A DNA stretch of 64,000 nt, from assembly GCA_015680685.1 (NCBI GenBank), contig MNCI01001360.1:202240-266239 (forward strand). Reading direction: 5' to 3'. A model generated the notes under the pieces. The model worked only from the letters and a program-made list of their open reading frames with translations, was not told where the DNA came from and made no database searches. Position 1 is the stretch's first letter. The number at the start of each line of letters is the position of its first letter. Shown piece by piece: positions 1 to 64,000 of the stretch. The position numbers and the translations under genes were made by a program. The stretch is from Gnetum montanum (Eukaryota > Plantae > Gnetophyta).

Positions 1-332
1 CTCAAGACTTACTTTCAATTTCTCACCTTTCATTATGGCTTTAGAAGATACTTGTTTCTCAAGTCGTAAGACTTGAGTTTGAGCCTGAGCCTGGGTGCAG
101 AGAGTTGAAAGACACCCATAAAAGGTTTACATTTTTTTAAAACAACAAACACCATACAAAAAAAAAATTTCAAGACTCACAACTCTCAATACAGCTATAA
201 AAGTGGAAAGAAAGTAGAATGAAAGAACCTCAAACATTCTGGATATGTGCTATCACTAGTTTCAGGTTTTCAACACATTGAGTGAACATTTTACAGAGCA
301 TACATTTTTCAAAGCACACATTCTTCTGCAAA

Positions 333-625
333 TGTTAATGGGTGCTTTCTAGATGGTTCTATGGGGTCCATTTTAATTTATACGTGTTTCTCTTGAATGT
401 CCTACATTGTTAAGATCCTAGAGAAGGATAACTCCTAGATGTTTCTAGATTATATTTTGTAACATGACTTTCCCAATTTAAGGGTTGAACCTTGGTCTTT
501 GTGTATAAACACCTCATGTGGATCCAATGAGTAATAAGAGTTAGGCTTCTCCTGTAGAAGTTTCCCTCTGTTCTTGATGATTTTACCTTGTAAATCTTGT
601 GTTTCTTATTTGTTGTTTTGCATCA
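333..625 (+). mobile_element. Probable solo or partial LTR fragment
   Basis: Begins TGTTAATG and ends TTTTGCATCA, with repeated CTAGA motifs and a TATAAA, resembling the Gypsy LTRs elsewhere in the window. No TSD or PBS found. Confidence 0.3.
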
Positions 626-1664
626 ACCATTGTTCTAGTCCCAATTTTAGTTTTGCATTTTGTTTATTATTTTTAAAATTCTTCTAACATCTTATCTTTG
701 TATTCTCCATCACACATTGTCCTTTCTCTGTCCATGTGCATTTTTGTGCTATTTTCCTCCAACAATTGGCAATCTCAAGATCAACTGCAGCAATCTAGGA
801 GCAGTCAGCTACATTATTTCCACAATCAATATTCACAACAGTCGCAATCATCAATCCTACACATGATGACAAAGTCTATTAACTAGTTATCAACATGCAT
901 CACTGACATTGAATGTGGCATCAAATGGATTGAACAAGCAATTAATGCATGTGACGACACATCATTTGAGAAAGCTATTGCCAAAAGCGTGGTACAATAG
1001 CAGCTGAAAGAAAATAAATCTGAACAAGAATACTGCATGTATTTCCCAAAGATTGTTCATGAATGGCATCAGTTCATGACAATTGGAGTTAACACTCCAT
1101 TCTTTCGAAAATCTTTTGTTGTGTATGTCAACATATTGTATTCACAAGTTCCGAAATGAAGTAAAAATGAATATTTTTACGTGCAAATAATGTTTCCAAT
1201 TTCTTGAGTTCAGTACTAACCTTCATACTTTGGCCTTGGGAACCCTATAAAACCCAATCAAGCCTTCATTTCTCCCAAATAATCACAGTGATCTTTACCT
1301 ATGCCAACAGCAAGTCACCGTGTTCAGGGTCTCCTTAAACTCCTTTTTGGTGTTCAAGGAGCACCAACCTTCCATTTCAGCGGTCTATAGTAGTTGTAAA
1401 ATTCATCCCTTGTCATTCGCAAGGGCTTTCTTTTGAAATTCCAAGCATCATGGGAAATAGGTTGAGAAATCAAGAGAAGGTTGTTCTGGAGAAAGGAGGA
1501 CCGAGTAGAAACAAGAAGAAAATAAGTGGCATAAGGAATCTTCCCTTAGATCCTTCATGGGTCCATGATTTATCAGCTCAACCTGTTGGTGTCTTTTAAA
1601 GTTAACCAAAAAGAGCAAGGTAATTCTTGTTAAGTGATGTTGTGATTATCAACCTCAACGTGTA

Positions 1665-1938
1665 TGTTATTAAAAAGGAGCTATAGTTTATATGAAGATA
1701 TGATTAGTTGGTTATCTTGTTAAAGGGTGTGTGTCTATCAAAGAAAATACACATAAAACGGATGTATAACCGGTACAGTTTATATCAAGATATGATTAGT
1801 TAGTTATCTTGTTAAAGGATGTGTGTCTATTAAAGAAAATACACATAAAAAGGATGTATAACCGCTACAGTTTATATGAAGATATGATTGGTTAGTTATC
1901 TTGTTAAAGGGTGTGTGTCTATTAAAGAAAATACACAT
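1665..1938 (+). repeat. 92-bp tandem repeat x3 in the 5' LTR
   Basis: The unit TATGAAGATATGATTAGTT...GTGTGTCTAT..AAGAAAATACACATA recurs at 1691, 1783 and 1875; the 3' LTR carries only about one copy. Confidence 0.9.
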
Positions 1939-2386
1939 ACTCAATAAAAGTGACTGTACATTACATACGTAGACTCAATACACAAGAAACACATCACAAC
2001 TGTTAGTTACAAATTACAGTGTTACTATTACTATTATGCTCTGCTGTTCCAACCTAACTGTTTCAGATTCGTATTCAGTACACTGTATTTTAATGAGTTC
2101 CTGACTTTACATTGTGTCTGTATAGACACAACTGTAGGTACTTTTCATTCACGATACTTGATCATTATAAGACTTAATTGTTCATTTGGATGAAGCAACC
2201 ATGGATTACCTTACGGTTATATATCTGTAGTTTGTTCATCCATTACAATTGTGACATTCTACTTAAAAGACTTGGCTTGTTTACTTCTTGTGACCTGCAA
2301 ATTCCAACATGTTATCAGAGCATAGTAGGTTTCACGTCCTAAAGCAGCAGATGAGGTCTTGTTATTTTTCCAATAAGCTTCACTCT

Positions 2387-5300
2387 TCCTACTAGAGCAG
2401 GTTCACTCTAATAATTAATTCAACGCACTAAATCCAGATATTATGCAAAGACAACTTTTTGCTAGACAACAAGAAAATTAGCTATCTTCAATTAATTTAA
2501 TTAGAAGATTACAACAGGGTTCACACAACCCACAAACATCCAAAATCCTATCACTCAACCAATATTGCAGAGCATGAGGCTCTCAACCACACAATGGCTG
2601 TTCTCAATGCAAGACACAACCAATAGAAATCTCTCCCACAACGCTGAGACTGAGATCTCAACTCACAAGTGAGATACAAAAAAATAGAACACATAGACCA
2701 ACACACCACAAGCTGATCTTGGAGCTGCAATCACCAATTGAACTCACCCAATGTACTCACTCAATCGCTCTTGCTCAGCTCTCTACTCTCAAGAGCGTTT
2801 TCTCTCACTCTCCTACATAGATACACTCTCTTCTCTCATGGATGGATACATACATAATTATAGAGATCCAAAACCCTATGAAGCTTTCTATTTGCCTTCC
2901 TAGATGTTTCCCACAAGGATCTAAAGTTTTTTGGATGTTTCCCAATTGAAACACCACATTGGAGCTTTTTCCTTTGCCATCTCAGACATCTCTAGCTTTG
3001 TTGGGATGTCTACTATGAAAACCCAACTCTTGGGTGAGATGTCTACTGTTTTTGGTAGATGTCTCATCTAGTCCTGAGATGTCTACACTTCCAGACGTCT
3101 AACTTTTTGGTGAGACGTCTAACCTGTAAATGCCAAAAATAAAAATGCTCGTTTTGATGCCTAGAACCTCCGAATGTCTCCAAACAAGTCCCCATAGATC
3201 CTAGAATCCCCTAGACTCATCAAAATGAGTCCAAAATAACTTAAAACATGCCAAAACATCTAAGAATCATCATCAACAAAATCAACACAAGAAGACACAA
3301 AAACAAAACACACTCATCCAAGTCTTCTTCAAGCATGAAACCTACAAAAACAACTTGTAGGACAAAGCACAAGGGAATCAAAAGACGTGTTCCTACACCA
3401 GCTCTCCCATCCTTCAAAAAGTGATCTCATGTGAACAAGGGAGTAAGGGTTGAAGTGATCCCCCACTCAACAAGCTTGGTCTCATGGATCCATATAACAT
3501 CACCAGCAAATCGATCCTCCCAATGGATCAAGTATTCATGCCTCTTGACTCCCGGAGTGCCAGAAGCTTTCCTTCGCTTGAGTACGACTACCTTCCTCTC
3601 CACCAAAGACTTGGACTAATCAATAGCCCCCTTCAACTCATCGATGCTACCTTGTATGGCCTCCTCATTGATTGGTCCATGATAGTGCACAAGATCTGAA
3701 ACATTATGACACAAAACACATATCAACATCGTTTGGTAAATCAATCTCAAAACCATTATCATTAATTTTAGCCTTGATTTTGAAAGGCCCCATCTTCATA
3801 GCCTTCAATTTGAACAAGTTAACACCTCTTAATTGCTTCTTCTTCAAGTGCACCCAAACCAAGTCACCAACAGCAAAATTAGGCTTCCACTTGCCCTCAT
3901 TCCTCTTGAGGACTCTCTCTTTAAGCTTCTTCTCAAGATTTAGTTTTACTTATGCATGGAGATCCCTCATCTCTTGCACAAAATCAACACTAAGTTAAGC
4001 TTTACCATCAAAGCTCTTCAAAGTGTCCACATCTTTGGACAAAACCCATAATTCACCTCAAATGGGCTTTTGTCAATAGCAACATGAAAAGCATTATTAT
4101 ACGAGAATTCAGCATGAGACAAGTTTTCCCACTTGTTTGGCTGTCCATCACATAAACATCTCAATATGTTCAGCAAGGATTTGTTCATCACCTCCGTTTG
4201 GCCATCAAATTATGGATGATATGCACTAGAAAACTTCAACTTTGTCCTAAAATCTTCAAAGGGGACCTCTAAAAATGACTTGTGAACTTGGAGTCTTTGT
4301 CACTAACAATATTCAAAGGAATACCATGCAACTTCACAACATGCTAGAAAAATAAATTTGCAACATGAGAAGCATCACTCACCTTCTTGCATGGAATAAA
4401 ATGTGCCATCTTAAAGAACTTATCCACAACAACAAAAATTGCATCATTCCCACTCTTGGTCTTTGGAATACCACTCACAAAGCCCATTGATACACTTTCC
4501 CGTGGACCTTTGGGAATTGGCAAAGGCATATAGTGTCCATCCACACCTTTACCTCTTTTGAACTTCTAACATGTCAAGCACTTTTTCACAAATTTCAAAA
4601 CTTCTATTGCCATACCAAGTCAAGAATAGTGCCTACCCACAAGTTCCAATGTTTTATCCCTACCCATGTAACCTGCCATGCCACTACAATGCTTTTCAAA
4701 CAGAATCTTTTTCCTAAAATCACAATTAGAAACACATACCTTGCAATTATTGAATAACAGTTCATCTTGAATATAATAGTCCCTCTATTGGTCTATCCTA
4801 TTCATCAACGACTCTTTGAAGCTCCTCCAAACCTACCCAAAATCAATATCATGCTCTTACAAAGAAGCAAAATCACTCATACCTTCCACATGAGGTACGC
4901 TGAAATTCACCGCATGCACCCTGGATAATGCATCAAGCACCACATTGGCTTTCCCACTTTTGTGCTTCAACACAAACTTGAGCTCCTGTAACTGTGCAAC
5001 CCACTTCATGTGCTTTGCACTCAACTTCTTTTGGGAGGATAGAAATTGAAGTGCTTTGTGGTCCATCATCAAAGTGAATTCCTTAAGCAACAAGTAATGC
5101 CTCCAATGCTTGATTACTTGAAGAATAGCATACAACTCCTCATATACACTATATTTTTGCCTTGACTCATTCAAATTTTCAGAAAAAAAAAAGCAACATG
5201 CCTACCTTCTTGTGAAAGTACCCCACCAACGGCAAGTCCACTTGCATCTACCTCCACCTGAAAAAGCTTCTAAAAAATGGGAATTGCAAGCACCAGTTCA

Positions 5301-8300
5301 CTCATCATCTTTGCTTTCAACAAGTCAAAGTTCCCTAGTTTCATTATCCCACCTAAATTCTTTATTTTTCTTCAACAAAGCAAACATAGGCCATGAAATA
5401 CCACTAACATTTTTTATGAACCATTTATAAAAACCTGCTGAACAAAGGAATGATCTTACCTCCCCAACATTCTTAGGAGATGGCCAATCCCTTATAGCCT
5501 TCACCTTGGTAGCTTTCATCCAAATCTGGTTTTTAGAAACCACATGACCCAAATATGTGATTTCCCTCTTGAAGAAATGACTTTTCTTCATGTTGATCAC
5601 CAATTGTGCCTCCTCCAACTTAAGGAACACCATCCTCAAGTGATCCAAGTGCTCTTCCTCATTAGAGCTATACACCAAAATATCGTCAAAAAAGACAATA
5701 TGGCACTTACAAATCAAGTCTTTCAATACATCATGCATCAACCTCATGAATGTGGCAGGTGCATTCCTAAACCCAAATGGCATCACCAACCACTCAAACA
5801 ATCCATACAGTGTTTCAAAAGATGTCTTCCACCCATCACCAGGCCTAATTTTGATCTGATGGTAACCATTCTTCAAATCAATTTTGCTAAAAATCTCTAC
5901 ATTGGAATGGACATCAAGGCTATCATTCATCCTTGGAATAGGAAAACTGTACCTCACTGTTATGCTATTCACTACCCTAGAATCAATGTACATCCTCCAT
6001 TCATAGTTGTCCTTCTTTGGCACTAGCATTGCTAGAACTCACAACGTGACATGACTTTGCAATTCAGCCCTCTGATTTGGTGCCATCCAATAAGCTCTCT
6101 TGTTTGGAATGGTAACACCAAGAATGAAGTCAATCTGATGTTGTACATTCCTCATCGGTGGTAGTCCATCCAATTCCCCCTTAAACACCTTGGGAAATTT
6201 CTCCTTCAAGCCGAGCATACCTATGGGAAGTTCAACTTGCACATCATGGTTAGTAACAATTGTTGTCATAACAACAAAACCAAAACCGGTTTAATTGTGT
6301 TCCTTAATATATTCCCTCTCTCTTAGAAGGATTAAGGAAGCATTAAGTGAGCTTTGCTACCTCACTTGTTCAGCTGTCATAGGAATCAAATCATGGATTC
6401 CATCAAGTCTAACAACACTCCACACATTTTTTGCTCCATCAAACTAAGCACCATTGTCAAAATTCCAAGATCCACCAAGAATTACATCAGCACAATATAT
6501 TGGAAGCACATCACATTTCACAACATCATGAAAACTTCCAATTTTAAATTTCAAGGTACATTTTTCCCTCACCTATTGGGAAAAATCTTTAGACAACCAA
6601 TGCACCTTATAGGGTCTTAGATGAGGATTAGTTACCAAACCCAATCTAGCAACTACCCTAGAAGAAATAACATTTTCTTGGGCTCCCCCATTAATCAAAA
6701 CATGAATTCATTTCCCACTAAGCAAATAACTAGCCCCAATCCGAAACAACAATTTCCTATCAAGATGATCTCCTCTATTGACATTTCCCATGAATGCACA
6801 TGAATTTAATTTAGAAACATCCTCTATCTTTGGAGCATTAGAGATACCTCTCTAAAGAGCTTGGCTTGATGTCTCCTCCACCTCCATGATTTGCACATCT
6901 TTGCCCTTGGCTGCCTTGTAAAGCAGGCATTCCCATTGCTTATGTCCACATTCTCCACATTTGAAGCAATATAGTTTTGATGAGCTGCTACCTTGACCCT
7001 TGCCTCCCTTGCCTTGGTCCTTGTTGGCTTTACCCTTCTCATCAACTCTTTTAGTCTTCTTGTCTTGGCTGCCCTCCTTGTCTTCAGATTTATACTTGGA
7101 TCCTTTATCAGATCTAGATCCCTTCTCCTTCCCCTTTGAGGTTTGTTTGCTCCTATTTCCGAATCCACCTAATTTCTTCTCAGCTTTAAGTGCCAAATCA
7201 TAAGCCTTATCAAGAGTTTGTGGCTCCTAAAAGGACAACTCTTGTTGGTACGCCATTTTGAGACCTCCTAAAAAGATTGAAGTGTGCTCATACTCCTCCC
7301 AATTTACCTTAGCTTGATGGAATAGATTACAAAACTCGATGTAGAATTCTTTGACATCCTTGTCACCTTGCCTTAGGAATTTCAACTTCATAATGGTTTC
7401 TTGTCTTTGATGAGACTATTCAAATTTCCTTTTTAACTTGTATTTCATCATATCCTAATATCTGATAGGTTGACCATTTCATCTTTCATAACCTTGGGAC
7501 TCCTTTTCCCACCAAGTAGAAGCCATACCTTCTAATCTAGATTCAGCAATAGGTACCCTCAAGTTATTCGATACCTCTTCCAACAGAAAATGCTTCTCAA
7601 GTGCCTTCAGCCAACTTGCAAAAGCATTGGTGCCATCTACACCATTGAAAGTCTTCACCTCTACATATGGTAGTCTTGAAGCATTTCTGAACGCTCTAGC
7701 AAGTCTTGCCTCATCTTCGTCATCAAGCTTGCTTGAAGAAGTATTGAACACCATTGGAGCCCTTGGAGTTCTCATTTGAGGAATAGGATTCCCTCCCATT
7801 GGAATCCTTGGCTGATGGTTTCCTACACTCTCATAGTTGGATTGACCTTCCTCTTCATCCACTCCATCTCCACTTGGTTATGAAACTTCTTCATCTAGAT
7901 GTACATGCTCTTCACCTCTGTGTGTCGGAATATGGCTAGGACTGACATGTCTGTCCACCTTTGCATTGATTTCATCCAATCGAGCAACCATCATCTAAAA
8001 GGCAAACTTCATGCTCTCCATGTCCCAATTCAGAGCTTGCACCTATCTCTTCTTGGGTGCCATCTAAAATTGACAAAATCCTCAACCAAAATCCAAGCAA
8101 CAATAAAACTAGGCTCCGATACCAATAACGCTAGAGCAGGTTCACTCCAATAATTAAATCACATTCAATGCACTAAATCCAAATATTATGCAAAGACAAA
8201 ATTATTCGCTAGAAAACAAGAAAACTAGCTATCTTCAATTAATTTATTAGAAGATTACAACAAGATTCACAAAACCCACAAGCATCCAAAACCTATCACA

Positions 8301-9099
8301 CTCAACTGATATTGTAGAGCACGAGGCTCTACAACCACACAATGGCTATTCTCAATGCAAGCCACAACCAATAGAAATCTCTCCCACAATGTTGGGATTG
8401 AGATCTCAACTCACAAACCAATACACCACAAGCTGATCTTGGAGCTGCAATTACCAATTGCACTCACCCAATGTGCTCACCCAATCTCTCTTACTTAGCT
8501 CTCCACTCTCAAGAGTGTTTTCTCTCACTCTCCTGCATGGAGGCACTCTCCTCACTCATGAACGGATACATAATTATAGAGATCCAAAATCCTAGGAAGC
8601 TTTCTATTGCCTTCCTAGATGTTTCTCACAAGGATCTAGAGTCTTTCAAATGTTTCCCAATCGAAATGTCATGTTAGAGCTTTTTCCTTCACCATCTTAC
8701 ACATCTCTAGCTTTGTTGGGACATCTACTGTGAAAACCTAGCTCTCAGGTGAGACATCTACTATGTTTGATAGACATCTCATCTAATCCTGAGACATCTA
8801 CACTTCTGGTGAGACGTCTATCCTATAAGTGCCAAAAATAAAAATGTTCATTTTGATGTGTGGAACCTCCAGATGCGTCCAAACAAGTCCCCATAGACCC
8901 TAGAACCCCCTAAACTCATCAAAATGAGTCCAAAACACCTCGAAACATGCCAAAACATCCAAGAATCATCATCAACAAAATCAACACAAGAAGACACATA
9001 AAAACAGGACACACTCGTCCAGGTCTTCTTCAAGCACAAAACCTACAAAAACAACTTGTAGGACAAAAGTACAAAGGAATCGGAAAAGGTGTTCCTATA
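2387..9099 (-). mobile_element. Ty3/Gypsy LTR retrotransposon, full structure, decayed
   Basis: LTRs at ~2387-3397 and ~8126-9099. Met PBS (plus strand GGCTCCGATACCA, ~8112-8124). PPT (plus strand CTCTCCCATCCTTC) next to 3397. Domain order gag-PR-RT-RH-IN. TSD not clearly preserved. Confidence 0.93.
3560..7862 (-). pseudogene. Gypsy gag-pol, disrupted
   Basis: Zinc knuckle CFKCGECGHKQWEC; RT motifs FSKIDLKNGYHQIKI, VMPFGFRNAPATF and FFDDILVYS; RNase H ELYAILQVIKHWRHYL and DHKAL; integrase [15 protein letters not shown]. Multiple stops and frameshifts. Confidence 0.93.
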
Positions 9100-9755
9100 C
9101 ATTTTGCATTTTGTCTATGTATATATACATTATGCATCAAGTTGAGTTTGAGACAATCAAAACCATCTTAAGGACCAGCGATCATACAGTCCTAGATGTC
9201 CTCTACACCACCATGATTAGTGGTTTAGAGATATAAAGCACAAAAAAGTAAGCAGATATTAAAATAAGATGAACCATCACAATTCCTCAAAAGACCTGGT
9301 CAGATACTATGGATGTGCTTATTAGCAACAATGCCCATGACCTAATTATGCATCACCATGCTCTAGAAAATAAGTTCTTGGAATATGAAGCCACAATTGA
9401 GCTCTTTAACTCTACTATCAAGAAGGATATTCCATATAAATACATCTACAATTCTTCAAGCTGGGTGGATTTAATAAATTGCAGCAATAAAATTTTGAAG
9501 TCCAAGATCATGTGATGGTAGAGTTATAGAAACTGTTCTCAAAGTCACTGTCATCTCTTCAAACAATAAAATACTTCTCTTGTTGATATATACATACTTT
9601 TATCCCACTCCTTATATGCATGGTATGTCAATAGAGAAAAACCTCCATAAGTTGCAATCCTCCCAATGTGACACATTAGCATGGCTGGATGAGTTAAATA
9701 AGAGGATCCAAGATTTAGAACTCCATAGTTCATCTAATAGTTGGGAGACGAGTGG

Positions 9756-11006
9756 ATGGACAAGGAACAGCAGGCAAGCGCCAAAGCGCAGCAATAGCAA
9801 GCAAGCACCAAAGCGCAGCAACAGCCGACGAACATAGGAGAGGAGAGTCCGACGAACGTAGGGGCTGATTTTTAGGCGAACACGGGGGCGGGCAAAGGCG
9901 ATGGGGAGAACTCGGTCTAGGCTACACAAGACCATAGGGTTGCGAGCGTTGGATGGGGGTATCGAGGCACAATCCTGGGCCGACCACACCCTGCACCTCT
10001 GAATCAACAAGCCCCCAACAAAGGGAGTCCGCACGATGCAACGAAGCCTCATTGGCTGTTTCGTTTCCAGGGGTGCTCGCCCGCAGATGGAGTTAATCCG
10101 TGAGTGGGTGCAAGAACACTGGAAGGTTGGCCAAGTGGAAGTCCAGAGTCTATCCAAGGATTTGCTTTTGTTCATCTTTCTATCCCAGTAGGCTAGGGAC
10201 TCGGTGTTGCTAGGGGGACCGTGGTTTTACGAGGCTCAAGGGCTAGCTTTAACTCTATGGCGCCTGGGGGCGCACCGCGAGATAGACCTGTTGACCAGGG
10301 CCCTAGTGTGGATGAGGATTTCCAGGATCCCATGGGAGATGTGAAACCTAGAGTTCCTGGAGAAGGTGGCAGGTTTCTTTGGGGAGTTCATTGCCTTTGA
10401 TAGCGTCACACACTCAATGGCACGAATGGGCTTCGCCCATTTCTGCGTTTGGCGAAGGCTATTAGATAAGGACCTCATCCAGGAAATCATTTTGGAGCTG
10501 CCAGGCAGGGAGGAATGCCTCCAGGTTGAGTTTGAGAACCTGGAGGTTGAGCTAGGCCTTGAACAAAAAACGAAGGCTCGAGAGGGCAAGGGAGAAGGAT
10601 CTGATTACTGTGGGAAACCCAGTCACCAGGAGGAGGATTGCCGATTTTGGAGGACACAGCCAATGCGACCAAGCCAAGCAGATGTTTGAGGATGGGGACT
10701 AGGTCACAATGGGCCGACTACACCCATCGCCAGACCAGCCGCCCCCCCAAAAAACCCCCAAACACCCCCNNNNNNNNNNNNNNNNNNNNNNNNNNNNNNN
10801 NNNNNNNNNNNNNNNNNNNNCCATTGGAGCAAGAACCCACACCCAAGGACTTGGGATGTTGCCCAATAGTGCGAGAGGGGGAGGGTCACCCCGAACGCCC
10901 AAGTGAGAACCGGTCCAAAGCTAGACAAGCTCAACGGAATATTGATTTGGGGTTACAGCAAACCCTCCGGGAGGTCTCCCGGCGCCGCTCATCCGAGCAT
11001 ACATGA
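9756..11006 (+). pseudogene. LINE ORF1 (DUF4283-like plus zinc knuckle), disrupted
   Basis: LLFIF...RDSVLLGGPWFY...LALTLW...VWMRISRIPW, then a decayed knuckle xDYCGKPSHQEEDC. Contains stops, frameshifts and an N gap. Confidence 0.85.
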
Positions 11007-14000
11007 AGATTTTCAACTAGAATTGTAGGGGACAGGGTACACCCTATAAAAGAAACACCCTACGTAGAATTGTCCAGGATGAAGAATGTGACATTGTTTA
11101 TCTCCAAGAAACCAAGTTGCAGGCGATGGAATCTCACCATCTCCTTTGGGATGGTTGGAAAACCCACATGCACCCCTGCATGGGTCAGGCAGGAGGTCTT
11201 GCTATCTTGGCTCGCTATGACATGATGCTGGTTGACACCTCACAATGGACCATGACCATCCATGTCCCCTCCCAAGGGATTTGGCTAACCAACTTCTATG
11301 GGGCGCAGAATTGGGAACAGAGGCTATAGGATATGGAATGCATGGTGATGCTGGTGCTAGACCACCGGGCCTAGCTAATCATTGGGGACTTCAACTAGCG
11401 CTTGCATTCGTGGGAAAAATCCAGTGGGGCCACCCCCCGAGCGCACGGGAATTTCAGGATTTCCTGACGGTCCACTAGCTAGTGGATCTGCCCATTGGGA
11501 ACTGCCAGTTCACCTGGAGCAACAGGAGGAAAGGCCCAGACCATGTCCTTTACCAAATTGATCGGGTCTGCATCAATTCCGACCTCCTCTAATTTGCCGC
11601 GCAGGTTACGGGACAGGAAAGGGTCGTTTCGGATCATCAATCCCTGGTTTGTTCGCTCGAGTTGGAAAGGTCCCGAACCCCACAACTGTTTCGCTTTGAG
11701 GCAACCTGGTTGTCTAAGCTGTGGTTGAGGCCATTAGTTGAGGACATTTGGGCGGATTACCGACTAGGCCAAGGAGACCCCAAGAACTTCCTTAAGGATG
11801 GTTTGCTTCGCCTGAAATGGGCCATCGGAGCCCTACCAATGGAGGACAAATTCTCTTTTAGGACGGGTCACAAGGTGCTCCGGGATAAACTTATTCAGAT
11901 CCAAACCAGACAGGAGGCTAGGGAGGACCTACATGAAGAAGAGCAGAACATTCTACAGCAACTTCAAGGCCTTGACCTAGAAGAGGAGACATACTGGAAA
12001 CAAAGGTCACAGGCCAGATGGCTCCGAAAAGGGGACAGGCAAACAAAATTTTTCTTTGTTGTCGCTAAGACACGAGGATGGGGCCAACCAAGTTGTTTAC
12101 ACACCCGGAATCGGGGGATTATTGATGACCCACAGAGCATCACTAGGGAGCTAACTCAATACTAGGAGAAGATCTGGGCCAAGCGACCCACCAAACCCAT
12201 TTCGGTCCCAATTGCACAGGTGCTAAACAAGGAAGACAGCACACGGTTGCTAACCCCGTTCTCTTGGCAGGAACTCGTCGCCACCATCAATGGCATGCCG
12301 AGAGGGAAGGCGCCTGGTCCAAATGGCTGGAGTCTTGAGTTCTTTCAGACCTTCATGGATATTGTGGGATCCAATATCTTGGACGCCTTCAACCTTATGC
12401 TGGCCTAAAGGAATGTTCGAAGGGAGATCAATTGCTCTTGAATTGTGTGCATCCCGAAGCAAACAGAGGCACACTGCCCAGAACACTTCTATCCTATCAG
12501 GGTCTGCAACGTTTTGATTTGGGTAATCTCCAAATTGATTGTGCATAGGCTTGCGCCACTCATGCCCAAGCTAGTGGGAGTTAATCAAGCAAGGTTTGTG
12601 CAAAGGCCGAACCTTGCAGGATCACGTTCTCCTCATGCAAGAGGTGTTCCACTCTCTTTGGACTATGGGTTTCCTTGGGCTCTGTCTCAAGCTCGATATT
12701 ACCAAGGCGTATGACACACTCAGTTGGGATGCCCCGGCTACCATTATGCAACGGAAGGGTTTTGACCAGGGTTTTATCCAGCTTTGCATCCACATGCAGT
12801 CATCCGCTGGCTTCTCCTTTGACGTGGGGGGGACGGCTGTGGGGCCTCTCCTCGCCTAGGAGGGAGTTACGGCAAGGGGACCCACTTTCGCCCATGTTGT
12901 TCATTATCGCTATGGACCTGATGCAACATTATTGTAGAATGTTGGGGGTTGATGGATTAGCCATTGCGAGGGTAGAATGTCGAGCTAAGCAATATGCGGA
13001 TGACACAATGTTGCTTAGTCGGGCGGGGGTCCCACAAGCACGGTGCATCAACATTGCACTTTCTCGATTAGCAGATGAGTTGGGATTGGAGATTAACAGG
13101 TCTAAATCCTCAGCTCATTTTATTACTGTGGATTATTAAAAACGGGTCATGCAAGTCCTAAACATTCCGCCCAAAACGGTCAAGGATACCTACTTGGGTA
13201 TCCCACTCTTCCAGTGGGGGTGGAGCATGTCTTGGGAGACATTGTTGGAGAAGGTTGAACGGAAGATGGGTCACTGGGCAAATCGTTTCCTAACTCAGAA
13301 GGGACGATTGGTTGTGGCATCGGGGATTCTCAAGGCGATTATCCAATTTGTGGCGGCAGTTGCCACCCCTCCGAACGCCATCATTAACAAGATCAACATG
13401 CAAATCTAGCGTTTCATCTAGAAGGGGGGCAAAGGGGGGAGGAAAAATCCACCTTGTGAGTTGGGAACAGGTTGCACGCCCCTGTAATGCGGGGGGGCTA
13501 GGCATCTCATCGTTCAAGGATGAGTTGATGCTAGGACAGCAATGCTCCGTTTCACACGCCCGCATGGGGAACTGGCCCAATGGATCCACGTTATGAATGT
13601 GAAATATCGTCGTTGGGAGGCAGGGATGCAGGATTCAAGACCCTGCAGATGCTCTGCCACCACACGCGTGTGATGCAGGCATAGGGGTGGTTGGGACTTG
13701 AACTGCGCCGACTGATGGTGGCCAGGTACCCGCAGGTGTTAGGCTAGCAACAAATTTGGATGGGGCAGCTCACCGAGAAGATCAAAATGCTCCTGTGGTT
13801 ATTGCAAAATGACGTGTTACCAGTTCGCACGCTTCTGCGTAGACACGACCTTAATGTGGACAACACCTACCCCCTGTGCAGCGCTACGCCAAAAACGGTT
13901 CAACATTTCATCGCCGATTGCACATACGTGCACGCCACGTGGCACTCAGTTGGTGTGACCCACCCCCAATGCGCCTCACCAACGACTCTCGAACCACGCT

Positions 14001-14039
14001 ACTTTTATGGGTAGCGTGGAAGACAAGAAACCGCACTAT
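11003..14039 (+). pseudogene. LINE ORF2 core: AP endonuclease, reverse transcriptase, zf-RVT
   Basis: MKIFN*NCRG, LQETK, GDFN, FRFEATW, WLRKGDRQTKFF, KAPGPNG, KLDITKAYD, LRQGDPLSPMLF, QYADD, YLGIPL, KIKMLLWLLQNDVLP and WVAWKTRN motifs. Confidence 0.92.
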
Positions 14040-15469
14040 TTCAAGCTGCCCCCGCCCCTGCTGGTGGTTTCCCAAGCTCTTCACGCGTGGAACAAGATCG
14101 AGGTGGCGATGGGTGTCACGCCAACATTCGAACCTGACTACGCCGTGTTCCAGGAGGAAGAACTCTAGCAAATGGTGGAACAGTGCGGCTGGAACAGCCC
14201 CTTGCAGCAGTTGGCTGGTGACCCAGACCTTGCAAATGACGCGTTCTTCTCTAACTGGCACAACGACCGAGGGAGAGAGGTAACCATCACGGAATCTTCA
14301 ATTGCCAGGTGTCTGGGGGCCCAGGCCGCTGGCAAGGTCATTTTGCCTTCCACACGAGGGTTTTAGGACGCAAAACTGTTCTTCAATGGGCCGGTGCCAC
14401 GCACGCAAAGCAGACAAGTGCCCAGATCCTCCTTGCCCCAAATTTGGGCCCAAGCAGCAGATCTGGTGGACAGATTTTTTGTCTAGTCTAGCAACAACTC
14501 CAAGCTCCAAGGCATCCACTTTGCCTTCCTTCGTTGCCTGAAGTTGGGACGTCGGGTTAACTTACTCGATTTTTTCTGGCGGCCCTACAACTTCAAAGAC
14601 AAGGCCATCATTCGAGGCTCATCCTGGCCTTATGGCAGGGGGCAGAGAGGGGGCAAAACTCGTAGAACACCCCCCCCCCCCCCTGGCCCATTGTCTTCGG
14701 CCAACCGGGAGAACCTCTAGACCCTACTTGCAATGACTTACACGCGGAAACGGCATAGCCAGCGTGAACAGCGCCCCCCAACCAATACTGCAACACCAGA
14801 GTCGTCTCCGCCTAAGACCTCCGAGCGCAATGCGAACTGGGACGAGGAGTTGCAGCAGGCTGCACAAAAGGCCGCATCCATGGCACGCGAGGCTGAGCGG
14901 CAAGAATGGGAGGCAAAATGGCAAGAATCCCTCGTGCAAGCACGGGCTGAGTTGGAGGCCCAGTTTAGAGAAAGGGAGCAAGAAAGGGTGAGGCAACAAA
15001 CCCTCCTAGCCGATGCAGCCCAAGCCCAGCTGGTGGATGAGATCCAGGCCCAAGTGCGGAAAGAATTGATGCAGGAGGAAACCACTCGAAGGGAGCACGA
15101 GAAGGCTGAACGGGCACAACTTGAACGAGAACAGAAGGAGGAGGCCCAGCAGCAAAGCCAACTAGACTGGGCACACGAACACAGCGCCCACCAATGGCTT
15201 ACAGGTGGACGGTGCCCATACCTCATCCTGGGCATCAATTGTGACGGCTCTTGGGGGGGCTCAAACACCATATCCGCCGAACCTCAACGCACTTCCACCC
15301 AAATACGGGGACATCAACGGTAGATAGGAATAGACAGGAGTCGGCCATGCAAGGAATCCAGCAGGCCGCTAGTTTTGTGGACACGAAACTCCATCAAAAC
15401 ACGCTAGATATTCTTCATGAGCTAGAATGCCCACACTGTGGCTGCCATCGGCTGCCAACAAACCCCTAG
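14040..15469 (+). pseudogene. LINE ORF2 C-terminal extension: PMD/Transposase_32-like domain, coiled coil, J-domain-like, CxxC
   Basis: One frame runs 14040-15250, interrupted only by TAG stops at 14166, 14364, 14484 and 14718. A one-base slip in the G run at 15253-15259 continues it to the stop at 15469. Homologous to the 3' end of the second LINE. Confidence 0.75.
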
Positions 15470-18400
15470 CAGGGTCGCTGCTTTCAACCTGCGAGGGTTG
15501 TTGTTGCCCCCCCTCCCCCCCCCCCCCCCCCTTTTTTCGCCCCTTGCCCCCCCCCCCCCACCCAAAACTCATTTTTTAGCTTAGAGTGGCTACGACTAGA
15601 CTAATGCGAAGTTTGGCATGTCGATTTTGGGGTATTACCCCACCACACATGGGCCATTGTTGATGACCCGCTGTTTGTAATCTCTTGTACTATATTTTTT
15701 CAGCAATACAATCCCGACTATTTCCTCAAAAAGAAAAATAGTTCAATAATAGAGTAGTTTGAGCTCTACAAATCAAAGACCATAGCCCTGCTGGAGAAAG
15801 GAAAGCAAGCTATAAAAGAGTTGTCGCAACTAAAACAATTGAAAGAATTTCACCTACAATGCTTGATTCTATGTGATTGCAAATGATGAAGGAACAAGCG
15901 AAGGAAGCTAAGGAGCTGTCTACGATGACCACCTAAAAGTAAAATGCAACTGCAAAAAAAAAAAAGTTTGTGGTTCAAATTTGGACATCAATCAAACTAT
16001 TAGATATATCCTCTACTCAAGATACAATCATTCATTTCTTAACATAAGAAGAAAAATGACTTATGAAAGGTTACGATGGTCCATAAGTAGTCATAACCAT
16101 TCACAAGATACAAAAAAGCACAGGATCACACCTTGTAGATATCGGGATTAATTTTGAGATATCTGTACAATAAGGAAAAGCCCTCATGAGCCAAAAACAA
16201 AATATGGTGGTGGTTTGTAAGACCACATAAAAGGAAAAGGCAGACTTATAGCATTGCCAAAGAAAGAAGCAACACCAGTAAAACATAAGTTCTTACAAAC
16301 TTAGTATAGACTAGTCTAAAGTAATAGCAAGCCTAAAAATGATGTTAGGATATATTAGAATCAGAACCAAGGCTAGTTGTAGGCTATCTACAATAGCTTA
16401 TGATCAATACTAATCTACAATGCCAATCAACATCACTTAAAGGATTCGTAAGTTGGCAGTAAGACTTTTGATACTCATAATTGTAGAAAGGATTACAAAG
16501 TACAGTTATCTTATAGATCAAAGTTACAATGACTCCCTTGGCTCATTATACAGATCCTGGTATATTAGAGTTGCCCAAGAAAGTGTAAAACCAAACTCTA
16601 ATGAAAACAGAGCTTTGACGTTGATGTCAAGGCTAAAGAAAATCTTCTCAAAGAGAAGTAGAATCAGTTGGTGTAATTGGATGCTAAGAAAAAAAAAGAC
16701 ACATGCAAGGACCACAGAATTGGCACAACTGTCAGCAAATATGTCTGCAATTGGTGAATATGTAAGTCTGCGATTGGTGAATATGTAAGTGACCTTCTCA
16801 ATTTAATTGTTCAAAATAACTTGCTCATCACGAATCATCCTCTCTCCATGGACAAGAATGTATTGGAGCAAGTAACCACTACCAAATTAAAGTCTCTGGT
16901 GCTTCCCTCTTCTTCTTTTAACCCTCCTTCCTCCACAGTTGAAACTGCGATGATTTTATCAAAAATACATAAGCCTCCTTCACAAACCACAGAGAAGGTA
17001 AATGTTGAAGATGATCCTTCCCTCCGTGAGTTTGATAGTATGTTAAATATTGAGCTCTCCTAAACGTAAATAAAAATTAAAACAGGCTTCTTTATTTTCA
17101 AATGATGGTTTTAGAATTTTTGTGGCTTCAAATTTATGTTCTATCTTAAAAGTTAAATATTATCTTGGCCATGCTATCTTTTAAAGAAATTTATCTCCAT
17201 TTAGTTTTTTATCACAATCTTCTTCTTACCATTTCAAGAAATCTTAATAAAAAGATAGGATAATGAGACTGTCGGTATACTATAATATAATAAGTTATAG
17301 CTTTATTGTTAAAAGAATATTGGTTTTGTTATATACACGGTTAGCCCAAATAAAAAACAGGAATGGAGTATTTAATAAAAGGTATGCCATACTGGGCATT
17401 ACAAACTTCTCCACAACCGTGAAGTAAAACTAAATTATTCTTCAAACTATAAGTACAGTTTAAGGGGAAGTAAAGTCTATTTAATATCCTTTAAATTTGT
17501 TTTAAATTTTCAAAAAACGATAAAATGTAAATCCACAAAAAAGTGACCGATAATAAAGCTTTGATAAGTTGTTTAATGAAAGTTCACCTGCATTGAGTTT
17601 AAAGGGAAGTGTTAAGTGATGTTGTGATTATCAATCTCAACGTGTATGTTATTAAAAAGGATGTATGATTGTTATGTTCTTAAAAAGGATGTATAATTGC
17701 TATGGTTAAAATGAAGATATGATTAGTTAGCTATCCTGTGAAAGGGTGTGTGTCTATCAAATTAAAGACATGTCTCTTGGATTTCTAAAGCAATAAAATG
17801 GATGGCACTATCATGTTCTACATACACAGACTCAACATACAAGAGACACATTACAACCGTCGGTTACAAAGTACATGGTTACTGTTATACTCTACCGTTC
17901 CGACCTGACTATTTCAGTTCATATTCTGTATTCAATACACTATATTTTACTCAGTTCTTAACTTTACGTTGTGTCTGACAAAATTGTGGGTACTTGTCAT
18001 TCACAGTTTGGTGTTTAATGTTTTGTATTTGTGTGTCCATAAGCTATGAAGCTTAATGTGCACCCTCGATCATTCTAAGTCTTTATTGTTCGTCATATGA
18101 CTTATGTCTCATCTATGTATTGCAACCGTGGATTGCCTTACGGTTATATATCTGTGGTTTTTTCATCTGTTACATTTGTAATATTCTGCTCAATAAATTT
18201 GCTTTGTTTACTTCCTGTGGACCTTACATTCCAACAATTCCAATATCACTTTAAAATTGTGAATGAGTATTTTGTACCTCTTTATTTTTTATCAATTGCA
18301 AAACTATACAAAGTTGGAAGAAATGCACAATAAGTACTTCAAACATTTTCTCCCAATGGTGAATTTCACACCATCCTATGATCCTTTGATGGCTTCTCCA

Positions 18401-20369
18401 TAAGCCACAAGTTTTCTGATGGCAAAATCGAATGACTTCCAATATTAGAGAGAGTGTTTTGCACGATCTTTAAGGATGCATCAAATAACATGGTCGTGTG
18501 TCTCAAGTGTAGGCTGTCCCATATTAATTATAATAGTGCAAAACATATGTTGGAGAACGAGCGAAGAACAGAGATCTTTCTCAAGCCTCAGCCGAATTAT
18601 GTGTCTCTTTCTATCTTCAAAACTTCATTTTGGAGAAACTGCAAAATGTATTCAATTTTCATAGATCTAAGAAACTCGCTGGTCAGAATCTTCAAGGCTT
18701 ATTTGAAAAGGATCAGCATCTGTCAACAACATTGAATAATTTTGTTTGGGAACATCTTGTGTTTTTCAAGGGCTTTGTGACCCTTGTTACAGTTCTTACT
18801 CGCTCCATACCAAACTGACTCTTCTCCTACACATCTATGCTTTGGTAGTATTTGTGCTATATCAAACTTCATTCAGAAGAGTTTTATATGTTGTTGAAAA
18901 AACAAAACCATTGTGTAGTTCAAGGATGACGCTGCAATGAAAGAGGAGTTCTGTTGCCAAGTGGAAAAACCCAACTATTGGCAACATCAAAACGGAGGAT
19001 GCAAGGGAGCTTACAATTATGTGGGAAAGATATGAGTGCCAAGCACATGAAAAGTCTAGCAGAGCCCTATGATGAAGTATGACACTTGAGTCTTGCCAAA
19101 GAAGACGCAGAGGTGTATAATGCAAGTTATCATCTAGATGAAATTCCCATCGCAATAAGTTAGGTGGTTATTGCAGCACAGTAATACCAATTTATTGCAA
19201 CGGAATATGAAAAGGAGTATCGCCTGCAAAAGACGTATAGGTAACAGATGACAATAGCAACAAAAAAAGCTAGGAAAAGGTCAAGGAAGCAGTCTCGCAG
19301 TACAGCATTGGGCTTCTACAAAATCCACTGCACAATATTTATGTGGTGCAAAAGATGACCCTGCTTGATATAAAAGGTATCATTTATTATACAGTATTGT
19401 AGCAGACCATTGCATGTGTTGGTACTCCAGAAACTGCTTCCACAGAATATATTTCAAAGCTTGCTTACAAAAGTCTGAAAAACGAGAAGAAAGAAGTTTA
19501 GGCATCCTCATCCAAAGTGTTTCAGAATATGGCCAACTGGGAGAAGCTTGTCAAGAGGTGTGGCAAGAAGGATCTAAGAAGACCCCTCCAGAAACTTGAT
19601 GAAGAGACCAACCTGTCCTCCACAACAATCAAAGTTTGCAGAAGCAAGTGGTCAAACAAGGACAGGAGCTAGTGGTGGGTTGTGCAAAGTTACAGAAGGC
19701 TGTTACTCAGCAAAATGAACTCCAAGAGAAGGGGAAGCATCTCAAGGAGTAACTTTAACATAAACAGCCACCCACACTGCTGAGTTGCAAAAGTTGCAGG
19801 AGGAGCTAATGCTCAAAGAAAAGATTTGGATAGCATTCCTCCACAACAATCTGAACCAACAAGTTTACTCAGTTCATTCTTCTTCCCACCATCTTCCTAC
19901 ACGATCCCTTGAAGTCTATGCTCTATAGCAAGGAAGAAGAAGATTAACCTCTGCAACCGACTTGATGGCTAAGTAATATGCGCCCCTGCATGAACTAAAG
20001 TTGTAATATTGGTTTTTTTATTTAATAATTCCATAATGAATAAACGGTTTCTTGTGGTTGGTTCTAATATGCTTCGTCAAACTTGCATTCCAAAATAAAG
20101 GGGAGAAGTCCATACTGTGACAACATTGTGATTAACTTTGTAACTAGCTGCTATAGTAATTTATTCTTTTATATAAGTCTCTTTCCTTAACCTACTTCCA
20201 CTTTGAGAACACATTTTGTCAATTACAGGGAAATGTTGACATTATGAAAAGAGAATTTTGTAATATAAAAAATAATTAGCCAAACATGTTCCCGATTTCT
20301 CGGTAACAAAGTGGTATTGACCCCTTAACAAATAGACGTATTCCAATGAAGCAAACATTACGATGGTTG

Positions 20370-23300
20370 ACTTTCAGAAAAGAAAAAGCCCAAGGAATGA
20401 ACAAAGACAAGTACAGAAGACAAGGAGATATGAAATCAAGAATCCTCCAGACCTCTTCACCACAAAAGGTACATCCACTACAAAGAGATAGACAGGAGTG
20501 CTAAAACTAGGGAAGTAGCTCAGCGACACTTCACCAGAACCAGATATGATTAGCACAGTAGAAATTAGGGTTCAAAAAAGGCCCTACTAATTGGCTAGAG
20601 TTGAACTAATTAGTATTTGTAGTGTTCAAGACTACAAAGGTTTTAGCCACCCATCCACAATGATCCATAAGCAGTTGTTTACACCAATGTGAAAGTCGGT
20701 TCAACTAAAGCTGCAAAATTTAACTTAGCTGATCATCTTCAAGTTCATTTTTGATGGTCGCCTAATGCAAGTCACTTCATCATTGCTCTTCCTTGGCCAT
20801 CTCTTCAAGGCACAATTCTTCCTACTCCACCAAGTGTCGGTATTCATGTTCACGTGCCTAGCAGTTAGCCTCCTACAGGGCCATTTCTCCGCCCAAGCCC
20901 TAGCAACCACTTCTTCAATGGCTCTTGCCAAGTCGGCTTCAAATTTGTCTTGGAGTTCCCAACAGATATTTTCAGCATGCACCAAGGATGTATCAGGTGA
21001 GGAAGGCTCCGAACCAGCAATCACCCCTGGCACTCCCCATGCATCTCATCCCCTAGAACCTCTAGTGCATCAAACACTGGAGAGAAGGGCATATCTACCA
21101 ACGGCCATTGCCACCCATAGATTGCCATGCACAACATGTAACAGGCAAGGGGTAGCACCACTGGAACGCCGCATTCTAGAGGGCCAAGATAGCCCCAAAT
21201 GACAGCCCCATCATTGCCAATGCAACAAAGCAAGGAAGAACTTTGGGAGGTTAAGCCTACAGCCCAACCCCAAGCATTTGAGGAACATAAAGAGTGCACC
21301 TTGCAACTTCCAAACGTTGCCAGATTGCATGAAAAAATAGTCAATCAACTCCATGGCATCTTGCCACAACGGTGGCAAGGCCAACTTGGGGACATGTCTA
21401 CTCCCTGTTTTGGGAATGGGCCTTCAAAGAAATCCTCCACGTCCTGTAAGCCTCTTCCGGTGGGGAGAACCACCTCCTCATCCACTAGAACCCCGAGATA
21501 CTAAGCCAAAACCTCCTCGATTAGCATAAAATACACACAATGTTAGGTCGTACAGTCAACCCTCCAATTCTAATAGAATAAGCTATCAACAAGGTCAAGG
21601 TCCCCCACCAACAAAGGGAGAAGGGCAACCCACCCAACACACATAAGCAAACCCCAAAGCACCTGGTTACCCTGGTACCCCATGCATGTTGGCTCATAGG
21701 TAGGTGTAATGCCCATCGTGACAGTAGCCTCCCACCACAACCAAACACCGAGGGCAGCAACCTGCACAGAAGGAGGAAGAGGCTCAAAGCTAAAAATCAA
21801 AGCGTTACATGCCCACCACAGACACTAGAGGACCACGAAAGTTGTGGAGTCCTCATCAAGCTTGACCAGCGGCTAGAGTGTAGCAGACCACCAAACCTCT
21901 GTGGCAAAATGGCATTGATATGCAAAGTGGTACAACATTTCAAGGTCTAACACACAGAGGATAGATGTTGTCGATATTAATGCCTTGCGTCATAAGCAAA
22001 ACGCACACCAACAAAGCAACATGAGATAGAAACCAAAGGAAGGCTTTTATTTTTTTTGATAGCCAGCCCGCCCAAATCACCTTCCATCCCTTGACCATGG
22101 GATATTTCTTTTTGATGATATTGTGTAGCTGCACATCCTGCATTTCCCCTTGGGACACCACTTGCACATGTCTACAAAGGGTACACCAAATATGCAAGTC
22201 CTGAGTGCCTGTTGTCTCATGACTGGTATTTGTTTATCATGATGCAAATCCATTGGGCAGAGTTGTCAATATGTTGCATTAGCCAGTTGGCGAGGAGTTG
22301 GTATCCCATGTTGATAACATCCTGGAATTTCAAGATACCCAAATCCCCAACAAACTTGGGCCTCACCCCAATCTCCTAGCAAATGAGATGCATACATTCA
22401 CCCCCTATACCCCCCAACCAAATAAAATTCCTTACTAACTGATCAACTTTGTCAATAATGCCCTTCGGGGATGAGCCAACAGAAGCAATAAATCTAGCAA
22501 TGGTCAATAGGACAGAGGTAGCAAGAACAATTTTTTTCTTCCTAGTTAAAAAGCACATTGTCTAATGCCCAATTCGTTGTTAGAGCTTTTGGGAGCAATT
22601 TAGACCACGACATCATTCTATTTGAAGCATACATTGGCAGGCACATATAGTGAGTCCATCGGCATTCCCAAGAGGATGCCAAGCACCTGACAAACCTACC
22701 CCTTCACTCGACCGTTAGTATTAAGGAAGTGGAGCGTGGACTTCCCTTTGTTGAGTTCAAGTCCAACCTATTTGGCCATCCTGCAAAGCAATCTATTCAC
22801 CACTTGGGCCTAGGGAACCGCAACACGAGTGAAGAAGATAGTATCATCAACGCGGTGTTATGTCAAGTAGTGTACCCCAATGATCTCCATCCCCCTAAAC
22901 CCTTCCATTTTACAGTATAAGTCCATCATATCCATTGTGATAATAAATAGGTAGGGGGATAAGGGGATCCCCTTGTCATAACCCTAGACCAGGGGAGGAG
23001 AACCCCCAAAGCTTCACATCAATATCCAATGAGTACGCCCTAGAAGCTTGTAAGTTGATACATAAATTGATGAACTTCAAGTAAAGCCCTTTTCTAAGTA
23101 CAATTTCTCTAAGGGTGTTCCAACTAACAATATCATAGGCTTTCCTGATGTCAAGTTTGATGCACATTCTCAGATATTTAGCTACCTGGACAAAGTGCAG
23201 GATCTCCTACAACAGGATGACCTAGTCCTAAATATATCTTCCTTTAATAAACCCGGCTTGTTGCACACCCACAAAAGTTGGCATTGGTAGTGCCATCCTC

Positions 23301-23905
23301 CATACAATTTTTGTGAAAAGGTGAAGCAGGGTATGGCAAACCCCAATGGGCCTGAACTAGGATGGTTTGGTGGGGTTCGTGACTTTGGAAATAAGCACAA
23401 TGCAAGAGCAATTAATCTCATGTCAAACCTGCTACCAATGGAGCATCAAGTTGAATGTGTCTAAAATATTCCTTCCCAGGATGTCATCATACTCCCTAAA
23501 GAATTCTGTAGGCCATCCATCAGGCCCAGGACCTCTAGCAGCTTTGAGCAATGCCATAGCCCACTCCAATTCAAACAAAGTAAAAGGTACAAGCATCTTT
23601 CAGTTCTCTACCTCTCCCACCACCGTTCAGATTTGGGCAGAAACTAGAAGAGTTTCCTTTCTACACAAGATATCCGCCCAATATGCATGCATAGCCTGAG
23701 CAGTATCCTTGGTCTTGTGAAAGATGTTTCCCTTGTGGATTAGGCAATGAATTCTTTTGGATTCGTTCTTAGCTTTTGCTGTCGTGAAGAAAAATCGGGT
23801 ATTCCTGTCCCCCTCCTTCAACCAACAAACCCTCGAGCACTACCTCTAGTATAGTTCCTCCTCCACAAACAACTCCTAGAGCTCCATCAACACCTCGTGC
23901 TATTC
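20370..23905 (-). mobile_element. 5'-truncated L1-clade LINE related to the first, with the same C-terminal extension
   Basis: KEGDRNTRFFFTTAK, IKLDIRKAYD, QGDPLSP and KKIKAFLWFL motifs, followed by the MGITPTYEP...GDLDL...KLQG extension and a coiled coil. The 3' boundary is approximate; no clear poly(A) or TSD. Confidence 0.88.
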
Positions 23906-24326
23906 ATTCTCATTCTATGATAATGAGGTTGACCAAGATAAAATTGGTTACTACTTAGATTAAACCAGGATTCAAACCAATAATCACTACAATAACTTTT
24001 TAAGTCAAGAGAGAGCATAGTAACATTGATTTAAGACTCCAACTTCATCTCAAGTGTTTCTGCTTCAGTACCCAAGATGAGAGCATGGAAGCTTAGCAGT
24101 AAACAAATTTTTGAGGGAGCAAGCTCTTGCATAACACTACAAAATTCTAAGGTTCAAACACATCTCAAATGCAATTTTCCAGCTAAGTAAGACAAACTTT
24201 AAAGCATAACTAGGAAAAATGAGAACTGTGCAAGGTCTAGCTTCAAGACCGTAAGCAAATGCAGTACTAGTAGTTTAAACTGAGCATTTCAACAATAGAA
24301 AATGTTTGTAACGAGCTAGAGATTAC

Positions 24327-24433
24327 CCCAAATTGATATCAACGTAATCACAATAAGGCTGAACAATCTGGGCTGCAGCCAAAAGTCGTTCAGGATCATT
24401 TGCACAGAATTGCACAAATAAAGGACGATCATT
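24327..24433 (-). CDS. DUS1: tRNA-dihydrouridine synthase (DUS1-like), exon 2
   Basis: TTTGCAG acceptor, then [36 protein letters not shown], then GTAATC donor. Phase 0 matches exon 1. The canonical DUS motifs VQFCAND and DINLG(CP) are present. Missed by the ORF track. Confidence 0.95.
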
Positions 24434-24531
24434 CTGCAAAGAAGTATTAGAAATCTTATAAATCCATTATAAAATGAGCTGCTAAAATCACATTTTGCAT
24501 TACATATAATTTCAAATTTTCACATCTTCAG

Positions 24532-25650
24532 TGGTAACAAATGCAGTCACATAATTTTAAGTATAACAGAAGAAGCAGAAAAATAACAGCACAGGAAGTG
24601 CAAACAGCATATAATAACGCAAGAAATAGGAGCACAAAACAAAGTTCCTTTACTACTTCCAAAAGCAAACACAAGACACCCTAAAGTTCCAGCCAAGACA
24701 AACAAAAAGCCTTCACAGCCAAAACTATACCAACACAACTTTAATCAGCAAAAATATAATAAAAGATTTGGCTTCACTAGCTAACATTCTCCCTTTCGAA
24801 GACAAATCTGAAGAGCCTTCAAGAAATCAGCAGATGTCCATCCATTGCTTATGACCTAACTATAGCATACATGTATTTGCGTAAGCCATGCTTTCCATCA
24901 ATATTATATTTGTCATGAGAATAGCCAAATTCCTTTATTGTATCTATTTTATGAATATCCACTATTTCTATAGTTGCAAGGATTTCCATTCTTCATTCAT
25001 GATCCTTTCTAGCAATGTTGAATCAAAAAAGGATCTAGCTTCTACAATAGGTTCAAGTTCTTCACCATATACATATAAGACATAATGTACAGAAGAAGAA
25101 TAATTATCAGGTTGTCTTAAAACATAAGTAGATCGTCTCACACTATGTACTAGTCTCTTAAGAAGCCTGATTCTTTTCTTCCCAGTCCTGATTAACCATT
25201 TCATCTTCATTATCCATTTATTCATAATCATAAGATTTAATATTTATGTCTAAAGCAACATCAGTTTGTTTTTCCTCATTTACAGATGGGATGCAACTCC
25301 AGTTGGCTCTTTTTGTGTTACACTGGACTAAACATTTGTCCATAATGATCTTCATTCCTTTTTGCATAAAAAAAGTGTTTTCTCTAAATGTAACATATCT
25401 TGATCTGGTAACCTGTCTGCAACCAGGGCCCTCTATCATCATCATCATCACAACATAGAAAAATGCATCTGAGTGCCCTATGATCCCACTTAGGCCTTTG
25501 CAATTTGTGCAACGGCCATTAAAATTGAGGTGCTTGTATGAAATGGATTTTCCCTTCCATAAAGTTTATGGAATCTGATCTTCCATAGCACTATGTGAAG
25601 CTTGTTTTTCAGATGCAGATGCAGCTTTACAAACAACCTCAATTTAAGAT
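24532..25650 (-). mobile_element. Heavily deleted Ty1/Copia remnant with 3' LTR
   Basis: Integrase tail SRYVTFRENTF and pre-RT YVLYVYGEELEP...MNEEWKSLQ. PPT GAAAGGGAGAA followed by TGTTAG at 24785. The distal LTR end is uncertain. Confidence 0.7.
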
Positions 25651-28600
25651 GTTCAAGGACTAGCTTAGTTATATATTTATAATTTGGCCAAGAGAATCTT
25701 TTTTGTTCTCATAAAGAAAGATGTATGCCCTTACCAAATCCTCTACATTCATATATAGAAAATTATTTAAGAAAGAAATAAAAAATGTCGCATATATACC
25801 CAATTGTATAGTTTATTTTTCTGATGAAACTGGCAGGAATACACATAGTAAAATTGCCAGGAATAGTGATATATAAAGCTCAAGTGCACACTTACAACAC
25901 AAAACCAAACAAAATTAAATTTGAGATCTGAAACTGTATAAAAGGGAGGAAAATTGATTTTTTTATGGATAAAATATTGTTTAGCATTACCAAGAGTCTC
26001 TCCTAAAGTGTTATGGCCAAAATATTATTTAGCATTACTGCTTTATGACTAATAGTTGGCCTCTCGGCTAAAAGAATTCACACAATGACAACCATGCTAC
26101 AATGTTTTAGGTGTGTTGTGAGAATGAACAATGCCATTTTTTTTAACAAAATCTGCAAATGCACAAGACATATATTCTCTGTTTCTATTAGCAACAACCT
26201 TTTCACTGTCAAATCAAATGTGTTTCAACCCATGCAACAAATTGTTTGAAAATATTTGTGATAAAGACATCACCTAACCTTTGTGCAATCCTCAATGTAT
26301 TTTGTGTGTGTAAGTCTTGTTTGAGTGTATCTTCTTGTGTTGACCTTATTGATGATGATTTCAGGGTGTTTTGGAATGCTTGGGGGTATTTTGTGCCTAT
26401 TTTGACGAGTTTAGGGGGTTCCAGGGTCAATGGGAACTTGTTTGAAGATGTCCAGAGGTTCCAAACCTCAAAACAATGCAAGACATCTCATCTGCATCCA
26501 AGATGTCTCCTCCAACACGTCTCACATGTTTGCACGATGTCTCCCCTAGCAGCAAGATGTTTCCTCTAAAATCTGGCAGTTTCAATTGGGATGTCTCTTG
26601 TTCCTCCAAGACGTCTCATATGGATTTCAATGAACATCAAATTAAATTGTAAATTGGAGAGAAGACGAAAGGTCACACTAAGAAACTATAAATAAGAGTC
26701 CATAGTTTGAGTTTGGGTAAGAGAAGAGAGATTCAAAAGGTCTCTTAAGAGCTTGTGCAAGAGAGTTTGAATGAGAGCCATGGGAGAGCACTTGAGAGAA
26801 ATTGAGAAAATCTCTTATAAGTATCTTGTCTTGAGCTTTAGCTCCATTGTGAACAATTGAGGATTAAGAGGGGACATATGTGGCCTCTAAGATCCTTGGG
26901 AGAGTTGTGAGTTAAGCTTGGCTCCTCATCTTTGATGTATTTCTCTACATTTGAGAGTTTTTTTTTAATAAAATGGAGACTTTCTCCATTTCATTGCGTT
27001 GTTCTTGTTTTCTAAGCTGAATTTGCTTAGGAAGCTCATGGAATGGGTTCTTTTGGGGTCTATTGAGGTAGGCTCTCCATCAGATTGGTATCAAAGCACT
27101 TGGTTCGAAGGAATCCACACATAAATTGGTAATCTTCATCAATCTTTTGAAGAAATCTTGAAGTTTTACAACCACTTAGGGTTTGAAGAACCTAAGATTC
27201 GTAAAGATTGCTTGAATCTTGTAAGGTCAAGTTTCTTTTTTGGTAATTGAGCACTCATTTGCTTGAAAGGCTAGGGTTTGAAGTCAATTACATCTTCATT
27301 ACACTTTGTGTTACCTTGAATTGTAAGAATTGCTTGAAGATCTCATCTTGTTGCTTTAAGATTTTACCTTTTGCGTTGTGAAACGTATGGCTCCTAAGAA
27401 GAAGACTAATCAAGAGCTTGAACAAGGGCTTCAAGAGCTCAAAGACTCCTTTAAGGCTTTTGTGGCTGAAATGCAAGAAGTCCTTCCCAAAGTAATGACC
27501 AACAAACATCAAGATTTTGAAGAAGCTTCAAGAAGAAGTGAAGAGGAGATTGAAGAAGAAAATCCTTTTGCATCTATGCAAAGATCAAGAGGAAGAAATG
27601 ATCAAAGAACTTCAAAGAAAAGGGACTAAAACGTATCAGCAAAGGTTTCCTTTTCTTCATAATAATGAGGAAAATGATGATGAAAGGTTTGTAAAGATCT
27701 TAAGAAGTGCTTTAAGAGTTTCTCCTGTGGATATTTCCATCTCTAAAGGTGTTGAAGGTACAGATTTCTTTCTTTCTTGACTTAGAGATTTGAATAAGTA
27801 TTTTCTTATTGAGAAATTTACTAGTGAGTCAATAATTCATGTTGTTGAGAGTAAGCTTGGAGAATTGGCAGCCAAATGGTGGGACAAGGAATGTCTCAAA
27901 TACTTTGAAGAACCTGGAAAGCCTATTGAGAGTTGGCAACTCATGGAATTCATGCTAAAGCAAAAGTTCGAGAAGACATCCTTCTGTCATGAAGCCATCA
28001 AGAAGCTGAAATTTCTCAGACAAGGAGATCAAGAGGTAAAAGATTTTTATGTTGAATTTTGTAAAGCTTTGGAAAAGGCGGATGTTCATTGGACTAAGTA
28101 TGAGAAAGATTCTAACTTCATTAGTGGATTAAGGATGCAATATCAACAAGAACTAGCATTCTATAAGTCTAATACTCTTGATGAAGCATATGATCTTGCT
28201 CTTAAGGCTGAAATGAAAACCACAAAGTTTGGCTTAAAGAAGGACAAAGATCAAAGAAAAGGGGTGAGAAAGACACAGCTCACAAGTCAAGAAAATCTTC
28301 CAAGCAAGATGGTGAAGATAAGCAAAAGAAAAAGGAAATAGTGTCTACTTCTTTGAGGAAGGGAAGAAGAAGGAGATCATCTCCAAGAGGTAAAGATATA
28401 TGTTATAATTGTGGTGAATTAGGTCATAAACAATAGGAATATACAAAGCCAAAGAAAAATGCCTCTAAGGGTAAGAAAATTCAAACTATGCAAAAGGATG
28501 AGCATGAATCTTCAAAGAAGGTATGTGAACACGATCCTTTATACCTTTTTGATCAAAGTGAGTTGAATAGTTGTACTTCTACTAGACATGTTGTGGGGGC

Positions 28601-31600
28601 CAATGAGGATGTTATGAGGAAGAGTTTGTTTAGAACTCATTGTGATGTTGAAGGTCATTCTTTGAATGTGCTCATTGATGATGGAGCACAAGAAAATGTG
28701 ATTTCTAGCAAGGTTCTAAAGTCACTGCATTTAGCTATAGCTCCTCACCCTACTCTGTAGAAAGTGCATTAGTTAATGAAGAATCATTATAAGTTAAGGA
28801 ACAATGCCTTATTGATTATTCCATTGGAAATTTTCATGATCAAATTCTTTGCAATGTATTGCCTATTGATTGTTCAGATCTCACATTTGGTAGACCATAG
28901 AATTAGGATAATAAGGCTATCTTTGAGGGAGAAAATAATAGTTGGATTGTAAGACAAGACAATCATAAGTTTAGGTTGTTGTCCAGTGATAAATCACTTG
29001 ATGGGCTGCATCGACGGGCATGCGTCGACACAGCCCCATCGATGCATGGTCAAATGCATCGATGCAATGTCTATCTTTGCTTATATAAATGTGTGTACCC
29101 ATCGCATTTATGGCACATTAGGTCCATAGCACAGCGAAGCTCTTGCAATTTTCTTAGCCCAAAGTTAGAATATTTTCTAACTGCCTGCAGTAGGATCACA
29201 AAGATTGTACAGTTCTTTGTTCAAGCATCTTGTACCTGAACACATTGATGTGACCAGCAATAAAGACAAGATTCTTGGCATTTCTTGCAGCACTTGGAAT
29301 AGATTAAAACTTTCTTTTGTGCATTTATTTACTTATGCATTTTTACATTAATGTTTTTGATTAATTAATATAGTTAATAACAAACACATAAGTACAACCA
29401 CTTCAAACATACTGCTTAACACTTGATAATCCTAGTAGTGGTTTTTCAGTACACCCCGTAATAGGCACTTGGTAACCCTGTAGTGTTAAGGCAAGTTCAA
29501 GATGGGAACAAAAAGTGGGCTCAAATGCTTATGTTAGGATAGTTGGATTAAGACACTAAATAGTTAAAATAGTTAACCATTAATTAATTCTCTCTTTATT
29601 CCATGCTTGGACTACATAAAATAAAATATAAAATCAATAAAAACCATGTGCCTTGGCTTACGCTTAACCATACACTTGCACTTACACAAGTGAAGCTAAG
29701 AAGACAACGATCACGTCTCTAAGTCACTACCTTTGCCTATGGTACATTTAGAAGCTAAAGTCCACAAAATTCAACCAGATCACTAGTGCAACGTTTGTGA
29801 TTTGTATGATTGGGCATAGGGACTACTCGTTGCTCATCATTAGCACCATTGCTAGGGATTTTAGTTAGCTAAGTGTGCTACGTAGGGAAGATTGTGGAAT
29901 TATCTAAGGACGTTGTAAAAGAACACTTAAAGTAAAATCATTAAAAAAACATAATATTACTAAACACACACTACTTTTGAGAAATCATTGATATGGCTTC
30001 TTCTTGTAGGGAGGATTCTCCACCACCATTTGTAAGCCGATCCACTCAAAGGCAGGAACGCCAAAAAACGAAAGTGCCCCAATAGTTCAAAGTTGTCTAC
30101 ACTCATCTGGATCCTTACACTCCAAATTTCACCTTCATCCTACATTAGGATGAGCAGCTGCAATGGAGGGACATGGAGGGCAATATCGTGCTACCGACAC
30201 CCCACCCCCCAAAAAAAGGAAAAAAAAAATCAGTTCATTCCTACGATGTTGTTAAACAACCTCATAAAGATGGGCATCGTAGGACTTAGTGCAGAATATG
30301 AGGTTCACGACCATGTCTACCAAGATTATCATCCCACAAATGCCCAACGGAAAAAGGATTGGTAGATGAAAGCTCGATATCAAGCTTCCAAAGGTAAAAG
30401 GCTTCCTACCCATTTGATCCTGCAACCACATAAAAATGGCGATGGATTCTTTTTAGGCCAATCCCAATATACTAATTCTTCCCCTATCTTCGATTGAAAA
30501 AACCTTAACCAATAGTTGCAATCCATTGTGGACAACCTTGGTAACAGAAGAAACTAGTCTCAAGACTAGGGGGCCTCCAAAGAAAGGAACCAAAGCCATT
30601 CATCCAAAGACAAGGACAATAATAAGCATTAAAGAAGAGATAGACATGGTGACCAAGGTAGGGACCGAAGGAGAGGAGGTAGTAGGCATCGTTTTGGTGC
30701 TAATTCCCCATCCTCTTCACCTTCATCATCATCATCCTCATCATCTTCCTCCTCCAACTCCAACAAAAGAAGCAAAGGCTGAAATCATGGCAAAAGCAAC
30801 AAAGATTGGGATGGAAATGAACGATGAGATAGGGATGATCATAGATTCCGCTGAGACAACAAGAACCAAGGGCATGAGCAGCAATGTGGGGATAAACATC
30901 ACAGAAAACGAAGACATAGCAAGACTCATTATAGGCATCATAGCCATGATAGGGATCATTGGTATCGTCATGACTATGATGAGGCCCTATTAGCTAACAG
31001 AAACATGCTAAATATTTTAGAGGTTGTCAAAATTCCTACCATGCACTTGAAGGATAGCCGCATTAAATAACTAGATATGAACAATGTCCCCAAGTTTGAG
31101 AGGGGTTATAATTTAGATCCGCAGAATCATTTACATGCCTTCCATGATACATGTGCCTTGTAGAATGTAGAAAATGAATGGCAAAAGCTGAAACTATTCC
31201 CAAGGACACTCATAAAAGAAGCAGAAATTTGGTACTGGTCCTTGAAACTGAAATCCATTCGACAATCGAGTACAATGCTAGAGATGTTCAACGACAAATA
31301 CCAAACATATTCCAAAGTGTCCAATTTGAGAAGGCAAATCCAAGGGTAAAAACAAGGTACTCATGAGTCCTTAAATACGACCATGGGTAGGTACTATTCT
31401 TTGTTGCATTGATGCCCAGGCCATGGATACCCTCAACGGGATCAACTAGGCCATATCATAGATGGGCTTAAAACTGAAATAAGGAGAACCCTTGGGGTCT
31501 ATGCCCAAGGGAGATTTTCTAAACTAAGGGCCAATCAAATTCAAAGGCTCATTGAGCAAGTGGCCAAAAAGGAAGGAGAGCTTAAAAAGCAAGAGAGTGC

Positions 31601-31854
31601 AGAAGAATACAACAAAGACCCCTTCATCCGCAAGAGGGAGGTCTATTTCTAAGGATGAGGCCCCACTTGATGAAGTGGTGCAAAGGAAAACTTTGCCGAT
31701 TCAAAAATCTATTACTGAAATCTCGGCTAAGGTTAACAAACTGTGGAACTCCTTGGATGAGAAGTTCCAAGATGCTCTAAAGATTGTAGAAAAACGTAAG
31801 GATAATGGAGAAAGTGGTTGTGAGCGAAAGAAGAAAAAGGATGCTAAACGAGAA

Positions 31855-34800
31855 TGTTATAATCAGATCTGAAAACACACTACAAATGCTCTAGAGAAAT
31901 TATTAGAACCCTACAGATCTAAATAAATCATTAGAGGCAAAATATTGCGTTGTAGCAGGTCAAGAAACACTATAAATCACTCTCAAAAACGTTCTAAACT
32001 CTAGCAAACATTTGTTGTGATAACAAAATGAAAGCAGAATGAAAACAGTAAAAATAGCACAAGAACACAGAGAGTTATGTGGTTTGGACCCTTTTTACCC
32101 TACTTCCACAACAATGCTGATCTGCCTTCTATTCTTCTCAAATCTTCAGAACACAAGCCGTCCTTGTAACTTTTCCAAACACCTAATCTGTTATTCCAAC
32201 AGATCTCAGATCAACACCAACAAGACTCACGTCTCCAAGGTAAAACCTTGATACAATGCTTTCACTTCAAAGCACACACTAAAGGCTACCCCAAGCCTTC
32301 TATTTATGAAGAAACATGAGGACCAAACCTCAATCCTAATACATGTGGGATAAAACACCAAGCCTCCTATTTATGAGGAAACATGAGGACCAAACCCCAA
32401 TCCTAATACATGTGGGATAAAACACATCCCCACATCAAATGCAACATAAAAGGAAATACAACAATTAATGTATTTGTCTTCATTTTTCCAACAAACTCCC
32501 CCTTGAAAACAAATCCAACCAACCTTTAAGAGATGTGCACTTCTGATTAAGCTTCAGTTATCCCAAGATTCTTCCTTTGTTATTTTAATTCAAGAGACTG
32601 CAAAAATCTCTTCATCCATAACATCTTCTTACATGCTTCTGTGAGGGCTATGTACTCTAATTCAATTGTAGATAAAGTTACTAGTGGTTGTAGACGTGAC
32701 AACCAACTCACTGCTGCACCACCAAAAATAAATGTGTACCCTGTAGAAGACATATCATGATCAACAGCAAAGTTTGCATAGGTTTTGCATCCTCCATGTT
32801 GAAACGCTTTAGAACCTTTCCAATATAATCTTCCTGACTCAACCACAGCTTCTTCCTTTTTCTGTCCCGTAAATATTCATACCAAGAATTTTCTTTGCCT
32901 GTCCAGAATCCTTCATAGCAAATTCTTTGCCCATTTCCAATTTTAAACGTTTTATCTCTGCTATATCATTTCCAGCAATTAGCATATCATCAACATACAA
33001 CAACAACACTGAATTTATCTGAAACATCTCTAGAAAAATACACACAGTGGTCTAGGTTGTTTTTCTGATCAGATAGCTTCTTCATAAAAGTATCAAACCT
33101 TTTATACCACTGCCTAGGGGCTTGTTTCAAACCATATAAACTCTTTTTCAGTTTACAAACCAGACTTGAACCTTGCTGTTCTTCATACCCTTCTGGTTGT
33201 TTCATGTAAATTTCCTCCTCCAAATCTCCATGGAGGAATGTTGTTTTTAAATCAAATTGTTCCAACTCTAAGTCCATGCAGGCCACCAATGATAGCACTA
33301 AACATATAGAAGAGTGTTTTACTACTGGAGAAAAACTTTCTTGAAAGTCAATACCTGGTTTCTGTGCATAGCCTTTCACCACCAACCTAGCCTTGAAACG
33401 TTTTTCCCCATTTGCCTCTGATTTAATTCTATATAGCCACCTGCACTCCAAGAGTTTTCTCCCTTTCGGCAACTGAACTAGCTCCCAGGTTTTGTTCTGT
33501 TGGAGTGATTCCCATTCATCATTCATAGCTACCTTACACTTTGTGGCATCAACACATGTCATGGCTTCTTCCTTCACTGTTTCTGGTTCACCACTATCAC
33601 TGTAAAGTACATAATTCAATGAGGGGTTTGGTAGTTCTAGTTGACCTTCTAACACAATGAGACACATCTGTAGCTTGTTGTTCATCATCTTCTACCTCAT
33701 TTTCTTGTTGTCTTGCATTTTCTCCTTGCTGTCCTAAGTTCTTAACTTGCTGCCATGTACTTTCAGCATGTTGTCCAAAGTTTCCAGATCTGGAAAATCC
33801 ATGAATTTCATCATTTTCAATTTCTTTAGTCACACTAAAAGGAGTCCTTATGCTTTCTGAGCCATTTCTGTCCTTGTCTTTCTTTTGCAGCTCACTAAAC
33901 ATCACATTTTCTCTGAATTTAACGTCCCTTGATCTCACTACACGTTTCAATTCAAGATCCCAAAGTCTGAATCCTAACTCATCTTCTCCATATCCAACAA
34001 ATATGCAACTTTTAGCCCTATCCTCCAACTTAATTCTGTTTTCCTTTGGAATATGCATAAATGCCTCACATCCAAAAACTCTCTTAAATGACTGTATGAA
34101 ACGTTTTTACCTTTCCAAACAATTTCTGGAACAGCATTATCAATTGAAGAATGTGGAGACCTATTCACCAAATATGCAGCAGTCATAACTGCCTCTCCCC
34201 AAAATGTCTTAGGTAGGCCTGCACCTGAAACCATTGTTCTAGCACGATCCAGCAATGTTCTGTTGCATCTTTCAGCAACTCCATTTTCTTGTGGTGTACT
34301 AGGAGGGGTACGAATGTGCCTAATTCCTTTGATGTTGCAAAAATTAGCAAATACTTTAGAAGTGTACTCCCCACCATTATCAGTTTGCAAACATTTTATT
34401 TTCAGACTTGTTTCATTTTATACTCTTGCAACAAATGTTTTGAAAACTGAAAACACTTCATCTTTTGATTTCAGCATATAAACCCAAACCTTCCTTGCAC
34501 AATCATCTATGAAAGTCACAAAATAAATAGATCCACCAAGAGAAATGGGAGTCATAGGACCACAAACATCAAAATAAACCAATTCTAACTTATTTTTCTT
34601 TCTACTGTCCAAATCCCTACGAAAGTTTACTCTCCTAGATTTTCCAACTAAACAATCTTTGCAATCAGTTTGAGCATAAGAAAATACAGGAATGAGAGTC
34701 TAATTTTAAAGTACTTTTAAGCTTGACCAGCCAATGTGTCCAAGACGTCTATGCCACACTTCAATATTTTGTTTGTCAGAAACTATTGCAATAGAGTTGC

Positions 34801-36725
34801 ATGAATCTACCATCAATGTATATAAGNNNNNNNNNNNNNNNNNNNNNNNNNNNNNNNNNNNNNNNNNNNNNATGTGACTACTACATCCATCTGCCACCAT
34901 TGTACATTGTTCTTGAATCAGANACTATGAAACTGAAATCAACTTCTTTGTAACTTCAGGAACATGTCTAACGTTATCTATTGTCACCTTTGGCATCCTT
35001 GCTTGTTGCAGACTTATACTTCCAATTCCAAGAACTTTTAAAGCTTTTCCATTAGCAGCATATACAAAACTAGATTCAACTTTATGATAAGATGCAAAAC
35101 AAGACTTATCTGGACAAATATGAAAGGAGGCACCTGAGTCAATCAACCAGATGTCACTGCTACATCCATCTGCCACCATTGTACATTGTTCTTGAATCAG
35201 AAAACTAACGTTTTCATCAGCTACATGTACCTCTGATGTTCCTTCTTCTGACTTCTTCTCCTTTCCTTTATTTTTCTGTGCTTTCCATGCAAAGCAATCC
35301 TTCTTCAAATGACCTTTCTTCTTGTAGTACCAGCACTCTTAAGTTTGAGTTCTGCCATGTGATACTCTTCTGTTCATGCTTCTCCCCCTACTTGGGAAAC
35401 GTCTCCTACTTCTACCTCTTTCCTCTACTACATGAACATTTCCAGATCTAGAAGACTCATCTACTCTTCCGTCTGAATCCTGAAGAGTAGACACAACCTA
35501 TTTAAATGTCATAGATGAAACACTCATAGAAATAGTAATAGATGTCACAATTGCAGACTAGGAATCAGGTAAGGAGTCTAACAAAGCATAGGATTTAACT
35601 AAATCTGGAATAACAATTTTATATTCCTCCAACTTATTCAGATATCTCATCATCTCATCCAAATGATCTTGAAAAGACACATCATATCTCTTCTTGCATC
35701 TGAAAAATTTTTGATAAATGTGGAAGGTATTCAAACCTGATACTTTGTCAAACCTGTTCTTCAACGTTTGCCACAGATCATGCGGATCCATCAACGTTTG
35801 CCACAGATCATGCGGATCCATATCAGGTTTGATTGAGGCCAAAATCCCATTGCTTAGGGTTGGATGAATGAAAGATGATGCCCTAGTCTTAATTTTCCTC
35901 CAATCAGCATTTGACATTCTTGCTGGTTGAGAGGGTTCTAGGGCCTCTTGGCACTCCTTTTGTGCTAAAACAACCTTCATCAAAATGCTCCAAATGTTCT
36001 AGTTCCTTCCTACCAATCTTTCAATTGTTTACAACCTCTCCATCTCTTTAAATCTAGCTCTAATACCAGTTGTTATAATCAGATCTGAAAACAATTAGAC
36101 CTGAAAACACACTACAAATGCTCTAGAGAAATTATTAGAACCCTACAGATCTGAATAAATCATTAGAGCCAAAATATTGTGTTGTAGCAGGTCAACAAAC
36201 ACTATAAATCACTCTCAAAAACGTTCTAAACTCTAGCAAACATTTTCTGTGATAACAAAATGAAAGCAGAATGAAAACAGTAAAAATAGCACAAGAACAC
36301 AGAGAGTTATGTGGTTCGGGCCCTTTTTACCCTACTTCCACAACAATGCTGATCTGCCTTCTATTCTTCTCAAATCTTCAGAACACAAGCCGTCCTTGTA
36401 ACTTTTCCAAACACCCAATCTGTTATTCCAATAGATCTAAGATCAACACCAACAAGACTCACGTCTCCAAGGTAAAACCTTGATACAATGCTTTCACTTC
36501 AAAGCACACACTAAAGGCTACCCCAAGCCTTCTATTTATGAAGAAACATGAGGACCAAACCTCAATCCTAATACATGTGGGATAAAACACCAAGCCTCCT
36601 ATTTATGAGGAAACATGAGGACCAAACCCCAATCCTAATACATGTGGGATAAAACACATCCCCACATCAAATGCAACATAAAAGGAAATACAACAATTAA
36701 TGTATTTGTCTTCATTTTTCCAACA
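31855..36725 (-). mobile_element. Ty1/Copia LTR retrotransposon, relatively young
   Basis: Near-identical LTRs at 31855-32493 and 36071-36725; perfect TSD GAGAA; Met PBS; PPT AAGGGGGAG. Motifs WLIDSGAS, WHRRLGH, TDNGGEY, QENGVAERCNRTL, KARLVVKGYAQ, LYGLKQAPRQW, LYVDDML. Confidence 0.96.
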
Positions 36726-39700
36726 GAGAATACCATAAAGATAAGGGTAAGGCTACAGCTGTAGAGGAGGTTGCAAATTCATAAACTAATGACACTAGTT
36801 GTAACATCTGCTAATACAAACATCCCAAGGGATGTTGCCTTGTCTTGTCACACCTACAAGAATCTGGGATGTATGCTCTAAATCCTAAACTAGCAAAACA
36901 ACAAGCACCCAAGCAATTGTCTTATCCACAAGACAACTATCAGCAACAATTCCACCAACAAACTTACTATCTGAGTGGAGTGCCACCTCAACCTCAAAAA
37001 CAATACCAACAATGGCAACACCCACAATCATGGGGGATGCCACCTCCAAGGCAACAATACCCTTAACTCCAACCAAATCCATATGGGTATTACATTTATC
37101 AGCCCATCTCTCCATGTGACTCTCCCAATCACACTTCCTTTCCACACCACTATTATCCTCCTGAATACTACAAAGCACCTTCTCCAAGGGGGGAGTCCCC
37201 ATTCCCTTACTACCCTCCTCAACACTCTTCCACTCCTACACCACTATCTTTAACTCCTCTACCACCTGCTCCATCCATGCAAGGTAAAATACTTGCTCAG
37301 CCACAACAAAGAAAGGCTATGAAGGTAGTAAACTTACAACCAGCTCCTTAGCTAAATGGTTCTAAATTCAAGCCTTGCAAAAGGCCATTCTTCAGAACCA
37401 GCAGCCCGACAAAGTCCTTACAAACACTTGTGACTATTAACCCTGCTATTTCCACCTCTAAAATTTCCATCGAGCAACCTTCGAACCAAATTGCTTTTCA
37501 ATCTTTAGGGGATTGATTTCATGGGGCCCATCAACCCTATGTCAAACAAAAAGGCTTACATCATCATGGTTGTTGATTATTGTACCAAATGGGCTGAAAA
37601 CGCGATCGTCACCAACTATTCATCCTCTATGATGGCATGGTTTGTAAAACAAAATGTTGTCAATAGGTTTGGTATGCCATGAGCACTAATTTCTAACAAT
37701 GGAACACATTTTATAGGTGCCACTTTTTGTAAACTCATGCAGCACTTAGCGGTTAAACATAAATTAATAACTCCATATTACCCCCCAAGCCAACAATCAA
37801 GCTAAGGTGACCAATAGGGAAATTACTAAAATATTAACACAAACGATTAGCAAATATAGGAAGAACTAGAGCAATAAACTCAACGATGCTCTTTGAGCTT
37901 ATCATTCAATATGGAAGCTTCCTATTGGATATTCTTCATATGACCTAGCGTATGGAAAACTGCCAACTCTTCCCATCCAAGCTAAGCTCTGTACACTTTC
38001 AACGGCCTATGACCTTGACTTGGACCTAAGTTTAGCCCAATGAGAAAGACTAAAGAATCTCAACATGCTAGACAAGAATAGACTAGTGGCCCTATCATTA
38101 AATGAAGTGCACAAGACACATAACAAACAACGTCATATCCTTGAGATAGAAAAAGTAAAATTTCAACCAGGGGATAAGGTGCCCTATTTTAAAACCCCAT
38201 GCACGTACATCAACATACCAAATTTCAAATGTCATCGGATGGCCCTTACATTATATAGGAAACCTTTCCACCTGCATGATGATATACATCCTAATAGCCT
38301 AAGTAAGAGATTCTTGGTCAACACCCAACAACATAACCCTTCCCTTGAACCAAAAACAACCAATGGAACAAATGTCTCAACTAATGGTCAAGCACGTTCA
38401 ATCTTCCAAATCTCCTCCTTCCAACTTAGTCATGGGGGAGATGGCCCACCCATGCTGATACTATATGAGTAGCCCCTCAATTTTTTCAACTTTTCTGTTT
38501 TACACCATTTTTCATACATTTCTCATTTTCTTGAATATTTTACATTTTTTCTATATTTTGCCTTATTTGAACTTTTCTTACGTGTCTTCTTGCTCTTTAT
38601 TGCCATCAGGACTTTGGTGCTGAATACAACTACTGATTGATGGTGGTTTGTTAAATAGTATTGTTTACTTGATTGCAAATGACTAGATTTCATCTTAGAA
38701 TTTTGACGTTAATCAATGGAACATTGGTCATCTCATGATATCAAGCAGTGAGTTCACATTATCCACCTGCTCCACACAACTCTAAAGTGTTTCCTCATTT
38801 CGGAAATATGAGGTCTCTTCTTAATAACAACTTACAATAAATTTGTGACCTTAGTACTTTCCAAACTTGAAACCAGAATAAGGGTGTGGCTTCAAGGGGA
38901 TTTGTCACCTTTTGTACCTACCTACCATCTAGGGTTTCATGAGTATTCCCATGGATTCCTTATCATAGGAAGCAATGTCTTTGCATGGTGTGGTTTCTAT
39001 TTGAAAAAAAAAAACTATGAGAATTCAAAGCACACCCCTTAGACACAATAACTTGTTACAAGCACTGGTTATGAGGCTGGAAAGACATGTTACCCATGCT
39101 TAAAGACACCTCTCTAACTAAGGCCCTCTTCACTTCCTACTTCTCTTTTCTTCTTTCTTTAAAATGGCGAGTGATCTGTGGGGATGTTTCTGTACCCTAG
39201 GGGTGGAACGGTCTAATGTGCTAATGTGAAGCCACGAGAAATGGATGGTCTTGATTCTAACTAAGGATGGAAGCTATCAGGTCATACTAATCACATCCTT
39301 CACAAGGGACTTCATGTGACCATAGTGCAAGACTCCATTCCATACTCTCTCTCATCCACCAATTCTTTCCATTTACCACCTCACTACCTCTTATCATGTT
39401 GTATTGATGAGTTCATTTTGAGACGGTCTTAAATCTTTGATGGTTTCTTTGGTGATTCAATTTTTAACAACCCACAGCCATTAATCATCCTTGGGGCCCA
39501 CGGACTCCTTGGTTTGAGGGCATGCAAGGGCATTAAGGGCATGAGCCTACTATGGGGAGGACCCACTTGCACACTCTTTGGTTGGGATGGTTAAGTTCAC
39601 TATCCCTTAGGCATTTTTCTTTCAAAACCATTGTTTTTCACCTCAATACATCCAATTTTTGCACTCCTTGGCAATTAGTCTCCTACCAAATCTCCTTTCC

Positions 39701-40539
39701 AAATGTATTCCTAGCCCTCTTCACACATTTGTCCTTATTCTAGGCTTTTCTAGCTTCCTCTAGACCCCAATTTTATGGCAATCTTTTTCCCCAGTTTTCA
39801 ATTGTGAAAATTTTTGTTTTTAGCTACGTCGACAGGGACGAAGCCCAATGCGTGCTGCATCCCCATCTACATAGCAGAAAAATAGTATAAATACACAATA
39901 GGAGTTAGCCAAATTTTCACATTTTCCTCATAATGCTAGGGGACGTTTTTGCACTTTTCAGAGCCTAGAGCCTTCCCAAGCCCATAACTTCCTAACTGCT
40001 TGTCCGAATCAACTCGTTCTTTGACCCTTCAACTACTGGAGGTGAGCTTTACATCGTGGGGGCCACAAACCTATGGTTTCTGACAAAAAAAAATTCGGAA
40101 TTTTTCTAACTCCCAACTAGTTTAACTACTAAAATAATATTAAAGATCACCAATCCACAAAAGTTGAACCTCACCAACAAACTCAAGTAGCCATTAGAAT
40201 AAAATAATATTAAAGTAATCAAGTTGTCATGTTCACAAATTAGCCTAAGTGTAACTAGCCAAATGGGAAAAGGTAGCAAAGTATTATAAGTTATGCATAA
40301 AAAGCTAATCCTTGGCTATGTCTGTGATCGCAAATGGCACTAAAGAGACCGTACGAAGAAGGACCATCACAACCACAAGAGAAGTAGCCAAGAGGGGAAA
40401 GGGGCCAACAACCACAACAACAACCCCAAGAAGGCAAGGTAGAGACCCATGCCACAGGACCTCTTCGGGAGGAGCCCAAAGTGGAATCTGTTCATCAGAT
40501 TTCCACCGCAGAAACAAAACAGTCTAAACAAGATGAGGT

Positions 40540-42780
40540 GCCAAGGCTTGGACGAAATCTAAAGGTCACCTTGATCGACACCTACCTAAAATAAATCTCT
40601 TCTAAGGAGGTCCAAAGTGTCATTCTTCAGGAACTCAACTTTGGCCCATTCTTGGACCTAGCACGAGAGGAGGTTAAGACACAACTGCAAGGATCTCTCA
40701 TGTGGTCCATCCTCACTTCTAGTGGGGAGTGGTACATGAGAGAGACTTATCTCTTTTGGAACAACTAACAGGTGGATGCAACCATGAAAATCAAGGACAT
40801 CAACATGTCCTATTCGGTTGAGGCCATTACAAAGGCCCTCAAGTTGCCTAACACCTAGGCAACCATGGCAAAGATTCCTATATAAGCGGACCCTCAAGTT
40901 GCCTAACACTTGGGCAACCATGGCAAAGATTCCTATATAAGCGGACCCCAACATCAAAAAGGAATGGGTCCAACGTTGCTATGGAGTGAACCATAAGGAG
41001 TACGGTGCACTCACCAAGGCAAAGAGGACCTACTTCAAGATTGCAGCCTATCACCTAAACCCAACGACAATGCCAAGGAAGGTCACTGCCTTCTCTACCC
41101 ATGCATGTGTCACTCTAAGCGAAAAATTCCCTGTCAACCTCCCCCAACTTATCTTCTTTGAAAAAGAAAATGAGCAAGGGAGGAAGACACTCCCCTTTCC
41201 ATGCCTAATCAAAAAACTCTGCAAAAAGGAAGGAATAGCCCATTATGCAAAAGACATGCTTCGTCATGCTCCTGCTACATCTTGGTAGGAGATGATGAAA
41301 GACAAGGTGCCTACCAAGCTACTTGAAAAGTAGCAACCACCACCACCACCTACTGGAGAGACAACGCCAAAGGCTCGTGCAACAATGGAGCACATGAGGA
41401 AGCTTCGTGAGCAACCTTTGCAGCAGCAACAAGGAGAACCAAAGTGGTGGAGAGCCATCAATCTACTAGCCAGCATTAAGCCACCTCAAAGAGGTAACCC
41501 AAACAATCAATTGGCTAGAAGAGACTACGTCGTTGTTTTCGACACAATGGATGCAAGTGCCCGCAAGAACAAATTCGAGCACCCAAGAAGTGACAATGTC
41601 CATCCCTAGACAACAAAAATTCCTAGAGATCTCTAAGAATACTGCTACTTTCTTGATGCGCTTGGAAGAAGGCAAGGGGACAACTATCTTGGTGATGCAA
41701 CACCATGGACAAGAAATAGTGGTAGAGGTGGTGGCCAATCAAGTAGCAAAGGCTCTAAACGCTCCTGTGGCAACTATGCCAAACATTGCTGCACTCAAAG
41801 ACATGCAGGCGTCTACAGGAGCAGGGAGCGGTGAGTGGGAGGCTAAGCATAGCCCAACGTGAGGAAGTGTTGGACCAACTGGTGGGAACCAGGCAACCAC
41901 TTTCGAAAATCTTCGATCTTCTAGAAAAAATCACAGCTACCCAGTCGAGGCTACTAGAGACCAAGGGCAAGCTCATCATTGCAAACACCCAACGTGAGGC
42001 AACCACAACCAAAATCCAACAATAGACTACTGAAGTTGTGGAACTAAGAGCCTGCTTGGCCAATCTTGCCATTTTCAACCAAGCCATTATACAAGATGAA
42101 GCTTTCTTATAGCTTCAAAACAAATTAAAAGAGGCTAAGAATGAGATGGAGATGGCGGTCTTTGATGCATCCTTATTGGAGGCTCTTGCCTTTAACACCG
42201 ATAAGGACTTGTCGCAAGTCCACAAGGAGAACCTAACTCTAACCACAGACATCCACCACCTACGTAATGTTGATGAGCAAAAAGATCAAATGGTCAAATT
42301 TGTGAGACAACAGCAAGAGCAACTTGCTAAGGTGAACATGGATTTGAGGAAGCTGGCAATAGAGAACCATAGTCTCTCAATGAAGGAAGTCCGTGCACTT
42401 CGCTAGAAAATAGCCATTGAGGTAGCCACCTAAAAGAATGAGGCCTTGAAATTTGAACAAGCAAAAAATCATTATAGGGACAAAGTTGGGCTCCTCAAGG
42501 AGGTAAACAAGAAAGAGATTCAATTAGCCAAGGTGAAGATAAACGAGGCCCTCCAACAAAGGGGTGATGTATAGCAACCAATCTTTGATAGATTGAATAC
42601 CTACAACAAAGCTGAGATCCACCTAAAGGATTTGCAAATTGAGGAGATGATAAAGTACATGGAGCTTGCCAACCTCCGTTGCAATAGAATAGCCACAACC
42701 ACTGCCTTAGCCTCAACCACCACTGCCACAAGTGCAGGAGGCTAGAGAAGGTCCTTTAGCACCCTAGGAGCCTCCACCTC
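40540..42780 (+). pseudogene. Athila-type extra ('env-like') ORF: Transposase_32/plant transposon protein-like domain plus long coiled coil
   Basis: MWSILT...YLFWNN...SYSVEAITKALKLP, HLNPTTMPRKVT...FPVNLPQLIF...LPFPCLIKKLC, then heptad-rich segments at 41850-42650. A 55-bp tandem duplication at 40836-40948 breaks the frame. Confidence 0.75.
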
Positions 42781-45516
42781 CAAGCACTATTTGATCTCCT
42801 CTTCATCTTCAGCGACTAAAGGATTCCAATTGTCCATTTTTGTAAGGGTGTTCAATTTTGTTATCTTGAACACCCATTTTTCTAATTATTGTAATTTCGT
42901 ACAATCAAGCACTTATATTCAATCAATAGAGTTAGTCATTCCATGATTTCATACCTTCTCAATTTTGTAAGAAGCTCAATCCTACTTTTGTTCACTCACA
43001 AATGAGTTTTCATTCAATCATGGGGGTATGATAAATCACTCAATGGGCCGTGTCAATGGGCATGTGTCAACGCAGCTCCATCAACATAACCCCATTAACA
43101 CATCCCCTTTGACACATGGTTAGATGCATCGACACAGATGCGTCGACACAATGTCTATCTTTACCTATATAAATGTGCATACCCACCACATTTATGGCAC
43201 GTTAAGTCCATAGCATAGCGAAGATCTTGCAATTTCTTAGCCTAGAGCTAGAATATTTTGAGTGCCCACAGTAGGATCGCAAGGATTGTACAATTCTTTA
43301 TTCCAGCATCTTGTACTTGAACACATTGATGTGACCAGCAATAAAGACAAGATCCTTGTCATTTCTTGCAGTACTTGGAATCGATTAATGTTTCCTTTTG
43401 TGCATTTATTTACTTATGCATTTTTACATTAATGTCTTTGATTAATTAATACAATTAATAACAAATGCATAAGTACGACCACTTCAAACATATCAGTTAA
43501 CACTTGGTAATCCCAGTAGTGGCTATTTGGTACGCCCAGTAATAGGCACTTGGTAACCCTGTAGTGTTAAGGCAAGTTCAAGATGTGAACGGAAAGTGGG
43601 CTTGGATGCTTATGTTAGGATAGTTAGATTAGGACACTAGATAGTTAAATAGTTAATCATTAATTAATTCTCTTTATTCCATGCTTAGACTAAATAAAAT
43701 AAAATACAAAATCAATAAAAATCCTGTGTCTTGGCTTACACTTAACCATGGAATTCAATTGGACTGCTAGTGCAACACTTGTGATTTGTATGGTTGAATG
43801 TAGGGACTACTCGTTGCTCATCATCCACTATTGTTGATAGTGAGATTGGTAACTTGAATTCTTCATTGATGCTTCCTAGTTGTAAGGAGATTGTGAGGGT
43901 GAATGCTATTTGTGATGATGAAATTTTCTTTGATGCTGAAGAGAATGCATTTGATATGGATGCTATTACTGATTGTGTGGAGTCTCATATGAATGAGAAA
44001 AAGTTTGTTTGTGCTACTATTCAATCTTGGGTGTTGATGGCAATAGTTTATTGGTTAATGCTTTTGGATACTTATGTAAGTGCTAGGCTGAAATTTGTAT
44101 CAGCAAAGGGATGCTAGAAGAATAAGGAAGATCAGTTGGCAGCAAATGGAAAATTGTCATTGGTATTTGGGCATTGGGCAAGGACGCCTACTCCATGGTT
44201 AATGCTAACAATTATTTTTCTAGAGTCTTGTGCCACCTTTGTGCAGGTTTGAGTCATCATGGGCATGCAGGGGAAGCATTCCAAAAGATATGCTAAAATG
44301 AAGAAAGCATGGTGGGGCATGAGGACAAGCCTCCATGACCAAGGAAAGCTCAAAACCAAAACCTCAAATGATACTCATGCTCATGTTTCTACTGCATTGA
44401 GTCTTGATTGTTGTGCTAAGTGTGATGGCCTTGACTCATGGGGGCATGTTGCCTTCCAGCTTTTGAAAGGTCATTAAGTATCACATTTTTAAGGGTGGGA
44501 GATGATGAGAACATCACCCAACCCTTGTGTAATCCTCAATGTATTTTGTATGTGTGTGAGTCTTTTTTGAGTGTCTTCTTGTGTTGACCTTATTGATGAT
44601 GATTTCAGGGTGTTTTGGCATTTTTCAAGGGTGTTTTGAGCGTATTTTGATGAGTTTAGGGGGTTCCGGGGTCCATGGGGACTTGTTTGGAGGTGTCCAG
44701 AGGTTCTAGACCTCAAAACAAACATCTTTGTTTTTGGCCCTAGGAGGTGAGACGTCTCCACCTAAGACAAGACATCTCCCCTAGCTGCAAGACGTCTCCT
44801 TTGAGATTTGGCTGTTTCAGTTGAGACATCTCCTATTCCTCCAAAAAGTCTCATACAGGTTTCAACGAACATCAAATTGAATTGTAAATTGGAGTGAAGA
44901 CGAAAAGTCACACCAAGAAACTATAAATAAGAGTCCAATGCCTAAGTTTGGGTAAGAGTGAGAGAAGAGAGATTTGAGAGGTCTTTTGAGAGCTTGTGCA
45001 AGAGGGTTTGAGTGAGAGCCAAGGGAGTCCACTATGAGTGATTAAGAATCAAGAGGAGGCATGTGTGGGCTCTAAGATCCTTGGGAGAGTTGTGAGTTGA
45101 GCTTGGCTCCTCATCTTTGATGTATTCCTCTACATTTTGGGAGTTTTCTTAATAAAAGGGAGATTATCTCCATTTCATTGTGTTGATCTTGTTTTCTATG
45201 CTGAATTTGCTTAGGAAGCTTGTGTAATGGATCCTTTTGGGGTTTATTGAGGTAGGCTATTCATCAATTTGACACCATGTCTTTAAATTTCAAGAGGACA
45301 AACCCATACCTTGTAACTATAATCATTGTAATGAGAACTAACAAGAGGAGGGGTAATAGGATCCACAACATTAAAATAAATCAAATATAAACCGTCACCT
45401 CTTTGATGATATTCAACAGATTATTAACCCTCCATGATCTGCCTACTTCACAATCCTTGCAGAAATCCAAACTAAGATAAGAAGATAACAGACTAAACGT
45501 ATGAGTTTGAAGTCCC

Positions 45517-45672
45517 ATTAATGCTAACTGTTCAACATGCCCTAAAGTCCAGTGCCATTAATTTTGCTGCTTTAATGTTAACTGTTCAACATGCCACAAA
45601 CACCAATACCATCAAAATATTTTGCCCCTTTAATGTTAACTGTTCAACATGCCCCAAACTCCAATGCCACAA
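45517..45672 (+). repeat. Degenerate tandem repeat x3 (~55 bp)
   Basis: Core TTAATGYTAACTGTTCAACATGCC occurs three times. Confidence 0.85.
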
Positions 45673-47122
45673 GTTTAAATGGCCTGCAACACCAACAGCT
45701 TTGCTAGGTCCATAAGGACACAATCCAAAGTATGCAATACACAATATGGTAAGTGAAAGCTAAATCAACCATACCATACAGCCAATATGATGAGTTAAAA
45801 CTAAATCAACTTGTACTGCACAACTAAGTTGTGCAAAGTGAGGCAGAGCATCTGCATTGAAATGAATCGAAGCTTCTTAAAATTTGAGAGACCATGATTG
45901 CAACCACAACAATCATGAGGATCTCCTAGGCAAGTCAAATCTTTTGCTGATCCTAGATATTCTAGTTCACTCTGCTTTCGCCAGCCCCTTAACAACAGCT
46001 TGCAAAATGTATATGGAACCTTTCTTATTTCCACTTAAAAAGTGTCCTTTCTGCCTTGTGGACTTTCCAAGCTCCTCTAGAAAAGTAGCAATCAAATTAC
46101 CACACTTTAGTGATATTTCTTGTAAGCCCAAAACATGTTCCTCACATTTCTTACTATCACCTTTTGCCCATTCTGCTGGTTCAGTAGACCTCTATCACTT
46201 AAAACAAAACACCTTTTAAAATGAAATTCTTCCTGCCTAATTGATCTAAATTCTTGACAATAACAAGTTGGGATATTTTTTTGGAATCCTTTAAGACCTA
46301 TTATTAAAAAAAGGTTCCTAGAGTTATTCGGTGGTATATATCTTGGCTTGCTTACAAAAAGTAATTTTTTTATTTTTGTTTATGTGTCACTCTCTGATAT
46401 TTACCATTGCCTTCCATCCCTAATCCACACTACCCAACATTGCAAACCTCATAATAAATAAAAGAATTTTTGGAAAAAGATGCAATGAAGCACCTACAAA
46501 AAACTAAATATTATCATAACTACTTTATAAAGCATTTATTTTTTAATCCAAGAAAGTAAATATCAAATCTGCTTCCCCATCCATTTGATTTACATTACAT
46601 GAAATTGTAGTTAGTCTGGTGGTTGCTTAAAAACTGCTTGTTTTTTTCTTCATTGACTTGAAAATTGTGGCAATCCTTCCTATGATAGACCTTCTTCACA
46701 CAATACTAGCAATCCAAATCTCTATAGCCAAGTTGTGCCTTATGTTACTGAAGGTTTTATAACCAACAAGGCCTCAGCCCCATTCCTCTGCATAAAATAT
46801 TCTTCATCAATGTACCTCAAAACTTCTAGGTATCTCACCCAAGCTTATTCATTGTTTGCAACCTCTCCATCTTCATTGCAAGTATATAAAAAACCATCAT
46901 GATAACCTTGACCCAAGAAATCTTTGAAAAAAAAACATTTAAAGAGAACTTTAACTTGAAAAATAAAACTTGCACAGGGAAGACCAAACAAAGCTTCTTT
47001 ACAACCTCTGAAAGCACCTAGAAATATCCTTCAAATCTAGGAGACTCTCATACTAGTCTCTTCCACAAAATTCAAAAGAAATAGGGTATAATTGTACTTT
47101 ACTAGTCCAGCTGTACCTGACC

Positions 47123-48994
47123 AATACCACTTTAAACATATTTGCCACGTCATTGTAATGCCAAGTTTAAAAAGTTAAAAAAAGGCTTCAACAGAAAGAT
47201 TAAAGTTAAAAGGCTTCAATTGAGCAGCAGATGTTTGTACCTTCTTTCTCTGCAGCAGATATTCATACCTTCTTTCGTGCTCAATTTTTCATTCCAACAT
47301 CACACTGTGCTCCTTTCTATGCATGATTTTTCATTCCAACATTGCAGCATTCCTTTTTCTCTGTATGATTTTTCATTCAGACATTGCCACGTTCTTTTTT
47401 CTCTGTATGATTTTTCACTCCAAGACCACAGTGGTTCCCTTGGTGATGTGATTGAATTGTAAGAGAATTTTACATTCAAAGCTAGATCTAGCTCCAAGAC
47501 GATATTGAAGTCTGGTAGTATATACATCGATGCATCTCTGAGATGAAAACTGAAAGACAATTCAATGGATCTCTGAGCTAAAAGCTGAAAGACAATTCCT
47601 CTTTTCTGCATTTTATGAAACTCTGATTACTATGGATTGCAGGATTACTATGGATGATATATTGGCCATCCATTAGAAAGTGATGTTTGAGTTGAGCTTC
47701 TACTGGTTGTTTAGCTTTGCTTGTACCAGTTCTTTTTTACTCAACCATTGGAGAACTAAATTGCTTATACTGTAAGTATGAAAAGCTTTGAATTCTTATT
47801 CAATGTGTGACATGATTCTTGTCATATCCAACATTTTCACCCAAAGCTCTATGTTACAACCAACATGGAGAACCTTGAAAATGAAGATATGGACAAGGAA
47901 AATATTGATCCAAACTTTGTAGCTCAACCAAGTAACGTTAATGCTGTAGCATCATGTTCTATGTCTTTAATAAATTCACTCCTATTCCATCAGAAGACAT
48001 AAGCCTTGAAAGTTTCAATTATATTTTTCCAAGAAATTGGTTTGATACCTGCACTTGCATCTATTTTGATGGTTTCAACTACGTTTGTTGTATATGCAAA
48101 ATAAAAAGAGGTTTAAGGCATAAGACATGGATGACGAAATCCCATCCCGTTTATCTTTGAGGCAGATTCTGTTTCTTGTGTATTCTTGGCGTTGGAAGCT
48201 ACCTGAAGATTTTGTTGCTTCAGATGTAGCAATAAGTTCAAAAATTTTGTAGGAATATTTGGTCTACTTCATTACAGTTAAATCGTTGAAAAATTGAAAG
48301 ACCAGGAAAAATTGGATAAGAAAGTTGAAGGTTCTTAGATATTCAAGTCATTGAAAGAGGTTCAGATAATATGTTTAAGAAGTTCCTGACTGCACAAAAG
48401 AAACAATTATAAATATTATTTTTAATCACATTGAACCTAAAAGCACAATTTATTCATGTGGGGCTGTTATCTTGAGCAGTTGAAATTTCATCGCAATATG
48501 TTAATCATTCAATTTGTTTTAAAGATCTAAGAAGTAATGTTCACACAAACACGATTGAAAGTGCATGGCAAGCCATTAAAGCTTCATTTCCAAAATATGG
48601 TACCAGAAAAGATCTTCAAGATTCTTACCTATTAGAATATATGTGGCAGAGAAGAAGATTGGAAGATGCATTTCACATATTCATTATCAAATTGGGCGGA
48701 GAATAAAGAAAAATAACATGAAAAAATAATGCAGTTTGCAACCATCTTCTACTCTGCTTTACATTATTTACTCTTTAATGTGTAATTCTGTTGTAAAAGT
48801 TCATCTTAGTTATCTGCAACTCTTCTAGAGTTCAATGCTTCTGTTCTGTAGTTTAACTGTTACCGAGTTCCTTAACTGTTCTGGAATTCACTGCTGTTTC
48901 AAGCTTAATGGTGTCTGAAGTATGTTTTTAAAAAATGTTTTGCCATTAGTGTACTGTATTTTTTATTCAAAATAGCGTTGCATAAAGTGGTACT
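47123..48994 (+). mobile_element. Decayed Merlin (ISXO2/IS1595-like DDE) DNA transposon
   Basis: N-terminal DGFNYVCCICKIKRGLRHKTWMTKSH. C-terminal VNHSICFKDLRSNVHTNTIESAWQAIK...SYLLEYMWQRR...DAF at 48500-48695. Candidate TIR core TACCACTTTA (47125) and TAAAGTGGTA (48983). TSD not seen. Confidence 0.8.
47284..47422 (+). repeat. 42-bp tandem repeat x~3.3 in the Merlin subterminal region
   Basis: ATTTTTCATTCCAACAT...TTTCTCTGTATG units repeated. Confidence 0.85.
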
Positions 48995-49345
48995 AGTAGT
49001 AATGATCGGATCCAGCGGTTTTTCATGTAACGTACAATTATCCAGGAATAACACTACAATTATCCCAGAAATAGCATGCCAAAATCATGTGGAAAGAAAT
49101 CAGCTTACAAGTACTATCAGTAAACCTCACTCTTTTTCCACATACCAAGAGCGCAAACTGAAAGCAACAAACTAACCCTGTATATCAGGAAAGATACGGT
49201 AACACAGCCTACACGGTATCGAATCTGCGAATTCCTGGGTAGGACTAAAACATAAAATCAAGCAACGCAAGCTAAACTTGAAACAGAAAGCCGACTGTAT
49301 ATTTCAGTGACGCAGTCTCTGCTTGAAGACATGAATGAAACGTAC

Positions 49346-49915
49346 CGTACACGTGGTGAATTCGAGGGATCGATATTTTAGATTTTCAAAGAAGAGACGG
49401 GAATGGAGCATAGGAGTGTAGGCTGCAGTGGCGCCATACTTTCTGCACAGCATTCTGAAAGGAAGCTCAGACTGATCCACCATGGGAGCAACAATGAACT
49501 TGGGTTCACCCAAATCCCTCCAATGTTTCCAAGCCCTTATCACACGTTCTTCCTCTGGCAGATACCCCGCTGGAAAATAACCATTTTCTTTGGCTTCTGT
49601 TGTTGCTAAGCAGCTGCTGCTTCTGCATCTTTCTTCATCCAATATTCCATTGCCATTGCCATTGCCATCGCCATTGAAGTAACCTTGTTCGCCACTTTGT
49701 GCACGAACGCTGAGTTGAGCGAGCCTTGAGCAGCAAAGAGCTTCGTCCTCCAACTCCTGCTCCATGTTAAAGGCAGCAGGGGCTGCAGCTGCTGCGCCAG
49801 GGGCAGTGAACGTGTGACAAAGCAAACAGCAGCGACGGACGAGGAAATTTAAGAAGTTTTCAGCCCTGATGGCCGGCTTGCCTTCACTCCGTAAACATAT
49901 GCTTCTTAACCTCAT
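49346..49915 (-). CDS. DUS1: tRNA-dihydrouridine synthase (DUS1-like), exon 1
   Basis: AWKHWRDLGEPKFIVAPMVDQSELPFRMLCRKYGATAAYTPMLHSRLF...EFTTCT, then a GTACGT donor at 49345. Intact frame; second in-frame ATG at 49765. Confidence 0.95.
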
Positions 49916-50599
49916 TTACCCTCCTTTCCTTTGCGCCATTGTCACGCATTGCTAACTACGTAGACTTGAAACTTTCGCGACAAAAGGGCTTAATCCGTCG
50001 CCATTACGTCATCCAAGCCTTGAATCTTCCTGCTGGAATTTGACGTTCACGTTTGCTCGTGAAAACGCGTACTGTAGTCTGATATGGACCGAAATGGTAA
50101 AACGTAGTCAGAGAGTATAAAAGCTTTGACTCCCTATACGTCGAGATATGTAGTCTAGCAGGGTTCTCTGGAGTAATTACAATAATATAATCAACTTTAT
50201 GACTTATAGTTTTTATTAACAACTTTTAAAAAATAATAATATTTTAAAAATCAAGTACATATAAACGAGAGTCTAAAAAAAAATTCAATAGTTTTAGAAT
50301 GTCTTTTCAAGTTTCTAAAAAACCTCCTCTCTAAGGTAGCAAAAAGACCTTATTCATAAGTGCTTTCACAGGATTTCACTTCTTACCAAGTGATTTCTAA
50401 TAAAGAGAAGGAGAAAACTGGATAAAAGAATACATCAATCAAAAATAAAGAACAAATAGCAACAAAAGTCAAAAGCTTCCCATTCTTAATCCTCCAAAAC
50501 AAAAAGAAATTAATACTATAGAAACCAAATTAATTGTTCAAATTTACTATGAGCTTTCTTGCCTAAGGTTGTAATTGAATAGCGAAATCTTTGATAATA

Positions 50600-50900
50600 T
50601 GGTATTGAACTCCTAAAAAGAGGTCATGGTTATTATTTTGCTAATGGAAAATAACTACACACCGAAACTTCCAAATAGAGTAAAGAATAAGGGGTTGAAA
50701 AAAATTTCAAATGCAAAGATAACAAGTAGACAAAGCAAGTTGAACATCATAAATGACTTCATTGATGCGTGGTTGAAAGTTGTTACAAATTTTGAATGTC
50801 CATTTCCAAGCATACTAAGCAACAAGACACCAAAAAAATGAGAAAATGGATCTTCACTTCTACAAAGAGGACATTGAGGAGAAATATTTTTCATATGTTT
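50600..50900 (-). mobile_element. Possible very old LINE fragment (zf-RVT region)
   Basis: Only the ISPQCPLCRSEDPFSHF motif supports this. Confidence 0.3.
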
Positions 50901-51823
50901 GAGATAAGTGTTGATAAGAAGACCTTGATGAATAAGACAACATAAAAAATATGAATTTTATGAAATATAGGTGCTCTCCAAATATTTTTTTTTCATTTTC
51001 CTCATCCAAAAGTGTAATGATAATTGCATTTTCTATGCCTTGTTGAATTTGTTATGAATAAAATCACTCTTTGTACTAATCTCGTAAGCAACTCTTAAAT
51101 TGTAAGGAAACATAGATTTGCCATCATTCTAAAAAATATTCAAAAAAATTTAGTGCAAACTATTGTCAACTTTAAATAAATTCTCAATATTAGAAATTAA
51201 TTTTTCAAAATGTTTTTTCTTCTTTCTATTCAAACCATAGAGGCTACAAGCTTCATTTTAAGCAATTTATTTATCATGCATATGTAAACAAGAAACTGCG
51301 ATAATACCAAATTTGCTCCAAGTAGTAAACAATCTAAATGCATTAGTAACCCAAGATCCTTCATTAAAAAGAAGCCCAATCTCGATTCAAGCTTGCAGTT
51401 TTATCAACAAGCTTCATTTGAGTTCACATTGCCTAAGAATTAAAAGTGGAAGCTAGATTCACACACCAAGGGAAAAGTGCACATGTCGATTATGTGGATT
51501 AAAAGCCCTTAAGAATGAGTATCATGTTTTTCTTAGTTATCTTGTAACTGATCATTTGAGGCAAAAATACGATATTATTACTAACATTTTGAATATTTAT
51601 TTTTGATGCATCTTGTGATGGTTAGCCACTTAGTTGAGTCAATTTTTGTTCTTCATGACATGAATGTACTAGTTGTCTAATAGATCCTTTGGGTCTATGG
51701 ATGTTGATAAATTAGTTTCAATATGATTGTAATTCCAATATTTACTAAGCTTGCACAATGTCTTCCAATTTTATTTAAGAATTGAAGAACAAAAAAAAAT
51801 GGCTTGAGGAAAAAGAAGATAGT

Positions 51824-52984
51824 TGATGAGACTTGATATGTCAAGTAACTTTGTTGATGCATTCCCATCAATGCAGCCTCGTTGATGCATCCTTGTCAAT
51901 GCATCTTAGATGCACTGACACATGCGTTGATGAAGCAGTGTTAATGCATTTCTAACAATGCATCTTAAATGCATTAATGCATTCCCATTGATGCATCCTC
52001 ATCAATGCATCCTCATTAATGCATCCCCGTCAATGCAACTAAATAAGTTAATGCATCTCCATCAATGCAATGCCTATATTTGCTTATAAATATATGAGCA
52101 CCTATCATATATTTGGCACCATTTGGTCAATAGTGTAGCTAGACTCTTGCAGTTTTATTTTGTAATCCTAGAGAACATTTAGTGAGTGCTCGCAATATGG
52201 ATTTGAGTCAATTGTACAACATTTTATTTGAGTGGCATTATACTTAGACACATTTCATGAATGGTAATAAGATTGAGATTGATTCCTATTCATTGCAGCA
52301 CTTTGACTTAGAATAGATTTACTTTTAATGCAATATATTTTCTATGTACTTAGTTAATATTTACATTTTCATGCACGATAATTAATTGGTGAAATAAGTG
52401 TGACTAGTTTCAAGCATAAACATGTTTCACCTAGTAATCCCAACAATATTATTGCTTGGTTTACCTAGTAGCATAACACTTGGTAATATTTGTAGTGGGT
52501 ATGTGAATTTAGGATGTGTACAACAAGCTGGGAACAAATACTTATCACCTTTAGGATAGTTTAGGATCTATATTTTTGTTATTAATTAGATTAAATAATT
52601 AATTTTCATGCTTTCATATAATTAGCCGTAGTTGCACAACATCAATAATCATATGCCTCACTTTAGACTAAACCATACATGATAAAGTTACCACCAGTCC
52701 AAGTGAGAAGATAGTGACCTACAATCAATGCTTAATAATATAGATACCACACTAGTTCCATCAATGTAATTTAATTGAATTGCACATGAACGCTTGTGAT
52801 TCATATGATTGGGTGTAGGGGATACCCACTACTCATAATTGACTTCGTTGTTAGGGATGGTGCCAATGATGTAGATTAGTTATATATAAATAATCACTGC
52901 AAAGCATTAACAATTTATATTTCTAAAAATATTAATATTTTAAGTCACACACATTATTAATTGAGAACATGCCTCATTCGCATA
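51824..52984 (+). mobile_element. Athila-like 5' LTR and leader (outermost, most decayed)
   Basis: LTR 51824-52838 ending ACTCATAA; degenerate PBS TGACTTCGTTGTTAGGG; interrupted by the next LTR. Confidence 0.8.
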
Positions 52985-54868
52985 TGATGAGTTACATTCT
53001 ATTAGTTGCATCAACAAGACCTTGTCAACGTGGCCTTGTCATTTAGGCCTCGTTGATGAGGCCTGGTTGATGCATCATATCATGCATCGACATGGCCTCA
53101 TCGATGTAGTGTCATGTGTCAACTATAAATACACATGTGCAGTCACATTTATGACATAACTAAATTTTAGTTGCAGTAGAGCTTTTGCATTTTTTCCATT
53201 TGAAAGTTAGAATTTTTCCCCGAGTGCCTGTAGCAGGAGTCATTGAGTATACAGATCTTTATTTGAGCATTGTTATACCTGAGCATGACAGTGTGTGCGG
53301 CAATAAAGACAAGCTTTCTAATAAAACTTGCAACACTTTAGATAGATTAGCTATTTTATTTATGCATTTAATGTTTTCAATTATTTATTAAATGTTTTCA
53401 ATTAGTTATTGAATATTTCCCAATTATTATGTTAATGAGATAATTAAGCGAGATAGATTACATACATAAGTATGACTGCTTCGAGTGTAACATGTATTTG
53501 CTTAGTAATCCTAGTAGTGTTATTGCTTGGTATGCTTAGTAGCATAGTGCTTGGTCGCCCAACAACAGATACATGGGTTTAGGATGCGTATAGAAAGTGA
53601 GAATGGATACTTATGTTAGGATTAGTTAAATGATTAGTTAATTAGTTAATTTAGATTAGTTAATCAAATCCCTTTTTATCTACAATTCAAGCACCCAACT
53701 ATAAAACATAAAAATGAGAAAAATCGAATGCCTTAGTTACACTTAATCATACCAACGAATGTCATAAGTGTAAGTGGGAAGACAATAATTGACCTTAAGG
53801 CTAGATTCACTTCCTAAAGGGCTAGTGCATTGGAAACAATAATGTCCATGAAATTCAATTGGATTACGCGTGAATACTTTGTGATTCGTATGGTTGGGCA
53901 TAGGGGTACCTTGCCGCTCATCATTGGTGCTGTTGCCAGGGACTTTGTTTGTGGAACATTCACTATTTAAGTTTAAGTGAATACCATTATATCATTATAC
54001 AAACCTAAAGGTCAATATCATTCCCACTATACATAGAATTATAAAAACACATTGACAATTTCATTTTGTTTTGCAACATGTCTTCTTCTTCTTGCAAGCA
54101 CAAGGATACCAAACCACTAGTACCACAAGAATGCAAGGTGGTATACACTCATCTAGATGAGTTTGTACCAGATTTCACCTTCATCCTACATCAAGATGAA
54201 CAAATGCAATGGTGTGATATGGAGGGCAAAGTCATCTTGCCCCCTGATCAATCTATGCCTAGGATGTTATTCAAAATCCTTAAGAAGTTGAGCATAGCAT
54301 ATCTTCACAAAGAATACATTGTGGATGGATACAACACTCGAAACTACTATCGCACTAACACTCAACGTAAATGAGATCAACATCAAGAGAAACTCCATGA
54401 AGCTACAAAGGGGAAATATTACACCAACCCCTTGTTCCTACTAGATTAAGAGGACAATGAGGATCCTCCCTTGGAATGTTCTTAACATGAAGATTCTCCA
54501 TCCCCTACTACTGATGGCGAGGCTATGAACCTAACCATGTGATCAACTATTCATAAATTAGGTTCAAGAAAGAGCGATAGCCAAGGTAGGGACTCAGGTA
54601 AACATGGCAACAATAAGGGAACTAAGGATGGTGATCGTAATAAGTGTAAGATTGTGGTAGACACTGTGGTGGCGATGGCGATCCATCTTCCTCTTCATCC
54701 TCTTCATCCAATTCCTAACATTCCTCTTCATTTGATGATTCTCATGGAAGTCGCTGTTGAAACAACTGTGATAAAGGTGATTGGTGAAATAACTATCACC
54801 AAGAAGGCCATCAAAATCGAAGGGGTGGCCAAAACCATCATTGGCATCATCAACACAGTGATGATGAT
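52985..54868 (+). mobile_element. Athila-like 5' LTR, PBS and start of ORF (second level)
   Basis: LTR 52985-53923 ending GCTCATCA; PBS TGGTGCTGTTGCCAGGGA; ORF start MSSSSCKHKD...VYTHLDEFVPDFTFILH. Confidence 0.88.
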
Positions 54869-57800
54869 TAATGAAGCATCCAATTGACTACGTTGACTGG
54901 GCCACGTCAATGAAGCCTTGTTAACGTAGTCGTGTTGATGTGACCCTGTCGACACATCTCTCCATGCATTGACATGGCCTCGTCAAAGAAAGAGCCCATT
55001 TTTTGCTATAAATATGCATGCACCCATCGCATTTATGGCACCTTTTGTTGAAGTTGTAGCAAAGTTCTTGTAGTTTCTTTCTGTAGGAGTTAAACTATTT
55101 TCCAAGTGCCCACAGAAGGAGTTCGAAGAGTGTACGACTCTTTATTCAAGTGCTAATGTACTTGAGCCCATTGGCATGAACGGCAATAAAGACGAGCTTG
55201 TTCAATATTCCTTGTAGAATTTGAACTAGATTACTTAAGCATTAATATTTTAATACTTTAATAATTTTAATGCTTTTGTTATCTCTTTATAGTTACAGTA
55301 TGTGTTTAGTAGTCTACAAGAACACATAAGCACGACCACCTCGAACATATGCCTAACACTTGGCAACCCAGTGACGCTTAACATCTGGCAACCCAGTAGT
55401 GATTAGGACATGCTTGGGATGTGCATGGAGGATGGGACCAGTTGCTAATGATAGGGGTAGTCAAGTGATAGAGTAGTGGAATCTTAAATTATCTAGCTTT
55501 TCACTCCCTATATTAGAAGAATTAGATATTAAAGATAAAAGGAAACATATAAAAAAATCATATGCCTCAGTCTCACTTAACCATCACCCTAAAATATCAC
55601 AAGTGAGGTTGAGAGGACAATGACCACTCTACTTAGGATTTTGATTGCTAGAATTTTGTGTGCGTAGGTGCTCACAGTCTTCGAAATTTGATCGAGTCAC
55701 GCGTGAACACTCATGATTTGTATGGTTGGACGTAGGGGTACCTTGCCGCTCATCATTGGCGCCATTGTCAAGGATTGTAAGTCTTATGTGCACTATCTAG
55801 CCTTAGCAAGATCATCACTCAGTTCGTTGGAACGGACCCATTACATCGAAATCTACTCACACTAAACAACTTAGGTAAGAGTAAGGCACACCAAGTTATT
55901 TGTTGCTTAACACTAGTATGTCTTCTTCTCACAAGCGAGATGGATCCAACCCACGAGTGCCCCAAGAATGTTGGGTGGTATATACTCATCCAGATGAGTA
56001 TATACCCAACTTCACCTTCATCCTACATTAGGATGAGGAGATGCGATGGTAGGACATGGAGGGCAACATTATATTTCCCCCTTATTGATCGGTCCCTGGA
56101 ATGCTGCTCTAAACTCTCACCAAGTTGGGCATTCAGGGCCGAGGTGCAAAGTACATTATGGAGGATCATGACTATCAGGATTATCATCCAAATGAAGCAT
56201 AGCATAAATAGGACCAACAACAGGAAAAATGCCATGAACAAGCAAATGGAAAAGGGTTCAGTAACCCTTTCTTCCTGTAGGACCAACATGATGATGAGGA
56301 ACATGTTTCTCGTGGTTCTTGTTCCTCCGAATCTCCTCCCCCATGTCAAAACATATGATCTGTTGTATAGAGTAAAGAATTAAACAACCAAGAGTCCCAA
56401 GATGATGAGGGATCTCATGGAGGAGATCATGGTGGAGGTGAAGATGGATGTGAAGATTGAGGCCATCATCATAAAAGAGGAGGTGATTGACACCGAGGGG
56501 ATGGCAGTTCCCTCCCCTCCCCCCTCTTCTCTATCCTCTCATTCCACCTTATCTTCATAAGGTTCTAACTCCGACTGCAACCATCGTAGGAGAGATCATG
56601 ATGATGGTGATCGCAGAAATAGGGGAGGCTAATGGGGACGATGTGATCGAGACCATCATGAAAGGAGAGGTAGCATAGACCATCATATATGTCATGGCGA
56701 TTATCGAGATCATGAATTTGATGAACCACTACTTGCCATTTGAAACATGCTCAACATAGCAAAGGTAGTTCAAATACCTACCAGGCACTTGAGAGATAGT
56801 CATATCAAGCGTCTTGATATGAACAACATCCCCTGATTTGAAGGGGGATATAATTGTGATTCGCAGACTTACCTAGAAGCATTTCATGATGCCTACACCC
56901 TGCAAAATATTGAAAATGAATGGCAGAAACTCAAGCTATTCCCTTGAATACTCGTCAAGAAAGTAGAAAGCTGGTATCTGTCTTTGGAGCTAGAATCAAT
57001 CAGACAATGGAGCACGATGCTAGAGCTCTTCAATGATAAATACCAAACTTACTCTAGAGTGTCTAATTTGAGATGACAAATTCAAGGGTAGAAACAAGGT
57101 AGCCATGAACACTTGGATGCAGCCATGGGCAGATATTACTCATTGTTGCACCGATGCCTTAGTCATGACTACTCTTAGCGGGAACAACTCTGCCATATCA
57201 TCGATGGGCTCTGTTTCGAAACAAGAAAGACCCTTGGTGTTTATGCTTAAGGATGGCTATTCGAGTTAAGGGCTCATCAGCTTCAACAATTAATTAGGTA
57301 GGTAGCTAAGGAAGAGGGAGAACTACAGAAGTGGGAAAGTGCAGAAGAGTATAATCAAGATCCTTCCATCTGAAAAAAGGAAGTTCGATTCTGTGAAGAT
57401 GAGGAGAAATCACCACTGAATGCAGCAATGAACAGGAAAACCATGCCCATACAAAAATTCATTTCTAAAATTTTGGCCAAGGTGGACAAGATGTGGGATT
57501 CTTTGGATGAAAGATTCCAAAGTGTTCTAAAAAGCACAAAAGAATCCAAAGAACAGAGTAATGATCAGGATCGACAAAGAAGAAAAGAAGCTAAACATGC
57601 CTAGCACAAAGGTAAGGGCAAAGTGGCTACAATGGAATAAGTTATAGACTCTAACATTAAGGAAGATGAGGGATGTGCATATGCTAGTACGAACATCCTA
57701 AGGGATGCTATCCCGTGGTGTCACATTTGTAAGAATATGGGGTGTATGCTCTAAATCCTTACTTAGCAAAAAGGATAACACCCCAAAGATTGCCTTATTC

Positions 57801-60800
57801 CCAAGGCAATTCCAGGCTATTCCACCAACAATAGGGATATTATCCAAGTGGAGCTCTGCCACAACTATATGAATACTACTAACAATGGCAGCACCCACAG
57901 TCCTGGAGGATGCCACCCCCAAGGTAGCAATACCCGTACCGGTAGTCAGATCCTTATGGGTACTACATTCAGTAGCTAATCTCTCTGTGGGACTCTTTTA
58001 GTCACGTGACCTTCCAAATTCATTACTATCCTCCAGAATACTTCCGGGCTCAATCTCCATCACCTAGGGGGAAATCCCACATCTGCACTATCCTCCGCCA
58101 CCTTCTCTTGCCACACCTATCCATCAGCCCTCAACTCAGCTACCTCCTACTCTAGTCATATAGGGAGAGATACCTCTATAGCCATAGCAACGTAATTCCA
58201 TAAGGGCCATCAATTTACAATCGGCTTCTCAGTTGAGTGGGTTAGAATCAAAACTGCGAAAACATCCCTTTTTCTAGCCTAATAACCTAAACGTACCCTC
58301 ACACTCACCTGTGGCCAATGCCCCTACATCTCCAACTCCCTCTACTGCTTAATCCTTCAAGCAACCTTCGAACCAAATGCCTCCCAAAGTGCAAACCATC
58401 ATGTTAACACATGCTATGATGAACTGGATAAAGGTGAGTCATCTTCCTCAGAAATTGGCTGATCTAGGAAGCCCTCTCATATACCTTCAAGTAGTAAGAA
58501 AAAAGCCATGCAAAGCTCTTTTGGATTCAGGGTCAGGGGTCAACCTAATTTCACATGATATGTACAAGACTTGGAACCTGCCCCTGTTGAAGAAAAGCAA
58601 CATTCGGCTCAAGTTGGCAAACTAATTCATTACTGTCCCTTGGTATTGGTGGAAGATATTGTGACCACTGTTTATGGATGGTCCTACCCTGCTGATTTCC
58701 TAGTAATCCGTGTCAATAATTGCAAGAGGGACTTCCAAATTATAATGGGAAGAGCATGGCTTAGCACAGTGGATGCACATTTGGGACTCCAAGATCTCTC
58801 CCTTGAAATTTCTAAGGAAAATCCTTTTGGGAAGATCGAGAGGAAGCGTGTTCTATGCATCGCATACAATGAATCTGGGTGCAACTGTGTGCAGCAACTC
58901 TAGTCTGTTAAGCAGGCATTCATTCAAGCATGGAGTTGGTGTATCGTCAAATCACAAATTCAACAATGCTTGTGCGCAATAGCCACTAACCAGGAAGGCA
59001 CCCAGTGGTTGACCACTGATTCTGACAGTAGCATCCTATGTATGGAATCCTCTGAGAGCCTTGTATGTGCCTATATGGGGAGCATGGATGAACTGGAATA
59101 AGTCCATCAACAACTTTCCACTACTAATGATGATATTAATTAGGGAAAGCTACAGATTTTGAAAGCTTTAAATAGGAGGCCTTAAAACTAAAATCCTTAA
59201 TGGCCAATTTGGAATATGCATTCTTGTAGAACAGTAAGCCGGTAATAATCAATGCCACTCTTGCTCCAGAGAAAAAGAAGAAGCTACTAAGGATGATGAA
59301 AAAGTGGTTGACTGCCTTTGCATGGTCATATCCTGAGTTGACAGGGATTGATCTTAGGGTATGCCAACATCGAATCTATATTGACCCTTCCATGAAGCCA
59401 CGATGATAGCTGCAAAGACGATTGAATCCCAAACTTAAATAGATCATCAAGGATGAAATTGAGAAATTTTTGAAGGCGAGATTCATCTACCCCATTGTGG
59501 ATAGTGAATGGGTTAGCCCACTCATTATTGTGCCAAAAAAGATGGCAAATTGAGAGTCTGTATTGATTTTCAATTACTAAATATGACAACCTTTAAGGAT
59601 CATTTTCCACTTCTATTTGTGGACCAGGTGTTGGACATCATTTTGGGGCATTGTTACTACAACTTCCTAGATGGTTATAGTGGCTATAACCAAATCCAAA
59701 TTGCACCAGAGGACCAGGCCAAGACAACGTTTACAAGTCCTTGGGGGACTTTCACATATAGGAAGATGCCATTTGGCCTGTGTAATGCACATGCAACCTT
59801 CTAACACCTTGTCCTTAGCATCTTCCAGTAGTAAATCAACAATGGTGTAGAAGTTTTTATGGATGAATTCTCCACCTATGGAACAACATTCGAGCAAGCC
59901 TCGAACGGCCTTGAGCAGGTTTTGAAGTGACGTGTAGAAACTAACTTATAGCTCAACTGGCAAAAGAGCCACCTAATGGTGCAAAAAGGCATTGTTTTGG
60001 AGCATCAAATTTCACAAGTAGGGATCAGAGTGGATCCTGAGAAAATTAGGGCTATCTAAGGAATTACCAGTTAGCCAGGAACTATAAGGGATGTTCGATT
60101 ATTTCTTGGACACAATGGTTACTACTGGCGCTTTATCGAGAATTTCTTAAAGATCACCAAGTTGTTGGTCGAGCTAATCAAGAAAGACACTTCGTTTGTC
60201 TGGATTAGGAAATGTAAATCTACATTCCAAACACTGAAGCAAAAACTCGTAGAGACTCCAATTCTACAAGCCCCTGATTGGTCTAGATCATTTCACATCA
60301 TGAAGGATGCATCTAATTATGCATTGGAAGCCATGCTCACACAGTTGGATGACCAGAAATGTCCATATTACATCCATTGTGCAAGAAGAAGTATTGTGGG
60401 TGCTCAGCTAAATTACACCAGCACCAAAAAGGAATTAATGGTAGTGGTGTTCGCCTTGGAAAAGTTTTGACACTATGTGCTTAGATACAAGGTGTTTGTG
60501 CATACAGACCATAGTGCCATCTAGTTCCTTATGAACAAACCAATGGTAAGGCTCCATGCAATATCACGATCCTTTAAGAATTCGATCTATGGTAGAAAAA
60601 AAGGGAACTGAGAATATGGTTGTTGATCACTTATCTCAATTATGATGGGACAGCTTGAAGGAGGAGGGCCCACTCTCTAACCAGTTTCTAGATGAACTCC
60701 TTGTTGTTGGAGCAATTGCAAAGGAGGCATCCATAGGATCAAATTGGTTTGGCGACATCCCTACGTATCTTCTTACACAAGAGCTACCAAAGGAGTTGGA

Positions 60801-62976
60801 TCATTGGAAGAAACAACGATTTCTTCACAGAGCCAAGCACTTCATGGAAATCAATGGACACCTTTATAAGGTATGTGTAGATGGCTTGGTTCAATGGTGC
60901 GTCCTTGATACAGATCAACTATGCATCCTCCAGGATGCTCACAAGGGCCCTTGTGGGGGCCATTATACAGGAAGATGCACGACCATTAAGATCCTACTCG
61001 CAGGATACTACTGGCCTACACTCTTCAAAGATGCTTAATGGTTCATCTACTCTTGTGATCGATATCAAAAAGATGGTGGGTTGACAGTAAGAATGGAGGG
61101 ACCTCAACAATGGATTTAGCCACTAGAGCCATTTGACATTTGGAGCATCAACTTCATGGGCCCCATTGCACCCATGTCAAACGGGAAGGCGTACATTATT
61201 GTCGTAGTGGACTACTGTACAAAGTGGGTAGAAGTTGTAACCATCACCGATTGTTCCTCAACCATGACTGCACGATTTGTTCAATAGCAAATTGTGAATA
61301 GGTTTGGGGTGCTATGTGCACTCATTTCAAATAATGACACTCACTTCACAGGTGTTACTTTTCGTAAACTCATGCAACATTTGAGGGTAGAACATAAACT
61401 AATAACACCTTATCACCCTCAAGCCAATGAGTAAGTCGAAGTCACAAACCGAGAGATTACAAAGATCCTAACTAGGACAATTAGCAAATATAGGAGGGAT
61501 TGGAGCACAAAACTTAATGACATACTCTAGGCCTACCGCTCAACATGGAAACTTCCTATAAGCTACTCCCCTTATGAGTTGGTGTATAGAAAATTGCCAA
61601 TGCTCCCGATTCAGGCAGAACTCTGAACACTATCCACTGCAAATGACTTAAACCTTGACTTATTCCTAGCACAACAAGAACATCTCATCAACTTGAATTT
61701 GCTGGATGAGAATCAATTAGTAGCCCTATCATCGAATGAGGTGCACAAGGCATATAACAAACAATGTCATGACCTTAGGATTCGAAAGGTAACATTTCAA
61801 CGTGGAGATAAGGTCCTCTATTGGAACCCCACGCATGTGTCACAATGGACTAAAATTCAAACACTGTGGAAGGGACCTTATATTATTTCCAAGAACTTTC
61901 CATTTGGGGCCCTACTCATACACAAACCTAAAGACCCAACAAGAATGTAGTTGGTCAACATGCAACAATTGAAATCCTTCCATGAACTACACCAAACCAG
62001 TGTCGCTATGACCTCGCCAAATGATCGACTCGACCATGTTCCATCTTTCAAATCTCCTCTTCCAAACTTAATTGTGAGGGAGATCGCTACCCATGCTAAA
62101 ATAGTTGTTTTGGCTTCTCAGTTCCTTTCTATATTTTTTGTTTTACACATTTTTGTTTTACACCATCATTTGTACATTTAACGATTCTTACTTACTTTTT
62201 CTTATATATATATATATAACCTTTATTCTATTTTCAATATTTTTTTTCTATTTTATTTTATTTTATTTTCCTCTATTTACTTTTGCTAATAAAGCCATCT
62301 TATTGCCACAGGATGCAATGGTGTGGTAGTTTCTCCTAACAGTGGTTTGCATATTATGGTTTGCCCATTATATCTAGTTCTTACCTTAGCATTTTGGGTT
62401 CAGAAAACTAAGTTATACTTTCTTTCATCTAACGGTCAGTGAGTCCATGACATTTGACCACTCACACTTTTCTATGGTACCCTGGGATCAAGAGAAATAT
62501 AGACCCTTTTCTGTTAATCAACTTCAATAAATCTTTGACCTTGGTGAATTCTAGACTTGGGAAAGATCCAAGTGGTAAGGAACAAGGTGTGACTTGAAGG
62601 GGATGTGGTGGACTACGTATCCTCCTATGATCTCTTGAGAATTGCTATGCTTAGGGATTCCTTCTTGTTCCATGTCGATGAATAACAGGAAGCTAACATG
62701 TCCTTGCATGGTGTGGTTCCCATTTGAAAAAAAAAAAGAGAAAAAAAAAACAATGGAAATTCAAAGCACACCCCTTGGACCAACCAATATATCCTTGCAT
62801 GGTGTGGTTCCCATTAAAAAAAACAAGACAAAACAAATAATAATGGGAATTTAAAGCACACCCCTTGGATCAAATAATAGGCTACTAGCACTGGTTATGG
62901 GACTAGAAAGCCATGTTACCCAGGCTTGAAGGTCCCCTCTAATTAAGGCCCCTCCTTCCTGCTTTCTGTTTCTTGT
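54869..62976 (+). mobile_element. Athila-like element with complete but decayed gag-pol (third level)
   Basis: LTR ~54869-55755; PBS TGGCGCCATTGTCAAGG. Protease ALLDSGSGVNLI; RT KDHFPL, FLDGYSGYNQI, MPFGLCNA, FMDEF; RNase H DASNYA, NYTSTKKEL; integrase HKGPCGGHY, GYYWPTLFKDA. Confidence 0.93.
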
Positions 62977-64000
62977 TGATGAGACATGAATTGCACAGGT
63001 TGCAATATCGCATACGCGATATCGCATCTGACGCGATATTACGCGATATCACATCATTCCCTGCGATATCGCGTACAAGATATTGCGGTCCGTCACCAAA
63101 TCTATAAATAAGAGGTGGCACTCCCCTCATTTCCCATCAGATAGGCTAAGTAGCGAAGCTCTAGCGGATTGATCACCCNNNNNNNNNNNNNNNNNNNNNN
63201 NNNNNNNNNNNNNNNNNNNNNNNNNNNNNNNNNNNNNNNNNNNNNNNNNNNNNNNNNNNNNNTACCTCCTAGAACGTGGGACAAGTACGACTTGATTACA
63301 AGCATCTACGGATGTGTACGACTAGTCAAGGAATCGGCTGCTTGTCACACTTAGGTTAGTTAAGTGCCTTAGTATCACCGCTTCAAGCATGTGTGTTACG
63401 TGTGGTAATCCCAGTAATGATTAGCGTTTGGTAGCCACAGTTGCACAGTTTAGGGTGTGTACGACAAGTGGGAATGGATGCTGATGCTAGGACTTAGTGT
63501 TGTAGTTAGAATTAGTTTTAGTCTCTCAACCCTTCACCGTTAGCATAGGAGATAAACTGTAAAATACCAAAAAAATCATATACCTCGGACTTACTTAACC
63601 ATACACCGTGACAACAACAAGTAAGTCTGGGAAGACAACGATTAATTAACCCCAAGTGTTCCTTGCGTCGTTTAGGCATTTAGTTTGTGGAGTTCGACTG
63701 GATCGCGCGTGCTACGCTCGTTTCGTATGGTTGAGTGTAGGGGTACCTCGCCACTCATCATTGGCGCCGTTGTTGGGGACTAAGTGTTTTTACGCCAATT
63801 AGAACATTAGGAAATTTTTTACATTGTTGTGAGCCTTAACGAACCTTCGGGTTAATTAGACAATCAAGAACATATATAAAAGTGAATAGCACACCAATAA
63901 AATGGCTTCTTCTCATAAGGTTAACTCACCTAAGGATAACATAGAAGATAGTCAGCATCATATACATAACCCAAATCAGGCAAGTCCTAAAGAATCTAAG
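62977..64000 (+). mobile_element. Athila-like 5' LTR, PBS and ORF start (innermost, CpG-rich)
   Basis: LTR 62977-63760 ending ACTCATCA; near-intact PBS TGGCGCCGTTGTTGGGGA; ATGGCTTCTTCT at 63902; contains an N gap and runs off the window. Confidence 0.9.

Follow-up and report, generated by a model that had tools for sequence, protein, structure and literature searches.

Structure of the LINE relics in the window

The window analysed here, 64,000 nucleotides of Gnetum montanum contig MNCI01001360.1, contains two related LINEs. LINE 1 is a degraded L1-type element that occupies positions 9740-15700 of the plus strand, as delimited by composition and domain order, its ends being approximate. It stands out by a GC content of about 0.51, against 0.33-0.40 in the surrounding DNA. 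Its ORF1 relic is of the plant type, with a DUF4283 part at 10192-10341 (PF14111, E 1e-4) and a CCHC knuckle recognised by eye only. It is followed by the relic of an apurinic-type endonuclease at 11021-11326 (PF03372, Exo_endo_phos, E 1.1e-5), by the reverse transcriptase (RT) core at 12585-13136 (PF00078, RVT_1, E 2.1e-9) and by a zf-RVT domain at 13748-14011 (PF13966, E 1.1e-10). Endonuclease, RT and zf-RVT are thus arranged in one direction and in the order of L1-clade plant LINEs, both in LINE 1 and in a third copy of the family, the metagenomic contig L001 described below. An assembly gap (N run) lies at 10770-10820, between the ORF1 relic and the endonuclease, and other N runs of the window are found at 34827-34871 and 63179-63262. 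Near the 3' end of LINE 1, no poly(A) tail is recognised; a C-rich, low-complexity tract is present at 15496-15571 and was omitted as a repeat from read mapping.

Downstream of zf-RVT, LINE 1 encodes a tail domain of about 165 codons at 14103-14600, which is defined by translation and by its alignments to LINE 2 and L001, and which TAG stops interrupt at 14166, 14364 and 14484. In the frame of position 13959, the stop-free pieces are 13959-14165, 14169-14363, 14367-14483 and 14487-14717, each separated from the next by a TAG. The translation then reads into a Gly/Arg- and Pro-rich linker (14601-14717) and, still in the frame of the tail, into a charged, Glu/Gln/Arg/Ala-rich region (14721-15209) that belongs to a 200-aa open stretch (14721-15320) and is probably a coiled coil. 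The last recognisable part is the probable relic of a J-domain at 15210-15451, lying in two frames and identified by motifs colinear with those of the J-domain of L001. The first-pass annotation had placed the conserved domain at 14040-14600. A domain is indeed found there, but conservation extends past 14600, through the coiled coil and the J-domain relic, to about 15451.

LINE 2, on the minus strand at 20067-23905, is a relative of LINE 1 that is degraded and truncated at its 5' end, delimited by a chain of tblastx matches and by translation. Its zf-RVT domain lies at 21943-22233 (PF13966, E 7e-5) and its tail domain at 21214-21716, where three stops occur along with a frameshift near 21411-21420; the corresponding minus-strand pieces are 21824-21573, 21500-21348 and 21423-21214. 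The tail translations given for LINE 1 and LINE 2 in the first-pass annotation are exact on re-reading. A charged region, seen by translation at 20728-21045, is placed after the LINE 2 tail like the coiled coil of LINE 1, to which it has weak similarity without any significant alignment. The end of LINE 2 (20067-20126, minus strand) resembles positions 7440-7502 of L001, that is, the last 20 or so residues before the final stop; this likeness, which is not significant alone (E 0.48), hints at a conserved C-terminus beyond the J-domain. LINE 1 and LINE 2 are dead relics, and no intact copy of the family was seen among LINE 1, LINE 2 and L001, which are all broken.

The tail is conserved as protein between diverged LINEs

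About 170 aa encoded after zf-RVT are colinear between LINE 1 and LINE 2, with 35-53% protein identity, while no DNA identity between the two elements is detected by blastn at a word size of 9. When the elements are compared by tblastx, RT (38-44%) and tail (35-53%) fall into one colinear chain. The best block of the tail, 14391-14576 against 21420-21235, is 53% identical over 62 aa (80 bits), and the summed E value reaches 1e-113 over the complete element, or 5e-32 when the tail is taken by itself. Over the three codon positions, nucleotide identity amounts to 0.59/0.64/0.39 for the tail and 0.53/0.66/0.36 for RT, in blocks selected by protein similarity, a selection that biases both sets of figures alike. 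As the codon-position pattern of the tail is like that of RT, the tail has diverged as coding sequence under an RT-like constraint. These results support the view that the tail is a genuine protein domain of the LINE and that selection once acted on it, and they uphold the initial proposal of protein conservation despite diverged DNA, and hence of past purifying selection.

A third copy, from metagenomes

A search profile made from a three-row alignment of the C-terminal half of the tail (A2) was compared with 1.84 billion representative proteins. It returned one match, an 86-aa fragment from a JGI metagenome (P0001, E 7.8e-4), and no member of the Transposase_32 family (PF20167). A second tail alignment (A4) again returned P0001 and no further protein. 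The contig from which the fragment derives, L001, recurs in identical form in another sample as L002. It holds a complete, AT-rich LINE, with DUF4283 and a knuckle recognised by eye, endonuclease, RT, zf-RVT (4447-4848) and tail (4969-5500). This tail shows 32-41% identity with those of LINE 1 and LINE 2. In L001 the tail shares the reading frame of zf-RVT, stops being the sole breaks. The linkage of the tail to RT in other copies, a check that had been set beforehand, is therefore observed. When a piece of the L001 RT is used as a query in a protein search, four unnamed fragments are returned. Protein databases contain hardly any members of the family, which is consequently invisible to routine annotation. 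The flank of the L001 element (7700-13513) is very AT-rich (0.26-0.30 GC) and contains no recognisable gene.

Beyond its tail, L001 carries one frameshift, about 1.5 kb of charged sequence and then a probable J-domain. The stretch L001:7290-7502 matches positions 36-63 of DnaJ (PF00226) with an E value of 1.6e-4 and a score of 22.1 bits, which is under the cut-off of 27.8 bits because the piece holds half of the domain. No Pfam match is obtained for the J-domain relic of LINE 1 on this broken copy. The characteristic tripeptide is diverged from HPD in L001 and reads HPN in LINE 1 (15296-15304). A His/Cys motif directly after the J-domain is common to LINE 1 (15434-15451) and L001. The order tail, charged region, J-domain is therefore common to LINE 1 and L001, and LINE 2 has the tail and the charged region. 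The charged spacer between tail and J-domain measures about 1.5 kb in L001 (5529-7016) and about 0.5 kb in LINE 1 (14721-15209), indicating a very variable length. In all, the extension after zf-RVT adds about 450 aa to LINE 1; in L001 it measures about 880 aa.

The family in public reads

The 2.1-kb interval 13600-15700 was compared with contigs of three DNA runs from three related organisms. From each run, 3586-4173 contig pieces are placed on this interval, 80-99% alike. With thousands of placed pieces per run, the family is present in high copy number in at least three related organisms. Depth is greater over the tail, the coiled coil and the J region than on the zf-RVT side, and such a rise toward the 3' part is as expected of 5'-truncated LINEs. 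A site of extreme contig depth is seen at 13955-14025 (7600-9600, against a few hundred alongside), with many loose ends at 13984-14041; it corresponds to the conserved end motif of zf-RVT, which numerous other LINE families of this genome apparently have as well.

Letters at individual positions were taken from the best 40 rows of the read table, among which there is none for 14166 or 14484. In these rows, most other copies differ from LINE 1 in the letter at 14364, 14719 and 15322. Most copies therefore lack the stops at 14364, 14718 and 15321, and these three stops are private to LINE 1. At 15302, about 82-87% of the depth in the same best 40 rows, in the three organisms, has the letter that gives the canonical HPD rather than the HPN of LINE 1.

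In an oligo-dT RNA run, 1254 reads of the family are found, equally on both strands. Nearly all of them are less than 90% alike to LINE 1, and one of the 1254 is at least 99% alike. These reads thus come almost entirely from other copies, either transcribed or read through, and are not demonstrably from LINE 1.

Probable continuity of the tail with ORF2

Whether the tail belongs to ORF2 itself can be addressed at one codon, which precedes the tail's first conserved Trp by eight codons and at which LINE 1 has a TAG (14166-14168) and L001 a TGA (5029-5031), whereas LINE 2 has TGG (21657-21659, minus strand). Stops at an equal distance from a conserved Trp in two copies, with a TGG one step from a stop in the third, are what would be seen if tail, coiled coil and J-domain formed a separate downstream frame, an ORF3 or a read-through extension, after an ancestral in-frame stop. 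We consider this arrangement unlikely. An ancestral TGG followed by two G-to-A transitions takes two changes, against at least three from an ancestral stop; since a Trp codon hit twice needs fewer changes, continuity with ORF2 is favoured. At two more LINE 1 stops, 14718 and 15321, a G is read in most copies, among the best 40 rows, and would turn the codon into TGG. Moreover, L001 has no ATG after the stop, and the bases following the stops of LINE 1 and L001 appear unlike the known read-through contexts. The path from zf-RVT to the tail requires frameshifts in LINE 1 and LINE 2, so the evidence for one continuous frame comes from L001, the least broken copy. Judged from these codons, the tail is more likely to have been continuous with ORF2 than to have been a separate ORF.

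A different objection is that the tail could be foreign to the LINE, a fragment of another element or of a host gene adjoining it by nesting or by 3' transduction. Elements of the PF20167 type are present in the window, and transduction of 3' flanks is possible for LINEs. Such an accident would nevertheless have to account for an identical junction, order and spacing in three LINEs without DNA identity, one of them from another, AT-rich source, as well as for an L001 tail that shares the frame of zf-RVT, a constraint equal to that on RT, and the GC-rich composition of LINE 1, which continues across the tail to about 15700. Taken together, these observations leave a foreign origin by juxtaposition very improbable.

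Identity of the tail domain

The first-pass annotation had likened the tail to the Plant Mobile Domain (PMD) and to Transposase_32, and had stated that no RNase H motif (KLNxDG) is present. Each stop-free tail piece of LINE 1, LINE 2 and L001, including an unbroken 105-aa piece of L001, was scanned singly against Pfam, without read-through, and no family is matched at E values up to 10 (the Pfam cut-off of PF20167 being 45 bits). The statement on RNase H is thereby borne out, as no RNase H family is among the matches of any piece.

The window itself offers a point of comparison, as a true Transposase_32 relic lies on the plus strand at 40595-41285 (PF20167, E 5.3e-7, matching 86-176 of the 177 profile positions). 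It belongs to an element other than the LINEs, and its frame is shifted by a 55-bp tandem duplication (97% identical) at 40836-40948. The relic is followed by coiled-coil-like ORFs at 41786-42406 on the plus strand, with weak matches to coiled-coil families only, so that the order of domain and coiled coil is common to the LINEs and to the relic. Alignment gives no significant link between the two. With hhalign, the profile of the C-terminal part of the tail against the relic has an E value of 0.27, and the whole tail domain, with stops replaced by X, a P value of 0.098. The ungapped profile score is equalled by 96-476 of 1000 shuffles, and the motif resemblance seen by eye is thus no better than chance by alignment. 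These tests compare shallow profiles of three or four broken sequences with one broken relic and have little power. A colinear match drawn by eye around a shared V-N-L motif is not the best-scoring diagonal and was dropped. A protein database search returned no homologues of the relic, which has too few shared words.

The ESM Atlas feature search provides a lead. Among the 30 clusters nearest to the query L001:5266-5580, 9 are assigned to PF20167 at 0.90 and 21 are unnamed, without any PMD or RNase H cluster. The match shares 153 of 256 features, with a query recognition of 2260 against a mark of 2300, and is weak by these marks. A 70-aa piece of LINE 2 gives no usable match in the same resource. 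In AlphaFold models, the C-terminal 100-105 aa or so of the tail are all helical, and the N-terminal piece consists of a helix, two short paired strands and a helix, both models being of low confidence (pLDDT 53.5 and 49.9). The best match of a sequence profile search of the PDB, an unrelated antitoxin (E 0.034), was treated as noise.

There is about an even chance that the tail is a real, LINE-encoded orphan domain, without any evolutionary link to Transposase_32 or PMD, which it would resemble by short motifs and by a helical composition like that of plant transposable elements. The empty Pfam scans, the hhalign and shuffle results, the single 86-aa fragment without any PF20167 member from 1.84 billion proteins, and a sharing of ESM features below the level typical for true family members all speak for such an orphan. 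Against it, the lone named family in the ESM neighbourhood is precisely the one proposed beforehand, and it is named nine times; the order of domain and coiled coil matches that of the PF20167 relic of the window; and the low power of the alignment tests reduces the force of their null outcomes. A distant kinship of the tail with Transposase_32 may be put forward as a tentative reading. Kinship with PMD proper is quite improbable. The proposed identity thus keeps a lead on its Transposase_32 side, from the ESM Atlas, and none on its PMD side, while Pfam, hhalign and shuffles lend it no support. Finally, a highly diverged RNase H domain would sit in the position after zf-RVT that this domain takes in RNase H-bearing plant L1s (Smyshlyaev et al., 2013, as cited in PMC5203782). 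It is hardly credible here, as no piece matches the family, the last 100 aa are modelled, at low confidence, entirely as helices where strands would be expected, and no such cluster appears among the ESM neighbours.

Proposed architecture and significance

Our results are best explained, with a probability of roughly 0.7 for the reading as a whole, including its layout and mechanism, by a lineage of plant L1-type LINEs in which ORF2 bears a long addition at its C-terminal end, the tail being the first portion of this extension. The layout would be endonuclease, RT, zf-RVT, a mostly helical tail of about 170 aa, a charged coiled coil that varies in length, a J-domain and, at the C-terminus, a short conserved segment, the extension probably being made as one polypeptide with ORF2. 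The J-domain could recruit host Hsp70 to the LINE ribonucleoprotein, and the coiled coil could multimerise. The tail domain might then act as an adaptor that anchors the module on a partner, which may be nucleic acid, chromatin or the LINE's own proteins. An extension of 450-900 aa under RT-like constraint, present in thousands of copies and with HPD retained, suggests a dependence on the recruitment of host Hsp70.

The tail could have been taken up with its coiled coil from LTR accessory proteins of the Transposase_32 type. That the lineage acquired an LTR-retrotransposon module of this kind, a Transposase_32-like domain with its coiled coil, as a block and joined it to a J-domain, is a possible but rather doubtful scenario.

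The domain set of LINE ORF2 is thought to be narrow and stable, additions being rare (RNase H in plants, a helicase in some insects). If the LTR-retrotransposon module was indeed acquired as a block, the polyprotein would carry its own Hsp70 co-chaperone together with an adaptor domain shared across classes of transposable elements. Retrotransposon classes would then have exchanged a domain, and the element would be the first of the non-LTR type to recruit chaperones. Our literature search returned no report of PMD, PF20167 or a J-domain in LINEs or other non-LTR retrotransposons, and no paper on this family. Should the tail be kin to Transposase_32, it would connect a second class of transposable elements with the accessory proteins of plant LTR elements, which are poorly understood, and would offer a simpler system in which to ask for the function of that domain.

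Comparison with known systems

The family is like plant L1-clade LINEs in having a DUF4283-type ORF1, an apurinic-type endonuclease, RT, zf-RVT and an extra module that closes ORF2. Some of these LINEs carry an added RNase H after zf-RVT, according to the works cited in PMC5203782 (Smyshlyaev et al., 2013; Heitkam et al., 2014), and RNase H is the only added ORF2 domain listed for plants in that review of L1 diversity (PMC5203782). Unlike in the RNase H-bearing elements, the module described here is composed of a domain that is helical in a low-confidence model, a coiled coil and a J-domain.

The accessory proteins known as Transposase_32 (PF20167), which occur in plant LTR retrotransposons, are related to Athila ORF1 (PMC11728184). 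The tail is similar to them in length (the profile has 177 positions) and in being followed by a coiled coil, and theirs is the sole named family among its ESM neighbours. It differs from them by the lack of any HMM or profile-profile match and by its setting, in a non-LTR element, fused after RT and with a J-domain downstream. The Plant Mobile Domain (PF10536), which is found in MAIN/MAIL1 and in Gypsy elements (PMC9289625), is likewise a plant accessory domain borne by transposable elements and has short motifs that resemble the tail by eye; the tail, in contrast, has no Pfam match and no PMD cluster among its ESM neighbours. The two also differ in size. PMD is about twice as long as the tail domain.

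For the J-domain, a parasite-encoded counterpart exists in the large T antigen of polyomaviruses, the HPD motif of which recruits host Hsp70. Unlike in large T antigen, the J-domain is here the last part of an RT polyprotein. The nearest precedent for the architecture as a whole is provided by the insect R1/TRAS LINEs, in which a virus-derived helicase domain is found at the C-terminus of ORF2 (PMC4686597, PMC5563155). The domain, the host kingdom and the presumed source are all different, but in both cases a LINE lineage has gained a foreign C-terminal domain of ORF2 and retained it under selection.
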